Part shown: positions 1 through 64,000 of the stretch, piece by piece
How the letters are laid out: every line of letters begins with the position of its first letter
Numbering within the stretch: the first letter of the stretch is position 1
Assembly (NCBI GenBank): GCA_041737355.1
Contig: JBGSRW010000008.1
Coordinates: 24,466-88,465 of the forward strand
Direction of reading: 5' to 3'
DNA: 64,000 nt
Source of the DNA: Patescibacteria group bacterium
GTDB lineage: Bacteria > Patescibacteriota > Patescibacteriia > XYB2-FULL-38-15
Position numbers and translations under genes: made by a program
Notes under the pieces: generated by a model
Told to the model about the DNA's origin: nothing
Seen by the model: only the letters and a program-made list of their open reading frames with translations
Databases searched by the model: none

Positions 1-234
1 AAAAAGTTTGCCGGCCTAGCATTAAAAATTTTTGTTTACCGTATTCAAAAATATATCGGAGCCTACTCGGCAGTCCTCGGCAAAACTGACGGGGTAGTTT
101 TTACCGGCGGAATAGGGGAGCGGAACCAAACGGTGAGAAATTTAATCGTTAAAAATTTAAAAATTCCTAGTAAGCCAAAAATCTTGGCAATTCCGACCAA
201 CGAGGAATTGATGATCGCGAGAAAAATAAAATAA
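1..234 (+). CDS. ackA: acetate kinase, C-terminal fragment (5' end lies outside the window)
   Basis: Frame 1 is open from nt 1 to TAA at 232-234. The translation ...VFTGGIGERNQTVRN...ILAIPTNEELMIARKIK resembles the conserved acetate/propionate kinase C-terminus. Confidence 0.7.
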   Translation, partial: KKFAGLALKIFVYRIQKYIGAYSAVLGKTDGVVFTGGIGERNQTVRNLIVKNLKIPSKPKILAIPTNEELMIARKIK

Positions 235-237
235 AAA

Positions 238-1866
238 ATGATTAAAAATTTGCTGAACGGAGAATCTAAAACAATTACCGGGGCTGCTCTTCTTTTGGGA
301 GCAGCTTCTTTGGCGTCCCGTTTTTTGGGAGTTATCCGCGACAGGGTTCTGGCCGGACAATTCGGGGCGGGCGATACTCTCGATGTTTATTACGCCGCCT
401 TCCGTATCCCTGATTTTATTTTCAATCTCCTGATTTTGGGCGCTCTCTCGGCCGGCTTCATTCCAATTTTTACCGCGGCGCTTTCTTCAGCGAAAGAGAG
501 GGGGGATAATTTTGGCAAGGCGTGGGATATCGTGAGCGGACTGATAAACATAATGGGCATTCTTTTAATTTTTCTTTGCGGTTTGTTTATCGTTTTAAGC
601 CCTTTTATTGTTCCGGTTATCACTCCTGGTTTTGGCGCGGAAAAAATGGCACTGACCGTGACAATGACCCAGATCATGATGCTTAGTCCGCTTTTTTTGG
701 GTTTGAGCAATATTTTCGGCGGAGTTCTCCAATCCTTCAAAAGATTTTTTATTTATTCCCTGGCTCCTATTTTTTATAATCTCGGTATTATTCTCGGAGC
801 TTTATTTTTTACCAAATGGTGGGGAATTTGCGGTTTGGCGGTCGGGGTAATTCTTGGGGCGATCGCCCATATGCTGATCCAGCTACCGGCTGTTGTTTCC
901 CTGGGTTACCGTTACCGGTGGATTTTCAATCTTGCCGACCAGAATGTCCGGCAAATCGGCCGGCTTATGATTCCCCGGACTCTCGGTCTGGCCGTTTCTC
1001 AAGTCAATCTGGTGGTGATGACAGTTATTGCCTCGACTCTTGTTCCGGGAAGTCTCGCCGTTTTTAATCTTGCCAACAATCTCCAATATTTTCCGATCGG
1101 AATCATCGGTATTTCTTTTGCCGTCGCCGCTTTTCCGGTTTTGGGGGAATGCGCGGCCGGCGGGCGAAAAGAGGAAATGGTTAAAAATTTTTCCCACTCC
1201 GTCCGGCAGATTTTGTTTTTTATCGTTCCAGCCGCTGTTCTGCTTTTGGTCTTGCGTGCCCAAATTGTTCGCGTTATTTTTGGATCGGGTGAATTTGATT
1301 GGGAGGATACGATTTTGACCGCCGATACTTTGGCTTTTTTTGTTACGAGTTTGTTTGCCCAAGCCCTGGTTCCGCTTCTTGCCAGATTTTTTTACGCGTT
1401 GCAAGATACTAAAACGCCCTTTTTTATTGGTTTATTTTCAGCCGTAGTTAATGTTTTTTTAGCAATATATATGGCCGAAAGATGGGGCGTGATCGGCCTG
1501 GCCGCGGCTTTTTCGGCTTCCAGTATTTTAAATTTTTGTCTTCTTTGGATTTTGCTGCGGGTAAAGTTCGGTTCGCTTGATGAGAAAAGGATTCTCGGTT
1601 CGGCATTTAAAATCAGCGTGGCCGCGGTTCTGATGGCGTTCAGTATCCAGGGCATGAAAGCCGCTCTCGCGCCATTCGTTGATATGCAGACTTTTTTGGG
1701 TATTTTTGGTCAAGGTTTGGGAGCCGGCTTGGTTGGCCTTATTGTTTTCGTTATTTCCGGATTTCTCCTCGGTTCAAGGGAAATGTTCGCGGTCCGCGAC
1801 GCGGTGAAGTACAAATTATTCAAAATAAAAAGGCCGATTATTAATGATGAGGAGGGGCAAAGGTAA
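238..1866 (+). CDS. murJ: lipid II flippase MurJ/MviN
   Basis: 542-aa polytopic membrane ORF. The N-terminus ASRFLGVIRDRVLAGQFGAGDTLDVYYAAFRIPDFIFNLL is typical of MurJ. Confidence 0.85.
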   Translation: MIKNLLNGESKTITGAALLLGAASLASRFLGVIRDRVLAGQFGAGDTLDVYYAAFRIPDFIFNLLILGALSAGFIPIFTAALSSAKERGDNFGKAWDIVSGLINIMGILLIFLCGLFIVLSPFIVPVITPGFGAEKMALTVTMTQIMMLSPLFLGLSNIFGGVLQSFKRFFIYSLAPIFYNLGIILGALFFTKWWGICGLAVGVILGAIAHMLIQLPAVVSLGYRYRWIFNLADQNVRQIGRLMIPRTLGLAVSQVNLVVMTVIASTLVPGSLAVFNLANNLQYFPIGIIGISFAVAAFPVLGECAAGGRKEEMVKNFSHSVRQILFFIVPAAVLLLVLRAQIVRVIFGSGEFDWEDTILTADTLAFFVTSLFAQALVPLLARFFYALQDTKTPFFIGLFSAVVNVFLAIYMAERWGVIGLAAAFSASSILNFCLLWILLRVKFGSLDEKRILGSAFKISVAAVLMAFSIQGMKAALAPFVDMQTFLGIFGQGLGAGLVGLIVFVISGFLLGSREMFAVRDAVKYKLFKIKRPIINDEEGQR

Positions 1867-3644
1867 TGCGGGAAAAAATTAGAAATTTTTGTATTATTGC
1901 TCATATTGATCACGGAAAGTCGACTTTAGCCGACCGTCTTTTGGAATTTACCGGAACGGTAGCTAGGCGGGATATGAAAGATCAAATGCTTGACATGATG
2001 GATCTTGAACGCGAAAGGGGAATTACCATCAAGCTTCAGCCGGTGCGCATGGATTACAAAGAACATATTTTAAATTTAATTGATACGCCAGGACACGTCG
2101 ATTTCAACTATGAAGTCTCTAGGTCACTTGCCGCCGTGGAAGGCGCGCTTCTTTTGGTTGATGCGACGCAAGGTGTCCAGGCCCAGACGCTCGGTAATTT
2201 ATATTTGGCACTGGAACAGAATCTAACAATCATTCCGGTAGTCAATAAAATTGATCTTAAAAATGCCGAAGTGGAAAAAACCGTCCAGGAAATTACCGCC
2301 CTGATCGGCTGCAAAAAGGAGGAGGTAATTTTGGCTTCGGGGAAAAGCGGGGCCGGAGTTCCGGAAATTTTGGAAGCAGTTGTTAATAAAGTTCCTTCGC
2401 CAAAAGGAGAAATAAGTAAACCGCTGAGGGCGTTGATTTTCGATTCAAAGTACGACGACTACAAGGGAGTCGTCGCTTATGTCAGAGTTGTGGACGGCGA
2501 AGTAAAAAGGGGGGATAAAATATATTTGGCGGCCACCAAAATCGAAAGCGAAGTTTTAGAGGTTGGATATTTTAAACCAAAGTTTGTTCCGGCCGGAAAA
2601 TTATCAGCCGGGGAAATCGGTTATATTGTGACCGGGCTCAAGGAAATAGAAAGATGCCGGGTCGGCGATACTATAACGGTTCACGATCCGGATCTGACAG
2701 TCCAAAGTTTACCGGGGTATAAAGAAGTTAAACCGATGGTTTTTGCCGGAATTTTTTGCAAGGAAGGGGACGATTTTCCGAAACTGCGCGAAGCAATTTT
2801 AAAATTAAAATTGAACGATGCGGCTCTGACTTTTGAAACCGAGCAGTCCAAGGCGCTCGGCTTCGGTTTTCGCTGCGGTCTTTTGGGTTTGTTGCATCTT
2901 GAAATTGTGGAAGAGCGTCTGCGGCGAGAACATAATCTTGACGTGATTGTTACCGTGCCGTCGGTAGCGTACCGTATTACCAACAATAAGGGAGAAGTGT
3001 TGATTATTAAAAGTCCGTCGGAATTGCCCGACATGAGCCATATCAAATTGATCGAAGAGCCGTGGATTAAAATTGATGTGGTTTCTCCGAGCACCTACAT
3101 CGGCGGTATCATGCAAATGGTGCAGGAAAAGAGGGGAGTATATATCGACACGGAATATTTGGATGCCGACCGGGTTATCTTGCATTATGAAATTCCTCTC
3201 TCGGCAATTCTTGTGGATTTTTACGATAAATTAAAAAGTGTGAGCTCCGGCTATGCTTCATTGAATTACGAATTTTTCGGATATAGGGAGGCCGATGTTT
3301 TGAAAATGGATATTTTGGTGGCGACCGAACCGGTTGAGGCGCTCGCGACAATCGTCTACCGCGACACGGCCCAGGATGTCGGGCGGAGAATTGTCCAGTC
3401 TTTAAAAAAAGTTTTGCCGCGCCAGATGTTTGAAGTTAAAATCCAGGCGGCGCTTGGCGGGAAAATTGTCGCCTCGGAACACTTGCCGGCGATGAAAAAG
3501 GATGTGACAGCCAAGCTTTATGGGGGAGATGTAACAAGAAAGAATAAATTGCTTGAAAAACAGAAAAAGGGCAAGAAAAAGATGAAAGCGTTGGGCAAAG
3601 TTGACATTCCACCTGAGGCATTTTTAGCGGTTCTGAAGAAATAG
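1866..3644 (+). CDS. lepA: translation elongation factor 4 (LepA)
   Basis: 592 aa with a GTPase G1 motif (AHIDHGKST) and DTPGHVDF. The C-terminal LepA-type domain is present. The ATG overlaps the murJ stop (TAATG). Confidence 0.95.
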   Translation: MREKIRNFCIIAHIDHGKSTLADRLLEFTGTVARRDMKDQMLDMMDLERERGITIKLQPVRMDYKEHILNLIDTPGHVDFNYEVSRSLAAVEGALLLVDATQGVQAQTLGNLYLALEQNLTIIPVVNKIDLKNAEVEKTVQEITALIGCKKEEVILASGKSGAGVPEILEAVVNKVPSPKGEISKPLRALIFDSKYDDYKGVVAYVRVVDGEVKRGDKIYLAATKIESEVLEVGYFKPKFVPAGKLSAGEIGYIVTGLKEIERCRVGDTITVHDPDLTVQSLPGYKEVKPMVFAGIFCKEGDDFPKLREAILKLKLNDAALTFETEQSKALGFGFRCGLLGLLHLEIVEERLRREHNLDVIVTVPSVAYRITNNKGEVLIIKSPSELPDMSHIKLIEEPWIKIDVVSPSTYIGGIMQMVQEKRGVYIDTEYLDADRVILHYEIPLSAILVDFYDKLKSVSSGYASLNYEFFGYREADVLKMDILVATEPVEALATIVYRDTAQDVGRRIVQSLKKVLPRQMFEVKIQAALGGKIVASEHLPAMKKDVTAKLYGGDVTRKNKLLEKQKKGKKKMKALGKVDIPPEAFLAVLKK

Positions 3645-3663
3645 ACTTAAAAGTTTAAAAGAG

Positions 3664-3695
3664 AAAAATCACCTGAGAATGGTGATTTTTTGTTT
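3664..3695 (+). terminator. intrinsic terminator after lepA
   Basis: Stem AAAAATCACC (3664-3673) pairs with GGTGATTTTT (3681-3690) and is followed by a T-rich tail. Confidence 0.7.
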
Positions 3696-3766
3696 ATTTA
3701 TGACAATTTATTTTGGCTAAAATAAGCCAAAAGATAGGATTATTTTAGAAATAGTGTCAAAAGCCC

Positions 3767-3795
3767 TTGACAAAATCTAAGATACGTGTTATACT
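3767..3795 (+). promoter_or_regulatory. consensus sigma70-type promoter of the GC-rich island
   Basis: TTGACA (3767-3772), a 17-nt spacer, then TATACT (3790-3795). The -35 context is CTTGACAAAATCT. Confidence 0.7.
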
Positions 3796-3859
3796 TACTT
3801 GTTAAGCTGAAATAGGCTTAAAATAAAAAAAGTGCTTGTCGTGTCAAGTTCTTTACAAA

Positions 3860-4044
3860 GTGCCAGAGAAATTTGGAGGAGGAAGTCTTCGCGGACCATT
3901 TATTGGTAACCGCGTGACTCGGTGTTCGGTTGAGTTAAAGCTCGGTTTTCCCGTTTGGGACTACTAAGATTCAACTCGCCAAAACGCCATTGCTGTTCCA
4001 ATGCTAATTGGAGCGGCGCGCTCACCTCCAAATTCCTCTGGCAC
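3860..4044 (+). promoter_or_regulatory. structured 5' leader domain closed by a 20-bp stem
   Basis: GTGCCAGAGAAATTTGGAGG (3860-3879) pairs with CCTCCAAATTCCTCTGGCAC (4025-4044) at 19 of 20 positions. The stem encloses about 145 nt with several local hairpins (for example CGCGGACCA..TGGTAACCGCG and CCAAT-GCTA-ATTGG). It lies between the promoter and the SD of the 4131 ORF. Confidence 0.55.
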
Positions 4045-4130
4045 ATCTCCGTGAAAAATCGGAGGGCCAAAGGTCAGACTGTGGATGTTCCCGGTCTGAT
4101 TTTAGTAAACGCAAATAAGGAGGTTTTCTG

Positions 4131-5384
4131 ATGGAGAACGGCAGCAAGGAGATTGTGGTTGGCAAGGAGCCGACGGCTACGGCCGAGGCGTTCCTCGAGC
4201 CGCCGAGCGAGGACGACGAGTGGTTGCTCCTGGATTTCAATCCGGCGGCGACCGAGTCCGCGCCGGCCGTGCCCGAGACGCCGAAGCCCAAGCCGCCGCG
4301 CGTCTGCGCGATCTGCCAGCACCCCTCCGGGAATTCGGTGGGCAAGATCAAGCGCGGGCGGATCGCCGAGGTCGAGCACGAAGGGATGAAGCTGCTCACG
4401 CTCGAACCAATCTGCGAACCGTGCGGCGAGAAGTTGCCGCCCGAGGAGCGGAAGAGGCTCTTCAAGGCGGGGTACCTCATCTCCCTGATCGGCGAGAAGA
4501 ACCGCGAGATGCGCGAGTTCGAGGCGGCCAAGGCCTACTGGGCTGCGGTCTTCGCCGGTACGGCAGAGCGGATGCCCGAGGCTCGCAAGACGCCCGAGGA
4601 GATGCTCTCCTGCGGGGTGCCCGGCTGCCCCCGCTGTCACGATCAGGTCGGCCACAAGGTCGGCCACTTCGTGGCGATGACGATCGGCGGCATGCCGACG
4701 CTTCTCGGGGTCTGCTCCTTCCAGGCCGCGGCCTTGGCACAGTGCGGGGTCGAAAAGAAGGGCATCGTCGTGACGACGAAGTTCTCCGTGGCCGCCCCGA
4801 TCGTCGAGGCGGAGAACGCCAGGCTCCAGGCCTTCGAGAAGGCCAAGAGTTTCTGGCTCGCCGTGGCCGAAGGCGAGGCGGCGGTCGAGGCGCGGGCCGA
4901 GAAGACCGAGCGCGGCGACATCTACCGCTGCGGCGTCCCCGGCTGCAAGTGCCGGGAGCACGGCGACCGGCCGGTCGACTACTTCGTGGTCTTGGACGGC
5001 CAGCCCGAGATGCCCATCGCGGGTGTCTGCCGATACCAGTATGCGGCGCTCCGGACCTCCGGGGTGAAGATCTTCGCCGCGAACAACAACGACGGGATGG
5101 GCCTCGCGCGGTGCGCCAAGCACCGCAACTGGCTCCTCGGCCAGGCCAAGAGGGCCATCCGCGACGTCCGGAGGCCGGACGGAATCGGCGGCGGTCTCTC
5201 CCGTTTCCGCTCGCCCGAAGAACAGGCGCGGATCCGCGAGGAGAAGCGCCGGACGTTCGAGGAGCGCGAGGCCAAGCGCCGCTCCCGGCAACTCGAGCGG
5301 GCCAAGGCCTCCTCCAGCAAGGCCGGCTGCGGCAAGAAGGCCAGCAGCAAGAAGGGCGGCAAGGGCGGCGGCAAGAAGCACTAG
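4131..5384 (+). CDS. orphan protein with three tandem Cys/His-rich modules and a Lys/Gly-rich C-terminal tail (gene A)
   Basis: SD AAGGAGG (4117-4123) sits 7 nt before the ATG. Codon third positions are GC-rich in this frame. The ORF has three repeated modules and the tail ...SSSKAGCGKKASSKKGGKGGGKKH. Confidence 0.7.
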   Translation: MENGSKEIVVGKEPTATAEAFLEPPSEDDEWLLLDFNPAATESAPAVPETPKPKPPRVCAICQHPSGNSVGKIKRGRIAEVEHEGMKLLTLEPICEPCGEKLPPEERKRLFKAGYLISLIGEKNREMREFEAAKAYWAAVFAGTAERMPEARKTPEEMLSCGVPGCPRCHDQVGHKVGHFVAMTIGGMPTLLGVCSFQAAALAQCGVEKKGIVVTTKFSVAAPIVEAENARLQAFEKAKSFWLAVAEGEAAVEARAEKTERGDIYRCGVPGCKCREHGDRPVDYFVVLDGQPEMPIAGVCRYQYAALRTSGVKIFAANNNDGMGLARCAKHRNWLLGQAKRAIRDVRRPDGIGGGLSRFRSPEEQARIREEKRRTFEEREAKRRSRQLERAKASSSKAGCGKKASSKKGGKGGGKKH

Positions 5385-5419
5385 CTGGCCGGCCGCTCTC
5401 CCACCAATTTGTTCTTTTC

Positions 5420-5542
5420 TTGGAGCAAGTAGTCTGTGCAATGCAGACACTGTTCGTCAATCACTCTAAGGTGAACGGCGACAGGATCTTGCTCCAAGTC
5501 CTTTTCCTCCAAATCAGCGTAAGTTGGTCTGGAGAAAAGGGA
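5420..5542 (+). repeat. 123-nt structured repeat, copy 1 (R1), just after the gene A stop
   Basis: Identical base for base to 6114-6236. It contains a perfect 10-bp closing helix, TTGGAGCAAG/CTTGCTCCAA, around two hairpins. A second imperfect hairpin of about 12 bp follows (5499-5542). Confidence 0.9.
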
Positions 5543-5597
5543 ATTAGCTCTTTGGCAATTTCGGCGCATAGCGCCGTAGAAAGAAAGGAGATAGTTG

Positions 5598-5930
5598 ATG
5601 GTTCAGGTTCTGATGCTGGCCCTGTTCAGCGTCGCCAAGCGCGACGAACGCGAGGCGAGCGACGAGGGCAGTGAGACCGACGCGGTCGAGCTGCCCGAGG
5701 ATTCGGTCAACTGGCGGGCGGTTCGTTGGCTGGGCGTCGCGAAGATGCCGCGCCGTCGGGGTGGTCGGGCGGCCAACCGTTGCCTTGCCGACATCCCGCC
5801 GCCACCGGTTCGTTTCTCGCGCGAAGGGTTTGACGGACTTCATTCGTGGAAGCGTCAGACTCCGGCCCGCCGTCAGTGGGCCAAGCATCTTCGGAAATCT
5901 TGGGGGCGCGGAAAGAAGGTGGAGGTATGA
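5598..5930 (+). CDS. orphan Arg-rich protein, 110 aa (gene B)
   Basis: SD AAGGAG (5585-5590) sits 7 nt before ATG 5598. Third positions are GC-rich. The stop overlaps the next start (ATGA at 5927-5930). Confidence 0.55.
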   Translation: MVQVLMLALFSVAKRDEREASDEGSETDAVELPEDSVNWRAVRWLGVAKMPRRRGGRAANRCLADIPPPPVRFSREGFDGLHSWKRQTPARRQWAKHLRKSWGRGKKVEV

Positions 5931-6106
5931 AGAAGGAGTGTCGCAAGAGCGTGCCGGAGGTCAAGACGGGAGAGGGTGTTTACATCCTCCGCGTCATGCC
6001 CCAGCCGTCCGTCTGCGCGCACGAGGCGGTCCGTCCCTCCACCCGGCCGATCATACGCTCCGCCATCAAGATCGTCGGCCAGCACGGCCGCGACTGTCTC
6101 CCATAG
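5927..6106 (+). CDS. orphan protein, 59 aa (gene C)
   Basis: ATG 5927 is preceded by GGTGGAGG and overlaps the gene B stop. Third positions are GC-rich. The ORF ends at TAG 6104-6106, directly before repeat copy 2. Confidence 0.5.
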   Translation: MKKECRKSVPEVKTGEGVYILRVMPQPSVCAHEAVRPSTRPIIRSAIKIVGQHGRDCLP

Positions 6107-6113
6107 TTTGTTC

Positions 6114-6236
6114 TTGGAGCAAGTAGTCTGTGCAATGCAGACACTGTTCGTCAATCACTCTAAGGTGAACGGCGACAGGATCTTGCTCCAAGTCCTTTTC
6201 CTCCAAATCAGCGTAAGTTGGTCTGGAGAAAAGGGA
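6114..6236 (+). repeat. 123-nt structured repeat, copy 2 (R2), just after the gene C stop
   Basis: 100% identical to 5420-5542. Weaker similarity extends upstream (CTCCCA..TTTGTTC). Confidence 0.9.
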
Positions 6237-6286
6237 TTCCAAAATTTTTTAGCCATTTTTACGGCTAGTCAGATCCCACGCAAGGG

Positions 6287-6315
6287 CACCGCCAGTTGGC
6301 GGTGTTTTTGTTTTT
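6287..6315 (+). terminator. intrinsic terminator closing the GC-rich island
   Basis: CACCGCC (6287-6293), loop AGTT, GGCGGTG (6298-6304), then TTTTTGTTTTT. Confidence 0.8.
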
Positions 6316-6321
6316 AAAATG

Positions 6322-6330
6322 TGCTATAAT
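6322..6330 (+). promoter_or_regulatory. extended -10 promoter (TGCTATAAT)
   Basis: An exact TGCTATAAT. The same 9-mer recurs at 8646, 16113, 17286, 26872 and 38529. Confidence 0.55.
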
Positions 6331-6360
6331 AGTCCAATATTTATTTTACGTAATGTTTTT

Positions 6361-6459
6361 ATGAAAAAGAAAAATTTGCAGAAAATAGTATGGATAATTG
6401 TCTCAGCTATTGTAGTTTTTTCCATGGTTGTCTGGACAATCGGGCCAATGCTGTATTAG
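6361..6459 (+). CDS. possible small hydrophobic protein (32 aa)
   Basis: ATG..TAG encodes MKKKNLQKIVWIIVSAIVVFSMVVWTIGPMLY, a single transmembrane-like segment, downstream of the 6322 promoter. There is no SD and it is too short for the ORF track. Confidence 0.3.
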   Translation: MKKKNLQKIVWIIVSAIVVFSMVVWTIGPMLY

Positions 6460-6489
6460 CCGCGGAGTTTGTAATTTGTTATTAAAAGT

Positions 6490-8220
6490 ATGAAGTGGAA
6501 AGTCGCCGAACCGATCAGCGAAGAATTCAGAAATAAATTTCCGGAGATCGATCCGGTTATTTTGCAATTACTCGCTAACCGTGGGGTAAAAACCCAGGAA
6601 CAGATTGATGAATTTCTGTATCCAGATTACGGGCCTGATATTCACGATCCGTTTTTATTTTTGGATATGGAAAAAGCGGTCGAGCGGGTTTTCCGGGCGG
6701 TGGAGAAAGGAGAAAAAATTACGGTTCATGGCGATTACGACGCCGACGGAGTTTGCTCGGCATTGATCGTAGTCAGTACGCTCGAAGCCATGGGTGCTAA
6801 AGCCGAGGTTTATCTGCCGCACCGCGAACTCGAAGGGTATGGACTGAATATGCAAACAGTTGAAGAGTTGGGGAAAAGAGGGACAAATCTTATTATTACA
6901 ACCGACTGCGGCATCAGTAATCGGGAAGAGATAAAAAGAGCGGTTGAACTTGGAATGGAAGTAATTGTCACCGACCATCATGCCGAGCCGCTTAATTTGC
7001 CCGAGGCAGCTTTGGCAATTATCAATCCCCATTTGGCGCGAGAAAAGTATCCTTTTAAGGAATTGTCCGGGGCGGGAGTAGCTTTCAAATTCGTTCAGGG
7101 GATTTTACATAAAATAAAAACAACGGCGCCAAAAATAGAATTCAGGGAAGACCCGGAGGGATTTGAAAAATGGCTTCTGGATCTTACGGCTATTGCCACG
7201 ATTGCCGACATCATGCCCCTCTTGGGCGAGAACCGGACGATCGTAAAATACGGCTTGATTGTCCTGAACAAAACCAAACGGCTGGGATTGAAAAAAATGA
7301 TTGATTCGCTGGGCTTGAACAAGGCAAAATTGCTTGACGCAAGAAACGTATCTTTTCAGATTAGTCCGCGGCTGAACGCGGCCGGCCGGATCGACCACGC
7401 CAACCAGGCCTATGAACTTTTAAAAACATCGGACGGGAACGAAGTTGATAAATTGGTCGCGGCCCTGAATAAAACCAACGAAGACAGGCAAGCGCTTTCC
7501 GAGCGCGTAACGGCCGAAGCCAAGGAGAAAATAGGAGAAGAGGTTGGCGAAAGAAAAGTTTTGTTCGCCGTGGGTAAGGGTTGGCCGATAGGTATTGTCG
7601 GATTGGTAGCCGGGAAAATAGCCGATAATTTATGGCGGCCGACTTTTATTATGGCAGAAAAAGAGGGGAACATTATGGGGTCGGGAAGGAGTATTCCGGA
7701 ATTTGATATTATGGAAGGGCTCAGGGAGGCGAAAGAATTTTTGTCACATTACGGCGGACACGCCGGAGCCTGCGGATTTACCCTGAAAAATAAAAAAGAT
7801 CTGAAGAGGTTTGAAAAGACCCTGGAGAAATTTGCTGAAAAAAAATTAGCCGGCTCGGAACTTGTCCCAAGCCTGAATATTGACTCGGAAGTTAAACTGG
7901 AAAAAATAAATTGGGAGCTTTTCGAGCTCTTGGAAAAATTTTCACCATTCGGGAAGGGGAATGAGCGGCCGAGATATTTGGGGAGGGGTTTGACGGTCGA
8001 AAGCTTTGAAGGGGTGGGAAATAATGGAAATCATTTACGCATAAATTTGAGCCACGAAAACGGCCAAAAGAAAAAATTTATAGGTTTTTGTTTTGGAAGC
8101 TGGTGCGAGAAATTAAAAGCGGGAGATAAAATTGATGTAGTTTTTGAAATTGATGTTAATGAATGGAACGGGAACAGGGAACTGCAGATGAAAATTATTG
8201 ATTTAAAACATAGCGAATAA
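6490..8220 (+). CDS. recJ: single-stranded-DNA-specific exonuclease RecJ
   Basis: 576 aa with DHH-family motifs (HGDYDADGVCS, TTDCG, VTDHH) and a DHHA1-like GGHAGACG. Confidence 0.9.
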   Translation: MKWKVAEPISEEFRNKFPEIDPVILQLLANRGVKTQEQIDEFLYPDYGPDIHDPFLFLDMEKAVERVFRAVEKGEKITVHGDYDADGVCSALIVVSTLEAMGAKAEVYLPHRELEGYGLNMQTVEELGKRGTNLIITTDCGISNREEIKRAVELGMEVIVTDHHAEPLNLPEAALAIINPHLAREKYPFKELSGAGVAFKFVQGILHKIKTTAPKIEFREDPEGFEKWLLDLTAIATIADIMPLLGENRTIVKYGLIVLNKTKRLGLKKMIDSLGLNKAKLLDARNVSFQISPRLNAAGRIDHANQAYELLKTSDGNEVDKLVAALNKTNEDRQALSERVTAEAKEKIGEEVGERKVLFAVGKGWPIGIVGLVAGKIADNLWRPTFIMAEKEGNIMGSGRSIPEFDIMEGLREAKEFLSHYGGHAGACGFTLKNKKDLKRFEKTLEKFAEKKLAGSELVPSLNIDSEVKLEKINWELFELLEKFSPFGKGNERPRYLGRGLTVESFEGVGNNGNHLRINLSHENGQKKKFIGFCFGSWCEKLKAGDKIDVVFEIDVNEWNGNRELQMKIIDLKHSE

Positions 8221-8226
8221 TTTTTT

Positions 8227-8637
8227 ATGGCACATAACAAGGTGCAAATTTATACCGACGGCGGGGCGCGGGGTAACCCCGGGCCGGCCGGAATCGGTGT
8301 CGTAATCTGGGATGGCAATAATTTGGTTGGAAGATATAAAAAATATTTGGGTGTGGCAACCAACAATCAGGCCGAATATAAGGCGGTAATTTTGGCGCTC
8401 GAGGAGGCGAAAAAAATCGGCGTTTCGGAATTGGAATTTTTTCTGGATAGTGAACTTGTCGTGAAACAGTTACGCCAGGAATACAAAGTTAAAGACAAGG
8501 AATTGGCGCCACTTTTTGTCCAGGCCTGGAATTTGGGTTTTAGTTTCAAAAAAATCACTTATACACATATCCCGCGGGAAAAAAATAAAGACGCGGATAA
8601 GTTAGTGAATGAGGCGATTGACGGCGGGACGCAATAG
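8227..8637 (+). CDS. rnhA: ribonuclease HI
   Basis: 136 aa with YTDGGARGNPGPAGIGVV...NNQAEYKAVILALEEA...DSELVV..., the RNase H fold catalytic pattern. Confidence 0.85.
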   Translation: MAHNKVQIYTDGGARGNPGPAGIGVVIWDGNNLVGRYKKYLGVATNNQAEYKAVILALEEAKKIGVSELEFFLDSELVVKQLRQEYKVKDKELAPLFVQAWNLGFSFKKITYTHIPREKNKDADKLVNEAIDGGTQ

Positions 8638-8645
8638 TTTTTTTG

Positions 8646-8654
8646 TGCTATAAT
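8646..8654 (+). promoter_or_regulatory. extended -10 promoter (TGCTATAAT), likely giving a leaderless mRNA
   Basis: The 9-mer ends 6 nt before ATG 8661, so the expected transcription start coincides with the start codon. Confidence 0.5.
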
Positions 8655-8660
8655 ATAGCC

Positions 8661-10220
8661 ATGGAAAAGGCAAGAAAAATCCTTGGCAGCAAAATTTTTA
8701 AATTGGCGCTGATTTTATTTTTTGTATTTTTAATCGGCGCTTTTTTGTTAATTAGGGAAAAAGTAAATGAAGTCAGGGCCGGAGAAGACGATAATGTCGG
8801 AGGATGGGCATGGTCGGAAAATTTCGGCTGGTTTTCGGGAAATTGTTCAAATTTGGGATTGTGTCCGGACGATCCGCCACCGCCCTACAATTACGGATTA
8901 AACGTGGACAGCAGCGGAAATGTCACCGGATACCTTTGGTCGGAACATCTGGGATGGGTTCAGTTTGGCGGACTTTCGGGTATGCCCTCTCCTGGGCAGG
9001 CGTTGTTTGACAACGGGAGCGACCGGGTTTCCGGCTGGGCCAAGATTTTAGCTTTGGGTGACGACGGTTGGCTGAAACTCCGGGGTAATATAGCTGCCGC
9101 GGGAGGCGGCCCCTTAAGGCAATGCCTTGATTGCGACGACGTTCTGGACGGGGAAGGGAACCCGATAGATGTCGCTTGCCGGATTTGTTTCAAATCGGAA
9201 AATTACGGAGGGAGCGGAAACATTTGCAATAATTGTTCCGGGTGCGTCCGCGGAGCGGAGACTCAGTGCGGAAATTGTACCGATTGCAGCGTTTACGGGG
9301 TAGCTATTGACCGGCAGACCGGGAAAATGGTCGGATGGGCTTGGAATGGAAATTCTGATCCGGCCGCGGCCGTCGGAGCGGGGTGGGTAAATTTTTCTCC
9401 GACCGCCGGAGGGCTGGGTTTGGCCGCGCCATGGCTTGAAACGATATACGGAGAAATTTACGGTAAGCCATTCGTCCGGTCGCCCTCTGCGTTCGTGGAA
9501 GTACTCGGAAAATACAACGCGACTTACTGCGTCCTCACTACCAGACAGATAACCCATTTCACTAGTAAAGAAGGATGTCTTATCACGCCTTTTGAAAGTT
9601 TTGATTTTCCAAAAACAAGCAATCTTTACACCAATGTTTTCGGAAAAATTGATTTAGCCGGGATTTTAGCCGAAAAATATGGGACGGTGCAGAATATAAA
9701 CGACGAGTCGGGCATCCAGGATGTTTTAGCCGGAAAAGTTTATTTTCGCGACGGGGACTTAACAATTACCGGAAAAACTTTCAACAACGGAACTGGCGGC
9801 CAAAACGGCGCGGGTTTGATTGTGGTTAAGGGAAATTTGAATATTAACGGAGCTATCGCTTACCAAAATGCCGGAGTAACAAATTTGAAAAATTTGGCCT
9901 CGGTGGGATGGCTTGTCGTAAAACGCGATGACGGAACCGGTGGAAATATTATTATAAATCAGAACGTGGAAAATATGATCGGGGCATTTTACGCGGAAAA
10001 TGAGGTGACGACCGGAACCTCTGGCGACTGGCGGACCGATAAAGCATTAACGGTTCGTGGTTTGATTTTGGCCCATAAATTCAATTTTCAGCGTCTTTGG
10101 CAATCGGCAGCCCGCGGTTCGGAACAGATTGTATACGACGGACGGGTCTTGGCCAATACGCCTCCAGGGATGACGGATCTGATAAGAGCCTTACCGACTT
10201 GGCGGGAAGCGGCGCCATAA
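8661..10220 (+). CDS. secreted or surface protein with GW-type repeats and a Cys-rich segment
   Basis: It has an N-terminal TM/signal anchor (IFKLALILFFVFLIGAFLLI). The motif G[WY]xWS..xGW..F recurs several times. A cluster of more than 10 Cys follows (CLDCDD...CRIC...CNNCSGC...CGNCTDC). I chose ATG 8661 rather than the TTG at 8643. Confidence 0.7.
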   Translation: MEKARKILGSKIFKLALILFFVFLIGAFLLIREKVNEVRAGEDDNVGGWAWSENFGWFSGNCSNLGLCPDDPPPPYNYGLNVDSSGNVTGYLWSEHLGWVQFGGLSGMPSPGQALFDNGSDRVSGWAKILALGDDGWLKLRGNIAAAGGGPLRQCLDCDDVLDGEGNPIDVACRICFKSENYGGSGNICNNCSGCVRGAETQCGNCTDCSVYGVAIDRQTGKMVGWAWNGNSDPAAAVGAGWVNFSPTAGGLGLAAPWLETIYGEIYGKPFVRSPSAFVEVLGKYNATYCVLTTRQITHFTSKEGCLITPFESFDFPKTSNLYTNVFGKIDLAGILAEKYGTVQNINDESGIQDVLAGKVYFRDGDLTITGKTFNNGTGGQNGAGLIVVKGNLNINGAIAYQNAGVTNLKNLASVGWLVVKRDDGTGGNIIINQNVENMIGAFYAENEVTTGTSGDWRTDKALTVRGLILAHKFNFQRLWQSAARGSEQIVYDGRVLANTPPGMTDLIRALPTWREAAP

Positions 10221-10272
10221 AAAGTTCTGGGGATATTAATGCTTGCCAGAGTTGGTGGGCGGTCGGTTTTTG

Positions 10273-10281
10273 TGGTATAAT
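10273..10281 (+). promoter_or_regulatory. extended -10 promoter (TGGTATAAT) of the pilus operon
   Basis: TGGTATAAT lies 34 nt upstream of the pilM ATG. Confidence 0.5.
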
Positions 10282-10314
10282 ATTAAAAGTAAATTATCAA
10301 TAGTTAATCGATAT

Positions 10315-11400
10315 ATGCAAAAAAGTTATTTAGGCGTTGACCTCGGGGCAACCAGTATCAAAATCGTCGAATTGAAGGAAGAGGCCGGTCGGCCCAGGCT
10401 TCTTACTTACGGTTATACCGAACAGGCCGCCGGTTATCCGGAAAAAGAATTTACCGATACCCCAGAGAGATCAATCGATCTTATCAAACAGGTTTGCGTC
10501 AAAGCCAGAACCGTCTCGAAGCAAGCGGTTGCCGCACTTCCCTCCGCGTCCGTTTTCAGTTCGGTCATAAATATTCCGGCCGCGCCAGGCAAGGATTTGG
10601 CCGCCGCCGTGCAATGGGAGGCCAAAAAAATTATCCCACTGCCTCTTGAGGAAATGATTTTGGATTGGAAAATTTTAACTCCGGAAGGGGAGACGGCCGG
10701 GACCGCAGCGCCCGCTCCGGTAATACCTACGGTTCAGGCGTCCGCTCCGAAAACAACGCAAGTTTTGCTGACCGCCGCTGCAAAAACAATGGTCAAAAAG
10801 TATTTGGATATTTTTAAAGGTGCCGGGTTGAGCCTTGTCAGTCTTGAAACGGAAACGTTCGCCCTGATCAGATCTCTCGTCGGGATCGACAAGTCCACCG
10901 CGATTCTCGTGGATATGGGGGCGGCGAGTACGACTATTTCAATCGTTGAGAGCGGAATTCCATTTTTGAACCGTTCTTTGAATATCGGCGGACTGACAAT
11001 AACAAAAGAAATAGCGGCAAGTTTGGGTATCGATTTGAATCAGGCTGAACAGATGAAGTACGACGTCGGGATGGCGGGAGCGGGAACGGGCGGAGGAGGC
11101 GTACCAAAAATTATCGAGCGCGCCCTTTCGATGCTTTTGAACGAAATAAAATACTGTACCAATATTTATCAAAGCCAGGACAATACCAGGGGGCGCCGGA
11201 TAGAAAAAATCGTTTTGACCGGAGGAGCCGCCCTTTTGCCCGGTTTTCCGGACTATCTAGCCGGGGCGTTGAATACAAGAGTTTTTATAGGCAATCCCTG
11301 GGCAAGGGTTATTTACCCCGAGGAACTGAGACCAATTTTGGACCAGATCGGTCCTAAATTTTCCGTCGCAATCGGTTTGGCGATGAGGGAAATAGAGTAG
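10315..11400 (+). CDS. pilM: type IV pilus assembly ATPase-fold protein PilM
   Basis: Actin-like fold signature (YLGVDLGATSIKIVEL ... VLTGGAALLPG). It is the first gene of the pilMNO-BC order. The start is taken at MQKSYLG. Confidence 0.8.
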   Translation: MQKSYLGVDLGATSIKIVELKEEAGRPRLLTYGYTEQAAGYPEKEFTDTPERSIDLIKQVCVKARTVSKQAVAALPSASVFSSVINIPAAPGKDLAAAVQWEAKKIIPLPLEEMILDWKILTPEGETAGTAAPAPVIPTVQASAPKTTQVLLTAAAKTMVKKYLDIFKGAGLSLVSLETETFALIRSLVGIDKSTAILVDMGAASTTISIVESGIPFLNRSLNIGGLTITKEIAASLGIDLNQAEQMKYDVGMAGAGTGGGGVPKIIERALSMLLNEIKYCTNIYQSQDNTRGRRIEKIVLTGGAALLPGFPDYLAGALNTRVFIGNPWARVIYPEELRPILDQIGPKFSVAIGLAMREIE

Positions 11401-11435
11401 CCGATAATTCGAGGAAAATTAAAATTTTCGTTTTT

Positions 11436-12416
11436 ATGCCGAACGGCAATAAAAATAACGGAAAGAAGGAGATTGAATTGCTCCCGGCAGAATTCAGGAG
11501 GCCAGAAGAAAAAAAGAGACGGGAGGAAAGGCCGGAAGTGAAATTATTTATTCCTCCGGCGGAAGCTAAATCTCAAAGGGAAACCTTTACGGGGAGGTTT
11601 TTTGGTACAAGAGAAACGCCGAAGCCGGTTGAAAATAAAAATGTTCGTGAAGAAACGGATATGTCGGTCTTCAAAATGCAAAAAGAGCCGAGAAAACCCC
11701 TCCAGCCCCCACCGCCTCCGCCGCCGCCACGTTCGGTTCCGCCTCCGGTCGCTTTGCGCCAAGCTCCTCAGATAAAAAAAGAACCTCTCCCGCCGCCAAA
11801 ATTACCGCCGCAATCAGCCGGAAAAGGTATTGTTTCGTCTAAAAACAGAATGGGAGGGATTACCCTGATTCCCGAAGAAAAAACATCTCCCAAGGAAGCG
11901 GCGAGACCCAAGCAAAAAGTTATTCTTGCGGTAATGGTGATTATTTTGGTCGCCATTTTAGGCGGAGTTTTTGGAATATTGGCGTGGTATTCGGGAGCGG
12001 CAAAAAATGAGTTAGCAAAGATAGAAAAAGATGTCGCCGCGGTAGAACAACAAATCAAAAATTTGGATGAAGCCAAAAATCGCGCCCAGACATTACAAAA
12101 GCAATTTCAAATTGCCGAGAAACTTTTGAATAGCCATGTTTACTGGACCGGGGTTTATTCTTTTCTTGAAAAAAATACCATCCCGGAAGTCTATTTTAAA
12201 AATTTTGTCGGCGGAAGCGACGGGCAGATCAGTATGTCTGGGGTAGCGAAAAGTTACAAGGCGGTTGCCGGCCAGATAGTTTCTTTGCGCGAAGCGGAAA
12301 AAGTGGAAAAAGTTTCCATTACTAGCGCGTCGGCAAGTGTTTCTCCGACAGGGGAGACAGCCGAAGTAAATTTTGACGTCAAATTAAAATTAAATCCGGA
12401 GATATTTTTAAAATAA
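11436..12416 (+). CDS. pilN: PilN-like bitopic pilus assembly protein with a Pro/Lys-rich cytoplasmic region
   Basis: One TM segment (VILAVMVIILVAILGGVFGILAWY) is followed by a coiled-coil. The call rests mainly on its position between pilM and pilO. Confidence 0.55.
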   Translation: MPNGNKNNGKKEIELLPAEFRRPEEKKRREERPEVKLFIPPAEAKSQRETFTGRFFGTRETPKPVENKNVREETDMSVFKMQKEPRKPLQPPPPPPPPRSVPPPVALRQAPQIKKEPLPPPKLPPQSAGKGIVSSKNRMGGITLIPEEKTSPKEAARPKQKVILAVMVIILVAILGGVFGILAWYSGAAKNELAKIEKDVAAVEQQIKNLDEAKNRAQTLQKQFQIAEKLLNSHVYWTGVYSFLEKNTIPEVYFKNFVGGSDGQISMSGVAKSYKAVAGQIVSLREAEKVEKVSITSASASVSPTGETAEVNFDVKLKLNPEIFLK

Positions 12417-12419
12417 AAT

Positions 12420-13004
12420 ATGGCCGAAAAATCGGAAGTAAAAAAAGAAGAAAAATCCAAGGAAAAAACCTCCATCGTTCTTTTTATTTTTTTGGCAGTG
12501 GCGGTTTTCGCAGCTCTTTCATATTTTTTGGTTTGGCCTCAATACGAAAAATTTTCCCAGACTAAAAATAAAATTACGGCGGAAAAGGCTCGGCTTGATG
12601 ACCAAAAAGCAACGCTGGCAAATATAAATAAAATGATTGCCAATTACGAGGCGATCGGTCAGGCGAACCGGGAGAAACTGGCCTCGATGCTGCCGGAAAC
12701 GACAGACGAGCCGGGATTGTTTGTTCTTTTCGAAGCACTGGCAATAAAAAATAAAATGGCGCTTTTGGCCTTGGATATAAGCGAGAAGGACGTTTCGGCT
12801 GATTTAAAAAACTTAGGGGTGAAAGAGGTTAACATCGCCGCCAATCTGACGGGGGGAGGTTACGCCGACTTTAAAAATTTGCTTGCGGATTTGGAAACAA
12901 ATTTAAGGCTTATGGATATTACGGCAATAAATTATACCCCAGACCCTTCTTCGCTGACGCTCAACGTAAAAACTTACCGTCTGAATAATTCTCCGGCTAA
13001 ATAG
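12420..13004 (+). CDS. pilO: type IV pilus assembly protein PilO
   Basis: 194 aa with an N-terminal TM, a coiled-coil, then an alpha/beta domain. Position in the operon supports the call. Confidence 0.6.
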   Translation: MAEKSEVKKEEKSKEKTSIVLFIFLAVAVFAALSYFLVWPQYEKFSQTKNKITAEKARLDDQKATLANINKMIANYEAIGQANREKLASMLPETTDEPGLFVLFEALAIKNKMALLALDISEKDVSADLKNLGVKEVNIAANLTGGGYADFKNLLADLETNLRLMDITAINYTPDPSSLTLNVKTYRLNNSPAK

Positions 13005-13019
13005 ATTTAAGAGGCACAT

Positions 13020-13262
13020 ATGAATAAAAAAATTATTTATTTAGCGGGCTTAGCGTTAATTTTAGGAATTGGCGGCTATTTTTTATATAGCTTGCTTCTT
13101 CCGGGCGGAGATATTCCGGCGACCGGAACGGCTAAAAATTTTGAATTCAAGTTTAAAACAAAGATTTTTTCTGATCAGAAATTTTCTGATCTAAAAAATA
13201 ATATAAATTTACCGGTAAAAGCCGGCGAAAAAGGGAAGACTAACCCGTTCATGAAATTTTAG
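13020..13262 (+). CDS. small membrane-anchored protein of the pilus operon
   Basis: 80 aa with an N-terminal hydrophobic anchor, located between pilO and pilB. Confidence 0.5.
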   Translation: MNKKIIYLAGLALILGIGGYFLYSLLLPGGDIPATGTAKNFEFKFKTKIFSDQKFSDLKNNINLPVKAGEKGKTNPFMKF

Positions 13263-13265
13263 TGT

Positions 13266-14999
13266 ATGGCAAGTCCGTTGCTCAATCTTCTGGTGGAAGA
13301 AAAATTTATAGAGAAGGACACGGCGCAGGCAATTGTTGAAGAGAGCCAGAAAACCGGAAAAAGCGTAGAATCAATCATCGAAGAATCCGGCGCCGTTGAA
13401 GAGGAAAAATTGGCCGAAACAAGGGGCCGGATTTTTAATTTGCCATACGCAAATCTTGTCGGCCGGGAAATAAAATTCGAAGACCTGAATATAATCCCGA
13501 AGGACGTAGCGGAAAATAACCAAGTAATATCTTTTGAACAAATCGACGGGGAAGTCAGTGTCGGCATAGTTGATCCTAAAAATATCTCCGCCATGGAGGC
13601 CTTGCAGTTTTTGGCCAAGGAAAAAAATTTTTCTATAAAATATTTCGCGATATCCCACACAAGTTTCAAGGATGCCGCCAAAAAATATGAAATTTTGAAA
13701 AAAGAGGTTGAAAAAGTTTTGGAAATTGCTAAAGAAAGATTTACGTCGGAGGAAAAGGCTATCGAAGAGGTTCCTTTGGGGCAGATTGAGGAAGTGATCA
13801 AAAAGGCGCCCGTTTCCAAGATGGTCGCGATGATAATGAAGTATGCTGTTGACAATAAGGCGTCGGATATTCACATAGAGCCGGGTTTTAAGGAATCCAG
13901 GGTTCGCTACAGGGTTGATGGTGTTTTGAAAGGGAGATTGGCTCTTCCGGCTTACATTCATGCCGCGGTTGTTGCGAGAATTAAAGTTTTGGCAAATTTG
14001 AAACTGGACGAAACAAGAATTCCCCAAGACGGGAGAATTCGTCAGGCAATCGGAGGGAGGAATGTCGATTTTCGTATTTCAACTCTTCCGTTGATGGATC
14101 AGGAAAAAGTCGTAATGAGGGTGCTCGAAACGGCAAGCCGGGCCGCTTCGCTCGAGAATCTCGGTTTCCGCGGTCGGGCGGTCGAAGTTATTTCGAGAGA
14201 GATAAAAAAACCGCACGGTCTATTGCTTGTGACCGGTCCGACCGGGTCGGGGAAGTCGACAACTCTTTATACGGCCTTAAGCATGGTTAACCGTGAGGGA
14301 ATAAATATAGTAACACTTGAAGATCCTATTGAATATTATATCGAGGGGGTCAACCAATCTCAGATAAGGCCGGAAATCGGTTTTACTTTCGCGGCCGGAC
14401 TCAGGGCGCTTTTGCGCCAGGATCCGAATATTATCATGGTCGGAGAAATCCGCGACAGTGAAACGGCTGAACTCGCGATTCACGCGGCATTAACAGGACA
14501 TTTAATTTTTTCGACTTTGCACACCAACGACGCGGCCGGAGCAATTCCCCGCCTGATTGATATGAAAGTAGAACCATTTTTGCTTTCCTCGACGCTCAAT
14601 GCCATTGTAGCCCAGCGTTTGGTAAGAAAAATTTGCCCTTACTGCAAAGAACAAATCGATGCGCCGGAGGAAGTCGTAGCTGATTTCAGGAAAGAATTGG
14701 TTACTGTGCCAAAAAGATTCGTGCCCAAGGATATAGACATAAGCAAAAAGATTTCTTTATGGCATGGAGTCGGCTGCGCCCGTTGCGGAAACGAGGGATA
14801 CAGCGGACGGGTTGTTATTTCCGAAGTTATTGAAGCAACCGAAAATTTGAGGCAAATCATCGCCACGGGTTTTAATATAAAAAGTCTTAATGAGGAAATG
14901 GAGCGGCAGGGAGTTATTTCCATGAAGCAGGACGGATATCTGAAAGTTCTCGAGGGTTTGACGACAATTGAAGAAGTGATGAGGGCAACCCAGGAATAG
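13266..14999 (+). CDS. pilB: type IV pilus assembly ATPase PilB (GspE family)
   Basis: 577 aa with Walker A (GPTGSGKST), Walker B plus Asp box (IIMVGEIRD), a His box (TGHLIFSTLHTN) and a tetracysteine motif (CPYC...CARC). Confidence 0.9.
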   Translation: MASPLLNLLVEEKFIEKDTAQAIVEESQKTGKSVESIIEESGAVEEEKLAETRGRIFNLPYANLVGREIKFEDLNIIPKDVAENNQVISFEQIDGEVSVGIVDPKNISAMEALQFLAKEKNFSIKYFAISHTSFKDAAKKYEILKKEVEKVLEIAKERFTSEEKAIEEVPLGQIEEVIKKAPVSKMVAMIMKYAVDNKASDIHIEPGFKESRVRYRVDGVLKGRLALPAYIHAAVVARIKVLANLKLDETRIPQDGRIRQAIGGRNVDFRISTLPLMDQEKVVMRVLETASRAASLENLGFRGRAVEVISREIKKPHGLLLVTGPTGSGKSTTLYTALSMVNREGINIVTLEDPIEYYIEGVNQSQIRPEIGFTFAAGLRALLRQDPNIIMVGEIRDSETAELAIHAALTGHLIFSTLHTNDAAGAIPRLIDMKVEPFLLSSTLNAIVAQRLVRKICPYCKEQIDAPEEVVADFRKELVTVPKRFVPKDIDISKKISLWHGVGCARCGNEGYSGRVVISEVIEATENLRQIIATGFNIKSLNEEMERQGVISMKQDGYLKVLEGLTTIEEVMRATQE

Positions 15000-15023
15000 T
15001 TTCCGGAAATTGGCGAAATTTTT

Positions 15024-16109
15024 ATGGCGATAGACATAAATTTGGACAAATATTTGGCGAAAATCCCTTTTTTTAACAGGATTCCGCCGAAAGATTTGGT
15101 TATTTTTTCTCGGCAGTTATCTGTTATGATTTCTGCCGATGTTCCGATTGTTCAGGCCCTCAAGGTTCTTGTCCGCCAAACGGCAAATAATAATTTGAAA
15201 ACGGTAGTGGCTAATCTTGCTGCGGACGTCGAGGGGGGCACAAAATTTTCCGCGGCACTTTCGCGTTATCCCGATACTTTCAGCGATTTTTTCATAAACA
15301 TCGTCCGTTCCGGGGAAACGACGGGAAAACTTGATGAAGTTTTGGACTATTTGGCTACCCAACAGGAAAGAGATTACGATTTATCAAGCAAAATAAAAGG
15401 CGCCATGATTTATCCGGCGTTTATTTTATTTGGGCTTATTGCCGTCGGGACGGTGATGATGATTTTTGTTATCCCTAAATTAACCGATATTTTAAAGGAA
15501 ACGGGAGCGACATTGCCTCTCTCGACGAGAATTTTGATTGGAACTTCCGATATTATGAAAAATTACTGGTGGGCGCTTCTGATCGGTTTGGTAGCTTTTG
15601 TCGGCGGATTAAGATATCTAATTGCCCTGCCCTTGGGCAGGAAATATTGGGACACCATGAAATTAAAGCTTCCGATTTTCGGCCAGCTTTTTAAGAGAAT
15701 TTACATGGTCCGTTTTACGCGCGGACTTTCAACCCTCTTGACCGGAGGGGTGGAAATTGTCGGCAGTTTGAAAATAGCCGGAGCAATTGTTGGCAATGCT
15801 GTTTACCAAGATTTGATTTTACAGACTGTCCGCGAGGTGGAAGACGGCAATCCGATAACTACAGTTTTTGCAAAAAGCAAAGAAATTCCCGTGATGGTAA
15901 CCCAAATGCTCGGCATCGGCGAGCAGACAGGCAAAATCGACGCTATTTTGGCCCGCCTGACGGATTTTTACACCCGCGAAATAGAAAACATGGTCAGAAA
16001 TTTAACGACGATCATGGAACCGCTGATCATGCTTTTCATGGGCGTGGCGGTCGGCATCATGGTTGCGGCGATTATTTTGCCGATGTACAATCTGGCATCG
16101 CAATTTTAG
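15024..16109 (+). CDS. pilC: type IV pilus platform protein PilC (GspF family)
   Basis: 361 aa with a duplicated T2SS-F domain pattern and three TM segments. Confidence 0.85.
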   Translation: MAIDINLDKYLAKIPFFNRIPPKDLVIFSRQLSVMISADVPIVQALKVLVRQTANNNLKTVVANLAADVEGGTKFSAALSRYPDTFSDFFINIVRSGETTGKLDEVLDYLATQQERDYDLSSKIKGAMIYPAFILFGLIAVGTVMMIFVIPKLTDILKETGATLPLSTRILIGTSDIMKNYWWALLIGLVAFVGGLRYLIALPLGRKYWDTMKLKLPIFGQLFKRIYMVRFTRGLSTLLTGGVEIVGSLKIAGAIVGNAVYQDLILQTVREVEDGNPITTVFAKSKEIPVMVTQMLGIGEQTGKIDAILARLTDFYTREIENMVRNLTTIMEPLIMLFMGVAVGIMVAAIILPMYNLASQF

Positions 16110-16112
16110 ACG

Positions 16113-16121
16113 TGCTATAAT
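16113..16121 (+). promoter_or_regulatory. extended -10 promoter (TGCTATAAT) upstream of the major pilin
   Basis: An exact 9-mer 84 nt upstream of ATG 16205. Confidence 0.5.
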
Positions 16122-16204
16122 TTATAAATGTGGATAATTGAATATTTAAATCCTATGCTCGTGACTTAGAAGCTTAAAGCCGCGAGCCGAAAGGAGGTGA
16201 AAGA

Positions 16205-16648
16205 ATGTTTAAAAATAAAAAAGGTTTCACTTTGATCGAATTGTTGGTGGTTATCGCCATCATCGGTCTTCTCTCGACTTTGGCGGTCGTTGCCTTGAGC
16301 AGCGCCAGAACCAAAGCCAGAGACGCGAAAAGAACTGCCGACATGAAGCAGGTTCAGACAGCCATGGAGCTCTATTATAATACTAATAGCGCTTATCCTT
16401 CATGCGCCGCCGGTACATTGGTTTCGGCTTGCGCCGCCTTAGCACCTGATTACTTGCCGGGCGTTTTGACCCTGAAAGATCCGGGTGGAGTTGCCGGTGC
16501 TTGCGCCGATCCGGCAGCAGCGAAATGTAACTACGCCTTTGGTACTGCCGCAGCGAACGAAGGCTATAGAATTACTTTCTGGCTTGAAGGAGCGACCGGA
16601 GATTTGGCTGCCGGAGCCCACAGAGTTACGGCTATGGGAATCCAGTAA
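16205..16648 (+). CDS. pilA: type IV pilin, paralog 1
   Basis: Class III signal peptide KKG|FTLIELLVVIAIIGLL with Glu at +5. SD is AAGGAGGTG. Confidence 0.9.
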   Translation: MFKNKKGFTLIELLVVIAIIGLLSTLAVVALSSARTKARDAKRTADMKQVQTAMELYYNTNSAYPSCAAGTLVSACAALAPDYLPGVLTLKDPGGVAGACADPAAAKCNYAFGTAAANEGYRITFWLEGATGDLAAGAHRVTAMGIQ

Positions 16649-16671
16649 ATTTTGTCTCGAAATTTCGAGAA

Positions 16672-16700
16672 AAACTCCCCGCGAGGGGAGTTTTTGTTTT
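16672..16700 (+). terminator. intrinsic terminator after pilin 1
   Basis: AAACTCCCC, loop GCGA, GGGGAGTTT, then TTGTTTT. Confidence 0.8.
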
Positions 16701-16755
16701 GGGACATTTTGTAGTATAATTAATTTAATATACCAAAAAGAAAGGAGGTGAAAGA

Positions 16756-17217
16756 ATGTTTAAAAATAAAAAAGGTTTCACTTTGATCGAATTGTTGGTG
16801 GTTATCGCCATCATCGGTCTTCTCTCGACTTTGGCGGTCGTTGCCTTGAGCAGCGCGAGAACCAAAGCCAGAGATTCAAAACGCGTGGCCGACATGAAGC
16901 AGGTTCAGACAGCCATGGAAATGGTTTTCAGCGAAGCCAACAGCTACGCCTTGGCTGGATGCACAACGGCCGGTAATAAGGTCAGCCTCTGCACCACGCC
17001 GCTCTCAACTTATTTGCCGAACGTCGCCAATCTTAAGGATCCGAAGGGGTTAAGCGCTTGCGCCGTAGCTTGTGATGGAACAATCACCGCGGCCTGCGAT
17101 TACTCGGTTAAAACCGTGCCGACTGCAAGTACTTACGAGTTTTGTTTCTATTTGGAAACAGCTACGGGCGATTTAGCGGCCGGAGCCCATAAAGTTACGC
17201 CAGCTGGGATTCAATAG
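16756..17217 (+). CDS. pilA: type IV pilin, paralog 2
   Basis: It has the same prepilin N-terminus. The first 101 nt of the CDS plus 16 nt of the RBS are identical to paralog 1. The C-terminal domain diverges. Confidence 0.9.
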   Translation: MFKNKKGFTLIELLVVIAIIGLLSTLAVVALSSARTKARDSKRVADMKQVQTAMEMVFSEANSYALAGCTTAGNKVSLCTTPLSTYLPNVANLKDPKGLSACAVACDGTITAACDYSVKTVPTASTYEFCFYLETATGDLAAGAHKVTPAGIQ

Positions 17218-17285
17218 CCGAATTTTTGATGCATCAAAACAAAAGCCCTTTTATCAGGGTTTTTGTTTTTTTTATAAGGTTTTTG

Positions 17286-17294
17286 TGCTATAAT
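17286..17294 (+). promoter_or_regulatory. extended -10 promoter (TGCTATAAT) upstream of pilD
   Basis: An exact 9-mer. Confidence 0.5.
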
Positions 17295-17305
17295 TTAATA
17301 ATATG

Positions 17306-17437
17306 CCCCGTTAGAAGTCTTTGACGGAAAAATTTTTTAATAAAATTTTTCCTTGTGGCAGAACGGGGATTATACACGAATTTTTTCTTTTTTAAAAGAC
17401 GCAAATAAACATTTAAAATTATAAACTTCTAACGGGG
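17306..17437 (+). promoter_or_regulatory. pilD leader with a 13-bp long-range inverted repeat and an alternative pairing partner
   Basis: CCCCGTTAGAAGT (17306-17318) is the exact reverse complement of ACTTCTAACGGGG (17425-17437), which ends 1 nt before the ATG. A decoy AACGGGG lies at 17362-17368. There is an inner 9-bp hairpin, GGAAAAATT/AATTTTTCC (17326-17352). Confidence 0.5.
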
Positions 17438-17438
17438 T

Positions 17439-18224
17439 ATGGCGCTAATTATCGTCTTTATTTTTGGCTTAGTCATCGGAAGTTTTTTGAATGTCGTAAT
17501 CTGGAGACTGCATACGGGGGAATCGGCTCTAAAAGGCCGCTCTTATTGTCCGAAATGCAAGCACCGCTTGGATTTTTTTGATTTATTTCCGGTCATGAGT
17601 TTTGTAATCCAGGGAGGAAAGTGCCGTTATTGCCGCGAGTCAATTTCCTGGCAATATCCGTTTGTTGAATTGGCTACGGCCGCGCTTTTTGTCATGGCTT
17701 ATGTAATTTCCGATTTTTCCGCCGAAGGAGGATTGGTCTTGGGTAGGCAACTTTTAATTCTGCTGAAGTATTGGTTTGTTGTCTCCGCGATGATTATAGT
17801 TTTTGTTTATGACGCTAAACATTATTTGATTTTGGACAAAGTAATCTATCCCGCGGCAGCCGTCGCGTTTTTTGCCAGTCCGCTTCTTTCGGGAGACGTT
17901 TGGTGGCGGGGAATTCCGGACGGTCTTTTAGCGGCGGCGATCGGCGGCGGATTTTTTCTTTTTCAATATGCCGTGTCAAAAGGAAAATGGATTGGCGGAG
18001 GGGACGTAAAATTGGGATTTTTGATGGGTTTATTTTTAGGTGTTAAGGGTTTGCTTGTGGCTTTCTTTTTTTCTTATTGCCTCGGGGCCGTCGTCGGGCT
18101 TGGTCTTGTCGCGGCCGGCAGAAAAAACATGAAAGGCCAGCTTCCTTTCGGGACTTTTTTGGCCGCCGGAACCCTTATCGCTTTATTTTGGGCCGAACCG
18201 ATCTTGAAATGGTATTTAAATTAA
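17439..18224 (+). CDS. pilD: prepilin peptidase / N-methyltransferase PilD
   Basis: 261-aa polytopic protein with a CPKC...CRYC zinc motif and the peptidase A24 motif GGGDVKL. Confidence 0.9.
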   Translation: MALIIVFIFGLVIGSFLNVVIWRLHTGESALKGRSYCPKCKHRLDFFDLFPVMSFVIQGGKCRYCRESISWQYPFVELATAALFVMAYVISDFSAEGGLVLGRQLLILLKYWFVVSAMIIVFVYDAKHYLILDKVIYPAAAVAFFASPLLSGDVWWRGIPDGLLAAAIGGGFFLFQYAVSKGKWIGGGDVKLGFLMGLFLGVKGLLVAFFFSYCLGAVVGLGLVAAGRKNMKGQLPFGTFLAAGTLIALFWAEPILKWYLN

Positions 18225-18225
18225 A

Positions 18226-18741
18226 ATGAAAAAAGGTTTTACAATAATAGAGCTCCTGGTTGCCCTGGGTGTTTTTGTTGTCGTGACGGCCATGGTCGTT
18301 GCAAATTTCCGGGCCGGCGGCCGGAGCGACGAACTCCGAATCGCCGCCGAGACACTTATTTCCAACCTGAGAAAAGCCCAGAATATGTCCTTAGCCGGCC
18401 AGCTCACGAACGGCGTCAGCCCGCCAGGCGGTTACGGAGTTTATTTCAAATTGTCCGATGCCGATCGATATATTATTTTTTCGGACCTTGACGGAGATTT
18501 GGGATATACCGCGGGCGAAGCTCTTTTAGACGGAACAATAATTTTGCCAAAAGATATCAGAATTTCAAATATCCAGCCGGCAGCCGTCTCAAGTGCAATT
18601 TTTAAACCGCCAAAACCGGTTATTTATATCAATGGGGGAATTTCCGAGGCGACTCTTTCAGTGACCTTACAGCATAATTTGAGTGGCAAGACGCGGACTG
18701 TCACGGTTAAGAGAATTTCGGGACAAATCGGAACCGAATAA
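18226..18741 (+). CDS. minor pilin (GspH/FimT-like)
   Basis: Prepilin-type N-terminus MKKGFTIIELLVALGVF. Confidence 0.75.
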   Translation: MKKGFTIIELLVALGVFVVVTAMVVANFRAGGRSDELRIAAETLISNLRKAQNMSLAGQLTNGVSPPGGYGVYFKLSDADRYIIFSDLDGDLGYTAGEALLDGTIILPKDIRISNIQPAAVSSAIFKPPKPVIYINGGISEATLSVTLQHNLSGKTRTVTVKRISGQIGTE

Positions 18742-18747
18742 TTTTTT

Positions 18748-19350
18748 ATGGATTTTAATTATAAAAATTTAAAGTCTGAGACGGGTCAAAGCTTGGTGGA
18801 AATGATTATTGCCATCGCGATTATTTTAACCGGCTTGATCGGCGCGATTGCCTTGACTATCTCAAATTTAAGCGGATCGGCGGAAGCCGGAACCATGGTT
18901 GTCGCGACAAATTTGGCAAAAGAGGGGATCGAGGTGGCAAGAAATATCAGGGACGCGAATTGGTTAAAAAATTTGGCATGGGACAACGGTTTGTCTTCGG
19001 GCGCGGATTACACGGCAATAGCGGTTTTCAATCCGGCGACAAAACAATGGGGCCTCGATTTTTTACCAAACAGTATTTCCGACGCGGCGGCGAAACTTTA
19101 TCTTTCGGCGGATAATTTATATCTTCAAAACTCAACTCCGCCGGTAGGAAATCAGACGATTTATTCCAGAATTTTGACGTTCGGCCAAATTTGTTTTAAT
19201 ACATCAACTAAAACTGAAACTGTAAGCGACAGTCCTTGTGGAGGGGGAGAAAATAAAATCGGTATAAGAATAAAGGCCGATGTGGCTTGGATTTTGAGCG
19301 GGAAGTCGAGGAGTCTGACGGTTGAAGATAAAATTTACAACTGGCGGTAA
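18748..19350 (+). CDS. minor pilin (PilV-like)
   Basis: Prepilin-like N-terminus ...TGQSLVEMIIAIAIILTGLIG. Confidence 0.65.
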   Translation: MDFNYKNLKSETGQSLVEMIIAIAIILTGLIGAIALTISNLSGSAEAGTMVVATNLAKEGIEVARNIRDANWLKNLAWDNGLSSGADYTAIAVFNPATKQWGLDFLPNSISDAAAKLYLSADNLYLQNSTPPVGNQTIYSRILTFGQICFNTSTKTETVSDSPCGGGENKIGIRIKADVAWILSGKSRSLTVEDKIYNWR

Positions 19351-19351
19351 T

Positions 19352-19924
19352 ATGAATAAAAAGGGATTTACCTTGGTAGAAATGATGGTAGTTCTGGCAA
19401 TTTTTTCGGTTGCCACGGTTGTGGTTGTCGATATTTTTATGATGGCGTCGCGCGCCGAACGCCGGACTTTGGCTATTCAAAAAATCCAGTCCGACGCGCG
19501 TTATTCGCTAGAAGCCATGGCGCGGGAAATCAGGATGGACATGATTGATTACGATTATTACAACGGAACAATAAATGAAGTGCCAAGCGGAACTTTGGCT
19601 TTGCGCGACCAGGACGACAACCAGATAATTTTCAAAAAAAGCAATGGGAATTGTCCGATCGGTACGACGAATTGCCTGGTTGTTTCTTTGGATGGTACAA
19701 ACTGGGAAAGCATCACTGCCCCGGGAATTGATGTGCTTGATCTAAAATTTTATATTGATCCGACGGTTGATCCATTTAAACCTAACGCCGGTTTTACTTA
19801 CGATTCGGATAATCATCCCAGAGTAACGATTGTTCTTGTGTCAAAAGGCGTCGGCGGGCGTCCGGACGAGCAGCAGACAGTATATTTGCAGACGACCGTT
19901 TCAAATAGAATTTATAGAAGATAA
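19352..19924 (+). CDS. minor pilin (PilW-like)
   Basis: MNKKGFTLVEMMVVLAIFSVA prepilin N-terminus. ATG 19352 is used rather than the upstream 19322 start, which overlaps the previous gene. Confidence 0.7.
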   Translation: MNKKGFTLVEMMVVLAIFSVATVVVVDIFMMASRAERRTLAIQKIQSDARYSLEAMAREIRMDMIDYDYYNGTINEVPSGTLALRDQDDNQIIFKKSNGNCPIGTTNCLVVSLDGTNWESITAPGIDVLDLKFYIDPTVDPFKPNAGFTYDSDNHPRVTIVLVSKGVGGRPDEQQTVYLQTTVSNRIYRR

Positions 19925-19930
19925 AAAGCA

Positions 19931-20791
19931 ATGAGAAAAAAAAGATTTAAAAAACAAACGGGCAACGTACTTCTTTTGTCTTTACTCGTCATGGCGGGGA
20001 TTATGACGGCCGGGCTTGGCATTGGTGCGATTATTATAAATGAAATAAGGCAGGCGCGGAATATTGATTTTTCGGCTCTGGCCTATTACGCCGCCGAGTC
20101 GGGAGTCGAACAGGCGCTATACAAACTTCGGAAAGAGGAAGCGCTCCTAAATTGTCCGGCCGGAGTTTGCGGTGGGAACGGTTTTTGCACTACGGGAAAC
20201 CAGGAGCCGTGCTTGAAGAATAGCGAAAATTTGAGTAATCAATCCTCTTGGACAAGAGCCGTAACCGATAAGGAATGGCAAATTTATGGTAAAATCAAAA
20301 AAGACGAAACGCTCCAGGTAGATCTTTACGATCCGGAAGGAACCTCGGCGGCCGGAGTTGAATCGGTCAAGATCCAGTGGACACCGCAATGCGTCCCGCC
20401 GGCCGTTTCAACGATCGAGATTTCCTACATTGCCTGGAATCCGGCAACCGGTTGGTCGCAAGATACGGAAAAGAAATTCAAATATTCCGCCTTGGCAAGC
20501 CCGGTGATTAATAACGGTTTCAGCAACGTTAAATCTTACCGGATGAGAATTAAATCGCTTTACTGCGATATCAGTAATTTGATAGTCACTGCCTGGGGAA
20601 ACGACAATGCCAACGTACCACAGGTACAGATTCCGGCGAGGATTGTTTTGAATTCAACCGGACAGTACAGCAATCTCCGCCAGGCGATTAAAATGACTAT
20701 GCCGCGGAAATCGCCGATGTCGGGATTGTACGACTATGTTTTATTCAGTGAGTGTTCTTTGGTTAAAGGCGAGGCGGCAACTTGTCCGTAA
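19931..20791 (+). CDS. PilX-like pilus-associated protein
   Basis: N-terminal hydrophobic segment GNVLLLSLLVMAGIMTAGLG followed by ALAYYAAESGVEQALYKL, a PilX N-terminal-like pattern. Confidence 0.55.
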   Translation: MRKKRFKKQTGNVLLLSLLVMAGIMTAGLGIGAIIINEIRQARNIDFSALAYYAAESGVEQALYKLRKEEALLNCPAGVCGGNGFCTTGNQEPCLKNSENLSNQSSWTRAVTDKEWQIYGKIKKDETLQVDLYDPEGTSAAGVESVKIQWTPQCVPPAVSTIEISYIAWNPATGWSQDTEKKFKYSALASPVINNGFSNVKSYRMRIKSLYCDISNLIVTAWGNDNANVPQVQIPARIVLNSTGQYSNLRQAIKMTMPRKSPMSGLYDYVLFSECSLVKGEAATCP

Positions 20792-20796
20792 AAATT

Positions 20797-22872
20797 ATGA
20801 ACAAAGAAGAAGCTAAAAAAAGAATAGAAAAATTAAAAGCGGAAATAGATCACCACCGCTATCTTTATCATGTCCTGGACCGTCAGGAGATTTCCGACGC
20901 GGCGTTGGATTCCTTAAAGCACGAATTGTATAAACTGGAGCAGGAATTTCCCGAATTTATAACTTCCGATTCGCCGACCCAAAGAGTCGGAGGCGAACCA
21001 TTGCCGGAATTTAAAAAATGGCAGCATGGAACGCCGATGCTTTCGATCGAGGATGTTTTTAGCGAAGAAGAATTGCTCGACTGGAAAAATCGGATTCAAA
21101 AATTAACACCGAACGAAGAATTCAATTATTACGCGGAAATAAAAATGGACGGCCTGGCCATGTCTTTGGTTTATGAAAAAGGTTACTTGAAAGTCGGTGC
21201 GACGCGGGGAGACGGGAAGACGGGGGAGGATGTGACTAATAATTTGAAAACAATTGAGGCGATTCCCTTGCAGCTTAGAATTCCTGAAGAAAAGGAAATC
21301 GACGAATTTATAAGAAAATTTGGCAAAGACGGTCTGGACGAGAAAAAATTACGCCAGTCTCTTAAAAAATTGCCGGAAAGAGTCGAAGCGCGCGGCGAGG
21401 CTTTCATGACTAAAAAAGTTTTTGACGGATTGAACAAGGCGCAGGAGGCATCCGGTCTTCCGGTTTTTGCCAATCCCCGTAACGCGGCGGCTGGCAGCAT
21501 AAGGCAGCTCGATTCAAAAATTACCGCCAGCCGGAAACTCGATTTTTACGGCTATGCGCTTTTGACTGATTTTGGTCAGACGACTCATGAGCAAATCCAC
21601 GAAATTTTGAAGTTAATTGGCATTAAAGTTAATCCCCTTAACCGATCTTGCAAAAACCTTGATGAAGTCCTGGCTTATCATGAAGAAATCGGCAAAAAGC
21701 GGCCGCATCTCCCGTATTGGACCGACGGGGTGGTTGTGAATATCAATAAAATTAAAACTTTGGAAAAACTGGGCGTAGTCGGCAAAACGCCGCGCGGCAT
21801 GATCGCTTTTAAGTTTCCCCCGGAGCAGGCGACAACAATTGTCCGCGAAGTGGTTTGGCAGGTCGGGCGGACCGGAGCCGTGACGCCGGTTGCGGTTATG
21901 GATCCGGTTTTTATTGCCGGAACGACCGTAACACATTCGACGCTACATAACATGGATGAAATTGAACGGCTCGGCTTGAAAGTAGGGGACACGGTGATTA
22001 TTGAAAAGGCCGGCGATGTGATTCCAAAAGTGGTAAAAGTTCTGCCCAATCTCAGGACCGGAAAGGAAAAGAAAATCAGCCCGCCTGCGGCTTGTCCGCG
22101 TTGCGAAACAAAACTGGTCCATGAAGACGGCGAGGTGGCGATTTATTGTCCTAACAAAAAATGTTTTGCCCGTTCAATGCGGCAGATCAGATATTTCGTT
22201 TCCAAAAAAGCTTTTAACATAGATGGACTGGGTAATAAAATTGTTGAGCGGTTTTTGGACGAAGGATTGATCCGCGACGCGGCCGACATTTTTGAACTGG
22301 AAGCTGGCGATATTTTGCCGCTGGAGAGGTTCGCGGAAAAGTCGGCGGCTAATTTAATCGAAGCGATTGAAAAAAGCAAAAAAATTCCCCTGAGCCGTTT
22401 TATTTTTTCTTTGGGGATACGCCATGTCGGCGAAGAAACCGCGGTTGATCTGGCCAATTATTTCGGCAGTTTGGAAAAGCTCGAAAACGCAAATCTTGAA
22501 ACGCTCCAGGCCGTGCCAAATATCGGCGGAGTAATGGCCGAAAGTATTTTGGAATGGTTCTGCGACAAAGGTAATGAAGATTTTTTAGAGAGATTGCTAA
22601 AACATGTTTCTATTATCAAGCCCGTCGCTACCAAAAAAATTTGGCAGGGCTTGAAATTTGTTCTGACCGGAAGTCTGGAGAGCCTGACCCGCGACCAGGC
22701 CAAAGAAAAAATAAAGATGATGGGCGGCGATGTGGTAAGCTCGGTATCGCGCGAAACCGATTATGTCGTAGCCGGCAGCGATCCGGGGTCAAAATACGAT
22801 TACGCGCAGCGGCTCGGAGTGAAAATAATTGATGAAAAAGAATTTCTAAAAATGCTGGAAAAGGCTGGTTAA
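20797..22872 (+). CDS. ligA: NAD-dependent DNA ligase LigA
   Basis: It has the adenylation motif KMDGLA, a Zn finger (CPRCETKLVHEDGEVAIYCPNKKC), HhH repeats and a C-terminal BRCT domain. ATG 20797 is used. Confidence 0.95.
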   Translation: MNKEEAKKRIEKLKAEIDHHRYLYHVLDRQEISDAALDSLKHELYKLEQEFPEFITSDSPTQRVGGEPLPEFKKWQHGTPMLSIEDVFSEEELLDWKNRIQKLTPNEEFNYYAEIKMDGLAMSLVYEKGYLKVGATRGDGKTGEDVTNNLKTIEAIPLQLRIPEEKEIDEFIRKFGKDGLDEKKLRQSLKKLPERVEARGEAFMTKKVFDGLNKAQEASGLPVFANPRNAAAGSIRQLDSKITASRKLDFYGYALLTDFGQTTHEQIHEILKLIGIKVNPLNRSCKNLDEVLAYHEEIGKKRPHLPYWTDGVVVNINKIKTLEKLGVVGKTPRGMIAFKFPPEQATTIVREVVWQVGRTGAVTPVAVMDPVFIAGTTVTHSTLHNMDEIERLGLKVGDTVIIEKAGDVIPKVVKVLPNLRTGKEKKISPPAACPRCETKLVHEDGEVAIYCPNKKCFARSMRQIRYFVSKKAFNIDGLGNKIVERFLDEGLIRDAADIFELEAGDILPLERFAEKSAANLIEAIEKSKKIPLSRFIFSLGIRHVGEETAVDLANYFGSLEKLENANLETLQAVPNIGGVMAESILEWFCDKGNEDFLERLLKHVSIIKPVATKKIWQGLKFVLTGSLESLTRDQAKEKIKMMGGDVVSSVSRETDYVVAGSDPGSKYDYAQRLGVKIIDEKEFLKMLEKAG

Positions 22873-22902
22873 TTAACAATGACGGTAGTATAATAAGCCA
22901 AT

Positions 22903-23196
22903 ATGAAGTTAGCCAAACAAGAAGTCGAACATATTGCAAAATTGGCGAGGCTGGAGTTGACGGAAAAGGAAAAGGAGAAATTTGCTATTCAGCTTTCTTC
23001 CATTTTAGGTTATGTCCAAAATTTGCAAAAAGTAGATTTGAGCAAGGCGGAGCCCACAGCGCAGGTAACCGGACTCCAAAGTGTCAGCCGGCCGGATGAG
23101 GTTAAAAAATGCGATGAGGAAACAATGAAAAAATTGGTTGAAGCCGCGCCCGAGCGAATTGATAATTTGGTCAAAGTAAAAGCGGTTTTTGAATAA
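22903..23196 (+). CDS. gatC: Asp/Glu-tRNA amidotransferase subunit C
   Basis: 97 aa with VEHIAKLARLELTEKEKEKF... and the GatC length and pattern. It is followed directly by gatA. Confidence 0.85.
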   Translation: MKLAKQEVEHIAKLARLELTEKEKEKFAIQLSSILGYVQNLQKVDLSKAEPTAQVTGLQSVSRPDEVKKCDEETMKKLVEAAPERIDNLVKVKAVFE

Positions 23197-23197
23197 T

Positions 23198-24595
23198 ATG
23201 AAATTGAATGAACTTACAATTAAAGAAGCGCACGAAGGATTGTTGAAGAAAAAATTTACTTCGGTTGAATTGACTGAGGCCTGTTTAGTCGAGATAAAAA
23301 AGCTGAATAAAAAGCTCAACGTTTTTGTTACTGTTACCGAATATGAGGCGATTGAAGCGGCCAAAGCGGTTGATAAAAAAATCGCAAAAGGCGGAAAGAT
23401 AGGAATTCTGGAAGGCATTCCCGCGGCGATCAAAGACAATATTTTGGTCAGAGATATCCGTTGTACGGCGGCCTCAAGGATTTTAGAAAACTATGTCGCT
23501 CCATACGATGCCACGGTTATAGAAAAATTAAAATCGGCCGGGGCAATAATTTTGGGGAAAACCAATCTGGACGAATTTGCCATGGGCGGCTCGACGGAAA
23601 ATTCGTATTTCGGTCCGACAAAAAATCCGCATGATCCGGCGTGCGTTTCCGGCGGATCCTCCGGCGGTTCGGCCGCGGCAGTGGCAGCCAATATGTGCAT
23701 TTGGGCGCTTGGCTCGGACACCGGCGGTTCGGTCCGAGAGCCGGCGTCTTTTTGCGGAGTGACCGGCATGAAGCCGACTTACGGCGCTGTTTCCCGCTAC
23801 GGCCTGATGGCCATGGCTTCGAGTTTGGACCAAATCGGGCCGATTACGAAAAACGCGGAGGACGCGGAGATTATTTTTGAGGCAATCCGGGGCAAGGACA
23901 AGATGGATTCCACAACGGTTGAAAGGGAAATAAAGAAAAATAACAAGATATTAAAAATCGGCTTGCCGAAAGAATATTTTGCCGAAGGGCTGGACAGCAA
24001 AGTGGAAAAGAAAATCAGGGAAGCGGTGGCAAAACTTGAAGGAGTCGGAATAAAAATTCAGGAAGTAAGCTTACCGCACACCGAATATTCGCTGGCGGTT
24101 TATTACTTGATTATGCCGGCCGAGGTTTCCTCAAATCTCGCGCGCTACGACGGGGTAAGATACGGCTACAGCACCAAAAAATCAAAAACACTTCTGGAAA
24201 ATTATTTGAAAAGCCGGGCCGAAGGTTTTGGCGACGAAGCGAAGCGCAGAATCATGCTTGGGACTTACGCCCTTTCGGCCGGATATTATGACGCATATTA
24301 TTTGCAGGCACAAAAGATGCGGACCTTGATTCGGCAGGATTTCGAAAAAGTTTTCAAGGAAGTTGATTGCCTTATCACTCCGACCGCGCCGACAACCGCT
24401 TTCAAAATCGGAGAAAAAATCAATGATCCGCTGACAATGTATCTTGCCGATATTTATACTGTTTCCGCCAATGTTGCCGGAGTCCCGGCCATTTCCGTTC
24501 CCTGCGGCTTAGCCAATAAAATGCCGGTCGGTTTGCAGATTATGGCGTCGTGGTTTAACGAAGAAAAATTATTCCAAGCAGCTAAATTAATTTAA
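23198..24595 (+). CDS. gatA: Asp/Glu-tRNA amidotransferase subunit A
   Basis: It carries the amidase signature (GGSSGGSAAAVAA, DTGGSVR). No gatB follows. Confidence 0.9.
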   Translation: MKLNELTIKEAHEGLLKKKFTSVELTEACLVEIKKLNKKLNVFVTVTEYEAIEAAKAVDKKIAKGGKIGILEGIPAAIKDNILVRDIRCTAASRILENYVAPYDATVIEKLKSAGAIILGKTNLDEFAMGGSTENSYFGPTKNPHDPACVSGGSSGGSAAAVAANMCIWALGSDTGGSVREPASFCGVTGMKPTYGAVSRYGLMAMASSLDQIGPITKNAEDAEIIFEAIRGKDKMDSTTVEREIKKNNKILKIGLPKEYFAEGLDSKVEKKIREAVAKLEGVGIKIQEVSLPHTEYSLAVYYLIMPAEVSSNLARYDGVRYGYSTKKSKTLLENYLKSRAEGFGDEAKRRIMLGTYALSAGYYDAYYLQAQKMRTLIRQDFEKVFKEVDCLITPTAPTTAFKIGEKINDPLTMYLADIYTVSANVAGVPAISVPCGLANKMPVGLQIMASWFNEEKLFQAAKLI

Positions 24596-24599
24596 AAAT

Positions 24600-25187
24600 A
24601 TGCTTAAACCAGCAAGTTTTAAAAAAGGAAAAACAACCAGCCAATATACGCCAAAAAAATCAAAGGCAGACAAGATAACGGCCGGACATACGCCGCGCGT
24701 TGCCCCGAGCTGGTATGAGGCAGAAGTGAAAAAGAAAAAAACGATCCGGCAATGTTCGCGCTGCGGGGCGGTTTATCTTGATAATCATTGGCACACCATT
24801 CCCGATTTTGCGAAAATTTACGCAATGTCTTTGCTCAAAAAAGAAATCATTAAGGAACTATGTGCCGAGTGCAAGTGGGTTGTCGGAGGCAAGAACAAAA
24901 CCGGCTGGGAAGGGGAGTTGATTTTGGAAAATTTGGTTTCCGAAGAAAAAAGTGAAATTTTAAATCTGGCCAGAAATGTTGGGATCCGCGCTACTTTGCG
25001 CGATCCGGAAGACCAAATTATAAAAATTGAAGATACGGGTGATAAAGTCAGGATTACCACCACGGAGAATCAACTGGCAGTCTCGATCGGCAAGCAAATT
25101 GCGAGCGCTTTCAAGGGTGGGAAGTTGGAAATTATTTGGTCCGACGAAGACGCGCCGGCAAGAGTCAGATGGATGAGAAAAAAATAA
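24600..25187 (+). CDS. hypothetical protein with CxxC...CxxC zinc-ribbon-like cysteines
   Basis: 195 aa with CSRCGAVY...CAECKW and native AT-rich composition. Confidence 0.6.
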   Translation: MLKPASFKKGKTTSQYTPKKSKADKITAGHTPRVAPSWYEAEVKKKKTIRQCSRCGAVYLDNHWHTIPDFAKIYAMSLLKKEIIKELCAECKWVVGGKNKTGWEGELILENLVSEEKSEILNLARNVGIRATLRDPEDQIIKIEDTGDKVRITTTENQLAVSIGKQIASAFKGGKLEIIWSDEDAPARVRWMRKK

Positions 25188-25188
25188 A

Positions 25189-25650
25189 ATGGACATAACG
25201 CTTCAATTTAATATTATTACGCTTCTGAAGACGATCGCCGTCGTTGTTGTCGCCGGTATTTTTATTTTTTTTATTTATCGCGGATACAAAGCGATTACAA
25301 TTTTTTTTAAAAGCAAGGAGTATAATCTCGATAAAAAGGGGATTGGGAAAAGGTGGCAGGAGATAGAGGCAATGCTCGGGCAGCCCGGCGAGATGAATTA
25401 TAAATTGGCGGTGATGGAAGCGGACAAACTCCTGGATTTTGTTTTGAAATCAATGTCCATGTCGGGGGGCGATATGGGGCAGAGAATCAGGTTTGCCAGT
25501 TTTAAATATAGACGGCTTAGAAAAGTTTGGTGGGCGCATCTTTTACGGAACCAACTTGTTCATGAAGCGACTTTTTCTCTGAATCACGGTACGGCAAAAA
25601 AAGCGATAAAAACTTTTGAGACGGCTCTTCGGGAGCTGGGTGCGCTATAA
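25189..25650 (+). CDS. hypothetical membrane-anchored protein
   Basis: 153 aa with one N-terminal TM segment (LLKTIAVVVVAGIFIFFIY). Confidence 0.6.
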   Translation: MDITLQFNIITLLKTIAVVVVAGIFIFFIYRGYKAITIFFKSKEYNLDKKGIGKRWQEIEAMLGQPGEMNYKLAVMEADKLLDFVLKSMSMSGGDMGQRIRFASFKYRRLRKVWWAHLLRNQLVHEATFSLNHGTAKKAIKTFETALRELGAL

Positions 25651-25692
25651 AATTATATTATTAGATTTTGAGCAATCTCTGTGAAGTTGAGG

Positions 25693-25723
25693 TTGCATTT
25701 TTTTGGGTTCGTTGCAATATAAA
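25693..25723 (+). promoter_or_regulatory. candidate promoter of the GC-rich kinase-like island
   Basis: TTGCAT (25693-25698) plus an AT-rich -10 region (TGCAATATAAAAT, 25713-25725), followed by the SD GGAGGAAGGAG. Confidence 0.4.
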
Positions 25724-25740
25724 ATGATGGAGGAAGGAGA

Positions 25741-26808
25741 ATGCGAATGCCAAAGGGTAGAAGGCCGCACACTGTGCTTTGCGCTAACCGGCGAGCCGGC
25801 TGGCGCTTTGAACAATGGTCGGAGTTGGACCAGTGGAGCCTCGAGGCCGGCATCAGAACATATGCCCTATCAGAGATCGAAGAGCTCGATCCCGTCATCG
25901 CGAATTTCGATGACGAGACGCTGCTTCTCCTGATTTACGGCGGGGACGGAACCCTGCTTCAGATTATGAACAGCTTGCTCCGGCGCAAACGGCGCAAGGG
26001 CAAGCCAAAGCCGAAAATGCCGATCATTGTGCCCGTCGGAGGAGGCACGATGAAACGCCTGCCGCGCTGGGCGCTTTGGAACGGCACGCCGGCTGAAAAT
26101 GCCATGACAGCCCTTGAACTTTTCGAGGGCAAGCGTCTGCCGTACCTGCCTCTTCCCTTGCTAAAAGTGGAGTGGGGTGGGCAATGCTACTTCGCGGTCA
26201 CTCTCATGGCTGGAGCCTTGGTTCGTATCATGCAGGAGTACTCGCGTTTCAAGACAACGCCGGCAATTGCCGGACTTTTTTCCGCCGGAGCCTTGGCCGC
26301 CGCGGCCTTTGACAGGCCAAAGTTTTTCACCAGACTCTACGGGCAAATCCGGGCCAAGGTGACCTCCGACGGAGAGGTTCTCGGGACCGAACGGTTCATT
26401 GTCGTGATTCGTGACGTTCTCGAGGAATTGATTTTCTCGATCAAACCGTACAAGGGAATCTGCGCGCCGGGCCAGTCCTTCTCTCTGGCCTACGCCATCG
26501 ACTACCACGAGGTGGCGCGAAAGTTTCCTTGGATTGTTGCGGGAGCGGTTCCCGGCAACGACCCCCGGTATTTCAATCGGCCGGCAAGTTTAACCGTAAT
26601 CGAGCCGCACGAGGAGATTCCCTTTACGCTCGACGGCGAATACTTTACGGCCAAGCCGGGCGAGACCATCAAGGTTTCCCAGGGGCCGGAAGTAAGAGTT
26701 GCCGTTAACCCGTTCGTTCATCTGACTCTTCTGAAACGGTTTTTGAATCGCGGCAGAAGCTTGAAGGAGGTCGTGAGTTACATTTTTCCTACGCCGAGAA
26801 AGAACTAG
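25741..26808 (+). CDS. DAGK_cat/NAD-kinase-superfamily protein (GGDGT motif), GC-rich
   Basis: LLLLIYGGDGTLLQIMNSLL...MPIIVPVGGGT matches the diacylglycerol/lipid kinase catalytic-domain pattern. It has a strong SD, and its composition differs clearly from its neighbours. Confidence 0.65.
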   Translation: MRMPKGRRPHTVLCANRRAGWRFEQWSELDQWSLEAGIRTYALSEIEELDPVIANFDDETLLLLIYGGDGTLLQIMNSLLRRKRRKGKPKPKMPIIVPVGGGTMKRLPRWALWNGTPAENAMTALELFEGKRLPYLPLPLLKVEWGGQCYFAVTLMAGALVRIMQEYSRFKTTPAIAGLFSAGALAAAAFDRPKFFTRLYGQIRAKVTSDGEVLGTERFIVVIRDVLEELIFSIKPYKGICAPGQSFSLAYAIDYHEVARKFPWIVAGAVPGNDPRYFNRPASLTVIEPHEEIPFTLDGEYFTAKPGETIKVSQGPEVRVAVNPFVHLTLLKRFLNRGRSLKEVVSYIFPTPRKN

Positions 26809-26822
26809 GCGTGAGGCCGTAT

Positions 26823-26850
26823 AAGCGGATTTGAGGAATCCGCTTTTTTT
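26823..26850 (+). terminator. intrinsic terminator
   Basis: AAGCGGATT, loop TGAGG, AATCCGCTT, then TTTTT. Confidence 0.85.
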
Positions 26851-26871
26851 ATTCCTTGCTGTTGTTTTTTG

Positions 26872-26880
26872 TGCTATAAT
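26872..26880 (+). promoter_or_regulatory. extended -10 promoter (TGCTATAAT)
   Basis: An exact 9-mer 39 nt upstream of ATG 26919. Confidence 0.5.
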
Positions 26881-26918
26881 ATAAATGGATATCTTTATGG
26901 TGATATTATCCGATTTTT

Positions 26919-28322
26919 ATGATCACTATTGATTTTAGTTATTTTGAAACGCTTGGAGCCATGTCGCCCCTCGCGATAATGTGGAGGCTTTTTGCTGACG
27001 GAGGATGGGTAATTGTTTTGTGGGTTTTTGTAGGGGGGTTTTGGGCTATTTTTGTAAACTGGCGGCAGTCTCTTTACGGGGCTAAACGCCGTTTTGTTTA
27101 TTTAGCGGTTGATATTCCCAAAACGTCGGAGGACGAGCCCAGTCAATCTCCTCGTGCTGTAGAAAATATTTTTTCTCATCTAGACGGGGCACATGGCACG
27201 GATACTCTCTGGGAGAAGTACTGGGAGGGAAAGACTCAGGATATTTTTAGTTTGGAAATAGTCAGCATTGAAGGCTACATCCAATTTGTTATCCGCACCC
27301 GCGATAAATATCGCGATTTGGTTGAAGCGGCAATCTATGCGCAATATCCAAACGCGGAAATTACCGAGGTCGTTGACTACACCCAATTCGCGCCTAAAAA
27401 ATTTCCCGATCCGGAATGGGAACTTTTCGGTACCGAGTGGATCAACGTAAAACCCGAGGCTTATCCGCTCCGCACTTACCATGACTTTGAAGATCCGGCG
27501 ACCAAGGAATTCAAAGATCCTCTTGCCGCCATGCTTGAAACCATGTCAAAGATGGGCAAGGGTGAACAAATTTGGTTTCAGATAATTATTACGCCGATCA
27601 GTCAGAAAGAATGGAGTCAAAAGGGAGAAAAATTAGTAAAAAAATTAATCGGCTCCAAAGTCGAATCCAAAAAAACCTGGATGAACACGATTGTTGATTT
27701 GCCGGTTAAAGTTGCCGACACGGCCTTGAACCAGATTTTAAGCAGCGAGGAGGGGGTCAAGAAAAAAGAAGATAAAAAGGAAGCATCTTTGATGCAATAT
27801 CTTTCACCGGGTGATAAAATTATGGTGGAGGAAATTGAAAATAAGATTTCCAAGATTGGTTTTAAGACCAAGATAAGAATGATCTATCTTGCGAAGAAGG
27901 AAATTTTTAAAAAAACACGCGCCGCCCATCCGATGATTGGCGCAATGAAACAGCTCAACACTCTCGACGGCCAAAGCTTGAAACCGGAGTATAAGAAAGT
28001 CGGGACATCTGCTCATTATATCTTGGTTAATAAACGGGTTCAGTGGAAGCAAAACAAAATTTTAAGGGCTTATAAGGGGCGGAGCAACTGGCAGGGTCTG
28101 GGTAAGGGGTTTGTTTTGAATATCGAAGAGCTGGCGACCTTGTGGCACTTCCCGGCGGCCTGGATCAAGGCGCCGTCGGTTAAAACGGTTGAGAGTAAAC
28201 GCGGCGTGCCGCCGGTCAATCTTCCGCTTGAACAACCTAGTTTTATGAAACCGATGACTGAGGTAGAACAGGAGCCCAAGGGAAAACCGGAAGAAGTACC
28301 GCCAGAGCTGCCGGTTGTTTAA
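26919..28322 (+). CDS. membrane protein, partner of the downstream coupling-type ATPase
   Basis: 467 aa with two N-terminal TM segments and then a large soluble domain. It ends 9 nt before the ATPase gene. Confidence 0.65.
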   Translation: MITIDFSYFETLGAMSPLAIMWRLFADGGWVIVLWVFVGGFWAIFVNWRQSLYGAKRRFVYLAVDIPKTSEDEPSQSPRAVENIFSHLDGAHGTDTLWEKYWEGKTQDIFSLEIVSIEGYIQFVIRTRDKYRDLVEAAIYAQYPNAEITEVVDYTQFAPKKFPDPEWELFGTEWINVKPEAYPLRTYHDFEDPATKEFKDPLAAMLETMSKMGKGEQIWFQIIITPISQKEWSQKGEKLVKKLIGSKVESKKTWMNTIVDLPVKVADTALNQILSSEEGVKKKEDKKEASLMQYLSPGDKIMVEEIENKISKIGFKTKIRMIYLAKKEIFKKTRAAHPMIGAMKQLNTLDGQSLKPEYKKVGTSAHYILVNKRVQWKQNKILRAYKGRSNWQGLGKGFVLNIEELATLWHFPAAWIKAPSVKTVESKRGVPPVNLPLEQPSFMKPMTEVEQEPKGKPEEVPPELPVV

Positions 28323-28331
28323 AAATACAAT

Positions 28332-30329
28332 ATGAGTCATGAGGAAATAGCACTTTTTGCCGAAACAAATTTCCGCGGTGAGCGGAAGCGTTTCGGTATA
28401 AAGACCGACGACCGCCGCCGGCACGTTTATATTATTGGTAAAACCGGTATGGGAAAATCAACCATGCTGGAGAATTTTATTATTTCCGATATCAGAGCGG
28501 GGCACGGCGTCGGCGTGGTTGATCCGCACGGCGATTTGGCTGAGAAAATTTTGGATTTTATTCCTCCGAACAGGGTGAACGACGTGGTTTATTTTAATCC
28601 GGCAGATCTCGATTGGCCGATTGCTTTTAATATTTTGGAGTCAATCGACCCGAGATATAAGCATCTTGTCGCCTCCGGCATGATGGGAGTCTTCAAAAAA
28701 ATCTGGCCCGATGTCTGGTCGGCCAGAATGGAATATATTTTGAATAATACGATTCTCGCGCTTTTGGATTGTCCGGGGTCAACAATGCTCGGGATTAACA
28801 GAATGTTGGCTGACAAAGATTACCGGAAGAAAGTCATTCTTAAATTAAAAGATCCGGTGGTCAAAGCTTTTTGGGTTGATGAGTTTGCCAAATACAACGA
28901 GCGGTTTGCTACCGAAGCCATCGCTCCAATCCAAAATAAGGTTGGCCAATTCCTCTCGGCATCCATTGTCAGAAATATTGTCGGTCAGGTGAAGTCAACG
29001 ATTGACATGCGCGAGATCATGGATAACCAGAAAATTTTTATAATGAATCTTGCGAAAGGAAGAATTGGTGAAGATGCGAGCGCTCTGTTGGGTAATATGC
29101 TTGTTACAAGACTGCAGCTTGCGGCCATGGCACGGGTCGATGTTCCGGAACCGAAGAGAAAAGATTTCTATCTCTACGTTGATGAATTTCAAAATTTTGC
29201 CACTATAAGTTTTGCCAATATTTTATCTGAGGCGAGAAAATACCGCCTGAATCTTATTTTAGCCCATCAATATATTGAACAGCTGGCTGAAGAAGTCGCC
29301 GCTGCCGTTTTCGGAAACGTCGGCACGATTGCTTCTTTTAGGGTCGGGGCGGCCGACGCTGAAGTTTTGGAAAAAGAATTCTCCCCGACTTTCACGGCCG
29401 AAGACCTGGTAAACCTCACAAAATATGATATGTATTTAAAATTGATGATTGACGGCGTGTCTTCATCGCCGTTCTCTGCTATAGGCTTGCCTCCGGTAAT
29501 CGGTTCGACCGGCAACAGGGATAAAGTGATCAGGGTTTCCCGGGAGAGATACGCCAAACCCAAAGAAATTGTTGAAGAAAAAATTATCCGCTGGAGCGGG
29601 GTGCAGATTGCCGGGGAAGAAGAAAAATCAGACGAAGAGATTGAAGCGGAAATTAAAAAATCCATTGGAGAACAAAAAAAGACGGCAGGGGAATTAATGG
29701 AAAAAAGAACAGAAAAAGGAAGTCATGAAGTGTCCGGAGCCGAACTGGAGGCGCGGGCGATTACCGCCCGTGAGGCGATTCTTGAACGGAATAAAGTCCA
29801 AGCTGTTGATTTTCTAAGCCATTTGGAAGAAAAAAAAGAACCGGCCCCTCCGCAAATAATAGTTGAGCCTGCCCCCGTATTTATCCGTCCAACCAATAAA
29901 GTTGATATTAAGCTCGAGCTTAAAAATGAGGTGACTCCGCCAAAAGAGGAACCAAAAAGAGAACCGGCGCCAATCGTGGAAAAAGAAGTGAAGTCATCGC
30001 CGGTCCAAGTGCTTCCGAAAAAAATAGAAGAACCAAAAACTGCCGTCGTCGCACCGGCGGTTATTCCACAATCAAAAACAACGCAAGCGCCGGCCGCCGG
30101 GCAAAATAAGAAAACCCGCGAAGAACTTTTTCCTTACGAAATTAAATGTTCCGCCTGCGGCAAGCCGGACAGGGTTTCCTTCAACCCCGATCCCAACAGA
30201 CCGGTCTACTGTAAGGATTGTCTGAAAATAGAAAGAGAAAAAGAGAGGCTGGCCAAGAAGAATAAAAACGGACCGGGCGGACCGCCAAAAAAGACGGAAG
30301 AAAAATCAGTGGATAATATAAAAGTATAA
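28332..30329 (+). CDS. VirD4/TraG/TraD-like P-loop ATPase with a C-terminal CxxC-CxxC zinc ribbon
   Basis: Walker A (IIGKTGMGKST), Walker B (FYLYVDEFQNFAT), a long low-complexity linker and the terminal motif CSACGKPDRVSFNPDPNRPVYCKDC. Confidence 0.7.
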   Translation: MSHEEIALFAETNFRGERKRFGIKTDDRRRHVYIIGKTGMGKSTMLENFIISDIRAGHGVGVVDPHGDLAEKILDFIPPNRVNDVVYFNPADLDWPIAFNILESIDPRYKHLVASGMMGVFKKIWPDVWSARMEYILNNTILALLDCPGSTMLGINRMLADKDYRKKVILKLKDPVVKAFWVDEFAKYNERFATEAIAPIQNKVGQFLSASIVRNIVGQVKSTIDMREIMDNQKIFIMNLAKGRIGEDASALLGNMLVTRLQLAAMARVDVPEPKRKDFYLYVDEFQNFATISFANILSEARKYRLNLILAHQYIEQLAEEVAAAVFGNVGTIASFRVGAADAEVLEKEFSPTFTAEDLVNLTKYDMYLKLMIDGVSSSPFSAIGLPPVIGSTGNRDKVIRVSRERYAKPKEIVEEKIIRWSGVQIAGEEEKSDEEIEAEIKKSIGEQKKTAGELMEKRTEKGSHEVSGAELEARAITAREAILERNKVQAVDFLSHLEEKKEPAPPQIIVEPAPVFIRPTNKVDIKLELKNEVTPPKEEPKREPAPIVEKEVKSSPVQVLPKKIEEPKTAVVAPAVIPQSKTTQAPAAGQNKKTREELFPYEIKCSACGKPDRVSFNPDPNRPVYCKDCLKIEREKERLAKKNKNGPGGPPKKTEEKSVDNIKV

Positions 30330-30330
30330 A

Positions 30331-30356
30331 AACAAGCCCTTGAAGGGCTTGTTTTT
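30331..30356 (+). terminator. intrinsic terminator
   Basis: AACAAGCCC / GGGCTTGTT stem followed by a T-run. Confidence 0.85.
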
Positions 30357-30359
30357 ATG

Positions 30360-30368
30360 TGGTAGGAT
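30360..30368 (+). promoter_or_regulatory. extended -10 promoter (TGGTAGGAT), near-leaderless queH
   Basis: The TGnTAGGAT ends 8 nt before ATG 30377, and there is no SD. Confidence 0.4.
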
Positions 30369-30376
30369 AGGCTGAT

Positions 30377-30928
30377 ATGAATATCGGAAAACCAAAATTA
30401 TTGCTTCATGTTTGCTGCGGAGTTTGCGGATCGTGGGTTATAAAAAAACTTTCCCGCGATTTCGAAACCTGCCTTTATTTTTTTAATCCGAATATCCATC
30501 CCGAAGAAGAGTATAGGCGGAGGCTTGACGCGGTAAAAAGGGTAGCCGACGAAATTGGCGCGGAATTGGTTTTGGGGAAATACCAGCCCGACGGATGGCT
30601 TACCTTGGTGCGCGGCCGGGAAGCCGACCCGGAAGGCGGTGAGCGCTGCGAAATGTGTTTTGGCCTTCGCCTCGGCGAGGCGGCAAAATATGCCAAAGAA
30701 CACGGTTTTGAATATTTTGCCTCAACATTGACGGTCGGGAGAAATAAAAAGGCATCAGTGATAAATCCGCTGGGTGAAAAATGGGCAAAACAGTTCGGTC
30801 TCACGTTCTTGGCGGAAGATTTCAAAAAACGCGGCGGGCAGGAAAAGACGCACGAAGAATCGCACCGCCTTAATTTATACCGTCAAAATTATTGCGGCTG
30901 TCTCTACTCAATGAGAAAAGGTGCTTGA
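30377..30928 (+). CDS. queH: epoxyqueuosine reductase QueH (DUF208)
   Basis: LLLHVCCGVCGSW..., CEMCFGLRL and YCGCLYS are the conserved Cys pattern of DUF208/QueH. Confidence 0.8.
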   Translation: MNIGKPKLLLHVCCGVCGSWVIKKLSRDFETCLYFFNPNIHPEEEYRRRLDAVKRVADEIGAELVLGKYQPDGWLTLVRGREADPEGGERCEMCFGLRLGEAAKYAKEHGFEYFASTLTVGRNKKASVINPLGEKWAKQFGLTFLAEDFKKRGGQEKTHEESHRLNLYRQNYCGCLYSMRKGA

Positions 30929-30953
30929 CAAAATAAATTTTTTAATATAAAAC
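30925..30953 (+). promoter_or_regulatory. promoter of a small GC-enriched orphan gene
   Basis: TTGACA (30925-30930, overlapping the queH stop) in the context CTTGACAAAAT. The -10 is TATAAA or TAAAAC, 15-17 nt downstream. The SD GGAGGAGGGAG follows. Confidence 0.5.
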
Positions 30954-30971
30954 TCTTCGGAGGAGGGAGAA

Positions 30972-31271
30972 ATGTGGGACGAGGATATTACCGACGAAAA
31001 GTCGGTACGTTGGAAGGATTCCAAAAACGCCGAAATTTTCGGCAGCGATCAGGAACCGTTTCCAGTCGCAAGGGTGCGGGAAGATGAATGCGTTCCCGTC
31101 TGTACTTGCGCCGGCAGGGGCGGCAGTTTATTCAACGGCGGACATAGTCCGCGTTGTGAAATCCGGACGAAAAAAGTCGTGGGGACTTTCGTAACGGTTT
31201 TGATGAACGGCCGGCACCGGTCGTTTCCCGAGGAATTGTTTGAAGTCGCGCCCAGACCGTGGGGGAAATAG
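30972..31271 (+). CDS. orphan protein, 99 aa
   Basis: It has a strong SD, its own promoter and its own terminator. I recognised no family. Confidence 0.55.
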   Translation: MWDEDITDEKSVRWKDSKNAEIFGSDQEPFPVARVREDECVPVCTCAGRGGSLFNGGHSPRCEIRTKKVVGTFVTVLMNGRHRSFPEELFEVAPRPWGK

Positions 31272-31276
31272 TTTTC

Positions 31277-31305
31277 GCGATGGCTTAAGCGCCGTCGCTT
31301 TTTTT
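31277..31305 (+). terminator. intrinsic terminator
   Basis: GCGATGGC / GCCGTCGC stem (one G-U pair) followed by TTTTTTT. Confidence 0.75.
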
Positions 31306-31344
31306 ATTTACAAACAAAAGAATTTATTGTAAGATTAGATAAAT

Positions 31345-32406
31345 ATGAAAGAAAAAAAAGGAAAAGTAATAGTTGCTATGTCGGGCGGAGTTGATTCCTC
31401 GGTCGCGGCCGCACTTTTGAAAAAACAAGGGTTTGACGTTGTCGGAATTTTTATGCGGTTTTGGGCGGCGCCGGACGAGGAAGCTTCCGAAGCCACAAAC
31501 AAATGTTGTTCTCTGGAGGCATATAATGATGCGCGGCGGGTGGCGAATAAACTCGGCATTCCGCTTTATACGTTGAACATGAAAGTCCCGTTCAAGAAAT
31601 TGGTTGTCGATTATTTTTTAAAAGAATACCAGGCAGGCCGAACGCCGAATCCTTGTGTGGAATGCAATAGGTTTATAAAATTAGGCGAACTATTGCGCAA
31701 GGCAAAGGCGCTAGGCGCGGATTATGTTGCTACCGGACATTACGCAAAAGTCCGCGGCAAAAAATTGTTGAAAGGAAGAGACCGGGAAAAAGATCAGTCA
31801 TATTTTTTGTATACTTTGACGCAAGATAAACTGAAACATATTCTTTTTCCGGTAGGGGATTATGTGAAACCAAAAGTAAGGCAAATAGCAAAAAATTTCG
31901 GTTTGCCGGTCCACGCCAAAAAAGATAGCCAGGAAGTTTGCTTTGTCGGAGCGAGTTTAAAAAATTTCTTGAAAAAATATTTGAAGGTTAAGAGTGGAAA
32001 AATTTTGGAGACGGCAACTGGTAAAGTTCTTGGTGATCATGATGGACTTCCGTTTTACACAATCGGCCAGAGAAAAGGATTGAAGCTTGGCGGCGGGCCG
32101 TGGTATGTGGTTAGTATGGATAGGAAGCGGAACGCGCTTTTTGTTGGCCGTGACGAAAGGAAGCTGTTGGTAAAAGAACTAACAACTGGAAAAGTGAATT
32201 GGATCGCGGGCGGGGAGCCCAAGCTGCCGCTTCGCGTGAAAGTGAAAATTAGGTACAAACATAAAGAAGCGCCGTGCGTAATCAAAAAAATAAAAAATAA
32301 TTATAAAATAATTTTTAGCAAACCGCAGAGAGCCGTCACGCCCGGCCAGTCGGCTGTATTTTATCGCGGCGACGAGGTACTCGGCGGGGGAATTATAAAG
32401 GGTTAA
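31345..32406 (+). CDS. mnmA: tRNA 2-thiouridine(34) synthase MnmA
   Basis: It has the PP-loop VAMSGGVDSSVAA, CC...NPC.ECN motifs and a typical length of 353 aa. Confidence 0.9.
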   Translation: MKEKKGKVIVAMSGGVDSSVAAALLKKQGFDVVGIFMRFWAAPDEEASEATNKCCSLEAYNDARRVANKLGIPLYTLNMKVPFKKLVVDYFLKEYQAGRTPNPCVECNRFIKLGELLRKAKALGADYVATGHYAKVRGKKLLKGRDREKDQSYFLYTLTQDKLKHILFPVGDYVKPKVRQIAKNFGLPVHAKKDSQEVCFVGASLKNFLKKYLKVKSGKILETATGKVLGDHDGLPFYTIGQRKGLKLGGGPWYVVSMDRKRNALFVGRDERKLLVKELTTGKVNWIAGGEPKLPLRVKVKIRYKHKEAPCVIKKIKNNYKIIFSKPQRAVTPGQSAVFYRGDEVLGGGIIKG

Positions 32407-32486
32407 AACCCTGTGTTATCTGCGCTCGTTCGGAAATGGAATTAATATTTCATTTCCCTCGCTCGCTTGATAATAAAATAAAATCT

Positions 32487-34232
32487 ATGACAGCTTCAGA
32501 ACTTAGAAAAAAATATCTGGATTTTTTTAAAGAAAAGAAGCACTCCGTGCTGCCTTCGGCACCTTTGATTCCGGAAAACGATCCGACTGTTTTATTTACT
32601 ACCGCCGGTATGCATCCCTTGGTCCCGTTTTTACTCGGCGAAAAACATCCGGCAGGCAAACGTTTGGCGAGCGTGCAGAAATGCATTCGCACCGGCGATA
32701 TTGATGAGGTTGGAGACAATTGGCATTTAACCTTTTTTGAAATGCTTGGTAACTGGTCGCTTGGCGATTATTTTAAAGAAGAGGCAATTAAATGGAGTTG
32801 GGAGTTTTTAACCGATAAAAAATGGCTTGGGCTTGATCAGAAAAATTTGGCAGTTTCGGTTTTTGCCGGAGACGAAGACGCTCCTTTCGATAATGAAGCG
32901 TACGACCTTTGGCGCGATTTGGGTATTTCCGAAGGGAGAATCGCCAAATTGGGGAAGGAAGATAATTGGTGGGGACCGGCCGGAAAAACCGGGCCGTGCG
33001 GGCCGGATACGGAAATGTTTTATTGGGCAGGCGTTGGCGAAGCTCCGAAGAATTTTGATCCGCAAAATAAAAATTGGGTGGAGATATGGAACGATGTTTT
33101 TATGCAATACAACAAAACCGCCGAAGGAAAATACGAACCGCTGGCTCAGAAGAATATTGATACCGGGATGGGGCTTGAGCGGACAATCGCGGTTTTAGGA
33201 GGTAAAAAAAATATTTACGAAACTGAAATTTTAGCGCCGCTTGTGGCCGAAATTAGAAGAATGGCCGGAGGGGGCGGGGAAGAAAAATCAATCAGAATTC
33301 TTGCCGATCATGTCCGGGCGGCAACTTTTGTGCTTGGCGATCCGATCGGAGTCGTTCCATCAAATATCGGTCAGGGGTACATTTTGCGCCGGTTTATCCG
33401 CCGGGCAATCCGCCATGCCAAAAAACTCGGAATCGACACTAAAGAAAATGTAGCCGTGCCTTTAGCCGAGATAGTGATTGATCTTTACAAGGATGATTAT
33501 CCAGAATTGGCGGAGAAAAAAGATAAAATTTTAAATGAACTGCAGAAAGAAGAGGATAAATTTGATAAAACTCTGGAAAAAGGGCTTAAAGAATTCGAGA
33601 GGTTAGAAAAAATTACCGGCAAAGATGCCTTTAATCTTTTTACCACTTATGGTTTCCCCCTGGAGTTAACAACGGAATTAGCAAAAGATAAGGGCGTGCA
33701 AGTTGATGTTAAAGAGTTTGAAGAAGAATTTAAGAAGCATCAGGAACTTTCGCGTACCGCTTCGGCCGGACAATTCAAGGGAGGTCTGGCTGATTCGTCG
33801 GATGAAGTGAAACGGCTGCATACGGCAGCGCACTTAATGCTCGCGGCCTTGCGTAAAGTTTTAGGCGATCATGTGGAGCAGAGAGGCAGTAACATTACGG
33901 CCGAACGGCTGCGCTTTGATTTTTCCCATCCGCAAAAAATGACGCCGGAAGAAATTAAAAAAGTTGAAGATTTGGTCAATGAGCAAATAAAAAATAATGT
34001 CCCGATTGTTTGTGAAGTCACGACTGTCGATGAGGCCAAGAAAAAAGGCGCGATGGGAATTTTTGGAAATAAGTATGGCGAAAAAGTGAAGGTTTATTCG
34101 GCTGGAGATTTCAGCAAAGAAATCTGCGGCGGGCCGCATGCCAATAGTACCGGGGAGTTGGGGCAATTCAAAGTTATCAAGGAAGAGGCCTCAAGCGCCG
34201 GAATAAGGAGAATTAAAGCCATTTTGTCATAA
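32487..34232 (+). CDS. alaS: alanyl-tRNA synthetase, short form without the C-Ala domain
   Basis: MTASELRKKYLDFFKEKKHSVLPSAPLIPENDPTVLFTTAGMHP..., with the editing-domain motif HTAAHLMLAALR. It is 581 aa from ATG 32487. Confidence 0.9.
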   Translation: MTASELRKKYLDFFKEKKHSVLPSAPLIPENDPTVLFTTAGMHPLVPFLLGEKHPAGKRLASVQKCIRTGDIDEVGDNWHLTFFEMLGNWSLGDYFKEEAIKWSWEFLTDKKWLGLDQKNLAVSVFAGDEDAPFDNEAYDLWRDLGISEGRIAKLGKEDNWWGPAGKTGPCGPDTEMFYWAGVGEAPKNFDPQNKNWVEIWNDVFMQYNKTAEGKYEPLAQKNIDTGMGLERTIAVLGGKKNIYETEILAPLVAEIRRMAGGGGEEKSIRILADHVRAATFVLGDPIGVVPSNIGQGYILRRFIRRAIRHAKKLGIDTKENVAVPLAEIVIDLYKDDYPELAEKKDKILNELQKEEDKFDKTLEKGLKEFERLEKITGKDAFNLFTTYGFPLELTTELAKDKGVQVDVKEFEEEFKKHQELSRTASAGQFKGGLADSSDEVKRLHTAAHLMLAALRKVLGDHVEQRGSNITAERLRFDFSHPQKMTPEEIKKVEDLVNEQIKNNVPIVCEVTTVDEAKKKGAMGIFGNKYGEKVKVYSAGDFSKEICGGPHANSTGELGQFKVIKEEASSAGIRRIKAILS

Positions 34233-34281
34233 GGCGTTGGGGGAGTATTTGACATTAAATTGGATATCCACTAAAATAAGC

Positions 34282-34310
34282 TTGACACCTTTTAAGGGAG
34301 ATAATATAAT
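34282..34310 (+). promoter_or_regulatory. consensus promoter of the infA/ribosomal-protein block
   Basis: TTGACA (34282-34287), a 17-nt spacer, TATAAT (34305-34310). Confidence 0.75.
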
Positions 34311-34496
34311 AGTTTCAGCGGTAAAACAACTGAATTTTTTGGAACTGGGGACTCGAAAAGAGGATTCCGGGTTCTGCGGTTTTTGTTTTAGTTATCAAAG
34401 ATAAAGAGTATCAAACTCTGTGTTGACGGCGCTCGCCGTCCGCCTCAGGCGGATCTCGCTCGCTTGTCAATAAAATTAAAAAAAGCAAACCGCCTT

Positions 34497-34721
34497 ATGG
34501 TTCAAGACAAAAGTAAGGAGTTTATCGAAGTTACCGGCCAGGTTGAGGAACTTTTGCCGGCTGCCACTTTTAAAATTAAATTGGACGACGGCCACGTGAT
34601 TTTGGGGCATCTTTCGGGAAAGATGAGATTGCACAAAATCAGGCTTCTTCCCGGAGATAAAGTGAAAGTGGAGATGACCCCGTACGACTTAACCAAGGGA
34701 AGGGTTGTTTACAGATTTTAA
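34497..34721 (+). CDS. infA: translation initiation factor IF-1
   Basis: 74 aa from ATG 34497 with an S1-like OB fold sequence ([34 protein letters not shown]...). Confidence 0.9.
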
Positions 34722-34728
34722 TAAAATT

Positions 34729-34842
34729 ATGAAAGTCAGAGCTTCAGTCAAAAAAATTTGCCCAGCTTGTAAGATTGTTAAACGCGGAAAGCGCATTTTT
34801 GTAATTTGTAAAACCCCTAAACATAAGCAACGACAAGGTTAA
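34729..34842 (+). CDS. rpmJ: 50S ribosomal protein L36
   Basis: Hand-translated: [37 protein letters not shown] (37 aa). It is below the ORF-track cutoff. Confidence 0.9.
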
Positions 34843-34853
34843 TTATCATACTT

Positions 34854-35246
34854 ATGGTTGTAAGAATAGCGGGATTAATTATCCCTCCGAACAAAAGAAT
34901 AGAAATTGCCCTGGCCTACCTTTACGGGATTGGTCCGTCTCAGGCAAAGAAAATTTTAGCTTCAGCCAAAATAAACCCTGATACGAGAACACAGGCCCTG
35001 ACCGAAGATGAGGTCGGGAAACTGAGAGAAATTATAGAAAAAAATTATAAGGTAGAGGGAGATTTAAAAAGAGATGTTTTTAGCAATATAAAACGGTTGA
35101 AAGAAATCGGATCATATCGGGGCATGAGACACGCCCGCAGCCTTCCGGTCCGCGGCCAGCGTACGAAAACTAATTCACGGACAGTCCGTGGCAACGTCAG
35201 AAGAACAATGGGCAGCGGCAGAAAACCGGCCGGACAAAAAACATAA
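34854..35246 (+). CDS. rpsM: 30S ribosomal protein S13
   Basis: [33 protein letters not shown]... in the conserved operon position. Confidence 0.95.
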
Positions 35247-35256
35247 TTTATAATTT

Positions 35257-35730
35257 ATGACAGACGAACAAGTAAAAAATAATGAAGCGGTGAACACCGA
35301 GGAAAAAAAAGCCTCAGGCAAGGCCGAAACCGCCGAAACAAAAGTCAAGACCGCCAAACCAAGAAAGAAAAAAGTCGTCAGACATGTTCCGATCGGCAGG
35401 GCTTATATTCAGGCAACATACAATAACACTATAGTTACTTTAACCGATCAAAACGGCAATGTGCTCAGCTGGTCGAGTTCCGGAATGTGCGGGTTTAAGG
35501 GACCGAAAAAATCCACCCCATATGCTTCTGGCATTGTGGTTAAAGACGCGGCCGATAAGGTTATTGATTACGGGCTTAAGGAACTAATTGTTTTCGTTAA
35601 AGGCGTCGGCCAGGGCCGGGAAGCGGCTGTAAGAGCTTTGAACGCCAACGGGTTCAATATTTTATCCATTAAAGATATGACTCCGATACCGCATAACGGT
35701 TGTCGGTCTCCTAAACCTAGGAGAGTATAA
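35257..35730 (+). CDS. rpsK: 30S ribosomal protein S11 with a Lys/Glu-rich N-terminal extension
   Basis: The core is [28 protein letters not shown]..., preceded by about 35 extra residues. Confidence 0.95.
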
Positions 35731-35737
35731 CAGAAAT

Positions 35738-36367
35738 ATGGCAAGAAATTTAAAAGCAAGATGCGCAAGATGCCGTAGGGAGGGAGAAAAGCTCTTTTTG
35801 AAGGGTGAGCGTTGCTATATGACAAAATGCGGCGCTGTCCGCCGGCCATTTCCTCCGGGAATGCATGGACCTAAGGGAAAAATCAGGTTAACCGGTTACG
35901 GAATACAGCTCCGGGAAAAACAAAAGGCGAAACAAATTTACGGAATTCTGGAAAGACAATTCAGAAATTATTTTGATAAATCAAGTAAAAAGACCGGCGA
36001 TACGAGCGAATTTTTGCTTCAGCTTTTGGAGATGAGGCTTGATAACACTGTTTATCGCTTGGGTTTTGGAAAATCGCGCCAGCAGGCCAGACAGCTTGTC
36101 AACCACGGCCTTTTCTTTGTAAACGGAAAAAAGGTTTCAATTCCTGCTTATCAGGTTAAGGTTGGCGATATAATCTCAATAAAGCCGAGCGCGGCCAACA
36201 AGAAAGTTTTTCAGAATTTGCCGCAAACTCTTCAAAAATACGAAGCTCCCATCTGGCTTTCCTTGGATACCACCAAGCTTGAGGGCAAGGTTGTCCGCAA
36301 GCCGACCAAGGAAGACGTTAAAACTCAATTTGATATCAAAGTGATCATTGAATTTTATTCTCGCTAA
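35738..36367 (+). CDS. rpsD: 30S ribosomal protein S4
   Basis: The N-terminal Zn-ribbon form (CARCRREGEKLFLKGERC) and an S4 RNA-binding domain. Confidence 0.95.
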   Translation: MARNLKARCARCRREGEKLFLKGERCYMTKCGAVRRPFPPGMHGPKGKIRLTGYGIQLREKQKAKQIYGILERQFRNYFDKSSKKTGDTSEFLLQLLEMRLDNTVYRLGFGKSRQQARQLVNHGLFFVNGKKVSIPAYQVKVGDIISIKPSAANKKVFQNLPQTLQKYEAPIWLSLDTTKLEGKVVRKPTKEDVKTQFDIKVIIEFYSR

Positions 36368-36397
36368 TAAATTAAAAGAGTTTTTAAAAATTTTATT

Positions 36398-37216
36398 ATG
36401 GAGCCAATCATTTTACCCTCCAAAATAGAAATCAAAAAGGGAAAACTTCCGAACGAAGCGGTTGTTACTGTTGAACCGTGTTATTACGGTTACGGAACAA
36501 CTTTGGGCAACGCTCTCAGGCGCGTTATTATTTCCAGTTTGCCTGGAGCGGCAGCAACAGCGGTTAAAATCAAAGGGGTCCAGCATGAGTTTTCCACTAT
36601 TCCGCACGTCAAAGAAGACGTGATAGAAGTTCTTCTCAACTTGAAACAATTGAGAATGAAAGTCTATTCGACGGAGCCAGTAAGATTGGTTCTTAAAGCC
36701 AAGGGGGAAAAAGAAGTTACGGCCAAGGATATAGAAGATTCGGCCGACGTGGAGATAATCAATAAAGATCTGCACATCGCCGAAATGACAAGCAAAAACG
36801 CCGATCTGGAAATGGAAATTTTTGTAAGCCAGGGCCGCGGATATGTTCCGGTAGAGGCCAGAGAAAAGGAAAAATTGGAGCTTGGGGCGATTGCTATCGA
36901 TTCCATTTTTACTCCGATCAAAAATATCGGCTATAAGGTTGAGAATGTCCGCGTTGGCGATATAACAAACTACGACAAATTAACTTTGAATATTGAAACG
37001 GACGGAACTATTGCGCCGGAGGAAGCCTTGGAACAGGGGGTCAAGCTCTTAACCGATCATTTCAATCTTTTTCTTGGCAAGCCCGCGGCGGAAGAGGAAT
37101 CGGTTAAAGAGGAAACCGCCGAGGAGACTGAGCCGGCTGAAGAAAAAGAAGAGAAAGCGGATGACGCCGGAGAAAAGGCTAAGAAAAAAAGAGGAAGGCC
37201 AAAAAAGGCAAAATAG
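36398..37216 (+). CDS. rpoA: RNA polymerase alpha subunit: NTD only, with an acidic linker and a terminal AT-hook-like motif
   Basis: An alpha-NTD sequence up to about aa 227 (GTTLGNALRRVIISSLPGAA...). The 45-aa tail ends KKKRGRPKKAK. No HhH-type alpha-CTD is visible. Confidence 0.9.
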   Translation: MEPIILPSKIEIKKGKLPNEAVVTVEPCYYGYGTTLGNALRRVIISSLPGAAATAVKIKGVQHEFSTIPHVKEDVIEVLLNLKQLRMKVYSTEPVRLVLKAKGEKEVTAKDIEDSADVEIINKDLHIAEMTSKNADLEMEIFVSQGRGYVPVEAREKEKLELGAIAIDSIFTPIKNIGYKVENVRVGDITNYDKLTLNIETDGTIAPEEALEQGVKLLTDHFNLFLGKPAAEEESVKEETAEETEPAEEKEEKADDAGEKAKKKRGRPKKAK

Positions 37217-37239
37217 TCCCCGGTACGTAACTAAACCTT

Positions 37240-37590
37240 ATGAGACACAGAAAAAAAGGAAAAACTTTAGACAGGAAAGTCGGACCGCGCAAGGCATTGC
37301 TCAGGAACCTGGCGGTCAGCTTGATTTTGTATGAAAAAATACAAACAACTAAGGCAAAAGCTAAAACGATAAAACCGATCGTAGAAAGATTAATCACCAA
37401 GGGAAAGGTTAATACGCTTGTGGCGAGACGTAATCTTTTGAAATATTTGTACAAGGAGGCTGCCGTGAAAAAGATTCTTGAAGATATCGGACCCAGGTAT
37501 AAAGATAGAAAAGGCGGTTATACGAGAATTTTAAATCTTGGCCGGCGAGCGGGGGACGCGGCGGAAATTGTCCAAATTGAATTAGTGTAA
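37240..37590 (+). CDS. rplQ: 50S ribosomal protein L17
   Basis: MRHRKKGKTLDRKVGPRKALLRNLAVSLILYEKIQTT... in the conserved position after rpoA. Confidence 0.95.
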   Translation: MRHRKKGKTLDRKVGPRKALLRNLAVSLILYEKIQTTKAKAKTIKPIVERLITKGKVNTLVARRNLLKYLYKEAAVKKILEDIGPRYKDRKGGYTRILNLGRRAGDAAEIVQIELV

Positions 37591-37594
37591 ATTT

Positions 37595-37960
37595 ATGCCG
37601 AAAGCAACAATAAAAAGACAAACCCATACGATAGACGCGTCCGAGTTTACTCTCGGCAGATTGGCGGCAAAAGTCGCCCTACTTTTGCGTGGTAAGGGAA
37701 GGGCTTCTTTCCGTTTTGATCTTGATCAGGGAGACTTTGTCAATGTTATTAACGCCGCAAAAGTAAAATTTACGGGAAAAAAGTTTGTCCAGAAAAAATA
37801 TTTTTGGCATACATTTTATCCGGGCGGAGTAAAACAGCCTACCTTGAAAGAACTTTTTGAAAAAAGTCCGAAAAGAGTTATCTGGAAAGCGGTTTGGGGC
37901 ATGATTCCGAAGAACAGAACGCGAGAGAAAATAATCAAGAGGTTAAAAATCACTGAATAG
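37595..37960 (+). CDS. rplM: 50S ribosomal protein L13
   Basis: IDASEFTLGRLAAKVALLLRGK...FVNVINAAKVKFTGKK..., paired with S9. Confidence 0.9.
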   Translation: MPKATIKRQTHTIDASEFTLGRLAAKVALLLRGKGRASFRFDLDQGDFVNVINAAKVKFTGKKFVQKKYFWHTFYPGGVKQPTLKELFEKSPKRVIWKAVWGMIPKNRTREKIIKRLKITE

Positions 37961-37967
37961 ATAAAAT

Positions 37968-38519
37968 ATGACAGCGGAAACTAAAAAACCAAAAAAGACA
38001 ATAAAGGCGGTAAAAGCGGTAAAACCGGCGAAGAAAGCCGTGAAGAAAAAAATAATTCCGGCTAAAGCGGAAGTGGTTGAAGAAAAAGAAATAATACTTG
38101 AAGAAGAAAAAATGACCGAAGAAAAAAAATCTGGATATCTTTACGCGGTCGGCAGGAGAAAACAGGCGATTGCCACCGTTAAACTTCATAAAAATGGTAA
38201 GGGCAAAATAACCGTTAACGGAAAATTTTATACAGAATATTTCCCGACAGACGATTTAGAGCAGATTGTTTCCGCGCCTCTGAAATCGGTAGGCCAGGCA
38301 GATAAAGTCGATATTGAAGCAAAAGTTTTATCCGGCGGTAAGCACGGCCAAGCCGAAGCGGTCCGTTTGGGAATTTCCAGAGCTTTGGTGCTTCTAAACA
38401 TTAATTTTAAAAAAAATTTGAGAAAAGCCGGATTTTTGACCCGCGATCCGAGATCCAAAGAAAGAAAGAAACCGGGTTTAAAGAAGGCAAGGCGGGCGCC
38501 ACAATGGCAGAAACGTTAA
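37968..38519 (+). CDS. rpsI: 30S ribosomal protein S9 with a 55-aa Lys-rich N-terminal extension
   Basis: The core starts at YLYAVGRRKQAIATVKL and has the C-terminal ...KKARRAPQWQKR. Confidence 0.95.
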   Translation: MTAETKKPKKTIKAVKAVKPAKKAVKKKIIPAKAEVVEEKEIILEEEKMTEEKKSGYLYAVGRRKQAIATVKLHKNGKGKITVNGKFYTEYFPTDDLEQIVSAPLKSVGQADKVDIEAKVLSGGKHGQAEAVRLGISRALVLLNINFKKNLRKAGFLTRDPRSKERKKPGLKKARRAPQWQKR

Positions 38520-38528
38520 AGAAAAAAA

Positions 38529-38537
38529 TGCTATAAT
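38529..38537 (+). promoter_or_regulatory. extended -10 promoter (TGCTATAAT) for queA, embedded next to the upstream terminator
   Basis: An exact 9-mer. The predicted transcription start (about 38544) falls inside the 5' arm of the 38541-38560 hairpin. Confidence 0.45.
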
Positions 38538-38540
38538 AAA

Positions 38541-38565
38541 AGGGACGTTAATCCGTCCCTTTTTC
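38541..38565 (+). terminator. intrinsic terminator of the ribosomal-protein block
   Basis: AGGGACG (38541-38547) / CGTCCCT (38554-38560) followed by TTTTT. It ends 3 nt before the queA ATG. Confidence 0.7.
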
Positions 38566-38567
38566 GT

Positions 38568-39584
38568 ATGAAGCTATCCGAATTTGATTTTAATCTCCCG
38601 AAAAATTTGATTGCCCAAAAACCGGCCTCGCCGCGCGATGCCTGCCGGCTCATGGTGCTTGACCGTGAAAGGGAAACTATCCGGCACGATCGGTTTTATA
38701 ATCTCGGGAAATATTTGCAGCAAGGCGATGTTCTAGTTTTAAATAATTCCAAGGTTCTGCCGGCAAGATTATTGGGTAAAAAAGCGACGGGCGGCAAGGT
38801 GGAAATATTACTCCTGAAACAAGTTTCGTCGGCCACGTGGCAGTGTTTGGTCGGTTTTGTGCCGATAACTAAACAGGTTGGTTTGAAAATAAAGTTTAGC
38901 GGAAAATTAAGCGGTGAAATTATCAAAAGAGCAGGGGATACGGCCGTTATTAAATTTAATTTGAGCGGTACGAAATTAATGGAGAAAATTTTTGAAATCG
39001 GCCAGCCGCCGACCCCGCCGTATATAAAACGATTGGCTAAAAGTGCGGAATATCAAACTGTTTACGCGGAAAAGTTAGGATCGGTTGCCGCGCCAACCGC
39101 TGGAATGCATTTTACGAAACCCTTGATGAATCAATTAAAAAAGATGGGTGTGCAGATCGAATATATAACACTCCATGTCGGACTTGGCACTTTTCAACCG
39201 GTGAAAGAGGAAGATATTACGAAACACAAAATTCATAGCGAATATTTTGAACTAGATAAAAAAACCGCCGAGCGGCTGAACGAGGCCAAGCGCGCCGGCC
39301 GACGGATTATTGCCTGCGGAACAACTACAGTGCGGGTTTTGGAATCGAGCGTTCGCAGCGGAAAATTACGCGCCAAAAGCGGTGAAACAAGTATCTTCAT
39401 TTACCCCGGCTACAAATTAAAAGTCATCGACGCTTTAATTACAAATTTTCACGTGCCAAAATCAACGCTCATCATGCTCGTCGCCGCTTTCGCCGGAAAG
39501 AAATTCGTTGATTGTGCTTACCAAACCGCCATTAAGAAAAAATATAGATTCTATTCCTTCGGCGATTCAATGCTAATTTTATAA
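38568..39584 (+). CDS. queA: S-adenosylmethionine:tRNA ribosyltransferase-isomerase QueA
   Basis: MKLSEFDFNLPKNLIAQKPASPRDACRLMVL..., AAPTAGMHFT and TNFHVPKSTL. Confidence 0.9.
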   Translation: MKLSEFDFNLPKNLIAQKPASPRDACRLMVLDRERETIRHDRFYNLGKYLQQGDVLVLNNSKVLPARLLGKKATGGKVEILLLKQVSSATWQCLVGFVPITKQVGLKIKFSGKLSGEIIKRAGDTAVIKFNLSGTKLMEKIFEIGQPPTPPYIKRLAKSAEYQTVYAEKLGSVAAPTAGMHFTKPLMNQLKKMGVQIEYITLHVGLGTFQPVKEEDITKHKIHSEYFELDKKTAERLNEAKRAGRRIIACGTTTVRVLESSVRSGKLRAKSGETSIFIYPGYKLKVIDALITNFHVPKSTLIMLVAAFAGKKFVDCAYQTAIKKKYRFYSFGDSMLIL

Positions 39585-39585
39585 A

Positions 39586-39615
39586 TTGACTAATACGCAG
39601 AAATAGTTCTAAATA
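39586..39615 (+). promoter_or_regulatory. candidate promoter of the GC-rich island d
   Basis: TTGACT (39586-39591), an 18-nt spacer, TAAATA (39610-39615). The SD AGGAGGG follows. Confidence 0.4.
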
Positions 39616-39635
39616 AAACTAGAAGGAGGGTAGCT

Positions 39636-39821
39636 ATGGCAGAAGAAAATAGCGGGAAACCGCGGGATGATCGAAGTGATCGCGACCGTGATGTTCCAGG
39701 AATGCCCAAGGGATGGCGGCCCGGAGACCTGATCGTGATTCCGCTTGGACCTGAAGACGAATTTCCTGAGAGCAGGATGGATTTCTCTCTCCCGTTCTGG
39801 GTGGGAACGCCCGTGGAGTAG
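39636..39821 (+). CDS. orphan acidic/charged small protein, 61 aa
   Basis: SD GAAGGAGGG sits 6 nt before the ATG, and the gene has its own terminator. The GC-rich region is open in several frames, so the frame choice rests on the SD and start codon. Confidence 0.45.
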   Translation: MAEENSGKPRDDRSDRDRDVPGMPKGWRPGDLIVIPLGPEDEFPESRMDFSLPFWVGTPVE

Positions 39822-39856
39822 CTCGGCCCAATCTCCACTACTGCTTGTGCCATCAT

Positions 39857-39887
39857 CGGCGCCGAGCTCCGCTCGCGCCGTTTTTTT
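39857..39887 (+). terminator. intrinsic terminator
   Basis: CGGCGCCGAGC, loop TCC, GCTCGCGCCG (one bulge), followed by TTTTTTT. Confidence 0.8.
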
Positions 39888-39892
39888 ATCCA

Positions 39893-39920
39893 TTGATTTT
39901 TTATATTAGTATGGTAAGGT
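39893..39920 (+). promoter_or_regulatory. candidate promoter of the 39948 gene
   Basis: TTGATT (39893-39898), a 16-nt spacer, TAAGGT (39915-39920), with TG at 39912-39913 (extended -10). Confidence 0.45.
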
Positions 39921-39947
39921 AAATCGATTTCCTAAAGGAGGGAGGGA

Positions 39948-40814
39948 ATGCAAAAAAAGGAGATGTCTCCTGAAAGTGTGAGCGAGTGCGCTCGTCTGAC
40001 TGAAGCGGAACTGGCCAACTTGGGCGTTGTCCTTTCCGCCTACCGTTCTTTCCGAGGCGACCGGCGTCGACATATCGCCTACGTCACGATGCCGATCACG
40101 ACCGGCCGGCGGTTGCGCGACATCCTGACAACGCGCCACGCGAAGAGCGCCGCAGAACTTGCGGCCAAAATCGGCAGAGAGGCCTTTTTTGACCTCGTGA
40201 TCAGACCAAACATCGCGGAGGGAATTGCTTTTGCCGACAGAGTCGCAGCAAGGGATTCACTGCTTTGCGTTGCGCCTTCGGTGTTCAGTGCCAGGTGCTG
40301 GCAATGGTCGCAGGATGCCTACATGTCCCTTTGGTACCGCGTTCTGGGAGAAATGGCCGGAGCGCATTATCTCATGGACGGCTGGGAATACTCCGTCGGC
40401 GGCGTGAAAGAAGCGATGTTTTCCATGGCCATGCAGTGGCGCATCTTCCGGCGCTACAACATCCACAAGATGGCGCAGGCCTGGGGTCTAGAGAATTTTC
40501 ATCCCGGCATGAGCCCGCAAGCGGAAATAGCCGAGCTTGAGCGCATGTGGAGCATCCGCCTTTACGACGAACAGGGCAAGGAACTTCGCATCGATCAAAT
40601 CCTGGCGATGGTTGTTCGCGCAATCAAGGAGCTGGCAAAAAACGGCTTGCCGTACGAGGATCTGCTCGGCCCCGCCCGGAACCTGAAGGGGATGCCCATA
40701 CTGTCACCGCTTATCGGCGGCGGCAACCGGTATGACGAGCCGTTTGTTCCGGAAGTGACGGATGCGTACGTGATGGCGGCAGATGAGCTCGTGGCATTCG
40801 AGGCCGCCCATTAA
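39948..40814 (+). CDS. nucleoside 2-deoxyribosyltransferase-like (DUF4406-like) domain protein with an unknown C-terminal domain, GC-rich
   Basis: IAYVTMPITTG ... W.QDAYMSLWYRVLGEMAGAHYLMDGWEYSVGGVKEAMFSMAM fits my recollection of the DUF4406 pattern (hYhAGPhoG ... GWE.S.G...E...A). SD is AAAGGAGGGAGGG. Confidence 0.55.
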   Translation: MQKKEMSPESVSECARLTEAELANLGVVLSAYRSFRGDRRRHIAYVTMPITTGRRLRDILTTRHAKSAAELAAKIGREAFFDLVIRPNIAEGIAFADRVAARDSLLCVAPSVFSARCWQWSQDAYMSLWYRVLGEMAGAHYLMDGWEYSVGGVKEAMFSMAMQWRIFRRYNIHKMAQAWGLENFHPGMSPQAEIAELERMWSIRLYDEQGKELRIDQILAMVVRAIKELAKNGLPYEDLLGPARNLKGMPILSPLIGGGNRYDEPFVPEVTDAYVMAADELVAFEAAH

Positions 40815-40842
40815 CGCGGCAGGAGTCGCTCATAGTCGAGAT

Positions 40843-40876
40843 AACGACGCGGACAGCAGTTTGCGTCGTTCTTTTT
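40843..40876 (+). terminator. intrinsic terminator
   Basis: AACGACGC (40843-40850) / GCGTCGTT (40863-40870) followed by CTTTTT. Confidence 0.75.
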
Positions 40877-40877
40877 A

Positions 40878-40906
40878 TTGATTTTTTCTATAAATCGCGG
40901 TAAAAT
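40878..40906 (+). promoter_or_regulatory. promoter of the flippase/glycosyltransferase pair
   Basis: TTGATT (40878-40883), a 17-nt spacer, TAAAAT (40901-40906). The ATG lies 14 nt downstream with no SD, so the mRNA is near-leaderless. Confidence 0.5.
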
Positions 40907-40919
40907 TGGATAATTACTT

Positions 40920-42401
40920 ATGGCGTATGAACCCGGAAAAATAGCGAAAAATACGATATACCTGACGATTGCCACAGTCGGACAGAAAGTCCTGGCTTTT
41001 TTGTATTTTATAATGATTGCTCGCCTCGCCGGAGTTGAAGGCACGGGCAAGTATTTTTTCGTTGTTTCCTTTACGACGATTTTTTCTATTTTTGTAGATC
41101 TCGGACTATCCTCGGTTCTCATTCGTGAAACAGCCAAAAACAGGGAAGTGGCCGGAAAATATTTGGGAAATATCTTAGGGGCTAAATTGATTCTTGGCGT
41201 TTTTACTTATCTGGCGGTTGTTTTGACAATCAATATAATGGACTATCCGTCAGCGACTAAATTGATGGTTTATCTTTCCGGTATCGTTATGTTATTAGAT
41301 TCGTTTAATGTAACTTTTTACGCCATTTTCCGCGGCCGGCAGAATTTGCGTTACGAATCGGTCGGAGTTGTCGCGAGTGAAGCTTTAATTATAATTTTCG
41401 GCGCCGCGAGTTTATTTCTTCACGCGCCTTTATATTTTTTGCTTCTTGCCCTGATGTCGGGAAGCATTTTTAATTTCTGTTTTTCTCTGATTTTACTTTT
41501 TAAAAAAACCGACGTCCGGCCACATTTTTCTTGGGATAAAAGTATTTTGATGACGTTGTTTAAAATCGCTTATCCCTTCGCCTTGGCCGGTCTCTTCGTG
41601 AAAATTTATTCTTATCTCGATTCGGTGCTGCTTTCAAAAATGGTTGGCGACACGGCGGTCGGTTTTTGGAGCGTGGCTTATAAACTCACTTATTCTTTTC
41701 AATTTATCCCTATGGCTTTTGCCGCGGCGATGTTCCCGGCTATGAGCGCCTATTTTTGCTACGACAAAAGCCGGCTGAAACAGACTTTCGAGCGGGCGAC
41801 TTTTTATCTGGCTCTTTTGGCTGTTCCTATCGCTTTTGGGATTTTTTCCCTGGCAAGACCGATCGTTCTGACTCTTTACGGATCAGATTACCTATCTTCG
41901 GTTTTACCGCTCCGGGTTGCCGTTTTTACCGTAATTTTTATCTTTTTGAATTATCCGGTGGGCTCGCTCCTTAACGCCTGCGACAGGCAAATGACGAACA
42001 CTCTGATCATGGGGGCGAGCATGGTCTTGAATATTATTTTGAATCTTGTTCTGATTCCGCGTTTAAGTTTTGTCGGGGCGGCAGTTTCCACTCTTGTTTC
42101 CCATTCGTTTCTCTATATTTTGGGGATGATTTTTGCCAATAAGATTGTGGTTTACGGGAAAAGTTTTATTTTTGGATCGTTGGCTAAAATAATTTTTTCA
42201 GCCAGTTTGATGAGCGCATTAATTATATTTTTGAATAAATTTATTTCTTTCTGGTTTTTGGTTCCAATTGGCGGGGCGGTTTACTTCGGATTTCTTTATA
42301 TTTTGCGGGGTATTAGTAAAGAAGATTTCTCGGGAATTTTAAAGTCTTTGAAGAAAAAGCCGGCCGCGGAAATGATCGAAGGAGAAAAGGAAAAAGTATG
42401 A
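40920..42401 (+). CDS. MOP-superfamily polysaccharide/oligosaccharide flippase (Wzx-like)
   Basis: 493 aa with about 12-14 TM segments and the N-terminal pattern typical of polysaccharide biosynthesis protein families. Confidence 0.75.
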   Translation: MAYEPGKIAKNTIYLTIATVGQKVLAFLYFIMIARLAGVEGTGKYFFVVSFTTIFSIFVDLGLSSVLIRETAKNREVAGKYLGNILGAKLILGVFTYLAVVLTINIMDYPSATKLMVYLSGIVMLLDSFNVTFYAIFRGRQNLRYESVGVVASEALIIIFGAASLFLHAPLYFLLLALMSGSIFNFCFSLILLFKKTDVRPHFSWDKSILMTLFKIAYPFALAGLFVKIYSYLDSVLLSKMVGDTAVGFWSVAYKLTYSFQFIPMAFAAAMFPAMSAYFCYDKSRLKQTFERATFYLALLAVPIAFGIFSLARPIVLTLYGSDYLSSVLPLRVAVFTVIFIFLNYPVGSLLNACDRQMTNTLIMGASMVLNIILNLVLIPRLSFVGAAVSTLVSHSFLYILGMIFANKIVVYGKSFIFGSLAKIIFSASLMSALIIFLNKFISFWFLVPIGGAVYFGFLYILRGISKEDFSGILKSLKKKPAAEMIEGEKEKV

Positions 42402-43528
42402 AAAAATTATTAATTGCGACAATAGAATTCCCGCCGCAAAGAGGGGGTGTGGCAAATTACTTGGCTGGATTAGCTGGGGCGCTGCCGTGCGATAAAGTGG
42501 CGGTTTTAGCGCCCAAAGCGGTTGGTGTTGAACAATCCGACAATGCCAGGCCTTATAAAATTTATAGAAAAAATTTGATAAGCCGTTTGCCATTTATTTG
42601 GCCAAGATGGTTGCCGTTATTTTTTCATCTTTGGCGGACAGCGCGCCGTGAAAAAGTTGAAGCGATTTTTGCCGGACAGGTTTTGCCTGTCGGCACGGCA
42701 GCGTATTTGCTCAATAAGATTTTTGTTTTGCGATATTTTATTTCCTGTCACGGTATGGATATTTTAACCGCCGCCGGGTCGCCACGCAAGAAAAAGTTGA
42801 TGAATAAAATTTTTGAACAAGCATCGGGTATCATAGCGAACAGTGAATTTACAAAAAAAGAACTTATAAAAATAGGTATTCCGGAAAATAAAATCACGAT
42901 TATCTATCCCTGTCCCGGCGAAGAAGAGGGGATTGGCCAAGAAAAAGTTGAGGAAATTAGAAAAAAACTTGGTTTAGCCGATAAAAAAATAATCCTTACC
43001 GTCGGCCGGCTTGTGGCGAGAAAGGGGCACGACAGACTAATCGAGGCGATACCGCAAATTTTGGCGCGCGTACCAAACGTGATTTACGTTATAATCGGCG
43101 ATGGTCCGGAACGGGAAAGGTTGCAAGCCATAAGTTCCAAATTACAAATTGAAAATAATATTTTATTTACCGGAGAAATTTCAGAAGCTAAAAAGACGGC
43201 GTTTTATCAGCTCTGTGACGTTTTTGCCATGATTCCTCGCCAGATCGGACAGGACGTGGAAGGTTTTGGTACGGTCTATCTAGAAGCAAACCATTTTGGC
43301 AAACCGGTTATTGCCGGCCGAAGCGGCGGCGTAGCCGAAGCGGTACTTAATGGAGTTACGGGATTAGTTGTTGATCCGGAAAATACAGATCAGGTTGTCG
43401 AAGCAGTTATTAAATTATTGATAGATAAAGAATTGGCTAATAAATTTGGAGAACAGGGAAAAACAAGGATTGAAAAAGAATTTAATTGGAAAACACAGAC
43501 AGCAAAATTGGAAAAGCTGATTGGTTAA
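42398..43528 (+). CDS. GT4-family glycosyltransferase
   Basis: 376 aa with the C-terminal GT-B pattern (...EGFGTVYLEANHFGKPVIAGRSGGVAEAV..G.TGLVV). It overlaps the flippase gene by 4 nt. Confidence 0.85.
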   Translation: MKKLLIATIEFPPQRGGVANYLAGLAGALPCDKVAVLAPKAVGVEQSDNARPYKIYRKNLISRLPFIWPRWLPLFFHLWRTARREKVEAIFAGQVLPVGTAAYLLNKIFVLRYFISCHGMDILTAAGSPRKKKLMNKIFEQASGIIANSEFTKKELIKIGIPENKITIIYPCPGEEEGIGQEKVEEIRKKLGLADKKIILTVGRLVARKGHDRLIEAIPQILARVPNVIYVIIGDGPERERLQAISSKLQIENNILFTGEISEAKKTAFYQLCDVFAMIPRQIGQDVEGFGTVYLEANHFGKPVIAGRSGGVAEAVLNGVTGLVVDPENTDQVVEAVIKLLIDKELANKFGEQGKTRIEKEFNWKTQTAKLEKLIG

Positions 43529-43544
43529 TTAGTAATTAAATAAA

Positions 43545-43578
43545 ATAAAAAACCTCCCTGCGTTTGGGAGATTTTTTA
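43545..43578. terminator. bidirectional terminator between convergent genes
   Basis: CTCCC/GGGAG stem flanked by an A-run upstream and a T-run downstream. Confidence 0.5.
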
Positions 43579-43587
43579 TTTATAAAG

Positions 43588-44540
43588 TTAGCCTTTGATA
43601 ATCAGGAAGGCAACGTAAGCAATATAGATAAAAATAAAGAGCACGCCCTGCCATCGTTCAAGCAGCTTTTTTTTGCCAATAAACATAAAAGCAAAGAGAG
43701 CTAAACTTGCAGCGATGGTCATGAGAATATCGATATTGTTGCTTATACTGAAAGGAAGAGGCCGGATAATCGAGCTTACTCCAAGAATCAGAAAAATATT
43801 AAAAATATTTGAACCGACAATATTTCCGACCGCGATGTCGGCATTCTTTTTGTAAGCGGCGACTGCCGAGGTGGCCAGTTCCGGAAGCGAGGTCCCAGCC
43901 GCGACAATTGTCAGGCCGATTAACGATTCGCTGACGCCTAATGAGATTGCAAGCTGTACTGCGCCATCAACAATCCATTTTCCTCCTAAGACTAGACATG
44001 TTACACCAAGCCCAATAAGCAATAACGATTTTTGAATCGATATTTCTTTTATTGGCACCTCTTCTTCGTCGCCGCCCTTGGATATGCCGTAAATATACCA
44101 CATGAAAATAGCGAAGAATGCCAAAAGCATCAGGCCGTCGATTCTCGTTATGGCTGATGAATTAGCGTGATCTATCAGGGCGTCGTTGGCCATAAGGCCG
44201 ATAGTAATTGCCGCCAGGAGGGAAAGGGGAATTTCTTTCCAAACGGTATTTTTTTGACGGCGAGGGGAAAGATAATAGCCGAAATGCCGAGAATTAGGAA
44301 GATATTAAAAATGTTGCTGCCCAGGATGTTACCGATGGCGATGTCCGTCCGTCCCTGGGCGCTCGCGAAAATATTAACGACCATTTCCGGAGCTGAAGTC
44401 CCGAAAGCGACAATTGTTAGGCCGATCACAATAACTGGAATTTTTAATTTTTTAGCTAGAGACGAGGCTCCGTCAACCAGCCAATCCGCGCCCCTGATCA
44501 GGATTCCGAAACCGACAATAAAAAGCAGATAAGTGAGCAT
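43588..44540 (-). pseudogene. Ca2+/cation antiporter (CaCA/YrbG family) interrupted by a frameshift in an A7 tract
   Basis: Two overlapping ORFs (44175-44540 and 43588-44193) each carry an alpha-repeat (GTSAPEMVV, GTSLPELATS). The frames rejoin if one A is added to the A7 run at 44249-44255 (FPLAVKK|NTVWKEIPLSLLAAITIG). Confidence 0.75.
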
Positions 44541-44555
44541 AGTTAAGATTATTTA

Positions 44556-45503
44556 TTATTTCTTTTTAGCAAAATAAATATCCGCTTCAATCATTTTATC
44601 ATCCTTGAAAAAATGATGTGTGAAATAAACATTTCCTTCGTTGTCGGTTGAAGCTTCTCCCGCCAGGGGGGAGAACATCAATTCAGGCTTTTGCCATTCT
44701 CCGTTATTTTTTTTCGATCTCCATATTCCGTAGTCTCTTGTAATCCAAAGTTCGCTGTTGTCGGGGCTTAGGGCCGGATAACCGTCATCTCTTTCGGTAT
44801 TAACAGCCGAGACATTGGCGGGCTCTTGCCATTCTCCGTTTACTTTTTTTGACATCCAAATATCCCTGCCCCCCTTTCCACCGGCCTTGTTATCCGCGTG
44901 AAAATATAATTCCTGGCCGTCGCTTGATATATGTAACTCTCCCGTTTTGTATTCTTCGGTTTTTAGTTCTTCGTCGGCAATCCTCCAGTTTTGCCATTTC
45001 CCGTTAATATAATCAGCTTTGAACCAATGAATTCCCTCGTACCCCTCTCTAACGGTGCAAAAATACATTAGGTCATTTTGGACAAATTCACAGCCGTCCC
45101 CGTTTGCCTTATTGGCTTTTTGCAAAAGCACTCTTTCTGGTTTTTGCCACTCTCCATTGATTTTTTTTGCAAAATAGATTCCGGTTACGTTATCCGAAAC
45201 TTGTTTTTCGACAGGAACTCTTACGTCCGGAGTGAAAAAGAAATAAAGCGTTTGGCCGTCCGGCATAATAAAAGCTGAATCCTCGGCACCAGCCGTATTG
45301 ACCGGTGAGGGAAGGGGAGCGGGATCTTCGTAATCCGCAGAGAGCGACTTTACCGGAGCGGCGTCGGTTTTGGGAGTCATTTTGACCGCTTCGACGGGAA
45401 TTTTACTTTCTCGGGTTGGCAATTCGGTTGGCGTTTGTTCACATCCGGCGCCAAGAGCGGCGACGCTGATTATCGCGGCGCAAAGCGATAAGAGTTTATT
45501 CAT
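44556..45503 (-). CDS. secreted or lipoprotein-like beta-propeller (PD40/TolB-like repeat) protein
   Basis: The signal peptide MNKLLSLCAAIISVAALGAGC precedes a repeated NGEWQKPE-type motif. ATG 45503 is preferred; it overlaps the upstream gene stop. Confidence 0.65.
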   Translation of the reverse strand: MNKLLSLCAAIISVAALGAGCEQTPTELPTRESKIPVEAVKMTPKTDAAPVKSLSADYEDPAPLPSPVNTAGAEDSAFIMPDGQTLYFFFTPDVRVPVEKQVSDNVTGIYFAKKINGEWQKPERVLLQKANKANGDGCEFVQNDLMYFCTVREGYEGIHWFKADYINGKWQNWRIADEELKTEEYKTGELHISSDGQELYFHADNKAGGKGGRDIWMSKKVNGEWQEPANVSAVNTERDDGYPALSPDNSELWITRDYGIWRSKKNNGEWQKPELMFSPLAGEASTDNEGNVYFTHHFFKDDKMIEADIYFAKKK

Positions 45504-45963
45504 TTTTTGATTTTTCGTATTTATATTTAAATTTATTGAATTCTTCTTCATATGCATCGTCGCTGATTTTTTTAAAACCGGCTCGCTCGTGGGAAACAAT
45601 TGACGGGCGGTTTTTTCTATCGATGGTAGCTATTAATGTGTTTAACCCCTCTTTGCTCATCAGCGCTTCGTAGAATTTTGGCACCAGCTCCTTACCGCGG
45701 TGTTTCGGGTCAATGACAATATGGGTAACATTTTGTTCATCTTCGGTATCGTAAACGCCAACAATGCCAAGTTTTTCTCCATCCTCGCCGATAACCGTGT
45801 GGTACTTCTGGTTTTTGCAGTTTTCCTGGCCAAGAGCAATCCAGCCATCTTCTCCTTCGAGAGTTTTAAAATAGTCCGCATCGAAATCAGCCAGTTCTTC
45901 AACTTTTATTTCTTTTTTTTCTTGCATTTCTATCGTCGGTCCGTTTGCTTCAGGATTTGTCAT
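45496..45963 (-). CDS. GNAT-family N-acetyltransferase
   Basis: 155 aa with a motif-A-like IVIDPKHRGKELVPKFYEAL and a C-terminal ...HERAGFKK. Confidence 0.65.
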   Translation of the reverse strand: MTNPEANGPTIEMQEKKEIKVEELADFDADYFKTLEGEDGWIALGQENCKNQKYHTVIGEDGEKLGIVGVYDTEDEQNVTHIVIDPKHRGKELVPKFYEALMSKEGLNTLIATIDRKNRPSIVSHERAGFKKISDDAYEEEFNKFKYKYEKSKNE

Positions 45964-45964
45964 A

Positions 45965-46345
45965 TTATTTGATTTTTAGAAATGACTTAACTTTGGCGAA
46001 TAGAAGGGGATAGGTTTTCTTAATTCGCGGAGCGGACAAGACCTTCTTGATTGATACAGCGGTTCCTTTTGGAATGATGACGTTTTTTGGGAATTGGTCG
46101 CTGGTAAAATCAATTTCTTTACCGTTTGGCAGGCGATTCCAGAAGTGGGACATAAACGGCCGTTTTCTGATGACGGCGTAAAGGATTTTTCCGCCAAGTA
46201 ATTTTTGGACAACCGCAGAGGTTACCCGGCATTGGTCGGCGGCAGGATTTTTAGGATTAAACCTTCCGGTCCAGGAAGTTTCTTTGCCCCAAGAGGCCCG
46301 AAGCGCCAGACCAAGTTTTTTTTGATTTATTTTTCCAGAAGCCAT
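45965..46345 (-). CDS. hypothetical protein (YunG-like by recollection)
   Basis: 126 aa with WGKETSW..., QCRVTSAVVQKLLGGKILY and HFWNRLPNGKEIDFTSDQF. Confidence 0.5.
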   Translation of the reverse strand: MASGKINQKKLGLALRASWGKETSWTGRFNPKNPAADQCRVTSAVVQKLLGGKILYAVIRKRPFMSHFWNRLPNGKEIDFTSDQFPKNVIIPKGTAVSIKKVLSAPRIKKTYPLLFAKVKSFLKIK

Positions 46346-46361
46346 TTAAAAATATAATTAA

Positions 46362-46390
46362 TTGACCTTTAAATTTAAATTTGCTATAGT
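46362..46390 (+). promoter_or_regulatory. promoter of the GC-rich RNA gene
   Basis: TTGACC (46362-46367), a 17-nt spacer, TATAGT (46385-46390). Confidence 0.65.
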
Positions 46391-46396
46391 TTAATC

Positions 46397-46651
46397 AACT
46401 TGGAGCAGTCAGACTGGCAAGGGCTGCTCGCGCGCCGCGAAGCATGTTTCGGGCGCCAAGTTCTGCTAACCACCAGTTGCGGGGCTAAGTAGCGACGAGC
46501 GAAAAGCCTGCAATACCGCCCGCAGCGACCCGCTGAACCTCGCGGATCGCGAGCCGAGCATCCCTGCGCACCATGGGTAAAGTCCGACGTCACGTCGACG
46601 CGGTACCGTGGCTGAGCGCGAACTAATGCTCACTGGTGGTTTATTTTTTTT
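46397..46651 (+). ncRNA. unassigned GC-rich structured RNA, about 255 nt
   Basis: It has its own promoter. There is no SD-led ORF longer than 17 aa. A 5' domain is closed by AACTTGG/CCAAGTT (46398-46404 / 46456-46462). A second domain is closed by a 10-bp helix, AACCACCAGT/ACTGGTGGTT (46468-46477 / 46632-46641), followed by T8. Many GC hairpins lie inside (CTCGCG-GAT-CGCGAG, CAGCG-ACC-CGCTG, CGACG-TCA-CGTCG). Confidence 0.6.
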
Positions 46652-46670
46652 GGCTTAATTAAAATTTTTA

Positions 46671-46679
46671 TGTTATGAT
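46671..46679 (+). promoter_or_regulatory. extended -10 promoter (TGTTATGAT) of the helicase gene
   Basis: A TGnTATGAT 43 nt upstream of ATG 46722. Confidence 0.4.
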
Positions 46680-46721
46680 TTCTTAAAGAATTTTAGCAAA
46701 AATCAGGCTAAAAAGCAATTT

Positions 46722-49640
46722 ATGGCCGAGGATTTGTTGAAGGATTTAAACCAGGCGCAAAAGGAGGCGGTATCCCATGAAGAGGGGCCGCTTTTGATTG
46801 TGGCCGGCGCGGGGACAGGGAAAACAACCGTCATCACGCGGCGGCTGGCTTTTTTGATTTTGGAAAAGAAAATAAAGCCGGACGAAGTATTGGCACTCAC
46901 TTTTACGGAAAAGGCGGCCGGAGAAATGGAAGAGCGGGCCGACCAGCTTTTGCCTTACGGTTATGTTGATCTCTGGATTTCAACTTTTCATTCTTTTTGC
47001 GAGCGGATTTTAAAAGACCACGCGATCGAGATCGGTTTGCCGGGTGATTTTAAATTATTAAACCAGACCGGGCAATGGTTGCTCGTGCGCCAGAATCTGG
47101 AAAGGTTCAATCTTGATTATTACCGGCCGCTCGGCAATCCGACAAAATTTATCCATACCCTACTGAAACATTTTAGTCGGGCCAAGGATGAAGAGATCTG
47201 GCCGGAAAATTATCTTGATTACGCGGAAAATTTAAAACTTAATAAAGACAGCGCAATTGCCGAAGACAAAGACCGCCTCCTTGAAGTTGCGAGCGCCTAT
47301 CACGCTTACCAGCAATTGCTTTTGGAAAATAATGCCTTGGATTTTGGCGACCTGATAAATTATACCTTAAAACTTTTTCGTACCCGGCCGGCTATTTTGG
47401 AAAAATACCGGCAAAAGTTTAAGTATATTTTGGTCGACGAATTTCAGGATACCAATTGGGCGCAGTACGAGCTGATTAAAATGCTTGCCGCGCCCAAGAA
47501 CAATTTAACCGTGGTGGGCGACGACGATCAGTCGATTTATAAATTCCGTGGCGCCTCTATTTCCAATATTTTGCAATTTAAAAACGATTATCCGGATTGC
47601 CGAGAAATTATTATCACCGACAATTATCGCAACAAACAGAATATTCTCGATCTGGCTTATAAATTTATCAAACAAAATAACCCCAACCGGCTTGAGGCAA
47701 AATTGGGAATTGTAAAAAAGCTTGAGGCGAAGAGAGGGGGGGAGGGAATTGTTGAACATCTTCACGCCAAGACGGCCGACCAGGAGGCACGTACCGTTGC
47801 CGAAAAGATTTTGGAACTTAAAAAATCCGATAATTCTATAGGCTGGCAGGATTTTGCTATTTTGGTCCGGGCGAATAATCAGGCCGAAGCTTTCATGCAA
47901 GTTCTTGATCAATACGGAATTCCGTATCACTTTCTGGCTTCAGCCGGGCTTTATTCCAAGCCGGTGATTCTGGACATCATCGCTTATTTGAAAATGCTGG
48001 ATAATTATCACGAATCGACCGCGCTTTACAGAATTTTAAATATGCCGCTCGTCGATCTGCCTTATGACGATATTGTCGCCCTGAATTATTCTGTACGAAA
48101 AAAGAATTGGTCGCTGTATGAGGCGATGAAAAACGCCGCGGTGGTCGGAGTTTCCGGGGAAAGTTTGCGGAAAATCAATAAACTTCTCGGATTTGTTGAA
48201 CGGCATACGGGAATTGTCCGCGAACACGGCGTGAGTAAAGTGGTTTTCAAGTTTTTGGAGGATTTTAATTATTTGGCCAGTTTGACTAAAAAAGCGGAAA
48301 AAGACGATTTACGGGCGGTGGAAAAAATAAGTTATATCAATCAATTTTTAAAAAAGATAGATGACTTCGAACGGGTAAATACAGATAAATCCGTTAAAAA
48401 TTTTATTCTTGAACTTGAGATGGCGCTTGAATCCGGAGAGGAGGGATCACTGGCTTCGGAATTCGACGAGGGACCTGAAACCGTAAAAATCCTGACGGTT
48501 CACGGGGCAAAGGGTCTGGAATTCAAATATGTTTTTATTGTTAATCTAGTGGACCTTCGTTTTCCGTCTACCGACCGGAAAGAGCCGATAGAATTGCCGA
48601 ACGCCCTGGTAAAAGAAGTCTTGCCCGAGGGTGATATTCATCTTGAGGAAGAGCGTAGATTATTTTATGTCGCCGTGACTCGTGCTAAGGATGGAATATT
48701 TTTTACTTCGGCGGCCGATTACGGCGGCCAGCGGAAAAAGAAATTGTCCCGCTTCCTGGTCGAGCTTGGATTTGTCGCGCCGGAAATAAAAAATCCGACC
48801 GGCAATGTTTATTTCGACGAGGATACTGCCGTAAAGACAGAGGGCGTGGTCAAAAAAAGAATCTGGATTCCAAGCAAGTTCAGCTTTACCCAGCTTAAGG
48901 CGTTTGAAACCTGTCCGCTGCAATACAAATTCGCCCACGTGTTGGTCGTGCCGACGCGCGGTAAGTTTACTTTCAGTTTTGGGAAAACCATGCACGGGAC
49001 CTTGCAGAAATTTTTCGACCAGATAATTAAAAAAACAAATCATCAGCAGACAAGCTTGTTCGGAGAAGTTCCGGCGGAAGAAACAAACGGGTTATCGGTT
49101 GAAAGTCTTATTAAGCTTTACGATGAAAGCTGGATCGGCGATTGGTATGAAAGCAAAAGCCACGAAGAGGAATATAGGAAACTTGGCCGGGACAAACTCA
49201 AGGAATTTTATAAAATTCACGAAGGCAAATGGCCAAAAACAAAATTCCTAGAAAAGGGATTTAATCTTAAGATAGGGGATTACACGGTGCGTGGCGTGAT
49301 TGACCGGATTGACGAGATTCCCGGCGGCGTAGAAATTGTTGATTATAAAACTGGCAGCGTGCCCAAGGACGAAAAATTTTTGGATAAAGACCAGCTTTTG
49401 ATTTATCAGGCCGCAGCGAGCGAAGTATTGGGCGAAAAGCCGGCTCTTTTGAGTTATTATTATCTTGGAGCAAATCAAAAAATGTCTTTTATCGGCACGG
49501 ATGAGGAAGTCGGGGAAATAAAAGAAAAAATAATTGAAACTATCGAGGAAATTAAAAAAAGCGATTTTTCTCCCAAGCCGAGCTTGTTCAGCTGCAAGAA
49601 TTGCGATTTTAAGGATATTTGCGAACATCGAATCCTCTAA
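46722..49640 (+). CDS. UvrD/PcrA-type helicase fused to a C-terminal PD-(D/E)XK (Cas4/AddB-like) nuclease domain
   Basis: It has Walker A (AGAGTGKTT), DEFQDT and other SF1 motifs. The C-terminal region has ...CPLQYKF..., IDRID...VEIVDYKTG and CKNCDFKDIC (a 1+3 Cys pattern). Confidence 0.85.
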   Translation: MAEDLLKDLNQAQKEAVSHEEGPLLIVAGAGTGKTTVITRRLAFLILEKKIKPDEVLALTFTEKAAGEMEERADQLLPYGYVDLWISTFHSFCERILKDHAIEIGLPGDFKLLNQTGQWLLVRQNLERFNLDYYRPLGNPTKFIHTLLKHFSRAKDEEIWPENYLDYAENLKLNKDSAIAEDKDRLLEVASAYHAYQQLLLENNALDFGDLINYTLKLFRTRPAILEKYRQKFKYILVDEFQDTNWAQYELIKMLAAPKNNLTVVGDDDQSIYKFRGASISNILQFKNDYPDCREIIITDNYRNKQNILDLAYKFIKQNNPNRLEAKLGIVKKLEAKRGGEGIVEHLHAKTADQEARTVAEKILELKKSDNSIGWQDFAILVRANNQAEAFMQVLDQYGIPYHFLASAGLYSKPVILDIIAYLKMLDNYHESTALYRILNMPLVDLPYDDIVALNYSVRKKNWSLYEAMKNAAVVGVSGESLRKINKLLGFVERHTGIVREHGVSKVVFKFLEDFNYLASLTKKAEKDDLRAVEKISYINQFLKKIDDFERVNTDKSVKNFILELEMALESGEEGSLASEFDEGPETVKILTVHGAKGLEFKYVFIVNLVDLRFPSTDRKEPIELPNALVKEVLPEGDIHLEEERRLFYVAVTRAKDGIFFTSAADYGGQRKKKLSRFLVELGFVAPEIKNPTGNVYFDEDTAVKTEGVVKKRIWIPSKFSFTQLKAFETCPLQYKFAHVLVVPTRGKFTFSFGKTMHGTLQKFFDQIIKKTNHQQTSLFGEVPAEETNGLSVESLIKLYDESWIGDWYESKSHEEEYRKLGRDKLKEFYKIHEGKWPKTKFLEKGFNLKIGDYTVRGVIDRIDEIPGGVEIVDYKTGSVPKDEKFLDKDQLLIYQAAASEVLGEKPALLSYYYLGANQKMSFIGTDEEVGEIKEKIIETIEEIKKSDFSPKPSLFSCKNCDFKDICEHRIL

Positions 49641-49646
49641 AACAAT

Positions 49647-49943
49647 ATGTCATTCACTCCGCTCAGAAGTATTTTAGCCCAGAACGTCCGCGAGGCGGGA
49701 ATCGGCCACCAGGTTTTAGCCGCCCGGATAATTGAAACATTCAATCAAATTATTGAAGAAACTTTCGGATTGGGATTTTCAAAAAAAGCCAAGGCCATGT
49801 CTTTGCGCAGCAAGACTTTGGCTGTTAGTTGTCTTTCCTCGGTTATTGCTCAGGAAATCTATCTGAAACGCAATAAAATTATCAGGGAGTTGAACCGGCG
49901 GGTCGGCGGGGAAGCAGTAGAGGCGCTAAAATTTAAGATGTAG
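49647..49943 (+). CDS. DUF721/DciA-like small protein
   Basis: 98 aa. The pattern ...AKAMSLRSKTLAVSCLSSVIAQEIYLKRNKIIRELNRRVG resembles DUF721. Assignment is from memory. Confidence 0.5.
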   Translation: MSFTPLRSILAQNVREAGIGHQVLAARIIETFNQIIEETFGLGFSKKAKAMSLRSKTLAVSCLSSVIAQEIYLKRNKIIRELNRRVGGEAVEALKFKM

Positions 49944-49949
49944 AAAGGG

Positions 49950-49978
49950 TTGACAAAGAGTCAAAAATATGTTAGATT
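49950..49978 (+). promoter_or_regulatory. promoter with an extended -10
   Basis: TTGACA (49950-49955), a 17-nt spacer, TAGATT (49973-49978), with TG at 49970-49971. Confidence 0.55.
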
Positions 49979-50096
49979 TATATAAGGCATAATTAAGTGC
50001 CAAAAAGTCTTTTTTAACTTAAAATAACACTAATTGTCACGCCGGCTCGATCTTCGCTATAAGCGATTTTCAGGCCAAAATGTGACTTATAAAATT

Positions 50097-50432
50097 ATGA
50101 GAGAAGGAATGGGAACGTCTGAACGAGTAAGGGAGCAGATGGGCTTGCCTAAAGACGCCGAAGAAACGGTTAAAATGTTAAGGGAGGCGTTTGAGGGCCC
50201 AGAGTCGAAACGAGAGCAAAGAGTCCAAATTTTGAAAGAACAAATTGACAATTTACTGGAATCGGCTTTTGATACGAATTCCGGTTTGAATGATGGACAG
50301 AGAAATAGTCTCAAAACGACAGCGAAAGAGTTGCAAGATCAGCTGGATGGCGAAGAGCAAAAATGGAATGATCTCAAAAATCAACTTACGGAAATAGGGT
50401 GGTTTGGAGAAGAAGGGCACACTCTTCACTAA
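50097..50432 (+). CDS. hypothetical coiled-coil protein, 111 aa
   Basis: The first in-frame ATG of the 50034-50432 ORF. No family recognised. Confidence 0.45.
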   Translation: MREGMGTSERVREQMGLPKDAEETVKMLREAFEGPESKREQRVQILKEQIDNLLESAFDTNSGLNDGQRNSLKTTAKELQDQLDGEEQKWNDLKNQLTEIGWFGEEGHTLH

Positions 50433-50440
50433 AAGAATTT

Positions 50441-50484
50441 AAAAAAAGAGAGGCGTTTGTCTTACGGGACAGGCGCCTCTTTTG
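50441..50484. terminator. bidirectional intrinsic terminator
   Basis: A7 run, then AGAGGCG (50449-50455) / CGCCTCT (50474-50480), then TTTT. It lies between convergent genes. Confidence 0.7.
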
Positions 50485-50502
50485 TTGCGCTATTTCTACC
50501 TC

Positions 50503-50931
50503 CTAATGTACTTCTTGCCGCAGGAAAATTCGAAGTTTTTCGTCGCACAGGACGAAATGAAGACGTTCTCTTTCACCTTCGGCTGCGATATCGATGCAGT
50601 TGACGGCCTCTTCCCTGAGGTCAGTCCAGAGTTTTTCTTCGTGTCCGGGACTCGGCGTCAGGCCGAGGAAAAACCATTTCCGTTTGATCTCCTTCACTTT
50701 GTCGACGTTGCAGACGATTGTCGTGCCGTCGGCCAGCCAGAGGGTCACGAGAAAACCCTCGAACCAATCGAGCGGAAAGATTTCACCGTCTCGTTCGAGG
50801 CGGACGATGAGTTCTTTGATTGCGCCGCCGGTGCGAACAGAAAACATCAATCTATCGATGAGTTTCCCGCCGATCCATTCGGCTCTCTTTTGAGGGAGGG
50901 TTTTCTGCCCTTTGAAGATATTTCGGCTCAT
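50503..50931 (-). CDS. orphan GC-rich protein, 142 aa
   Basis: On the minus strand, SD AAGGAGGTG precedes the ATG and there are a promoter and a terminator. Third positions are GC-rich in this frame. The antisense ORF 50482-51078 has no such signals. Confidence 0.6.
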   Translation of the reverse strand: MSRNIFKGQKTLPQKRAEWIGGKLIDRLMFSVRTGGAIKELIVRLERDGEIFPLDWFEGFLVTLWLADGTTIVCNVDKVKEIKRKWFFLGLTPSPGHEEKLWTDLREEAVNCIDIAAEGERERLHFVLCDEKLRIFLRQEVH

Positions 50932-51022
50932 CGCACACCTCCTTGCGGTGGGCGCGATGCGTATTTCCTGGCTGAAGATTCCCCCTTGACTTCAGTCAAA
51001 GCCACACGCTTCGCAGCCGTTT

Positions 51023-51051
51023 ACCTTATATTATATCAAAGATTTTGTCAA
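51023..51051 (-). promoter_or_regulatory. promoter of the 50931 gene (minus strand)
   Basis: On the minus strand: TTGACA, a 17-nt spacer, TAAGGT. The -35 context CTTGACAAAATCT is identical to the 3766 promoter. Confidence 0.5.
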
Positions 51052-51086
51052 GAGATGAGGTGCGATTTGCGGAAATAGCTTTATTT

Positions 51087-51095
51087 TGCTATACT
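51087..51095 (+). promoter_or_regulatory. extended -10 promoter (TGCTATACT)
   Basis: A TGnTATACT 33 nt upstream of ATG 51129. Confidence 0.4.
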
Positions 51096-51128
51096 TTTTA
51101 TGAAATATAACTGTAAACTTAAGGCTTT

Positions 51129-51509
51129 ATGACCCTAAGGCAATATTTGATTTTAATGACAATCAGCGCCATTTTTTGCTGGGCTATCTGGATTTTCGTT
51201 CTTTTCACCATCGATCCGACAACAGCCGGGGTTTTGGGCTTTAGCTTCTTCTATCTTAGTTTATTTTTATCGCTCGCCGGGACGATGTCCGTTTTGGGGC
51301 TGATTTTCCGGATGAAATTCGGAAAAGATGAAGCTGTTTTCCGGACGGTGACAACCTCTTTCCGCCAAGCAACAATGCTCAGTCTTTTGCTAATCGGCGG
51401 ATTGTTTTTGAAGAGTAAAAATCTTCTGGCCTGGTGGAATATAATTCTTTTGGTTTTAGCCCTGACTATCCTGGAGATGTTTTTTGTCTCATACCAAAAA
51501 AGGAAATAA
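51129..51509 (+). CDS. small integral membrane protein (4 TM)
   Basis: 126-aa hydrophobic ORF. Confidence 0.6.
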   Translation: MTLRQYLILMTISAIFCWAIWIFVLFTIDPTTAGVLGFSFFYLSLFLSLAGTMSVLGLIFRMKFGKDEAVFRTVTTSFRQATMLSLLLIGGLFLKSKNLLAWWNIILLVLALTILEMFFVSYQKRK

Positions 51510-51529
51510 TTTATTTTAAATAAGTTAAA

Positions 51530-52786
51530 ATGCTACAATCAAAACTTTTTTATAAAACGTCGAAAGAAATTTCTGGGGAAGAAAAAAGCGCGAACGCCCA
51601 GCTTCTGGTTCGGGCCGGGTTTGTTGATAAATTGATGGCCGGAGCCTATACATATCTGCCGCTCGGGCTTAGGGTTTTGGATAAAATAAAAAAAATTATC
51701 CGCGAGGAAATGAACGCTATCGGCGGTCAAGAGATTTTAATGCCGGCGCTTACTCCTAAGGAAAATTGGATGAAGACGGGACGCTGGGAGGGGATCGATG
51801 TTCTCTTCAGATTCAAAGGGGCGGGAGACAAGGAGTATGCCCTGGGTTCAACTCATGAAGAAATAGTTACGCCTCTTGTTAAAAAAATGATAAATTCCTA
51901 CAAAGATTTGCCGGTGGCTGTTTATCAGATTCAGGATAAATTTAGGGACGAGCCGAGAGCTAAATCCGGTTTACTTCGCGGGCGGGAATTCTCCATGAAA
52001 GATCTTTACAGTTTCCATTCCGACGAGGCCGATCTCGATGTTTATTACGAAAAAGTAAAAGAATCATATCTCAGAATTTTTAAACGCTGCAATCTTGACG
52101 CCATCGTTACCGAGGCTTCGGGAGGAACTTTTTCAAAATATTCTCACGAGTTCCAGATTTTGACGGAAAGCGGTGAAGATATTATTTTTTATTGTAAAAA
52201 ATGCTTCTACGCCCAAAACAGGGAAGTCGCCGAGTACAAAAAAGGAGACAATTGTCCGAAATGTGGCGGTGAAATGGATGAGGGCAAGGCTATAGAAATA
52301 GGAAATATTTTTAAATTGAAAACAAAATTTTCCGAAGCCTTTGATTTGAATTTTTTGGATAAAGAAGGTAAAAAAAGGTTGGCAATCATGGGTTGTTATG
52401 GCATAGGGCCGAGCCGGGTGATGGGCAGTATTGTGGAGGTTTCACATGACGACAGGGGAATTATTTGGCCGGAAGAGATAGCCCCTTTTGACGTTCACCT
52501 CATTGCCCTTTATGGCAAAAATGAGAAAAGCAACGGGGAGATAAGAAAGCAGGCAGAAAGACTTTTTGAGTCTTTACAAAAAGAGGGTTTTGACGTATTA
52601 TATGATGATCGCGAAGAAGTAAGCGCCGGGGTAAAATTCGGCGAAGCCGACCTTTTCGGCATTCCGTTGAGGCTTGTAATAAGCGAAAAAACCTTGTCCG
52701 CGGAAAGCGTTGAACTGAAGAAAAGATCCGGTCTTGAGCCGGAAATAGTAAAGCTAAGTCAGATTATAAAGAAAATAAAAAAATAA
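51530..52786 (+). CDS. proS: prolyl-tRNA synthetase, short form lacking the INS editing domain
   Basis: It has class II motifs (REFSMKDLYSF, GCYGIGPSRV) and an anticodon-binding domain. A CxxC...CxxC mini-insert sits where INS would be. Confidence 0.85.
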   Translation: MLQSKLFYKTSKEISGEEKSANAQLLVRAGFVDKLMAGAYTYLPLGLRVLDKIKKIIREEMNAIGGQEILMPALTPKENWMKTGRWEGIDVLFRFKGAGDKEYALGSTHEEIVTPLVKKMINSYKDLPVAVYQIQDKFRDEPRAKSGLLRGREFSMKDLYSFHSDEADLDVYYEKVKESYLRIFKRCNLDAIVTEASGGTFSKYSHEFQILTESGEDIIFYCKKCFYAQNREVAEYKKGDNCPKCGGEMDEGKAIEIGNIFKLKTKFSEAFDLNFLDKEGKKRLAIMGCYGIGPSRVMGSIVEVSHDDRGIIWPEEIAPFDVHLIALYGKNEKSNGEIRKQAERLFESLQKEGFDVLYDDREEVSAGVKFGEADLFGIPLRLVISEKTLSAESVELKKRSGLEPEIVKLSQIIKKIKK

Positions 52787-52787
52787 C

Positions 52788-53843
52788 ATGTTTAACAAGC
52801 TGCTGGGCCGGTTTTCCCGCGATTTAGGGATAGATCTCGGTACGGCCAATACAAAGGTATATGTTAAAGACAAGGGTATCGTCATCAACGAACCCTCGGT
52901 TGTCGCGGTGAATACCCGGACCGGACAGATTTTGGCGATAGGCGAAGACGCAAAGAAAATGTTGGGAAAAACTCCTCCCCATATTGTCGCTTCGCGTCCG
53001 ATTGTTGATGGTATTATTTCCGATTTTGAAGTAACGGAAAAAATGCTCAAATATTTTATAGACAAAGTTCATCAGGATGGATTTACAATTTTGCCGCGTC
53101 CTCGGGTGGCGATCGGCATACCGCTTGACATTACCGAAGTTGAGAGAAAAGCGGTTGAAGATGCGGCTCTTTCCGCCGGCGCCCGTGAAGTTTTTCTGAT
53201 TGAAAAATCAATGGCCTCGGCAATCGGCGCAAGGTTACCAATAGCCGATGCCATAGGCAATATTATTATTGATATTGGGGAGGGAACTACGGAAATAGCG
53301 ATTATAGCTCTTTCGGGAGTTGTTACCTGGAAAACCTTGAGAATCGCCGGCGAGGAAATGAACAAAAATATTATTCAATATGGCCGGGACGTTTTTAGCC
53401 TGCTTCTGGGGGAGAAGATGGCCGAAGAAATTAAAATTAAAATTGGTTCAGCTTCGGAGCTCAAGGAACCAATGGCGACGGAAATGCGCGGAAGAGATCT
53501 GATAACCGGTTTACCGAAATCAGTAACCGTGAACGATCATCAAATTAGGGATGCTCTCGGTCGGTCGACCAAGCAAATTATTGATGGAATCAAAGCGACC
53601 CTGGAAGTAACTCCGCCTGAACTTTTAGCCGATATTTTTGAAAGAGGTATGGTTCTGACCGGCGGAGGAGCTTTGCTTCGCGGAATTGACCAGGCCATCA
53701 CCCGGGCAACCGGTATCCCGGTCAGGATTGCCGACGATCCGGTAACTTGTACCGTGCGGGGGACCGGTCTACTTTTAGAAAATTTGCCCCTGTTGCAAGA
53801 GATCGCCATCCCTTCAACCCAAGAAGAGGGAAAGAGAAGGTAG
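52788..53843 (+). CDS. mreB: rod-shape protein MreB
   Basis: DLGIDLGTANTKVYVKDKGIVINEPSVVA..., DIGEGTTEIA and VLTGGGALLRGID. Confidence 0.95.
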   Translation: MFNKLLGRFSRDLGIDLGTANTKVYVKDKGIVINEPSVVAVNTRTGQILAIGEDAKKMLGKTPPHIVASRPIVDGIISDFEVTEKMLKYFIDKVHQDGFTILPRPRVAIGIPLDITEVERKAVEDAALSAGAREVFLIEKSMASAIGARLPIADAIGNIIIDIGEGTTEIAIIALSGVVTWKTLRIAGEEMNKNIIQYGRDVFSLLLGEKMAEEIKIKIGSASELKEPMATEMRGRDLITGLPKSVTVNDHQIRDALGRSTKQIIDGIKATLEVTPPELLADIFERGMVLTGGGALLRGIDQAITRATGIPVRIADDPVTCTVRGTGLLLENLPLLQEIAIPSTQEEGKRR

Positions 53844-53912
53844 TTTTACATATTTAATTTTTTTACGCAGTTGTCTAATATCTTTGATTATTAGGTTTTT
53901 TTATTTATAAGT

Positions 53913-54707
53913 ATGCGGTGGAAAATTCCAAAATCTGGTTTAATCGTCTTGCTTTTTTTAGTGAGTATTTTAATTCTGTATTACAGCGGAATACTTGTTC
54001 CCGCAGAGAATTTGGCGATAAAAATATTGAGCCCCGTGGGTGGTATTTTTTACCGTTTTGGACAAAAAGTGGAGTCTTTATGGACGCCTCGTATTTCGGA
54101 AGAAGATTACGCCAAGCTTGAATCGGAGAGAAACAAACTTACGGCAAAAAATGTAGAACTGCAATTTCTAAGCCAAGAGAACGAAGAATTGAGAAAAGCT
54201 CTGGCTTTTTCCAAGGAAAACCAAAATAAATTCCTTATAGCCGATATAATCGGGAGGGATCCTCTCTCTGCGGGTTATTTTGTTCTGAATATAGGTCGGG
54301 ACAACGGAGTGCTGGAAAATTATCCAGTTGTTTCGCCGGAGGGAATATTGGTCGGTAAGATTGTCAAGGCCGAAGCGTCCGTTTCCGTTTTTTTGGTTCC
54401 TACGGATATGAATTTTCAAACCGCCGCCACGATTCTCGGCAAATCAAAAAGGGGAACCTCTGGGCTGGTTAAGGGGGAAAAGGGGTTGGGTATAAGCATG
54501 GAGTTTATTCCTCAGGATGAATCAGTAGAAAAGGGAGACATTGTCGCTACCTCAGGCATAGAGCTTAACATGCCGAAAGGGCTTGTTATTGGGCAAGTCG
54601 CCGACGTCCAGAAAGAGGCCAGAGATATTTTTGGCAGAGCAACGATTAGCCCGATGCTTACTTACAATAATCTGAGCATTGTGATGGTTATAGTTCCGCA
54701 GCAATAA
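53913..54707 (+). CDS. mreC: rod-shape protein MreC
   Basis: An N-terminal TM, a coiled-coil and a beta-barrel domain pattern. It sits after mreB. Confidence 0.8.
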   Translation: MRWKIPKSGLIVLLFLVSILILYYSGILVPAENLAIKILSPVGGIFYRFGQKVESLWTPRISEEDYAKLESERNKLTAKNVELQFLSQENEELRKALAFSKENQNKFLIADIIGRDPLSAGYFVLNIGRDNGVLENYPVVSPEGILVGKIVKAEASVSVFLVPTDMNFQTAATILGKSKRGTSGLVKGEKGLGISMEFIPQDESVEKGDIVATSGIELNMPKGLVIGQVADVQKEARDIFGRATISPMLTYNNLSIVMVIVPQQ

Positions 54708-54716
54708 TATTTTTTT

Positions 54717-55265
54717 ATGCCAAGAATGGAAAGATTAGAACATTTTTTAAGAATTTTGTGGAACGCCCTTGGCGTTATTTTTTTTGGGATAATGCAGGCG
54801 GGGTTTTTGCAAGCCTTGCCTTGGCCGTTCGACTATTTGAATATAGTTTTTCTAGCGGGTGTTTTTATAACTTTTGCCATAGGATATAGCCAAGGTTTAT
54901 GGTTCGCCTTTTTTTGCGGTCTAGCTATGGATTTTTTTTCCTATCTGCCTTTCGGTACAATGACGCTGTTACAGGTACTCTCGGTTATCGCCATCAATTT
55001 TATGTTCATTAATTTTTTTACGAACCGTTCGTTGTACTCTTTGATTTTTCTTGGTTTTTTGGGAAATATAATCTATATAATCGGTTTGCTGACGTTTAAC
55101 TTTATTTTTTTCGTTTTGAATTTGAATAACAATTTGGATAAATTTTTACTATGGCCAAATTTGGCGGGACTGATGTGGCAAATTTTATTCAGCGTTATTG
55201 TTTTGGGAATATCCTTTTTCGTTTTTAGTTTTTTTGGTAAAAAAATAAAAAAAATCTTCTACTAA
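54717..55265 (+). CDS. mreD: rod-shape protein MreD
   Basis: Polytopic 182-aa protein following mreC. Confidence 0.7.
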   Translation: MPRMERLEHFLRILWNALGVIFFGIMQAGFLQALPWPFDYLNIVFLAGVFITFAIGYSQGLWFAFFCGLAMDFFSYLPFGTMTLLQVLSVIAINFMFINFFTNRSLYSLIFLGFLGNIIYIIGLLTFNFIFFVLNLNNNLDKFLLWPNLAGLMWQILFSVIVLGISFFVFSFFGKKIKKIFY

Positions 55266-55281
55266 AATATCACTGGGGAAT

Positions 55282-57261
55282 ATGGATATATTTAAGAAAA
55301 AAAATATAAAAAATTACGGAGACCCGTTCGTGATACAGGATGTTTCCGGAAACGGTTTGCGTCTCGGGGACGACAGAAATTTGGATTGGGTTGAGGACAA
55401 TATGGAATTTGGCAGCGCCGAAAAGGAAACGGGGGGAGGAATCGAGGGGCGCCAAACCAAGGAGTTTTTAGGTTTAGCCCTGAGTGCTAAACGACTGATG
55501 TTTTTTCTACTTTTTATAATTGGAGTGCTCGCAATTTTATTGGGCAAGGCGGCCTACCTGCAGATTGTCAGAGGGGGATATTATAAGGATATTGCCGAAG
55601 GAAACAGGATCAGAACAATACCAATCGGCGCTGAACGAGGTATTATTTATGATAAAAATATGAAGCCGCTCGTTTATAACGTTCCGACTTTTTCGTTATA
55701 TCTGATTCCCAGTGATTTTCCTAAAAAGGAAACCGATCGTCTATCGGCGGTTGGCCGTTTGGCTGAAGTAATAAAAATCGATCCAGTGGAAATTGAAAAA
55801 GTTTTGTCGGAAGCTTCCCCGTACTCGTACGCCCCGGTTTTACTCAGAGAAAATATCGATTACGAAGAAGCAATCAGACTTAAAATTGAAAGTTCGCTCT
55901 TGTCCGGCGTCGATCTGAAACTCGAAAGCAGGCGTGAATATCTGAAGGGTGACAACGACAGTGTCAAAAGTTTATCCCATATTCTTGGCTATGTCGGAAA
56001 AATTAGTGACAAGGAACTCGAAGAACGGAAAGATTATAGTTCGACTGATTCCGTAGGCAAAACCGGCCTGGAACTATTTTATGAAGATTTATTGAGAGGA
56101 AAAATTGGTAAAAAACAGATAGAAGTCGACGCCCTCGGAAAGGAAAAGAGTGTTATTGCCAAAGAAGATCCAGTTGCCGGAAAAAATATAATTTTGACAA
56201 TCGACGCTGATTTGCAGAAAAAGACCGAAGAAATTTTGGTCCGCCATCTCGTGAGCTGGAAGAAAACGCGCGGAGCCATGATTGTTATGAATCCGCAGAA
56301 CGGAAAAATTCTATCCATGGTCAGTTTGCCGGCGTTTGATAATAATCTTTTCGCCAGAGGCATTTCTTTGAAAGATTATGAGTCCCTGATAAACAATCCG
56401 GACAATCCTTTGTTCAACAGAGCGGTAATGGGTGAATATCCATCCGGCTCAACCATAAAACCGGTAATCGCTTCCGCCGCCCTAGAAGAGGGAATTATAA
56501 AAAAAAGCACCTCATTTTTGAGCACTGGCGGCCTTCGGGTTTCTAGCTGGTTTTTCCCGGACTGGAAGGCCGGGGGGCACAGTTGGACAAATGTTACCCG
56601 GGCTATTGCCGAATCAGTTAATACTTTTTTCTACATCATTGGTGGCGGTTATGAGGATTTTCAGGGTCTTGGCGTGGAAAAAATCGTTGAATACGCCAGA
56701 CTGTTCGGTTTCGGCGGAAAGTTGGGAATAGACTTACCAAGCGAAGCGGAAGGTTTTTTGCCGAGCAAGGAATGGAAAGAAAAAACAAAGGGTGAGCAAT
56801 GGTATATCGGCGATACTTACCATTTAGCCATCGGCCAGGGAGATCTTACTGTTACCCCTCTTCAAATTTGTGCTGCCACGGCGGTTTTTGCAAACGAAGG
56901 AACTCTCCATGAGCCTCATTTTTTTGACGCGGTTGAATTGGCGGATGTTCCGGAAAAAGATTATTCGATCAGAAAAGATTTTATCAAAAAAGATAATATC
57001 GATATCGTGCGGGCGGGGATGCGTCAGACGGTTGTTTCGGGAAGCGCCCAGAAATTGCTTGATTTGCCGGTTACTTCCGCCGCAAAAACCGGTACGGCCC
57101 AGTGGCAGACGGATAAGCCGCCTCATGCCTGGTTTACCGCTTTTGCCCCCTTTGAAAACCCCGAAGTTGTAGTTACGGTCCTGGTTGAGGAGGGGGAAGA
57201 GGGGAGCCGCGTGTCGCTTGATGTGGCCCATGAATTTTTACAATGGTATTTCAGCCGGTGA
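55282..57261 (+). CDS. mrdA: penicillin-binding protein 2 (class B transpeptidase)
   Basis: SxxK (STIKP), SxN (SVN) and KTG (AKTGTA) motifs are present, and it sits after mreBCD. Confidence 0.9.
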   Translation: MDIFKKKNIKNYGDPFVIQDVSGNGLRLGDDRNLDWVEDNMEFGSAEKETGGGIEGRQTKEFLGLALSAKRLMFFLLFIIGVLAILLGKAAYLQIVRGGYYKDIAEGNRIRTIPIGAERGIIYDKNMKPLVYNVPTFSLYLIPSDFPKKETDRLSAVGRLAEVIKIDPVEIEKVLSEASPYSYAPVLLRENIDYEEAIRLKIESSLLSGVDLKLESRREYLKGDNDSVKSLSHILGYVGKISDKELEERKDYSSTDSVGKTGLELFYEDLLRGKIGKKQIEVDALGKEKSVIAKEDPVAGKNIILTIDADLQKKTEEILVRHLVSWKKTRGAMIVMNPQNGKILSMVSLPAFDNNLFARGISLKDYESLINNPDNPLFNRAVMGEYPSGSTIKPVIASAALEEGIIKKSTSFLSTGGLRVSSWFFPDWKAGGHSWTNVTRAIAESVNTFFYIIGGGYEDFQGLGVEKIVEYARLFGFGGKLGIDLPSEAEGFLPSKEWKEKTKGEQWYIGDTYHLAIGQGDLTVTPLQICAATAVFANEGTLHEPHFFDAVELADVPEKDYSIRKDFIKKDNIDIVRAGMRQTVVSGSAQKLLDLPVTSAAKTGTAQWQTDKPPHAWFTAFAPFENPEVVVTVLVEEGEEGSRVSLDVAHEFLQWYFSR

Positions 57262-57346
57262 AACGCTTGCCTAGATTTTTTAAATAGTTTATACTTACCA
57301 ATATTAAAACCTAAGGGGGTCCCTTTTTCGGGATTAAAAGCAAACT

Positions 57347-57811
57347 ATGCAAGATCAAAAAATGTACGTTTCTAAGGAAGGTTTGGAAAAGTTTAAACAG
57401 GAACTGAGCGAATTAATAAATGTTAAGCGCGGAGAAATTATTGAACGTATTGAGAGAGCCAAAGAATTAGGAGATCTTTCGGAAAACGCCGAATATTCGG
57501 CGGCCAAAGACGAGCAGGCTTTCACAGAGGGAAGAATCATCGAGTTGCAGGAAATGGTTTCCAAAGCGGAAATTATCAACGGTGGTGGCAGGATAGACAA
57601 TGTCCACGTCGGTTCAAAAGTAAAAGTGAAAAGCGACGGAACCGAAGCGGAGTATGAAATTGTCGGCGTTGCTGAAGCGGACCCACTGACCGGAAAAATT
57701 TCCAACGAATCTCCCCTCGGCCGGGCATTCCTTGGCCGTAAGGTAGGGGACAAAGTGCAGATTCAGATTCCCAAGGGAATGGTTGTTTATACGATTTTAG
57801 AAATAAAATAA
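57347..57811 (+). CDS. greA: transcription elongation factor GreA
   Basis: ELGDLSENAEYSAAKDEQAFTEGRIIELQ...; 154 aa. Confidence 0.9.
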   Translation: MQDQKMYVSKEGLEKFKQELSELINVKRGEIIERIERAKELGDLSENAEYSAAKDEQAFTEGRIIELQEMVSKAEIINGGGRIDNVHVGSKVKVKSDGTEAEYEIVGVAEADPLTGKISNESPLGRAFLGRKVGDKVQIQIPKGMVVYTILEIK

Positions 57812-57827
57812 GAGTAACGAATAATTT

Positions 57828-57852
57828 GCCAGGCCGTAAGGCCTGGCTTTTG
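57828..57852 (+). terminator. intrinsic terminator after greA
   Basis: GCCAGGCC, loop GTAA, GGCCTGGC, then TTTT. Confidence 0.85.
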
Positions 57853-57858
57853 TTATAC

Positions 57859-57887
57859 TTGACAAAAAGGCGTAAATGTTTTAAGTT
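57859..57887 (+). promoter_or_regulatory. promoter of a GC-rich orphan gene
   Basis: TTGACA (57859-57864, in the context CTTGACAAAA), a 17-nt spacer, TAAGTT. Confidence 0.45.
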
Positions 57888-57930
57888 ATAAAATCCTCAA
57901 TTTCGAGGAAAAGAAGTAGGAAGGGAAAAG

Positions 57931-58257
57931 ATGGGACCGGAAATTGCGATCCAGTTGGCCTTGCGCCAGAAGCTGGCAGCTTTCGGCATCAGGAACCACG
58001 TCGAGCCGGAGGTGATTCCGAACGCTTTGAATGCGGTTCGACTTCTGGGTCACAGCCAGATTCTTGTCTTGGGTAGCTGTAGCGCGTCTTCTCCATGGTC
58101 AAAGACCACGGATGAGCCGATCGTGGCTCTGACTTGCAGGATGATCACGGACATGCAGCTCAAGGGAGAGAGGATCGAAATCACAACCACGCCCGACACG
58201 TCCGAGGAACGCGAGAAGACTGGCTTCCGCCGGATCGACCTGCGCCTCAAGAAGTAG
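57931..58257 (+). CDS. orphan GC-rich protein, 108 aa
   Basis: An SD-like AGGAAGGG precedes the ATG. Third positions are GC-rich. It lies between greA and lysS and has its own promoter. Confidence 0.55.
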   Translation: MGPEIAIQLALRQKLAAFGIRNHVEPEVIPNALNAVRLLGHSQILVLGSCSASSPWSKTTDEPIVALTCRMITDMQLKGERIEITTTPDTSEEREKTGFRRIDLRLKK

Positions 58258-58319
58258 ACGGCCCGCGCGCCGCTTTCCCGGAAACCCGACACAGACCACA
58301 AATCGGTGTCTTTTTTATT

Positions 58320-58348
58320 TTGACATTAATTTATTTTTAAGTTAAAAT
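58320..58348 (+). promoter_or_regulatory. lysS promoter
   Basis: TTGACA (58320-58325), a 17-nt spacer, TAAAAT (58343-58348). Confidence 0.6.
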
Positions 58349-58382
58349 TAAGGCAACAAATTACTTTAAAACCAAATAAAAT

Positions 58383-59855
58383 ATGGAAAAATCAACCGAC
58401 GAACGGCAAGCCAGATTGGAAAAATTAAAAGAAATTAAGGGCCAGAAAGTCAATCCTTATCCTTCGGCCGGCAAGAGAACCCATACGGTTGCCGAAGCTT
58501 TGGGCGATTTCGATAAACTGGTCGAAAAAAAGAAGACTGTTTCCCTTGTTGGACGCCTGAAAAGCGTCCGGCTTCATGGCGGATTGGCTTTTGCCAATCT
58601 GGAAGACGAAAGTGGGACAATCCAGGTAATGTTGAAAAAAGACGCGGTCGGCGATAAGGTTTATAATTTTTTTGAGAATCTCGTCGACATGGGCGATTTT
58701 ATTCTGGTCAAAGGCACGCTTTTTATTACTAAAACCGGGGAAAAAACGGTTGTTGTTGAATCGCTGAAGCTACTAACCAAAACTCTGGCGCCGCTGCCCG
58801 AGAAATGGCACGGCCTTTCCGACGTCGAGGTCCGTTACCGCCAGCGATATTTGGATTTGATAGCCAACCCCAGCGTCCGAGAGATTTTCAAAAAACGCAG
58901 CCTTATTGTCAAAACCATCCGGGAATTTTTTGAGAAAGAAGGGTTTATGGAGGTGGAAACTCCGATACTCCAGCCGATTCCCGGCGGAGCCACGGCCAGG
59001 CCATTTATAACACATCATAACGCCCTTGATTCGGATTTCTATCTCCGCATTGCCCCAGAACTTTATTTGAAGCGTCTGGTTGCCGGCGGATTCGAAGGAG
59101 TTTACGAAATTGCCAGATGTTTCAGAAATGAAGGAATTGATTGGTCGCATAACCCGGAATTTACCCAGATCGAACTTTATAAAGCTTATGCCGATTACAA
59201 CGACTTGATGAAAATGATGGAAAAATTTTTCGTTCACCTCATGAAAAAAATAAGCGACGGAGAAATGAAGGTGGCATACGAAAAAATGTCGATTGATTTT
59301 ACTCCGCCGTACGAGAGGATTTCTTTCCGGGATATTTTAATGAAGCTCGGCAATTGCGATATTGAAAAATATCCTGACCGCGAGAGTATTGCGAAAAAGG
59401 CGCGGGAGCTTGGTCTTGATATTTTGCCGTCCGACGACCGAGGAAAAATTATTGACGAAATTTTTAAAAAGATTGTCCGGCCAAAAATTATCAATCCTAT
59501 TTTTGTAATCAACCATCCGATTGAACTTTCGCCCTTGGCCAAAAAAATTCCGGAAGATCCGCGCTATACGGAAAGGTTTCAAATTCTTGTGGCCGGCACG
59601 GAATTGGCTAATGCTTTTTCCGAGCTTAACGATCCTTTAGACCAGCGCGAGAGATTCGTTGCCCAACAGCAAATGCGCGAGGCCGGAGACGCTGAAGCCA
59701 TGCGAATCGACGAGGATTTTATCACGGCGCTTGAACACGGGATGCCTCCAACCGCCGGACTCGGTATGGGAATAGACAGATTGACCGCGCTTTTGACCAA
59801 TTCGCATAATATTAAAGAAGTTATTTTATTTCCAACTCTTAAGCCGGAAAAATAA
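58383..59855 (+). CDS. lysS: lysyl-tRNA synthetase (class II)
   Basis: An OB anticodon-binding domain plus class II motifs (FMEVETPILQ, CFRNEG, GLGMGIDRL). Confidence 0.95.
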   Translation: MEKSTDERQARLEKLKEIKGQKVNPYPSAGKRTHTVAEALGDFDKLVEKKKTVSLVGRLKSVRLHGGLAFANLEDESGTIQVMLKKDAVGDKVYNFFENLVDMGDFILVKGTLFITKTGEKTVVVESLKLLTKTLAPLPEKWHGLSDVEVRYRQRYLDLIANPSVREIFKKRSLIVKTIREFFEKEGFMEVETPILQPIPGGATARPFITHHNALDSDFYLRIAPELYLKRLVAGGFEGVYEIARCFRNEGIDWSHNPEFTQIELYKAYADYNDLMKMMEKFFVHLMKKISDGEMKVAYEKMSIDFTPPYERISFRDILMKLGNCDIEKYPDRESIAKKARELGLDILPSDDRGKIIDEIFKKIVRPKIINPIFVINHPIELSPLAKKIPEDPRYTERFQILVAGTELANAFSELNDPLDQRERFVAQQQMREAGDAEAMRIDEDFITALEHGMPPTAGLGMGIDRLTALLTNSHNIKEVILFPTLKPEK

Positions 59856-59857
59856 TT

Positions 59858-60733
59858 ATGATAGACAGAGAAACATCGTTTGCCGAGTCTGAGGCGAGAG
59901 AACAATTTATAGCCGATCGCTTTCTGCGCGCCGGCCTGGATATTCGTTCTTATCCCGATTTATTTGACAGGTTCAATCGTTTACACGGTCCGGAGTCGCG
60001 TCATTTTGAAGATGCGGCGCAAATGGCGGAAATTATCGACGCGATTTGGCCCGAGCTCGAGGCCGAACTTCCTTTCAAATTAGACAAAGAAAAACTTTTG
60101 CAGGCGACTCTTTTGCATGATGTTGGCAAATCAGGACCGAACGAAGCTTCACCCGAAGAACAAGAACTGGTTATCTCGCTTTTTAATCCAAATCATTACT
60201 CGAAAATCAAGGAGTCCGGAAGACGGATAGAACAAATGACGGTAATTGATGTTCTAAAGGAATCGGACCTCGATTTGTCTTTGCAGGTTAGGATTGCCAA
60301 TTATTTGAAACAATTGGATATTAATTTCGAAACGGAAAAAATGATCGATCTTTGGCGGCGCCATGCCGATTGGACATTTGATGTATTGTCGCAAGTTAAT
60401 GATGAGAGAATAACAAAAGAACTTATTGCCGCTGCCGCATCGCACCACATTCTAGATGGTAAAAATCCCGCTCAGCTTAACCCGGAGAATATTCCCGGAG
60501 AAGCAAAGACACTCGAGATTGCCGAGTCCTATGAGATTCTAACAGTTGTTGATAAATTTCAGGCATTTGTAGCGAGGAGTGGTTTATCCCACGTTGAATC
60601 CGTAGTTGTTTTGCGTAAGATAGTTGATCAGCAAAAGCTGCCAGATAAAGTAAAAAGTGATTACAGGGCCATTATAGGTGTTATCGAACGATCAGGGGAT
60701 AAACTACGGAATATTTTAAGAGGACAGCCATGA
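59858..60733 (+). CDS. HD-domain phosphohydrolase-like protein
   Basis: LLHDVGK... and AASHHILDG fit an HD-superfamily metal-binding pattern. Confidence 0.6.
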   Translation: MIDRETSFAESEAREQFIADRFLRAGLDIRSYPDLFDRFNRLHGPESRHFEDAAQMAEIIDAIWPELEAELPFKLDKEKLLQATLLHDVGKSGPNEASPEEQELVISLFNPNHYSKIKESGRRIEQMTVIDVLKESDLDLSLQVRIANYLKQLDINFETEKMIDLWRRHADWTFDVLSQVNDERITKELIAAAASHHILDGKNPAQLNPENIPGEAKTLEIAESYEILTVVDKFQAFVARSGLSHVESVVVLRKIVDQQKLPDKVKSDYRAIIGVIERSGDKLRNILRGQP

Positions 60734-61128
60734 AAAAAGTAATGGTTTTTGGCACGTTTGCGATTTTGCACCCAGGCCATCTTTATTTTTTTAATCAGGC
60801 GAAAAAACACGGAGACTATTTAATCGCGGTGATAGGGAGAGACTCAACCGTAGAAAAGATAAAAGGCGCTAAACCAAAGATGGACGAGAATGCCCGCCGT
60901 CAAATGGTTGAGGCTTTAAAAATTATTAATAAGGCAGTTCTCGGGGATAAAAAAGATTGGTATAAATTAATTGTAAAATATAAACCAGATATAATTTGTC
61001 TAGGGTATGATCAGACTGAGCCGGAAAATTTTCGAGAAGAGCTAGGGAAGAGGGGAGTGGCGGCAAAGGTTATAAGGCTGAAAGATTATCAGCCAAAAAA
61101 ATATAAATCATCGAAAATTTTAAAATAA
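60730..61128 (+). CDS. cytidylyltransferase-family nucleotidyltransferase (RibL/FAD-synthase-like)
   Basis: VFGTFAILHPGHLYFF (HxGH motif) ...IAVIGRDSTV.... It overlaps the upstream gene by 4 nt. Confidence 0.65.
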   Translation: MKKVMVFGTFAILHPGHLYFFNQAKKHGDYLIAVIGRDSTVEKIKGAKPKMDENARRQMVEALKIINKAVLGDKKDWYKLIVKYKPDIICLGYDQTEPENFREELGKRGVAAKVIRLKDYQPKKYKSSKILK

Positions 61129-61136
61129 AATAATTT

Positions 61137-62426
61137 ATGATGGACATAAAATTTATCCGGGAAAACGCAGAATTAATTAAGGAGGTTGCAAAAAATAAAA
61201 ATAGCAAGGTCGATATTGGCAAATTGCTGGCGGTTGACGATAAGCGCCGTAGTCTGATTTCCGAAGTAGAAAATCTTAAAGCGGATTTGAATAAAAGATC
61301 GAAAACCAAACCTGGTCCGGAGGAAATTTCCGCACTGAAAGAGTTAAGTACCAAAATAAAAGAGCTGGACGCCGAGCTTGTCGGGGTGGAAAAAGAATAC
61401 CGAGATTTGATGTTTTTGGTGCCGAATATTTATTCAAAGGATACTCCGGTCGGCGCCGACGAAACCGCCAATAAAGAAATTTCCCGCTGGGGCAAGCCGC
61501 CAAAGTTTGATTTTGCGCCGAAAGACCACATTGCTCTCGGTAAAGAGTTGGATATTTTTGATCTTGAGGCAGGGGCTAAAACTTCCGGCTACCGCGGCTA
61601 TTATCTGAAAAACGAGGCCGTGCTGCTTCATTTTGCCGTTTTATGGCACGCAATCAATAAAATGAAGGAAAAGGGCTTTACTTTGATGTTAACCCCGACT
61701 TTACTTCGCGAATTTGCGCTGGAAGGAAGCGGACATTTTCCGGAGGGCAAGGATGAGATATACCAGATTGGAAATCCTGGACGGCTGGCCGATGGAAGCG
61801 CCAAGGAACAAATGTTTTTAGGCGGAACATCGGAGCCGTCATTACTCGCTTATTTTGCCGACAAAACTCTAAAAGAAGAGGATCTCCCGGCAAAAGTTTG
61901 TGGATTTTCACAATGTTACCGTTCGGAAATCGGCAGTTACGGCAAAGATACGAAAGGACTTTACCGCATCCACGAATTTATGAAAGTTGAACAGGTAGTT
62001 TTGTGTAAAAACGATCTCATTGAATCGAATAAATGGCTCGAAACTTTCAGGGAAATCGCCGAAGAGGTTTTGCAGGATTTGGAACTTCCTTATCGGGTAA
62101 TTCAGCTTTGTACCGGCGATATGGGTACGGGAAAATATAAAATGTACGATCTGGAAACGTACATGCCATCAATGGCGTCAAAGAATTTTTACGGTGAGAC
62201 ACATTCGGATTCTAATTTAACCGACTGGCAGGCGCGTCGGATGAACATTAAATACAAAACTAAAGAAGGGAAAACAGAGTTTGTTTACACCCTGAACAAT
62301 ACGGTTATTGCTTCGCCAAGAATTTTAATTGCCATTTTGGAAAATTATCAGCAAAAAGACGGCAGCGTAAAAATTCCAAAAGTTTTGCAAAAATATTGCG
62401 GAGTGAAGGTTATCAAGAAAAAATAA
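61137..62426 (+). CDS. serS: seryl-tRNA synthetase
   Basis: An N-terminal coiled-coil arm plus a class II core (FSQCYRSEIGSYGKDTKGLYRIHEF, GETHS). Confidence 0.95.
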   Translation: MMDIKFIRENAELIKEVAKNKNSKVDIGKLLAVDDKRRSLISEVENLKADLNKRSKTKPGPEEISALKELSTKIKELDAELVGVEKEYRDLMFLVPNIYSKDTPVGADETANKEISRWGKPPKFDFAPKDHIALGKELDIFDLEAGAKTSGYRGYYLKNEAVLLHFAVLWHAINKMKEKGFTLMLTPTLLREFALEGSGHFPEGKDEIYQIGNPGRLADGSAKEQMFLGGTSEPSLLAYFADKTLKEEDLPAKVCGFSQCYRSEIGSYGKDTKGLYRIHEFMKVEQVVLCKNDLIESNKWLETFREIAEEVLQDLELPYRVIQLCTGDMGTGKYKMYDLETYMPSMASKNFYGETHSDSNLTDWQARRMNIKYKTKEGKTEFVYTLNNTVIASPRILIAILENYQQKDGSVKIPKVLQKYCGVKVIKKK

Positions 62427-62434
62427 AATAAATT

Positions 62435-63562
62435 ATGAAAACGTGGGTTGAAGTCAGCCGGGAGGCTTTGAATTATAATTTGGACCAGTTTAGAAAATTG
62501 GTTGGTGTAAAACCTAAAATCATGGGCGTGGTCAAGGCTAACGCCTATGGGCACGGCCTCACCGAAGTGGCTGGCGTTATTTCGGACCAAATTGATTGGT
62601 TTGGGGTTGACTCTTTGCCGGAAGCCTTAAAATTGCGCGAAATTGGCATTAAAAAGCCAATTTTAATTTTGGGTTATTCCGAACTTGCTGATTTACGGGA
62701 AGCAGTAAAAAATAACATCAGTTTGACGGTTTATAACAAAGAAACAATCGAACGGCTGGGGAGGATCCAAATACAAAATCCCAATTTAAATCCCAAGATT
62801 CATATCAAGGTGGAAACCGGCACATCAAGGCAGGGTGTTCCGGAGTCAGAAATTTTAGATTTTATAAAATACGTAAAGGGTTATCCGTCAATAGAAATTC
62901 AAGGACTCTCCACTCACTACGCAAACATTGAGGATACGACCGATTCGAGTTTTGCCATGATGCAGCTTGAAACTTTTTCCCGCGTGATGGAAATTTTTAA
63001 AAAAGAAGGCGTGGAGCTGCTCCGGCACACGGCCTGTTCAGCGGCAACAATTTTATTTCCCGAAACTCATTTTGATATGGTCCGGCTCGGGATCAGTATG
63101 TATGGGCTCTGGTCTTCCAAAGAAGCGCAAGCCGTGGCGAAAAATAAAGGAATTGATTTTGATCTTAAGCCGGTTTTGACTTGGAAAACGATTGTAGCCC
63201 AAATAAAAAACGTAAAAGCGGGCACTCCAATAGGCTACGGCCTGACCGAGCGTACGAGCAGGGATTCGAAAATAGGCATTTTGCCAATAGGTTATTACGA
63301 CGGATATGACAGAAAACTTTCGGGCGTCGGAAATATTCTGATCCGCGGCAGGCGTTGCAAAATTTTGGGTAGAGTCTGCATGAATATGGTTATAGTTGAC
63401 CTGACCGACTTGGAAAAAGTTGAATTGGAAGACGAAGCCGTTTTACTCGGTCGGCAGGGGAGGGAAGGAATAAGCGCTGAAGAGTTAGCCCAAAAAATTG
63501 GGACAATTAATTACGAGATTGCTACAAGAATTAACCCATTAACTCCGAGAATTGCCGAATAG
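62435..63562 (+). CDS. alr: alanine racemase
   Basis: The PLP lysine motif VVKANAYGHG, plus C-terminal ...GYYDGY... and RVCMNM. Confidence 0.9.
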   Translation: MKTWVEVSREALNYNLDQFRKLVGVKPKIMGVVKANAYGHGLTEVAGVISDQIDWFGVDSLPEALKLREIGIKKPILILGYSELADLREAVKNNISLTVYNKETIERLGRIQIQNPNLNPKIHIKVETGTSRQGVPESEILDFIKYVKGYPSIEIQGLSTHYANIEDTTDSSFAMMQLETFSRVMEIFKKEGVELLRHTACSAATILFPETHFDMVRLGISMYGLWSSKEAQAVAKNKGIDFDLKPVLTWKTIVAQIKNVKAGTPIGYGLTERTSRDSKIGILPIGYYDGYDRKLSGVGNILIRGRRCKILGRVCMNMVIVDLTDLEKVELEDEAVLLGRQGREGISAEELAQKIGTINYEIATRINPLTPRIAE

Positions 63563-63606
63563 CCAGAGATGGGTGCCTCTATATTTTACGACGTATAATC
63601 TATCTT

Positions 63607-64000
63607 ATGAGGAGGATCAAGGACTACCATCGGAAAAAATACAATAATCCTTTTTTTCAAAGACGCTCCGGTCGTGGATATAATTTTCGTTTAGCTAAAA
63701 GGTCAATATCGTGGCGGGGAAAATTTATTTTTATTTTTTTGCTGGCTGTTTTGGGCGGTGGAATATATTTTATCTTTTACTCTCCATACTTTTCTATAAA
63801 TAAAATTGAAGTATTGGGAACAGAAAGGATAAAATCAGAAGATGTGAGAAGCACCGTTGAGGAACATCTATCCAAACAGAGGTTCTTGTTTTTTTTGCAA
63901 AGGAATATCTTTATTTTTGACGAAAATTCAGCTGGAGAAAATATCAACGATAAATATGTTCTCAAATCATGGAAGATAGACAAGAGACTGCCCGGGACAC
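63607..64000 (+). CDS. ftsQ: FtsQ/DivIB-like cell-division protein, N-terminal part (runs off the window)
   Basis: Hand-translated from ATG 63607: a basic N-terminus, a TM segment (FIFIFLLAVLGGGIYFIF), then a POTRA-like INKIEVLGTERIKSEDV. No stop occurs before nt 64000, so it is absent from the ORF track. Confidence 0.6.
   Translation, partial: MRRIKDYHRKKYNNPFFQRRSGRGYNFRLAKRSISWRGKFIFIFLLAVLGGGIYFIFYSPYFSINKIEVLGTERIKSEDVRSTVEEHLSKQRFLFFLQRNIFIFDENSAGENINDKYVLKSWKIDKRLPGT

Follow-up and report, generated by a model that had tools for sequence, protein, structure and literature searches.

The 132-bp segment in front of the prepilin peptidase gene pilD is very probably a small mobile element (MITE) that inserted with a 4-bp target-site duplication (TSD), TATG, exactly at the pilD start codon. 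It lies in a 64-kb window, by which we mean the whole stretch of DNA that was analysed. Characteristics of a MITE were found: terminal inverted repeats, a TSD of fixed length, small size without coding capacity, multiple copies, and empty as well as filled sites. Since the same ends and TSDs occur at many unrelated loci, the two arms of the 13-bp helix in the pilD leader are explained as the ends of a transposon. The MITE family to which the segment belongs is apparently undescribed and very widespread in uncultivated bacteria of groundwater and sediment. For annotation this means that the striking structure which hides the start codon at this locus should be read as a transposon footprint and not as a dedicated riboswitch.

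The insert at the pilD start codon

The window contains a type IV pilus operon with a pilB-like gene (13266-14999) and a pilC-like gene (15024-16109). Tandem pilin genes (16205-16648 and 16756-17217) precede pilD, and minor pilin genes followed by ligA lie beyond it. The N-terminus of PilD aligns with its relatives from the ATG at 17439. These relatives derive from MAGs labelled Patescibacteria/CPR, and except for an identical sequence the protein collection contained no PilD relative above 77% identity. A terminator-like hairpin behind the second pilin gene, which is almost identical in L193, is located outside the MITE and delimits the pilD promoter region on its upstream side. The features between this hairpin and pilD are compiled in Table 1.

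Table 1. Positions of sequence features at the pilD locus in window coordinates
Feature	Position	Strand	Remarks
Terminator-like hairpin 3' of the second pilin gene	17236..17269	+	14-pair stem followed by a T run
Extended -10 box TGCTATAAT	17286..17294	+	TGnTATAAT kept in 5/5 orthologous loci, with or without the element
Distal TSD copy TATG	17302..17305	+	includes the relic ATG 17303-17305
Whole 132-bp non-coding element (MITE)	17306..17437	+	family ends, TSD, alignment of filled and empty sites
Left terminal inverted repeat CCCCGTTAGAAGT	17306..17318	+	5' helix arm of the sequence-only reading
Hairpin 1, 11-bp A/T-rich stem GGAAAAATTTT / AAAATTTTTCC, 5-nt loop	17326..17352	+	
Internal AACGGGG box	17362..17368	+	direct repeat of the 3'-terminal 7 nt of the right arm
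Promoter-like TTTAAA-17-TAAAAT inside the element, toward pilD	17391..17419	+	9/12 matches
Right terminal inverted repeat ACTTCTAACGGGG	17425..17437	+	3' helix arm of the sequence-only reading
Proximal TSD copy TATG	17438..17441	+	provides the working pilD start codon 17439-17441
pilD, prepilin peptidase, 261 aa	17439..18224	+	Pfam A24_N_bact and Peptidase_A24

An earlier sequence-only reading of this region had described the arm at 17306-17318 as the perfect reverse complement of 17425-17437, with a single nucleotide between the latter and the ATG at 17439, and our data agree. Together with its flanks the inverted repeat grows to 16 nt (17303-17318 and 17425-17440, including one G/T position). 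By our own arithmetic about 0.002 matches of an exact reverse-complement 13-mer are expected by chance in 64 kb, and a second occurrence of the exact 13-mer CCCCGTTAGAAGT was not found on either strand of the window. The 13-bp repeat pair and its fold are not due to chance. A further copy of AACGGGG was likewise found where it had been reported, at 17362-17368, and this box looks like a degenerate internal end of the element. The hairpin at 17326-17352 is present too, with the correction that its stem comprises 11 bp (arms 17326-17336 and 17342-17352) and not 9; in L191 the stem is kept and the loop is altered.

According to the ORF list of the window, no ORF of at least 50 aa is contained in 17306-17437, and a search of the region upstream of pilD against Rfam gave no match at E-values up to 10. 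Promoter-like sites were present on both strands between the 13-bp repeats. The one directed toward pilD is weak and poorly kept in L191 and L193. The relic ATG in the distal TSD copy is located 8 nt past the -10 box, is directly followed by the left arm and now opens a frame of three codons, ATG CCC CGT TAG (Met-Pro-Arg-stop).

Orthologous pilD loci were found in a filled and in an empty state. The filled loci are those of the window, L193 (PilD 77% identical) and L191/L192 (76%). They share the order TGnTATAAT, 8 nt, TATG, element, TATG, pilD, with the 132-bp insert of L193 and L191/L192 at the site and in the orientation seen in the window. At the empty loci the pilD ATG follows TGGTATAAT after 8 nt in L194 (PilD 74% identical) and after 11 nt in L001 (70-72%), the closest relative in the genome collection. 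The alignment displays a clean presence/absence block that is bounded by the 13-bp inverted repeats with TATG on either side. The element was absent from L194, from L001 and from about 30 other pilD loci of Patescibacteria, and at pilD it is confined to one small clade with three distinct orthologues. By PilD identity the window, L191 and L193 form one group and L194 and L001 another. As this grouping separates the element-bearing from the empty loci, a single ancestral insertion accounts for the pattern. The element would thus have inserted a single time, in an ancestor that the window organism shares with the L191/L192 and L193 lineages, and would have been kept since then.

Precise excision at the pilD site would leave the sequence TAATATGGCGC.

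The element family and its insertion sites

Metagenomes were scanned for the two 11-nt ends at a spacing of 95-125 nt, which resulted in at least 120 loci with at least 124 elements. The family signature is CCCCGTTAGAA...TTCTAACGGGG plus a 4-bp duplication, and the terminal repeats of about 13-20 bp begin with CCCC. Among the matches listed, the elements occupy unrelated genomic contexts. A perfect 4-bp direct repeat flanks 76 of the 124 listed elements and a repeat with one mismatch flanks 22 more, compared to 0-1 out of 124 in shifted controls (Fisher p = 6e-29). Two to four copies per contig were found in L093, L174, L175, L102, L146, and L172. Nested copies, tandem versions of 65 bp, and minimal versions of 29 bp and 58 bp also occur in the family.

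Thirty members of an A/T-rich subfamily were aligned. The 5' part of the resulting consensus consists of the left end, hairpin 1 (GCAGAAAAATTTT, loop, AAAATTTTTCTGC) and the AACGGGG box, and the 3' part of an A-rich stretch, a second hairpin by the right end and a TATAAA/T box. Many family members have a TATAAA or TATAAT box at the place of the internal promoter-like site of the window copy. Copies of the window clade have lost the second hairpin and show a diverged right half, which is what one would expect of an old copy. Compensatory changes were detected in 10 of 26 predicted pairs of the 30-member alignment, mostly in hairpin 1, and family-wide covariation also affects arm positions 12 and 14. 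Covariation at arm positions and in hairpin 1 is equally expected for DNA inverted repeats. When nine family loci were searched against Rfam at the gathering score, tRNAs were the sole matches.

A search for an autonomous partner in about 1.2 Mb of fetched loci and in viral contigs revealed no pair of ends 0.8-4 kb apart that encloses a transposase. Lone ends are located beside long ORFs in L138, L096, and L085, and no transposase was found there. Scanning viral contigs with a 14-mer gave single matches, probably due to chance, and two mini-elements in L198. The 64-kb window itself holds one copy, so the element may be inactive in this genome and the pilD copy may be a fossil.

Copies of the family are found in both orientations at different loci, which fits insertion and not switching at one locus. 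This bears on the alternative that site-specific inversion of 17319-17424 toggles pilD, which the sequence-only reading had brought up. Perfect 13-bp inverted repeats around about 106 bp, with promoter-like sites on both strands inside, would suit such an invertible DNA switch. We consider it hardly credible, because the repeats are transposon ends with TSDs typical of transposition, genes for an invertase or recombinase are missing from the neighbourhood (a pilin gene and pilD being the neighbours), and one and the same orientation was seen in the window, the independently assembled L070, L191, L192, and L193.

The sites occupied by the family frequently coincide with gene boundaries. The duplicated 4-mers show more than a mere preference for A/T. 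Perfect duplications among the listed elements comprise TAAA (29), TGAA (15), TTGA (11), TATG (10), and CAAG (4); 4-mers of the TATA and TAAT types were not represented among them. At TATG copies a long ORF of 92-450 codons opens at the gene-side ATG, in the window copy and in 10 out of 10 others. A corresponding arrangement was found for 16 of the 19 duplications that start with TG, where a long ORF begins at a GTG composed of the terminal G of the element and the duplicated TG. The base 5' of the distal duplication in these 16 copies is A in 15 cases and T in one (p = 1e-5). The original sites at the GTG copies should hence have read ATGAA (or TTG). In about a dozen copies the duplication includes the stop codon (TAA or TGA) of an incoming ORF. 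In 15 copies it covers the start of a TTGAC(A) -35 box, which is often followed by a -10 box at a distance of 16-19 nt. In some of the interrupted genes the far-side ATG is preceded by a clear Shine-Dalgarno sequence or by a stop-start overlap, from which it follows that the element can part a gene from its initiation signals while the ORF stays intact.

Two simple explanations of the start-site insertions were rejected. An outward promoter at one end does not suffice as the full explanation, since both orientations occur at start sites (14:8, not significant). Translated N-terminal extensions were discarded as well: of the 16 copies at start sites only 4 match the frame of the gene, and stop codons interrupt nearly every copy.

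The boundary pattern may be caused by target choice, by selection in gene-dense genomes or by a property of the element that preserves expression. Tentatively, and with considerable doubt, we put forward that the family is specialised for gene boundaries and not merely filtered by selection, and that it represents a mobile module which can lodge between the expression signals of a gene and its coding sequence and still spares the gene. Processing of the stem or re-initiation coupled to an upstream ORF (uORF) might be the means by which such a module spares genes. If this is true, the element family would supply tiny, gene-dense genomes with regulatory leaders that are ready for use, and the pilD copy, which is constrained in three lineages, would be one co-opted example.

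Structure, conservation and expression of the pilD leader

RNA comprising positions 17300-17460 is predicted to fold with -42.1 kcal/mol (z = -4.5), and 0 of 200 shuffled sequences fold as well. The sequence-only reading had proposed two mutually exclusive folds, in the second of which CCCCGUU pairs with the internal AACGGGG instead of with the right arm. Forcing this pairing gave -30.1 kcal/mol versus -42.5 kcal/mol for the terminal helix. At 12 kcal/mol worse, the second fold is according to the energy model not a thermodynamic competitor, although it could arise earlier, while the RNA is still being transcribed. A17439 is predicted to be paired with a probability of 0.96 at 37 °C and still of 0.88 at 55 °C, so that the helix is not expected to melt in the physiological range. 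With an alternative this costly and a terminal helix that is predicted to persist up to 55 °C, neither the two-state switch nor the thermosensor suggested in that reading is supported.

For the more general suggestion of a riboregulator the outcome is mixed. If transcription starts at the upstream promoter, the helix is indeed predicted to bury the start codon, and three orthologous loci share a conserved leader. Its arms, on the other hand, are the transposon ends, and the hairpin and the AACGGGG box are modules of the whole family that recur in unrelated contexts. This distribution, with the same modules at no fewer than 120 unrelated loci flanked by TSDs, speaks strongly against an ancestral, purpose-built leader that arose without a mobile element and serves pilD as a dedicated riboswitch or RNA thermometer. 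Such a leader would account for the stable helix that occludes the start-codon region and for the significant folding energy. It is nevertheless very improbable, given that most pilD leaders, including those of close relatives, lack the element, that Rfam gave no match, and that the helix is predicted to be stable to 55 °C.

The conservation of the pilD copy was evaluated by comparing the three orthologues with fourfold-degenerate sites pooled from pilD, the second pilin gene and the next minor pilin gene. Between the window and L193 conservation amounts to 87% for the element, 92% for its left half and 59% for the fourfold-degenerate sites (Fisher p = 2e-8). The respective values are 78%, 87%, and 61% between the window and L191 (Fisher p = 5e-4), and 81%, 88%, and 63% between L191 and L193 (Fisher p = 4e-4). 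Since the element diverges more slowly than the fourfold-degenerate sites, a retained or co-opted role is possible. To judge from these alignments, conservation above synonymous sites is unexpected for a neutral relic and leaves room for a possible cis-regulatory role. The constraint may not be specific to the element, because the intergenic DNA upstream of it is conserved too, with 75 of 85 positions shared by the window and L193. Covariation in orthologous pilD leaders, which the sequence-only reading had named as a check, did not appear. The arms are perfect in the window and in L193. In L191 a C replaces a T of the left arm; this sole arm change breaks a pair and is uncompensated.

These observations bear on a reading in which the leader, while derived from a transposon, is now maintained by the host as a translational regulator of pilD. 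The helix would hide the start codon until it is opened or cut, for instance by ribosomes that translate the three-codon relic frame, by an RNase specific for double strands or by co-transcriptional trapping at the AACGGGG box. Three diverged lineages have retained the element at one site. Two of them have intact arms, and each of the three has preserved the TATG duplication and the promoter spacing. This retention fits host maintenance, and so do the conservation of the element in excess of the fourfold-degenerate sites, chiefly in the left half (87-92%), and the very stable helix predicted to cover the AUG. The lack of compensatory changes and the broken pair in L191 speak against this reading, the second fold is energetically distant, and melting is not predicted up to 55 °C. 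Furthermore, the sister lineages L194 and L001 get by with essentially no leader in front of pilD, the neighbouring intergenic DNA is conserved as well, and the comparison comprises only three orthologues. A precedent is provided by the Correia elements of Neisseria (PMC2649163). On balance we regard co-option as possible, but rather unlikely.

Starting from the insertion of a MITE, a model for the expression of pilD can be outlined. Many other pilD loci of Patescibacteria lack a Shine-Dalgarno sequence and have a terminator followed by a -10 box, with 5-11 nt between this box and the ATG. A Shine-Dalgarno sequence is also absent from most genes of the window, and the host thus appears to tolerate starts without one. 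From the position of the -10 box 8 nt before the ancestral start codon we infer that pilD mRNA originally had no leader or almost none. Transcription from the upstream promoter would now begin at the relic ATG or within about 2 nt of it. The resulting mRNA would have a leader of 136 nt that stems from the element, and the paired ends of this leader would bury the real AUG. Presumably pilD is expressed nevertheless, and three routes are candidates. The internal promoter may give rise to a transcript without the left arm, which would leave the start codon open. Ribosomes translating the three-codon relic frame may open the helix. Alternatively, cleavage of the double-stranded stem by an RNase III-type enzyme may yield an mRNA with a short leader. 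The insertion may be tolerated, and may even be useful as a damper or insulator of pilD expression. The locus offers a natural test of how leaderless or nearly leaderless genes tolerate or exploit a structured insertion of 136 nt before the AUG.

Relation to known mobile elements

Elements of the IS1380 family and of the piggyBac type generate target duplications of 4 bp (or 4-5 bp) and have ends that start with CC or CCC. The 13-bp end of piggyBac, CCCTAGAAAGATA, resembles CCCCGTTAGAAGT. The piggyBac-type target is TTAA, whereas the pilD family favours TAAA, TGAA, TTGA, and TATG. By analogy, an IS1380/piggyBac-type element is a possible parent of the pilD family.

Correia elements (CREE/NEMIS) have a length of about 100-155 bp, possess 26-bp repeats, duplicate TA and are co-transcribed with neighbouring genes. 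Like the pilD family they are small and non-coding, with terminal inverted repeats and many copies beside genes. Their ends are unrelated in sequence to those of the pilD family, which duplicates 4 bp, and they reside in Neisseria, whereas the hosts of the pilD family are uncultivated bacteria of groundwater and sediment. To our knowledge, a start-codon-precise insertion has not been reported for Correia elements. In PMC2649163 they are described as able to create promoters at either end, to bind IHF, and to be bound, cleaved or protected by RNase III. Functionally, they appear to be the best analogy for an RNA stem formed between the two arms at a start codon.

RUP, BOX, ERIC, Nezha, and MITEAba12, which are covered in a review of such elements (PMC10969869), share with the pilD family terminal inverted repeats, a TSD, the lack of coding capacity, multiple copies and presence/absence polymorphism. 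The pilD family differs from other bacterial MITEs in its new end sequence. A full-text literature search for the 11-mer of the end retrieved no relevant paper, and literature searches on MITEs in CPR/Patescibacteria and on MITE insertion at start codons gave nothing relevant. As the text of the review contains none of the terms 'start codon', 'stop codon' and 'leaderless', the precision of the family at gene boundaries seems to be undescribed. In structure it is an ordinary bacterial MITE; its behaviour at gene boundaries is the part that could be new. A comparable way of living with genes is known from the Rickettsia palindromic elements (RPEs), whose in-frame insertions keep genes working (PMC10969869). 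Like the pilD family, RPEs are mobile, small and palindromic and persist in genomes that are very compact. RPEs are translated within the host protein, whereas elements of the pilD family are not read through and the start codon is rebuilt instead.

Family copies at promoters and in a tRNA gene

At 15 sites, the target-site duplication of family copies was TTGA or CTTG, which correspond to the start of a -35 hexamer, TTGAC(A). These sites include the loci L094, L114, L130, L172, L182, L188, and L189, among others. A TATAAT or TAAAAT box was often found 16-19 nt beyond the hexamer. The hairpin end of the element faced away from the promoter in 9 out of 10 orientable cases (p = 0.02).

A family member of 143 bp at locus L115 has an entire tRNA-Met (CAT) gene enclosed by its ends. 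This element is inserted in the anticodon loop of a second, tRNA-Met-like gene, with CTCA as duplication. The replacement of the broken tRNA is therefore the element's own cargo.

Sequence and size variants of the family

A distinct GC-rich subfamily shares the 11-nt ends of the family but has a very different interior (e.g. ...CACACGGGGCATTAAACCCCGTGTTCGC...). Its copies are located at L079, L090, L105, L116, L128, L161, L169, L176, and further loci, and are mostly flanked by a TAAA duplication. Minimal versions of the family comprise 29 bp, i.e. the two ends and nothing else, or 58 bp, and a further minimal form consists of 65-bp units in tandem, separated by TCAA. Some copies are located inside other copies.

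Coordinates of features of the family and of the pilD region (without locus handle: window)
Feature	Position	Strand	Remarks
Promoter-like match TTTAAA-16-TATAAT inside the window element	17396-17369	minus	10/12 matches, good
GC-rich hairpin CCCTGCGGGTGATGGCCCGAAGGGCCA, additional relative to window and L193	L191:1285-1340
Minimal, tandem or nested family forms	L198:2297-2354, L198:5697-5725, L172:11108-11241, L072:103-372, L091:1203-1434
tRNA-carrying element	L115:2993-3135
Enclosed tRNA-Met gene	L115:3019-3093

Surroundings of pilD and translation initiation

The tandem pilin genes 16205-16648 and 16756-17217 are identical in their first ~40 codons and in the ribosome-binding region AAGGAGGTGAAAGA, and diverge in the C-terminal part. 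Either partial duplication or gene conversion has recently taken place here. The minus-strand promoter-like match is directed back at the pilin gene and was not kept in L191 or L193, two pilD orthologous loci with the same insertion. The additional hairpin of L191 is located after the pilin terminator and before the pilD promoter.

Across the whole window, most predicted genes lack a Shine-Dalgarno sequence; strong ones were found only in a few genes, namely the pilins, 25741, and 39948. In several window genes, the ATG is preceded, at a distance of 0-10 nt, by a TAAAAT or TATAAT box. Such boxes suggest that leaderless or non-Shine-Dalgarno initiation is widespread in this organism.

Follow-up and report, generated by a model that had tools for sequence, protein, structure and literature searches.

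The rpoA gene examined here lies within the window (the whole 64-kb stretch of DNA that was analysed) and encodes a natural form of the RNA polymerase α subunit that lacks the C-terminal domain (CTD). The operon context typical of this gene, rpsM-rpsK-rpsD-rpoA-rplQ, is present around it and forms part of the longer gene order infA-rpmJ-rpsM-rpsK-rpsD-rpoA-rplQ-rplM-rpsI. Upstream, rpsD ends at position 36367; downstream, rplQ follows after a gap of 23 nt. Two tandem near-consensus sigma-70-type promoters are predicted ahead of infA and precede the run of genes from infA to rplQ (Table 1). The closest named genomes by RpoA sequence are Candidatus Falkowbacteria, and we regard the protein as a genuine α subunit from a Falkowbacteria-like member of the Patescibacteria, which are ultra-small bacteria.

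Table 1. Features of the rpoA locus, with positions in the window
Feature	Position	Strand	Basis
Two tandem near-consensus sigma-70-type promoters, predicted only	34249..34310	+	TTGACA-17-TAAAAT and TTGACA-17-TATAAT
rpoA, RNA polymerase α subunit, natural CTD-less form	36398..37216	+	ORF, 272 aa
α-NTD (aa 1-227), dimerisation and insert domains	36398..37078	+	AlphaFold2, alignments
Acidic linker, predicted disordered, aa 228-259	37079..37174	+	composition, pLDDT
Basic tip with one AT-hook, aa 260-272	37175..37213	+	sequence, conservation
RGRP core of the AT-hook, aa 265-268	37190..37201	+	sequence
rplQ (L17), directly 3′ of rpoA	37240..37590	+	ORF; same neighbour in the assemblies with an identical protein
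Intrinsic-terminator tails of upstream genes (examples)	26823-26845, 31277-31298, 40843-40870		terminator scan

The N-terminal domain (NTD) of α is the platform for assembly of the β and β′ subunits, and it is fully retained. Pfam identifies PF01000 at residues 56-172 (E = 4.8e-34) and PF01193 at residues 27-222 (E = 7e-23), and the protein matches TIGR02027 with 270 bits against a cutoff of 227.8. Residues 21-226 align with residues 24-232 of Escherichia coli α at 44% identity, residues 23-244 of Bacillus subtilis α (6wvj) can likewise be aligned with the protein, and the best matches among solved α subunits reach E = 2e-66. In an AlphaFold2 model computed from a 52-sequence alignment, pLDDT is above 90 as far as residue ~230, and the final helix spans residues 207-225. 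The α-CTD, by contrast, is truly absent from the protein. Its helix-hairpin-helix domain (PF03118) is not found in RpoA by Pfam even at E ≤ 10, and the NCBIfam rpoA equivalogs are covered only between model positions ~3 and 254 of their 298-344. A custom α-CTD HMM, built from 78 CTDs of relatives, recovers the domain in all six related loci that have one; it has no match in any of the six reading frames of the 64-kb window (best E = 0.53) and detects no CTD in any of 74 CTD-less loci. A tblastn comparison of the E. coli and B. subtilis CTDs with the window returned nothing below E = 0.1.

The missing domain does not reflect a truncated gene or a faulty assembly. The TAG stop codon of rpoA is followed five codons on by a second in-frame stop, the other two frames after the gene contain no CTD-like sequence, and the standard genetic code applies because TGA serves as the stop in 7 genes. 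An identical 272-aa RpoA with identical neighbours is present in three independent assemblies. In all 80 of 80 genome loci, rplQ begins between −11 and 109 nt downstream of rpoA, which leaves no room for a segment coding for a CTD. Hundreds of homologs of equal length also lack the CTD, and neither the window, in any frame, nor the 74 CTD-less loci contain one. Together, these findings make it extremely improbable that the short protein results from an assembly or frameshift error or from a split gene with the CTD encoded elsewhere, and what room the split-gene version has comes from the search of this genome for a CTD having extended across 64 kb.

Beyond the NTD, the protein continues for 45 residues (228-272). 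This tail begins with a linker of 32 residues, KPAAEEESVKEETAEETEPAEEKEEKADDAGE, in which 15 positions are D or E and 4 are K or R, and it ends in a basic tip, KAKKKRGRPKKAK, with a charge of +9. The tip includes the sequence KKKRGRPKK (residues 262-270), in which R and additional K/R residues surround a G-R-P core. The tail is predicted to be intrinsically disordered, as the AlphaFold2 model shows no secondary structure over residues 231-272 and pLDDT values there are 37-52, falling below 50 at residues 234-261. Pfam places the AT_hook family (PF02178) at residues 262-272 with 9.5 bits in the whole protein and 12.7 bits on the isolated tail, and neither score reaches the gathering threshold of 17.4 bits. 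This threshold is uninformative for single hooks, because the complete human HMGA1a, which has three hooks, itself reaches just 16.2 bits and its third hook alone has no AT_hook match. The motif on RpoA is not a chance occurrence: rpoA is the sole real gene in the window to encode a K/R-flanked RGRP, and the motif is nearly invariant among 67 non-redundant tails of the same type. The description of the gene given in the initial annotation is therefore borne out, namely a normal NTD without a CTD, no truncation or frameshift, and a 45-residue tail that is first acidic and then basic, with the RGRP core at nucleotides 37190-37201.

Within these 67 tails, conservation is concentrated in the motif. 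The columns K-K-K-R-G-R-P-K-K have an entropy of 0-0.7 bit, compared with 2-3 bits for the columns of the linker, the composition of which is kept (34% E; median net charge of −7). The motif lies 26-93 residues (median 40) past the end of the NTD, a distance that should be enough to reach upstream DNA, and 3-11 residues before the C terminus; one hook (one GRP) is present in 66 of the 67 tails. The RGRP codons vary synonymously across loci (AGA/AGG/CGC/CGT/CGA, GGA/GGT/GGC and CCA/CCT/CCC/CCG), and the protein sequence of the motif is invariant in lineages that are only 51-61% identical in the NTD. That the codons differ while R, G and P stay the same is the mark of purifying selection on the motif.

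Loss of the CTD extends far beyond this genome. In a homolog search of 5.8 billion proteins, PF03118 was present in 0 of the 120 closest RpoA homologs, which are 58-100% identical and 238-330 aa in length. Examples of RpoA without a CTD come from Uhr-, Magasanik-, Buchanan- and Kerfeldbacteria as well, and the canonical CTD is kept in Portnoybacteria and in several other Patescibacteria loci (L048, L057, L059, L060, L075 and L077). We sorted 336 RpoA homologs by what comes after the NTD and found a K-rich tip in 99, a CTD in 81, an RGRP tail in 72, an acidic-only tail in 43, an RGR-like variant in 13 and essentially no tail in 12; the other 16, mostly frame-shifted or chimeric sequences, could not be classified. 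Among CTD-less homologs, K-rich tips are commoner than RGRP, and they share the layout of the RGRP class, with an acidic linker (−9) followed by a basic tip (+7) that consists of 51% K and 11% A. The basic tip is missing altogether in 55 CTD-less relatives, whose tails are acidic-only or absent, and a DNA-binding tip is thus dispensable in some lineages. The idea of an AT-hook as CTD substitute consequently fails as a description of a general replacement.

A neighbour-joining tree of the NTD places the protein from the window in a block of 212 leaves, made up of Falkow-, Uhr-, Magasanik-, Buchanan- and Kerfeldbacteria-like Patescibacteria, 208 of which are CTD-less. Inside this block, an RGRP sub-clade comprises 83 leaves, 69 of them of the RGRP type, and several small basal groups also carry RGRP; K-rich tails and acidic-only or missing tails occupy other blocks within the 212 leaves. 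Fitch reconstruction on this tree is ambiguous as to whether the ancestral tail was K-rich or RGRP. The interdomain linkers of CTD-bearing Patescibacteria relatives are often strongly K-rich, with charges of +5 to +17, so the linker may have become charged before the domain was lost.

The α-CTD touches the minor groove of UP elements and AT-hooks do the same at A/T tracts, and the base composition of DNA upstream of the −35 box is accordingly of interest. The 27 upstream regions in the window yielded 11 predicted promoters above the null, several of them with T-runs beside the −35 box. A terminator scan showed that these runs are largely the intrinsic-terminator tails of upstream genes (Table 1), and in the tandem infA promoters the AT-rich stretch of one overlaps the −10 box of the other. 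The search for A-tracts near −35 that had been suggested in the initial annotation is uninformative within the window, because the T-runs are terminator tails. We therefore turned to the near-consensus sigma-70-type promoter that is predicted before infA in most related loci. The AT excess of this promoter over the locus mean at −60..−36 is +0.15 for RGRP loci (n = 12), +0.06 for acidic-only loci (n = 18), +0.10 for loci with no tail (n = 7) and +0.05 for K-rich loci (n = 8), and the RGRP loci differ from the acidic-only and no-tail loci (P = 0.025; P = 0.67 for a control window).

A second comparison drew on every near-consensus predicted promoter, with values averaged within each locus, and took the AT content at −60..−36 minus that at −90..−66, with CTD-bearing loci from a metagenome scan added as a positive control. 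The difference is +0.069 for RGRP (n = 12) and +0.037 for CTD loci (n = 13), and −0.056 for K-rich (n = 40), −0.057 for acidic-only (n = 21) and −0.073 for no-tail loci (n = 8). RGRP loci differ from the rest (P = 0.0009), as do CTD loci (P = 0.0095), although these values concern predicted promoters, come from statistics that ignore phylogeny while the tail classes are themselves clades, and describe a small effect of less than 2 of 25 bases. The direction is the same at promoter thresholds of 11-13 and with a −50..−36 window; the difference is weaker with a −120..−96 control (P = 0.07-0.11). The metagenome scan added at least two to three RGRP loci among the matches listed, all on short contigs, and the RGRP set is for this reason without independent replication. 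K-rich-tip lineages have no AT excess upstream of −35. We consider it suggestive that genomes of the RGRP and CTD classes share extra AT at −60..−36 of their predicted promoters, a pattern that fits a UP-like role in reading the minor groove. The base composition of the genomes as a whole does not supply the rationale first offered for an AT-hook, that of an AT-rich genome. With a G+C content of 45% in the window, this description is just mildly true; tail class has no association with locus G+C that would back it, the AT content of RGRP-class loci does not exceed that of K-rich-class loci, and the highest AT content is found in CTD-bearing relatives.

We infer from these observations that the tail reads the minor groove of DNA while tethered to the polymerase, and that it takes over part of the UP-element function of the CTD. 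The folded α-CTD was lost in this lineage, which left ~30 acidic residues and a single canonical AT-hook at the extreme C terminus. Because α is a dimer, each polymerase carries two such tails. The α linker exits at the upstream side of RNA polymerase, and the tails would emerge at this usual exit on the upstream face, near promoter position −40, where the AT-hook could act as a flexibly tethered reader of A/T-rich DNA just upstream of −35 and its contact could speed or stabilise promoter binding. A single AT-hook alone binds weakly, as known from HMGA. The acidic linker would probably stop non-specific sticking of the basic tip, or fold back onto the tip in the manner of HMGA/HMGB-type proteins. 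The UP-element function would thereby be kept in a minimal form, and the docking of activators has presumably been given up along with the CTD. The earlier view of the AT-hook as a minimal CTD substitute is in this way partly supported, by the loss of the CTD, the predicted disorder, the purifying selection on the motif and the promoter AT content, and stops short at DNA binding, which is itself presumed. We rate the chances as about even that two tethered AT-hooks per polymerase contact AT-rich DNA just upstream of −35. The more ambitious proposal, that an acidic leash plus AT-hook is a clade-wide and true functional analogue of the CTD, which co-evolves with AT-rich DNA upstream of −35 and has been swapped for non-specific, H1-like K-rich tips or dropped in sister lineages, is one that we advance tentatively, as possible and more apt to fail than to hold.

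The main rival to minor-groove reading is a sequence-independent electrostatic tether, which we think unlikely and yet deserving of serious attention. The basic tip would then bind any DNA and no promoter element would be recognised, the sole job of the tail being faster association of RNA polymerase with DNA or retention of the enzyme on the nucleoid. Such a tether would accommodate the replacement of RGRP by K-rich tips of similar layout in sister lineages, as well as the K-rich linkers already found in CTD-bearing Patescibacteria relatives. CarD works with either an H1-like or an HMGA-like domain (PMC2919716), and tethered α-CTDs, which speed RNAP-DNA association 10- to 55-fold, speed binding even to non-promoter DNA (bioRxiv 10.64898/2026.07.21.739884), both of which are consistent with a role that depends on charge. 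What such a role would not explain is that R-G-R-P itself, and not charge alone, is strict in the 67 non-redundant tails, a strictness that speaks for a specific contact, or that RGRP and K-rich lineages differ in the AT content upstream of −35.

Next in order, and improbable in our judgement, is an explanation in which the tail binds RNA or another partner, such as the nascent transcript, the ribosome or a regulator, or in which the acidic linker is the functional part, mimicking DNA or aiding recycling much as the acidic tail of the Gram-positive delta subunit or sigma region 1.1 does. AT-hooks can bind RNA. In two Kerfeldbacteria loci (L056 and L076), ribosomal protein S9, which binds rRNA, has an N-terminal extension that contains the motif KKRGRP(R/K)KK; the motif therefore need not mean binding of DNA or of UP elements. 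Furthermore, S9 and S11 of the window carry charged extensions. Charged tails are thus widespread in these proteomes, can be found on RNA-binding proteins and may themselves bind RNA. The 43 relatives that keep an acidic-only tail suggest that the acidic part is valuable on its own. However, known RNA polymerase structures would have the tail exit at the upstream-DNA side, far from the RNA exit channel, and binding to RNA or another partner does not predict the correlation with promoter AT excess. Neutral drift of a functionless, low-complexity remnant, with RGRP shared through recent ancestry, would suit the highly variable linker, the complete loss of the tail in some relatives and the frequency of charged extensions in this genome, but is very unlikely for a motif that remains invariant across such diverged NTDs with different codons and that is so much less variable than the linker beside it.

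The α-CTD is generally regarded as common to all bacterial transcription systems, in which it recognises UP elements and offers class I activators their principal site of contact. The CTD-less clade of Patescibacteria must start transcription with little or no recruitment of activators through α, and in one sub-clade the place of the CTD has been taken by a eukaryote-style AT-hook that is a fixed element of core polymerase. Natural variants of the tail (AT-hook, lysine-rich, acidic-only and none) could be used to probe the recent idea that the CTD is essential simply as a flexible tether that binds DNA, and they would offer a minimal, portable reader of upstream DNA for engineering. Should the tail prove to be a functional analogue of the CTD, the clade would represent a natural series of RNA polymerases with no tether, a non-specific tether or a specific tether, and recognition of promoter-upstream DNA by the core enzyme could be rebuilt from a 9-residue motif.

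Compared with the α-CTDs of E. coli and B. subtilis, the tail shares its location at the C-terminal end of α, a flexible linker and two copies per enzyme and, as proposed here, binding to A/T-rich DNA upstream of −35 by a contact of the minor-groove type. It differs in having neither the helix-hairpin-helix fold nor any homology to the CTD, and its linker is long and strongly acidic. A 9-residue motif stands in place of a domain of ~80 residues, and there is therefore no surface for activators. In the literature searched, no AT-hook or charged replacement tail on RpoA is described, and we found no solved structure containing an α subunit with such a tail.

AT-hooks have been described as rare in bacteria (PMC8786299). 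The nearest mechanistic precedent for the role proposed here is mycobacterial WhiB7, which is held on RNA polymerase via region 4 of sigma-A and touches promoter DNA by an AT-hook (PMC8786299). Both have a single C-terminal AT-hook tethered to the holoenzyme; however, WhiB7 is a regulated Fe-S transcription factor, a protein of its own that binds sigma, whereas the hook encoded in the window belongs permanently to a core subunit, with two copies per enzyme. In CarD of Myxococcus xanthus, an RNAP-binding domain precedes a disordered acidic segment, which leads into RGRP hooks (PMC4374960), and these hooks can be replaced by the K-rich H1-like domain of a related species without loss of function (PMC2919716). 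The resemblance is limited to the acidic-then-basic layout, and the exchange of RGRP for K-rich sequence parallels that seen among RpoA tips. CarD is an accessory factor on the β subunit with four hooks and an unrelated sequence, whereas RpoA has one hook, and Pfam does not find the CarD_CdnL_TRCF domain in RpoA.

An α subunit that keeps the NTD and lacks the CTD is already known from the endosymbionts Hodgkinia and Tremblaya and from Euglena plastids (PMC8321222). Loss of the CTD in Parcubacteria is noted in one sentence of the same 2021 paper (PMC8321222), and the main text of its source, Nelson & Stegen 2015 (PMC4508563), does not deal with RNA polymerase. These known CTD-less α subunits have been described as products of erosion, with no conserved replacement motif reported, whereas the tails described here combine an acidic linker with an AT-hook, or with a K-rich tip, and are conserved across a large, free-standing clade. 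A CTD-less α as such is thus not new; what appears to be new is the conserved AT-hook tail that it carries.

Upstream of infA, the first gene of the ribosomal cluster, two consensus promoters are predicted in tandem, the second of them perfect, and are followed by a leader. A near-consensus predicted promoter is kept at the equivalent site of most related loci, which argues that the clade uses promoters of the canonical -35/-10 type. Intrinsic-terminator-like hairpins number 56 in positions 25001-45000, nearly twice the 30.4 ± 5.9 of shuffled sequences. Across the whole 64 kb (1-64000), we found no tRNA genes and no Rfam families at the gathering threshold.

The ribosomal cluster is preceded by a type IV pilus or T2SS-like gene set. 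Near the start of the window, base composition reveals an island at 4000-6000 with 63–66% G+C, compared with approximately 44% for the window, in which several frames hold long, mutually overlapping ORFs. A Pfam search with the two best of these returned no match for either. The island may represent a foreign or fast-evolving gene.

Features of the window and of related loci
Feature	Position	Strand	Remark
MurJ, LepA, RecJ	238-8220
One of the two best ORFs of G+C island	4220..5674	+	no Pfam match
Other of the two best ORFs of G+C island	5671..6126	+	no Pfam match
PilM-like, T2SSE ATPase, T2SSF platform	10243-16109		members of type IV pilus/T2SS-like set
Predicted promoter 1	first of two within 34249-34310		TTGACA-17-TAAAAT
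Predicted promoter 2	second of two within 34249-34310		TTGACA-17-TATAAT
Leader	34311-34463		~150 nt, between promoters and infA
S11	35257..35730
S9 (rpsI)	37968..38519
S9, Kerfeldbacteria	L056:4521-5060		RGRP in N-terminal extension
S9, Kerfeldbacteria	L076:4539-5120		RGRP in N-terminal extension

Many MAG records whose rpoA operons are clearly of the Patescibacteria type bear the title ‘uncultured Gammaproteobacteria bacterium’, ‘Candidatus Saccharibacteria’ or ‘Kapaibacterium’ (loci L002, L009, L011, L012, L019 and L026, among others); taxonomy taken from such titles is unreliable. Among RpoA homologues in the representative library, three long proteins (P0121, 569 aa; P0126, 526 aa; P0207, 664 aa) match the alpha-NTD twice, or only from residue ~220–350 onwards; gene fusion, tandem duplication or faulty gene calling could explain this.

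Where Patescibacteria RpoA carries the alpha-CTD, the interdomain linker is often unusually long and strongly lysine-rich, with a net charge of +5 to +17 (loci L059, L060, L075 and L077; proteins P0137, P0142 and P0159), as exemplified by LEEKKAKKKKPAKVKVKTVKKVKKIVSKKKEA. Charged extensions also occur on ribosomal proteins: in the window, that of S9 is K-rich and lacks RGRP, and the N-terminal extension of S11 is likewise charged. The N-terminal extensions of S9 in the two Kerfeldbacteria loci contain KKRGRPRKK or KKRGRPKKK, the same AT-hook-like motif as is found in the RpoA tail.

Follow-up and report, generated by a model that had tools for sequence, protein, structure and literature searches.

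A Patescibacteria and DPANN protein family, remotely related to DUF4406, that very probably belongs to the N-(deoxy)ribosyltransferase-like superfamily

The window considered here is a stretch of 64,000 nucleotides from a Patescibacteria group bacterium (contig JBGSRW010000008.1, positions 24,466 to 88,465 of the forward strand). Its gene order comprises a ribosomal-protein block with rpoA, rplQ, rplM and rpsI, then queA, an ORF of 61 amino acids, a gene for a protein of 288 amino acids, a gene for a Wzx/MurJ-type flippase and a gene for a GT4 glycosyltransferase. An earlier, sequence-only reading had pointed to the 288-aa ORF as a GC-rich gene for a protein of the DUF4406 or nucleoside deoxyribosyltransferase (NDT) fold. 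The features of the locus, in positions of the window, are listed below.

39636..39821 (+): gene of the 61-aa acidic protein, with its own Shine-Dalgarno (SD) sequence and terminator-like site
39892..39947 (+): upstream module, conserved in the related locus L001, with ATTGATTTTTT (39892-39902, -35-like), GGTAAGGT (39913-39920, -10-like) and the SD sequence GGAGG
39892-39902 and 40877-40887 (+): two copies of the 11-nt repeat ATTGATTTTTT, -35-like, the second of which heads the promoter-like module of the flippase gene
39903..40887 (+): segment of about 985 bp, present in the window and in L001 and missing in locus L041, bounded by the 11-nt direct repeat at a spacing of 985
39948-40814 (+): ORF of the 288-aa protein
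40843-40870 (+): terminator-like 12-bp hairpin 3' of the stop codon of the 288-aa gene, with a T-run to 40876

The 288-aa ORF begins with an ATG that lies 6 nt 3' of the SD sequence (39937-39941) and ends with a stop codon at 40812-40814. It is thus present exactly where it had been called, with an SD sequence ahead of it, a terminator-like hairpin behind it and homologues elsewhere. Of these, 72 were recovered from 5.8 billion clustered proteins, nearly all of 270-315 aa (n=72) and none (0/72) with a Pfam domain on record; the few that carry names are from Patescibacteria (Daviesbacteria, Liptonbacteria and 'Patescibacteria group'). The closest relative is P0001, encoded at L001, with 78% identity. 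Comparison of the two genes gives a dN/dS of 0.16 at a dS of 0.90, and therefore purifying selection along the whole length of the gene. The ORF is a real, selected gene. The tight subfamily to which it belongs comprises about 70 clusters at 90% identity, and the wider family about 750 representatives at 50% identity.

The composition of the gene is distinct from that of its surroundings. Its GC content is 58% vs 45% for the rest of the window, and its GC3 is 0.69 vs 0.45-0.47 in the flanking queA and flippase genes, values that bear out the foreign composition remarked on from the sequence. In 19 other loci the gene differs from its host by -2 to +7 percentage points of GC, and only in the lineage of the window and L001 does it stand 12-13 points above its flanks. 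After L001, and setting aside P0005 (a truncated fragment of 163 aa with 90% identity to the 288-aa protein), the next-closest homologues are found on contigs of 58-63% GC (L011 and L012). The GC content and the relatives at L011 and L012 fit a horizontal arrival of the gene, in the lineage of the window and L001, from a Patescibacteria donor of higher GC. The gene would have entered as a one-gene cassette, provided with its own promoter-like module and terminator.

Related loci help to define the segment involved. The loci L001 and L002, both collinear with the window, have the gene at 78% identity. L041 is otherwise collinear, with queA, an ORF of 63 aa and the flippase gene, and nothing between the last two; since the flippase gene follows directly on the small ORF, L041 is an empty site for the 288-aa gene. 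In this lineage the gene is a single-gene insertion of about 985 bp. The functional tie to queA, and so to queuosine, that the gene order might suggest was rejected, as the adjacency is confined to this lineage and is a product of the insertion.

The 11-nt repeat that bounds the segment was also considered as a target-site duplication, and this was rejected. ATTGATTTTTT occurs four times in the window, against 0.58 expected, and in 5/5 junctions compared (window, L001 and L041) a module recurs that consists of a hairpin terminator, ATTGATTTTTT, about 9 nt, and G(G/A)TA(A/G)(A/G)(A/G)T. The repeat is more simply understood as the -35-like part of this module, present at every aligned junction, and no claim of transposition is therefore made. 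From its place in the module, ATTGATTTTTT is a putative -35-like part of a local promoter.

The small gene between queA and the 288-aa gene had been described as a separately terminated acidic orphan. Its own SD sequence and terminator-like site agree with this description; the word orphan does not hold, as five homologues share 59-72% identity with the 61-aa protein and its GMPKGWRPG..LIVI core is invariant. Against Pfam, NCBIfam, PADLOC and PHROGs it has zero matches at E<=10. Every example of its gene that was found sits after queA, with or without the 288-aa gene: L040 and L041 have the small-protein gene after queA and no NDT-like gene, while in L001 and L002 an unrelated ORF of 126 aa replaces it between queA and the 288-aa gene. 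A role as antitoxin or other partner was rejected, since each gene occurs without the other. The 61-aa protein is, from these occurrences, a conserved small protein of this lineage that has no functional tie to the NDT-like gene.

Direct comparison with domain libraries does not place the 288-aa protein. Against Pfam, NCBIfam, PADLOC and PHROGs it has zero matches even at E<=10, and this includes PF14359 (DUF4406) and PF05014, the two Pfam profiles against which the proposed fold could be checked directly. By Pfam's own criterion the protein does not hold membership in PF14359. Phmmer and both family profiles give only chance-level matches to PDB sequences and recover no PDB NDT. Foldseek comparison of an AlphaFold2 model (pLDDT 88.4, pTM 0.87) with the PDB and BFVD finds nothing at E<=0.001; the few weak matches extend over about 112-120 residues of viral NDT-like or unnamed proteins, with a TM of about 0.62.

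The relationship emerges when the wider family is brought in. A profile of 68 close homologues (alignment A1), searched against 1.84 billion representative proteins, recovers 750 relatives at E<=0.001, most of which are about 200 aa long and match residues ~20-165 of the 288-aa protein. Alignment A3, with the 288-aa protein as its first row and 46 relatives from this wider family, has 47 members, 30 of which individually match PF14359 in the Pfam scan (best E 1.2e-5); no other family is matched by more than two. Members checked singly against PF14359 score 13-18.6 bits, below its gathering threshold of 22 bits. For comparison, eight phage proteins, each confirmed as PF14359 at E 1e-19 to 1e-34, were aligned (A4); their genes had been retrieved with a consensus-like bait sequence and then verified against Pfam. 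(The bait did not retrieve 1t1j, a protein of known structure discussed below.) Alignment of A3 with A4 by hhalign gives a probability of 96.7% and an E of 3.9e-10; for the close subfamily A1 alone, the match to DUF4406 is weak (14-26% probability). Of the proposed DUF4406/NDT-fold assignment, then, remote homology stands and direct Pfam membership falls.

With hhalign at a relaxed threshold, positions 1-92 of DUF4406, the whole domain, align over residues 41-168 of the query, with a gap of about 31 residues in the DUF4406 sequence past the first loop. The corresponding positions (A4, then query family) are these:

Y5, Y45
P9, P49
G12, G53
N17, N88
P38, P110
S73, S149
G75, G151
E79, E155

The DUF4406 consensus Y-x-A-G-P-x-x-G...N...P...G-W-x-x-S-x-G-A-x-x-E is thus kept by Y45, P49, G53, N88, P110, G145-W146, S149, G151 and E155. 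Departures from it are T/S-M in place of A-G, and Gly152 in place of the Ala after Gly. The DUF4406 profile in turn matches the Trypanosoma brucei NDT 2a0k at an E of 1.8e-5, with S-k-G-A-k-l-E over D-C-G-T-A-F-E. The DUF4406 Glu lies over the Glu of the 2a0k DCGTAFE segment, and E155 is therefore at the NDT Glu position. The model likewise has the alpha/beta fold of NDTs, in which the Glu is carried by the helix that follows strand three or four.

Fold and homology together make it very probable that the 288-aa protein represents a divergent family in the N-(deoxy)ribosyltransferase-like superfamily. Its nearest named relative appears, from the profile alignments, to be DUF4406, and the family has no model of its own in current domain libraries, a gap that could be closed with a new profile.

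The model, the alignments and the family lengths define the anatomy of the protein as follows (coding positions are those of the window).

residues 1-15: disordered
residues 17-40, 39996..40067 (+): family-specific N-terminal helix ending in an invariant R-x-x-R-G-x-R-R cluster (R36 G37 R39 R40) before beta-1 (A1 and model)
residues 41-168, 40068..40451 (+): core aligned to the whole DUF4406 domain (hhalign, A3 vs A4)
residues 43-47: beta-1, then a P-I-T-T-G-(K/R)-R loop
residues 54-87, 40107-40208 (+): helical insertion of about 31-34 residues without counterpart in DUF4406 (hhalign)
residues 88-163: remaining DUF4406 core, with the catalytic helix at 150-163
residues 149-155, 40392..40412 (+): catalytic-helix motif S149-V-G151-G-V-K-E155, with the codon of E155, the predicted nucleophile, at 40410-40412
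residues 169-202, 40452..40553 (+): insertion of the ~285-aa subfamily, with short helices 172-178 and 190-201, missing in the ~200-aa relatives (A3) and skipped by hhalign
residues 203-252, 40554..40703 (+): last core beta-strand (204-206 or 203-208) and helices 215-231 and 237-252, also in the ~200-aa relatives (A3 and model)
residues 253-288, 40704..40811 (+): subfamily-specific tail of low conservation in A1, a loop (253-271) and a terminal helix (272-287)

The N-terminal helix with its basic cluster is absent from canonical DUF4406 proteins (A4), and the cluster may serve in phosphate binding. The insertion at 169-202 separates the catalytic helix from the last core strand, which hhalign aligns with the terminal strand of DUF4406. 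An extra C-terminal domain had been proposed for this part of the protein. Residues 203-252 are common to the ~200-aa relatives, and only 169-202 and 253-288 are specific to the subfamily; the C-terminal ~100 residues are an insertion, the end of the core and a short tail, and therefore not a fused second domain. While pLDDT drops to 63-71 at residues about 251-270, the overall pTM indicates that the whole chain of 288 residues would form one compact unit.

Conservation within the family centres on the same positions. The motif YVTMPITTG, residues 45-53 (40080-40106), and a later one of the W..D..M......L.......L. type had first suggested the fold, and both are present and conserved in A1; DGWEYSVGGVKEAMFSMAM forms residues 144-162. 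Invariant in A1 are 19 residues (R36 G37 R39 R40 Y45 P49 G53 N88 G92 P110 S111 W120 Y125 Y130 E135 W146 Y148 G151 E155), and S149 and G152 are conserved in at least 90%. In the wider family A3, with a mean identity of about 23%, E155, G53 and N88 remain invariant. The only acidic residue invariant at this distance thus sits where NDT and DUF4406 proteins have their Glu, with an invariant Gly and a Ser that hardly varies beside it, and a conserved Tyr begins the loop of beta-1. The conserved catalytic acid anticipated from the sequence is accordingly found in E155, which is invariant in both alignments and aligned to the invariant Glu of DUF4406.

In a set with one genome for each GTDB species, a pattern scan detected 17 loci of the family. 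Ten are labelled Patescibacteria (Paceibacter, Paceibacterota, Daviesbacteria, Jorgensenbacteria, Lloydbacteria, Buchananbacteria and 'Patescibacteria group'), two bear the label Nanoarchaeota or Nanoarchaeia and one 'archaeon', and two are labelled simply 'bacterium'. Three further loci bear the label 'uncultured Gammaproteobacteria'; two of the three show Patescibacteria-type synteny, which makes the labels of these two doubtful. One distant relative adjoins an archaeal RpoH gene. So far the family has been seen only in Patescibacteria and DPANN archaea.

About nine independent contexts were annotated with Pfam, and neighbours were clustered over 28 loci. The contexts include:

window and L001: queA ... 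flippase
L004: GT2, GH1, the gene, EamA, GH5, ROK
six or seven loci: pheST ... rhodanese, HU, PspC, the gene ... dnaE
L006: a context of the pheST...dnaE type, in which the gene has an overlapping SKI-type kinase gene
L007: TraG-like ... the gene ... HAD, MnmA
L036: purL/M, purB, purE, purC, DUF3276, the gene, ruvC
L037 and L019: PRTase, PNP, cytidine deaminase, RmuC and CarS, divergent from the gene
L039: amidohydrolase, SDR, the gene, MFS
L025 (nanoarchaeal): an adjoining HD-domain gene
L027 (archaeal): thermosome gene directly upstream

No cross-lineage operon partner was found over the 28 loci, only synteny at the level of lineages (pheT...PspC...dnaE and queA...flippase). Genes for nucleotide metabolism are neighbours in two or three of the about nine contexts, and most contexts are unrelated to nucleotides; such neighbours are at best weak supporting evidence for a nucleotide role. 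None of the about nine annotated neighbourhoods has defence genes, tblastn against 50,697 phage records finds no homologue, and no Rfam RNA is found in the window. A phage or defence setting, raised by the sequence-only reading, is not borne out by these housekeeping neighbours, nor by PADLOC or PHROGs, and there is no sign that the 288-aa protein works in defence or regulation.

What the protein does must be approached through its superfamily. No published activity for any DUF4406 protein was found in the literature searched, nor any description of this Patescibacteria/DPANN family, and the chemistry proposed here is therefore borrowed from more distant relatives. NDT, DNPH1/Rcl, MilB and LOG cleave an N-glycosidic bond with the use of the superfamily Glu. 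Superfamily members specific for monophosphates have a Ser where NDT uses an Asp to bind the sugar hydroxyl, and hold the 5'-phosphate with basic residues. Reliance on scavenged nucleotides is generally assumed for Patescibacteria and DPANN archaea, whose proteins in many cases lack annotation.

By analogy with these enzymes, the 288-aa protein may be a Glu-dependent N-glycosidase that acts on phosphorylated nucleosides in nucleotide salvage, a proposal to which we give about an even chance as a whole. Glu155, on the catalytic helix (S149-x-G-G-x-x-E155), would act on a (deoxy)ribosyl substrate by attacking or activating its C1'; cleavage of the N-glycosidic bond would free the base, with Y45 and the P-I-T-T-G-(K/R)-R loop placed where the substrate has its sugar or phosphate. 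N-glycosidic chemistry in itself seems slightly favoured. The invariant R36, R39, R40, R55 and R131, together with a Ser where NDTs have their sugar-binding Asp, suggest that the substrate may be phosphorylated (NMP or dNMP); a monophosphate as the substrate is a tentative choice that we hold short of even. In the cell such an activity would serve the salvage or clean-up of nucleotides in Patescibacteria and DPANN archaea. More speculative, and rather unlikely in this specific form, is a lineage-restricted enzyme for scavenged nucleotides, spread as a mobile one-gene cassette, that would obtain ribose-5-phosphate and bases from the NMPs and dNMPs of the host or remove modified or toxic nucleotides. 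If true, this would be a previously unrecognised salvage step in ultra-small symbionts. In any case, the placement of the family and the identification of its Glu lead to a concrete and testable hypothesis, that of N-glycosidase activity on (d)NMPs.

Other functions of proteins with this fold have to be weighed against an N-glycosidase. A true nucleoside 2'-deoxyribosyltransferase would exchange bases through a covalent Glu-deoxyribosyl intermediate, and would allow auxotrophs to interconvert scavenged deoxynucleosides. It would make use of the same Glu; yet PF05014 is unmatched by the protein at E<=10, identity to NDTs is only 10-14%, Ser149 (as in DUF4406) occupies the position of the sugar-binding Asp (the D of DCGTAFE in 2a0k), and the invariant arginines suggest an anionic substrate, all of which make a true NDT improbable. 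That the glutamate might not act at all is the premise of another explanation, in which the fold is kept without glycosidic cleavage and the protein is a non-catalytic nucleotide binder, such as a ligand sensor or scaffold of the SLOG/LOG type. The Glu at the catalytic position, the Ser/Gly motif and the Tyr are, however, invariant across a family of ~23% identity, as is expected of an active site, and a mere binder is quite improbable.

A mobile one-gene cassette could also bring to mind a toxin or defence effector that depletes nucleotides or NAD+, in the manner of the NDT-like effector of retron Eco1 or the TIR-domain NADases. The protein, however, has no PADLOC match, no reverse transcriptase, ncRNA, sensor or antitoxin partner is nearby, and neither an Rfam match in the window nor a phage homologue was found. 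Its neighbours are ribosomal, queA, pheST, pur and dnaE genes. In several lineages, moreover, the GC of the gene matches that of the host and synteny is kept across genomes, an indication that the gene has long been resident there by vertical inheritance. An effector role is likewise quite improbable, and N-glycosidase activity on phosphorylated nucleosides remains the preferred reading.

Toward the NMP N-glycosidases DNPH1/Rcl (2khz), the CMP hydrolases MilB/BcmB (4ohr, 4jen) and LOG (5wq3, 1wek), similarity in sequence is undetectable, and the PGGxGTxxE motif of LOG is missing from the 288-aa protein. NDTs (PF05014; T. brucei 2a0k, and 6evs, 7o62 and 1s2d) give no sequence-level match at their 10-14% identity; the 288-aa protein has extra elements relative to them, and a Ser where NDTs have the Asp ahead of the Gly-x-x-x-Glu segment. 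The structural-genomics target APC5043 (1t1j), a hypothetical protein that we take to be P. aeruginosa PA1492 and to be classed in the N-(deoxy)ribosyltransferase-like superfamily, has 11% identity, and neither family profile matches it by sequence.

The closest likeness is to DUF4406. Here the conserved positions come in the same order (Y...P..G, N, P, GW.S.G..E) and the terminal strand is held in common. DUF4406 proteins are annotated variously as 'nucleoside deoxyribosyltransferase', 'CMP N-glycosidase' or 'hydrolase'. They are compact single domains of ~90-130 residues (about 93-128 aa), whereas the protein described here, at 288 aa, is about three times longer; over DUF4406 it adds the Arg-rich N-terminal helix, insertions of ~31-34 and ~34 aa, and a helical C-terminus. 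DUF4406 is made up of small phage and bacterial proteins, in contrast to a family that is found in the chromosomes of Patescibacteria and DPANN archaea and not in phages. The fold and likely chemistry are thus familiar, and this is not a new kind of system; it is in architecture and lineage that the family is distinct.

The interval between queA and the flippase gene is a variable slot, as is seen when the window is compared with L001 (the collinear locus with the closest relative of the NDT-like gene) and with L040 and L041 (two loci that lack this gene):

Window 39585-40920: the 61-aa ORF and the NDT-like gene
L001 7349-8965: an unrelated, membrane-anchored ORF of 126 aa and the NDT-like gene
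L040 4893-5945: a small ORF of the 61-aa family, a 63-aa ORF and a 103-aa ORF
L041 1188-1558: a small ORF of the 61-aa family, alone

The family of the acidic 61-aa ORF is small and conserved; it has six members, among them window 39636-39821, L040 5001-5189 and L041 1239-1430, in which the residues GMPKGWRPG..LIVI...DF..PFW.G.P are invariant. In every member with a located context queA lies directly upstream, and the GC content of these ORFs is 56-57%, versus 42-45% in their genomes.

Gene junctions carry a recurring module in which a hairpin terminator is followed by the 11-mer ATTGATTTTTT and, after about 9 nt, by G(G/A)TA(A/G)(A/G)(A/G)T. The module is found at 39863-39920 and 40843-40905, with further sites at 45156-45166 and 24414-24424(-), and it is conserved in L001 and L041. 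The 11-mer occurs four times where 0.58 occurrences are expected, and the module is probably the local promoter consensus. A 41-nt element is present in three copies within 44686-45179 (68-100% identity to the reference copy), upstream of or inside minus-strand genes at 44556-45963; its third copy includes the ATTGATTTTTT motif. Elsewhere in the window, a 180-nt direct repeat of 95% identity (16189-16368 and 16740-16919) covers the starts of two neighbouring ORFs of ~150 aa, at 16205-16648 and 16756-17217, that are probably tandem paralogues.

Among NDT-like loci in other genomes, the MAG records L011, L014 and L017 (GTDB records CAZKEE010000008.1, CAYOJH010000007.1 and CAYFZV010000042.1, respectively) are titled "uncultured Gammaproteobacteria". 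In two of the three, L014 and L017, the gene stands in the pheT...gene synteny that is also seen on Patescibacteria contigs of Paceibacter type, so the taxonomic labels of these two are probably wrong. On one high-GC Patescibacteria contig, L006, the NDT-like gene and a P-loop kinase gene of the shikimate kinase family (PF01202; 6888-7397) overlap at the stop codon of the former; this kinase gene is absent from the syntenic relatives L008 and L038.

A second GC-rich island of the window, stronger than the first, spans 4000-6300 (65-73% GC versus about 44%) and is placed as follows:

1866-3644: lepA, one flank
4131-5384 (+): a 417-aa ORF inside the island
6490-8220: recJ, the other flank

Within the 417-aa ORF, Cys-rich segments (CGVPGC...) are repeated, and its tail is rich in Lys/Arg; the ORF has no Pfam match, and Rfam gave no RNA in the island. 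A perfect 126-nt direct repeat (5417-5542 and 6111-6236; spacing 694 nt) places one copy at the end of each of the island's two GC-rich sub-segments, an arrangement which suggests that these sub-segments are duplicated or modular cassettes.

Follow-up and report, generated by a model that had tools for sequence, protein, structure and literature searches.

A candidate stand-alone, GC-rich structured RNA gene beside yunG in one lineage of Patescibacteria

The closest described systems are the GC-IGR orphan RNAs of the Breaker-lab screens (raiA, HEARO, ROOL and OLE; PMC11109978), which are stand-alone GC-rich islands in genomes of lower G+C content and adopt multi-junction folds. The text of PMC11109978 mentions no Patescibacteria or CPR genome. 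Our search of the literature on CPR non-coding RNAs retrieved no ncRNA specific to a CPR/Patescibacteria lineage, and a search on YunG returned nothing relevant. Other points of comparison are provided by 6S RNA, the product of a stand-alone, non-coding gene with a strong promoter, and by retron msr-msd RNAs, in which a conserved hairpin region and, after it, a long variable hairpin lie between inverted repeats. In the large SRP RNA of Bacillus and archaea, a 5' three-way junction (the Alu domain), itself shut by a short helix, is followed by a helix 5 strand that pairs with the 3' end and so encloses the remainder of the RNA.

The locus considered here lies in a 64-kb stretch of Patescibacteria DNA, the whole of which was analysed and is hereafter referred to as the window. 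The 376-nt intergenic gap between yunG and a helicase gene houses a promoter, a GC-rich stretch, two long-range helices and a T8 run. We read this gap as containing, with a probability of about 0.6, an independently transcribed non-coding RNA gene of ~250 nt on the plus strand, belonging to a narrow and previously undescribed family of one Patescibacteria lineage. The features of the gap and its flanks are as follows:

45965-46345, minus strand: yunG (Pfam YunG, E 9e-27)
46351..46379, minus strand: weak promoter-like site, TTTAAA-17-TATATT, outside the RNA (9/12 matches; consensus match only)
46362..46390, plus strand: RNA promoter, TTGACC (46362-46367), 17-nt spacer, TATAGT (46385-46390); 10/12 matches to the consensus
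46397..46651, plus strand: predicted transcript of ~250 nt, with ends deduced from the promoter and the T run
46644..46651, plus strand: terminator-like U8 run after helix P4; T8 or T9 in 6/6 homologues
46722-49640, plus strand: UvrD/PcrA-type helicase with a PD-(D/E)XK nuclease domain

A TG at 46382-46383, one base ahead of the -10 hexamer, makes this an extended -10 element. The hexamers, the 17-nt spacing and the TG were retained in all six homologues described below, including L093 (TTGATT-17-TATAGT), despite a diverged spacer and a left flank occupied by a different gene, and L100, which has a variant -10 hexamer (TACATT). Transcription is predicted to start 7-8 nt past the -10 element and to end within the U8 run, which is separated from the 3' strand of P4 by TA. 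The preliminary description of this DNA had placed the promoter, two long-range helices and the T8 run at these same positions, and all were present there.

The G+C content of the element is 63-66%, against a mean of 45% for the window. The earlier premise of an AT-rich genome was overstated, given this mean and the presence of other GC-rich islands in the window. One such island, at 4100-6240, reaches 75% G+C in 150-nt windows and carries two orphan ORFs with no Pfam match (4131-5384, plus strand, 417 aa, and 5671-6126, plus strand). Just upstream of recJ (6490-8220), a GC-rich segment of 568 nt is flanked by identical 126-nt direct repeats (5417-5542 and 6111-6236; spacing, 694 nt), an arrangement that might have arisen by duplication, by insertion or through misassembly. 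An orphan ORF of 288 aa at 39948-40814 (~60-65% G+C, no Pfam match) is also compositionally foreign. The Na+/Ca2+ exchanger gene (43588-44540, minus strand) is split into overlapping ORFs of 201 aa (43588-44193) and 121 aa (44175-44540); in relatives it is a single gene of ~318 aa, and the split in the window represents a frameshift, a pseudogene or a sequencing error.

Stop codons are present in all plus-strand frames of the element. The sole plus-strand frame open across the 5' part is broken by a 1-nt insertion in L095 and L086, and the single ATG of the window reads ACG in the other homologues. The only ORFs within the element are a minus-strand pair (69 and 55 aa), Arg-rich and Cys-rich in composition; the translated antisense ORF had no relative in a database of 5.8 billion proteins. 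With no reading frame conserved, the element is, as far as its sequence indicates, non-coding, and a protein-coding gene or small ORF was rejected as a candidate.

Homologues were traced via yunG, in metagenome contigs of related Patescibacteria. Six distinct sequences were obtained in all, from the window and five further loci (236-361 nt):

Window: 46398-46643, 246 nt
L096: 1146-1384, 239 nt
L100: 71-306, 236 nt
L095: 452-699, 248 nt
L086 (identical in L087, L088 and L097): 4649-4949, 301 nt
L093: 1129-1489, 361 nt

The orientation was the same in all six, with the element adjoining the start of the yunG operon and divergent from its first gene. Beyond the T run lies the helicase promoter in the window, L096 and L100, and the stop codon of a convergent pentapeptide-repeat gene, the last codons of which come from the complement of the T run, in L086, L095 and L093; the T8 run was retained in these two unrelated downstream contexts. 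When synteny and conservation were examined in this way, the promoter, every helix of the skeleton described below and the T run were found to have been kept in all six sequences. The stand-alone, non-coding structured gene with its own promoter and terminator-like end that had been put forward from the window alone has therefore gained comparative support.

Eight other yunG lineages carry no element at this locus (L081-L085, L089-L092, L094, L098, L099 and L101-L104), and the RNA-positive genomes are scattered across the yunG tree. Samples that contain the element include JGI 3300032342 (Ga0315286), 3300036982, Ga0105099, Ga0315275 and Logan SRR22388160, and OZ246416.1 and Ga0265297_10000039 are among the genomes without it beside yunG. 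A further 80 loci were fetched via the helicase, nearly all labelled as Patescibacteria/CPR or mislabelled bins thereof, and none yielded the element by blastn, nhmmer or covariance model R1. The closest helicase relatives (80-90% amino-acid identity) include a Candidatus Falkowbacteria MAG; in the four closest, upstream homology starts at window position 46647/46648, the end of the RNA, abutting a different divergent gene. The helicase promoter/leader block (46648-46718, TTTTGGCTTAATT...TATGTTATGATTTCTTAAAGAATTTTAGCA) is 85-91% identical in these four relatives and recurs in other related loci, and is unusually conserved for intergenic DNA. A metagenome pattern scan returned three contigs and missed L088 and L100, although both fit the pattern; the collection is thus incomplete, and the distribution reported here is that of the loci recovered. 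Across loci, the flanking genes encode YunG, a GNAT acetyltransferase, a PD40-repeat protein, the UvrD-type helicase, DciA, a pentapeptide-repeat protein and a methyltransferase. The interval between yunG and the helicase (window 45965-46721; loci L081-L104) is a variable hot spot with five alternative contents:

Content 1: the RNA alone
Content 2: the RNA with pentapeptide-repeat and methyltransferase genes
Content 3: a pentapeptide-repeat gene fused onto the start of yunG, without the RNA
Content 4: a 95-aa ORF
Content 5: fn3-domain genes

When MAFFT and RNAalifold were applied to the full alignment, the variable arms came out misaligned and the 5' domain was given a different fold; we therefore wrote out a helix skeleton explicitly and checked it on each of the six sequences. 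A single skeleton fitted all six, in which a 6-nt linker joins a three-way junction (P1-P3) to an almost gapless four-way junction (P4-P7):

46398..46461, plus strand: 5' three-way junction P1-P3, skeleton match in 6/6
46411..46421, plus strand: L2, the 11-nt loop of P2, AGACUGGCAAG, identical in 6/6
46462..46467, plus strand: linker J1/4, UCUGCU, invariant
46468..46477, plus strand: 5' strand of P4, AACCACCAGU, pairing with 46632-46641, invariant in 6/6
46479..46523, plus strand: P5 arm, GCGGG/CCCGC around hairpin P5a and an asymmetric internal loop
46525..46550, plus strand: P6 arm, GCGA/UCGC around hairpin P6a
46551..46631, plus strand: P7 arm, GAGC/GCUC (GAGY across the family) around a hypervariable domain
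46632..46641, plus strand: 3' strand of P4, ACUGGUGGUU, invariant

P1 (ACUUG/CAAGU) begins at the predicted 5' end; in the window this first helix pairs AACTTGG (46397-46403) with CCAAGTT (46456-46462). P2 consists of GAGCAGUC/GGCUGCUC, with a U-G to U-A change in L093, and its invariant loop, L2, is a candidate recognition site. P3 (GCGCC/GGCGC plus an inner stem) displays a compensatory change from C-G to U-A, also in L093. P4, in DNA letters AACCACCAGT (46468-46477) and ACTGGTGGTT (46632-46641), is a 10-bp helix enclosing 154 nt in the window, as had been proposed, and a longer domain in L086 and L093. Both the Y-shaped 5' domain and the 10-bp closing helix of the preliminary description were thus recovered in all six sequences, the former with one compensatory change.

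A single U (UGU in L096) and a single A are the sole unpaired joints of the four-way junction. The sequences differ in length only inside the arms, at helix tips, with interiors of 27-37 nt for P5, 17-20 nt for P6 and 63-184 nt for P7. P5a contributes one compensatory pair, the window and L100 having G(G)CU/AGC(C) where the remaining four sequences have GGCC/GGCC, and the P6a variants (CCGC/GCGG, GUCGC/GCGAC and ACCGC/GCGGU) give two, which were recovered by RNAalifold. The closing pair of P7 is C-G or U-G among the homologues. Its interior comprises P8 (GCGC/GCGC), P9 (CCAUGG/CCGUGG) and an apical hairpin in the window, and at least three architectures were observed among the six homologues.

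A competing 5' fold involving J1/4 was favoured by RNAalifold and by the minimum-free-energy folds of L095 and L086. L2 holds ACUGG, the first five bases of the 3' strand of P4, complementary to CCAGU in the 5' strand of P4, and J1/4 repeats the CUGCU of the 3' strand of P2; these repeats may permit alternative or co-transcriptional pairings. Covariation cannot settle the matter, because the bases concerned are all invariant, but the changes in L093 fit better with the Y-shaped 5' fold.

Over all helices of the six sequences, we counted 326 Watson-Crick pairs and eight G-U pairs, the latter at three independent sites; A-C and other mismatches were absent. Read on the minus strand, each of the eight G-U pairs would turn into an A-C mismatch, and this favours the plus strand, which we consider, with good confidence, to be the functional one. 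The most serious rival, because the association with yunG holds in all six genomes, is that the minus strand is functional, as a structured cis-regulatory RNA within the yunG operon mRNA, either leader or intercistronic. All six copies lie directly upstream of the start of this operon, and in L086, L095 and L093 the order is pentapeptide-repeat gene, element and yunG, with the two genes co-directional and forming one fused operon where the element is absent. The folding z-scores, -1.2 to -2.4 for the plus strand of the window element, were no worse there for the minus strand, and in four of the six homologues the minus strand equalled or surpassed the plus strand. However, besides the pairing asymmetry, the conserved promoter and the T8 run belong to the plus strand, and a minus-strand RNA would open with A8. 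Neither a terminator-like structure nor a sequestered ribosome-binding site was found ahead of yunG. The promoter-like site on the minus strand of the window lies between the element and yunG, back to back with the RNA promoter, from where yunG (ATG at 46345) could be transcribed with a very short leader or none; no such site was found on this strand to the right of the element, up to position 47000. We therefore regard a minus-strand leader as unlikely.

The plus-strand gene was compared with its neighbour. Skeleton invariance reached 98/102 bases (96%) across the six genomes, whereas only 53% of the nucleotide columns and 31% of the third codon positions of yunG were invariant in the same genomes. 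The first 90 nt were 90-99% identical in pairwise comparisons, versus 72-83% for yunG. Two of the four variable skeleton positions covary (P3, C-G to U-A in L093), and the other two are G-U exchanges. Compensatory pairs total four (one in P3, two in P6a and one in P5a), and the arm tips vary in sequence and length among the six sequences with pairing retained. The frozen core is not simply the product of a recent transfer of the whole element, because the variable arms differ strongly between the same genomes. Six sequences from one narrow clade offer too little covariation to be assessed statistically, and 96 of 500 shuffles of the conserved 5' half matched the performance of the observed structure. 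The statistics of the window element on its own are weak, with modest folding z-scores and a perfect 10-bp inverted repeat arising in 2.4% of its shuffles, and the case for more than chance is comparative.

The same comparison bears on the possibility that the element is non-functional or selfish GC-rich DNA, either a relic of horizontal acquisition or a small mobile cassette with chance signals. Its patchy occurrence among close relatives, with RNA-positive genomes dispersed over the yunG tree, would suit a dispensable element. So would the mosaic structure of L095 (P5 arm L086-like, P6 and P7 arms window-like), the other GC-rich orphan islands in the window and the position in a variable hot spot, where the operon is split in antisense orientation. 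Nevertheless, the invariance of the skeleton relative to the adjacent gene is difficult to reconcile with this explanation, and the compensatory changes, together with the insertions at helix tips, suggest that an RNA fold is under selection. The element was, moreover, always present in single copy and at one site, with neither terminal repeats nor target duplications. No similar DNA was found by blastn in phage and plasmid collections, and two conserved 19-22-mers gave 0 matches in viral contigs. A selfish or relic origin appears distinctly improbable.

No family was matched when the whole 64 kb was compared with Rfam 15 at the gathering score, and a permissive search (E up to 10) with the element and the five homologous loci returned only noise (E above 2 for the element of the window). 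The models for RNase P, tmRNA, SRP, 6S, raiA, HEARO and ROOL were all among those left unmatched, which favours the option of a new family raised in the preliminary description. ARAGORN detected neither a tRNA nor a tmRNA in the window.

Very little weight can be given to a third explanation, in which the RNA is a component of a retroelement or guide-RNA system resembling retron msr-msd, with P4 as a1/a2, P7 as a template or specificity module and the protein partner encoded elsewhere. The 10-bp inverted repeat does bracket the conserved P5 and P6 and the long variable hairpin P7, and P4, which is invariant, resembles a1/a2, a resemblance only. However, genes for a reverse transcriptase, IscB, TnpB, an IS110-type recombinase or Cas proteins were absent from the flanking genes at all loci, a 70-nt 5' domain is not known from retron RNAs, the Rfam models, HEARO included, were unmatched, and no repeat or near-copy of the RNA was found elsewhere in the window. 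A retron msr-msd and a mobile-element guide RNA (IscB/TnpB omega RNA or IS110 bridge RNA) were set aside on these grounds, the genes for the cognate enzymes being absent from all the loci examined. A riboswitch or leader on the plus strand was also rejected, since three loci have the helicase downstream, under a conserved promoter of its own, and the other three have a convergent gene there.

Least probable of all is a very divergent housekeeping RNA (SRP RNA, 6S RNA, RNase P RNA or tmRNA), for although the Y-shaped 5' domain followed by a long-range helix recalls large SRP RNA and the GGGUAAAGUCCG string of the window resembles one P4 strand of RNase P RNA, the Rfam models were unmatched at E up to 10 in all six homologues, the ARAGORN output was empty, three homologues lack the RNase P-like string, no pairing joins the 5' end to the 3' end and the locus lacks the gene in many close relatives. 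The lack of pairing between the ends rules out the topologies of 6S RNA, tmRNA and RNase P P1. For 6S RNA, a divergent form of which had been suggested, three-way and four-way junctions were present in 6/6 sequences rather than an end-paired rod with a central bubble, and the Rfam 6S models were unmatched. For RNase P RNA, also unmatched in Rfam, the GGGUAAAGUCCGAC string has no partner and is missing from L086, L093 and L100; the GGGTAAAGTCCGAC string of the preliminary description is not conserved, being absent from those three homologues. For tmRNA, both ARAGORN and Rfam gave empty results and ACCACCA sits inside helix P4 rather than at the 3' end; a two-piece tmRNA (ACCACCA-GUUGC-GGGG) fails for this same reason, and because the bases preceding ACCA are not complementary to GGGGCUA. 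For SRP RNA, the Rfam models were unmatched at E up to 10, the domain IV/helix 8 motif is absent and many relatives lack the element at the locus. This last observation makes any universal housekeeping RNA unlikely, and the idea of an essential RNA that accompanied the first description is not supported.

Returning to an independently transcribed plus-strand RNA, we propose the following outline of its action. P4 and the U8 run would together act as an intrinsic terminator, although P4 is a long-range helix, unlike a classic terminator hairpin. With P1 at the 5' end and P4 near the 3' end, both termini would be buried in helices, so that the RNA should be stable and, given the near-consensus promoter, also abundant. 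Our best guess is that it would work in trans, as a folded scaffold bound by a protein or another partner, with L2, J1/4 and the junction core, the invariant parts, as the likely contact surfaces. In P1, P2, P4, P5 and P6 both strands have stayed frozen instead of covarying, a pattern suggestive of a partner that reads the sequence in addition to the shape or else of dense tertiary or alternative pairings. The P7 arm is probably peripheral, since its wholesale replacement is tolerated, and the adjacency to yunG probably reflects inherited synteny rather than a functional link.

We are evenly divided over a broader proposal, that this is a new class of complex-folded ncRNA with an invariant core of ~100 nt and a swappable peripheral arm, specific to an ultra-small, host-dependent CPR lineage, which might be the RNA subunit of a ribonucleoprotein, ribozyme-like or ligand-binding. 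An RNA of 240-360 nt with a strong promoter, a near-invariant core and two multi-helix junctions is the kind of orphan that has in some cases proved to be a subunit of a ribonucleoprotein or a catalytic or ligand-binding RNA. The literature searched offered no lineage-specific precedent in CPR/Patescibacteria, the small genomes of which are expected to keep little non-essential DNA. The modular pattern of variation provides a ready guide for mutagenesis and structure probing, whereas the value of the finding is limited by its narrow known distribution and by neighbours that give no functional clue.

The comparison with described systems can be summarised in terms of architecture. Like 6S RNA, the element is a free-standing RNA gene that codes for no protein and lies behind a strong promoter, but it does not form a rod around a central bubble, and no pairing links its two ends. 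It shares with retron msr-msd RNAs the inverted repeats that bracket a conserved hairpin region and then a long variable hairpin, to which it adds an invariant 70-nt 5' domain and its own U8 end, with no reverse transcriptase nearby. The order of elements is like that of large SRP RNA, but inside there is a four-way junction, one arm of which is hypervariable, and many relatives lack the element at the locus. From the GC-IGR orphans it differs in its smaller size (236-361 nt), in being represented by six variants in one Patescibacteria lineage and in having no match to them in sequence or structure; like them, it is a stand-alone GC-rich island in a genome of lower G+C content, with a multi-junction fold, conserved promoter and terminator signals on its flanks and neighbours that give no clue to its function.
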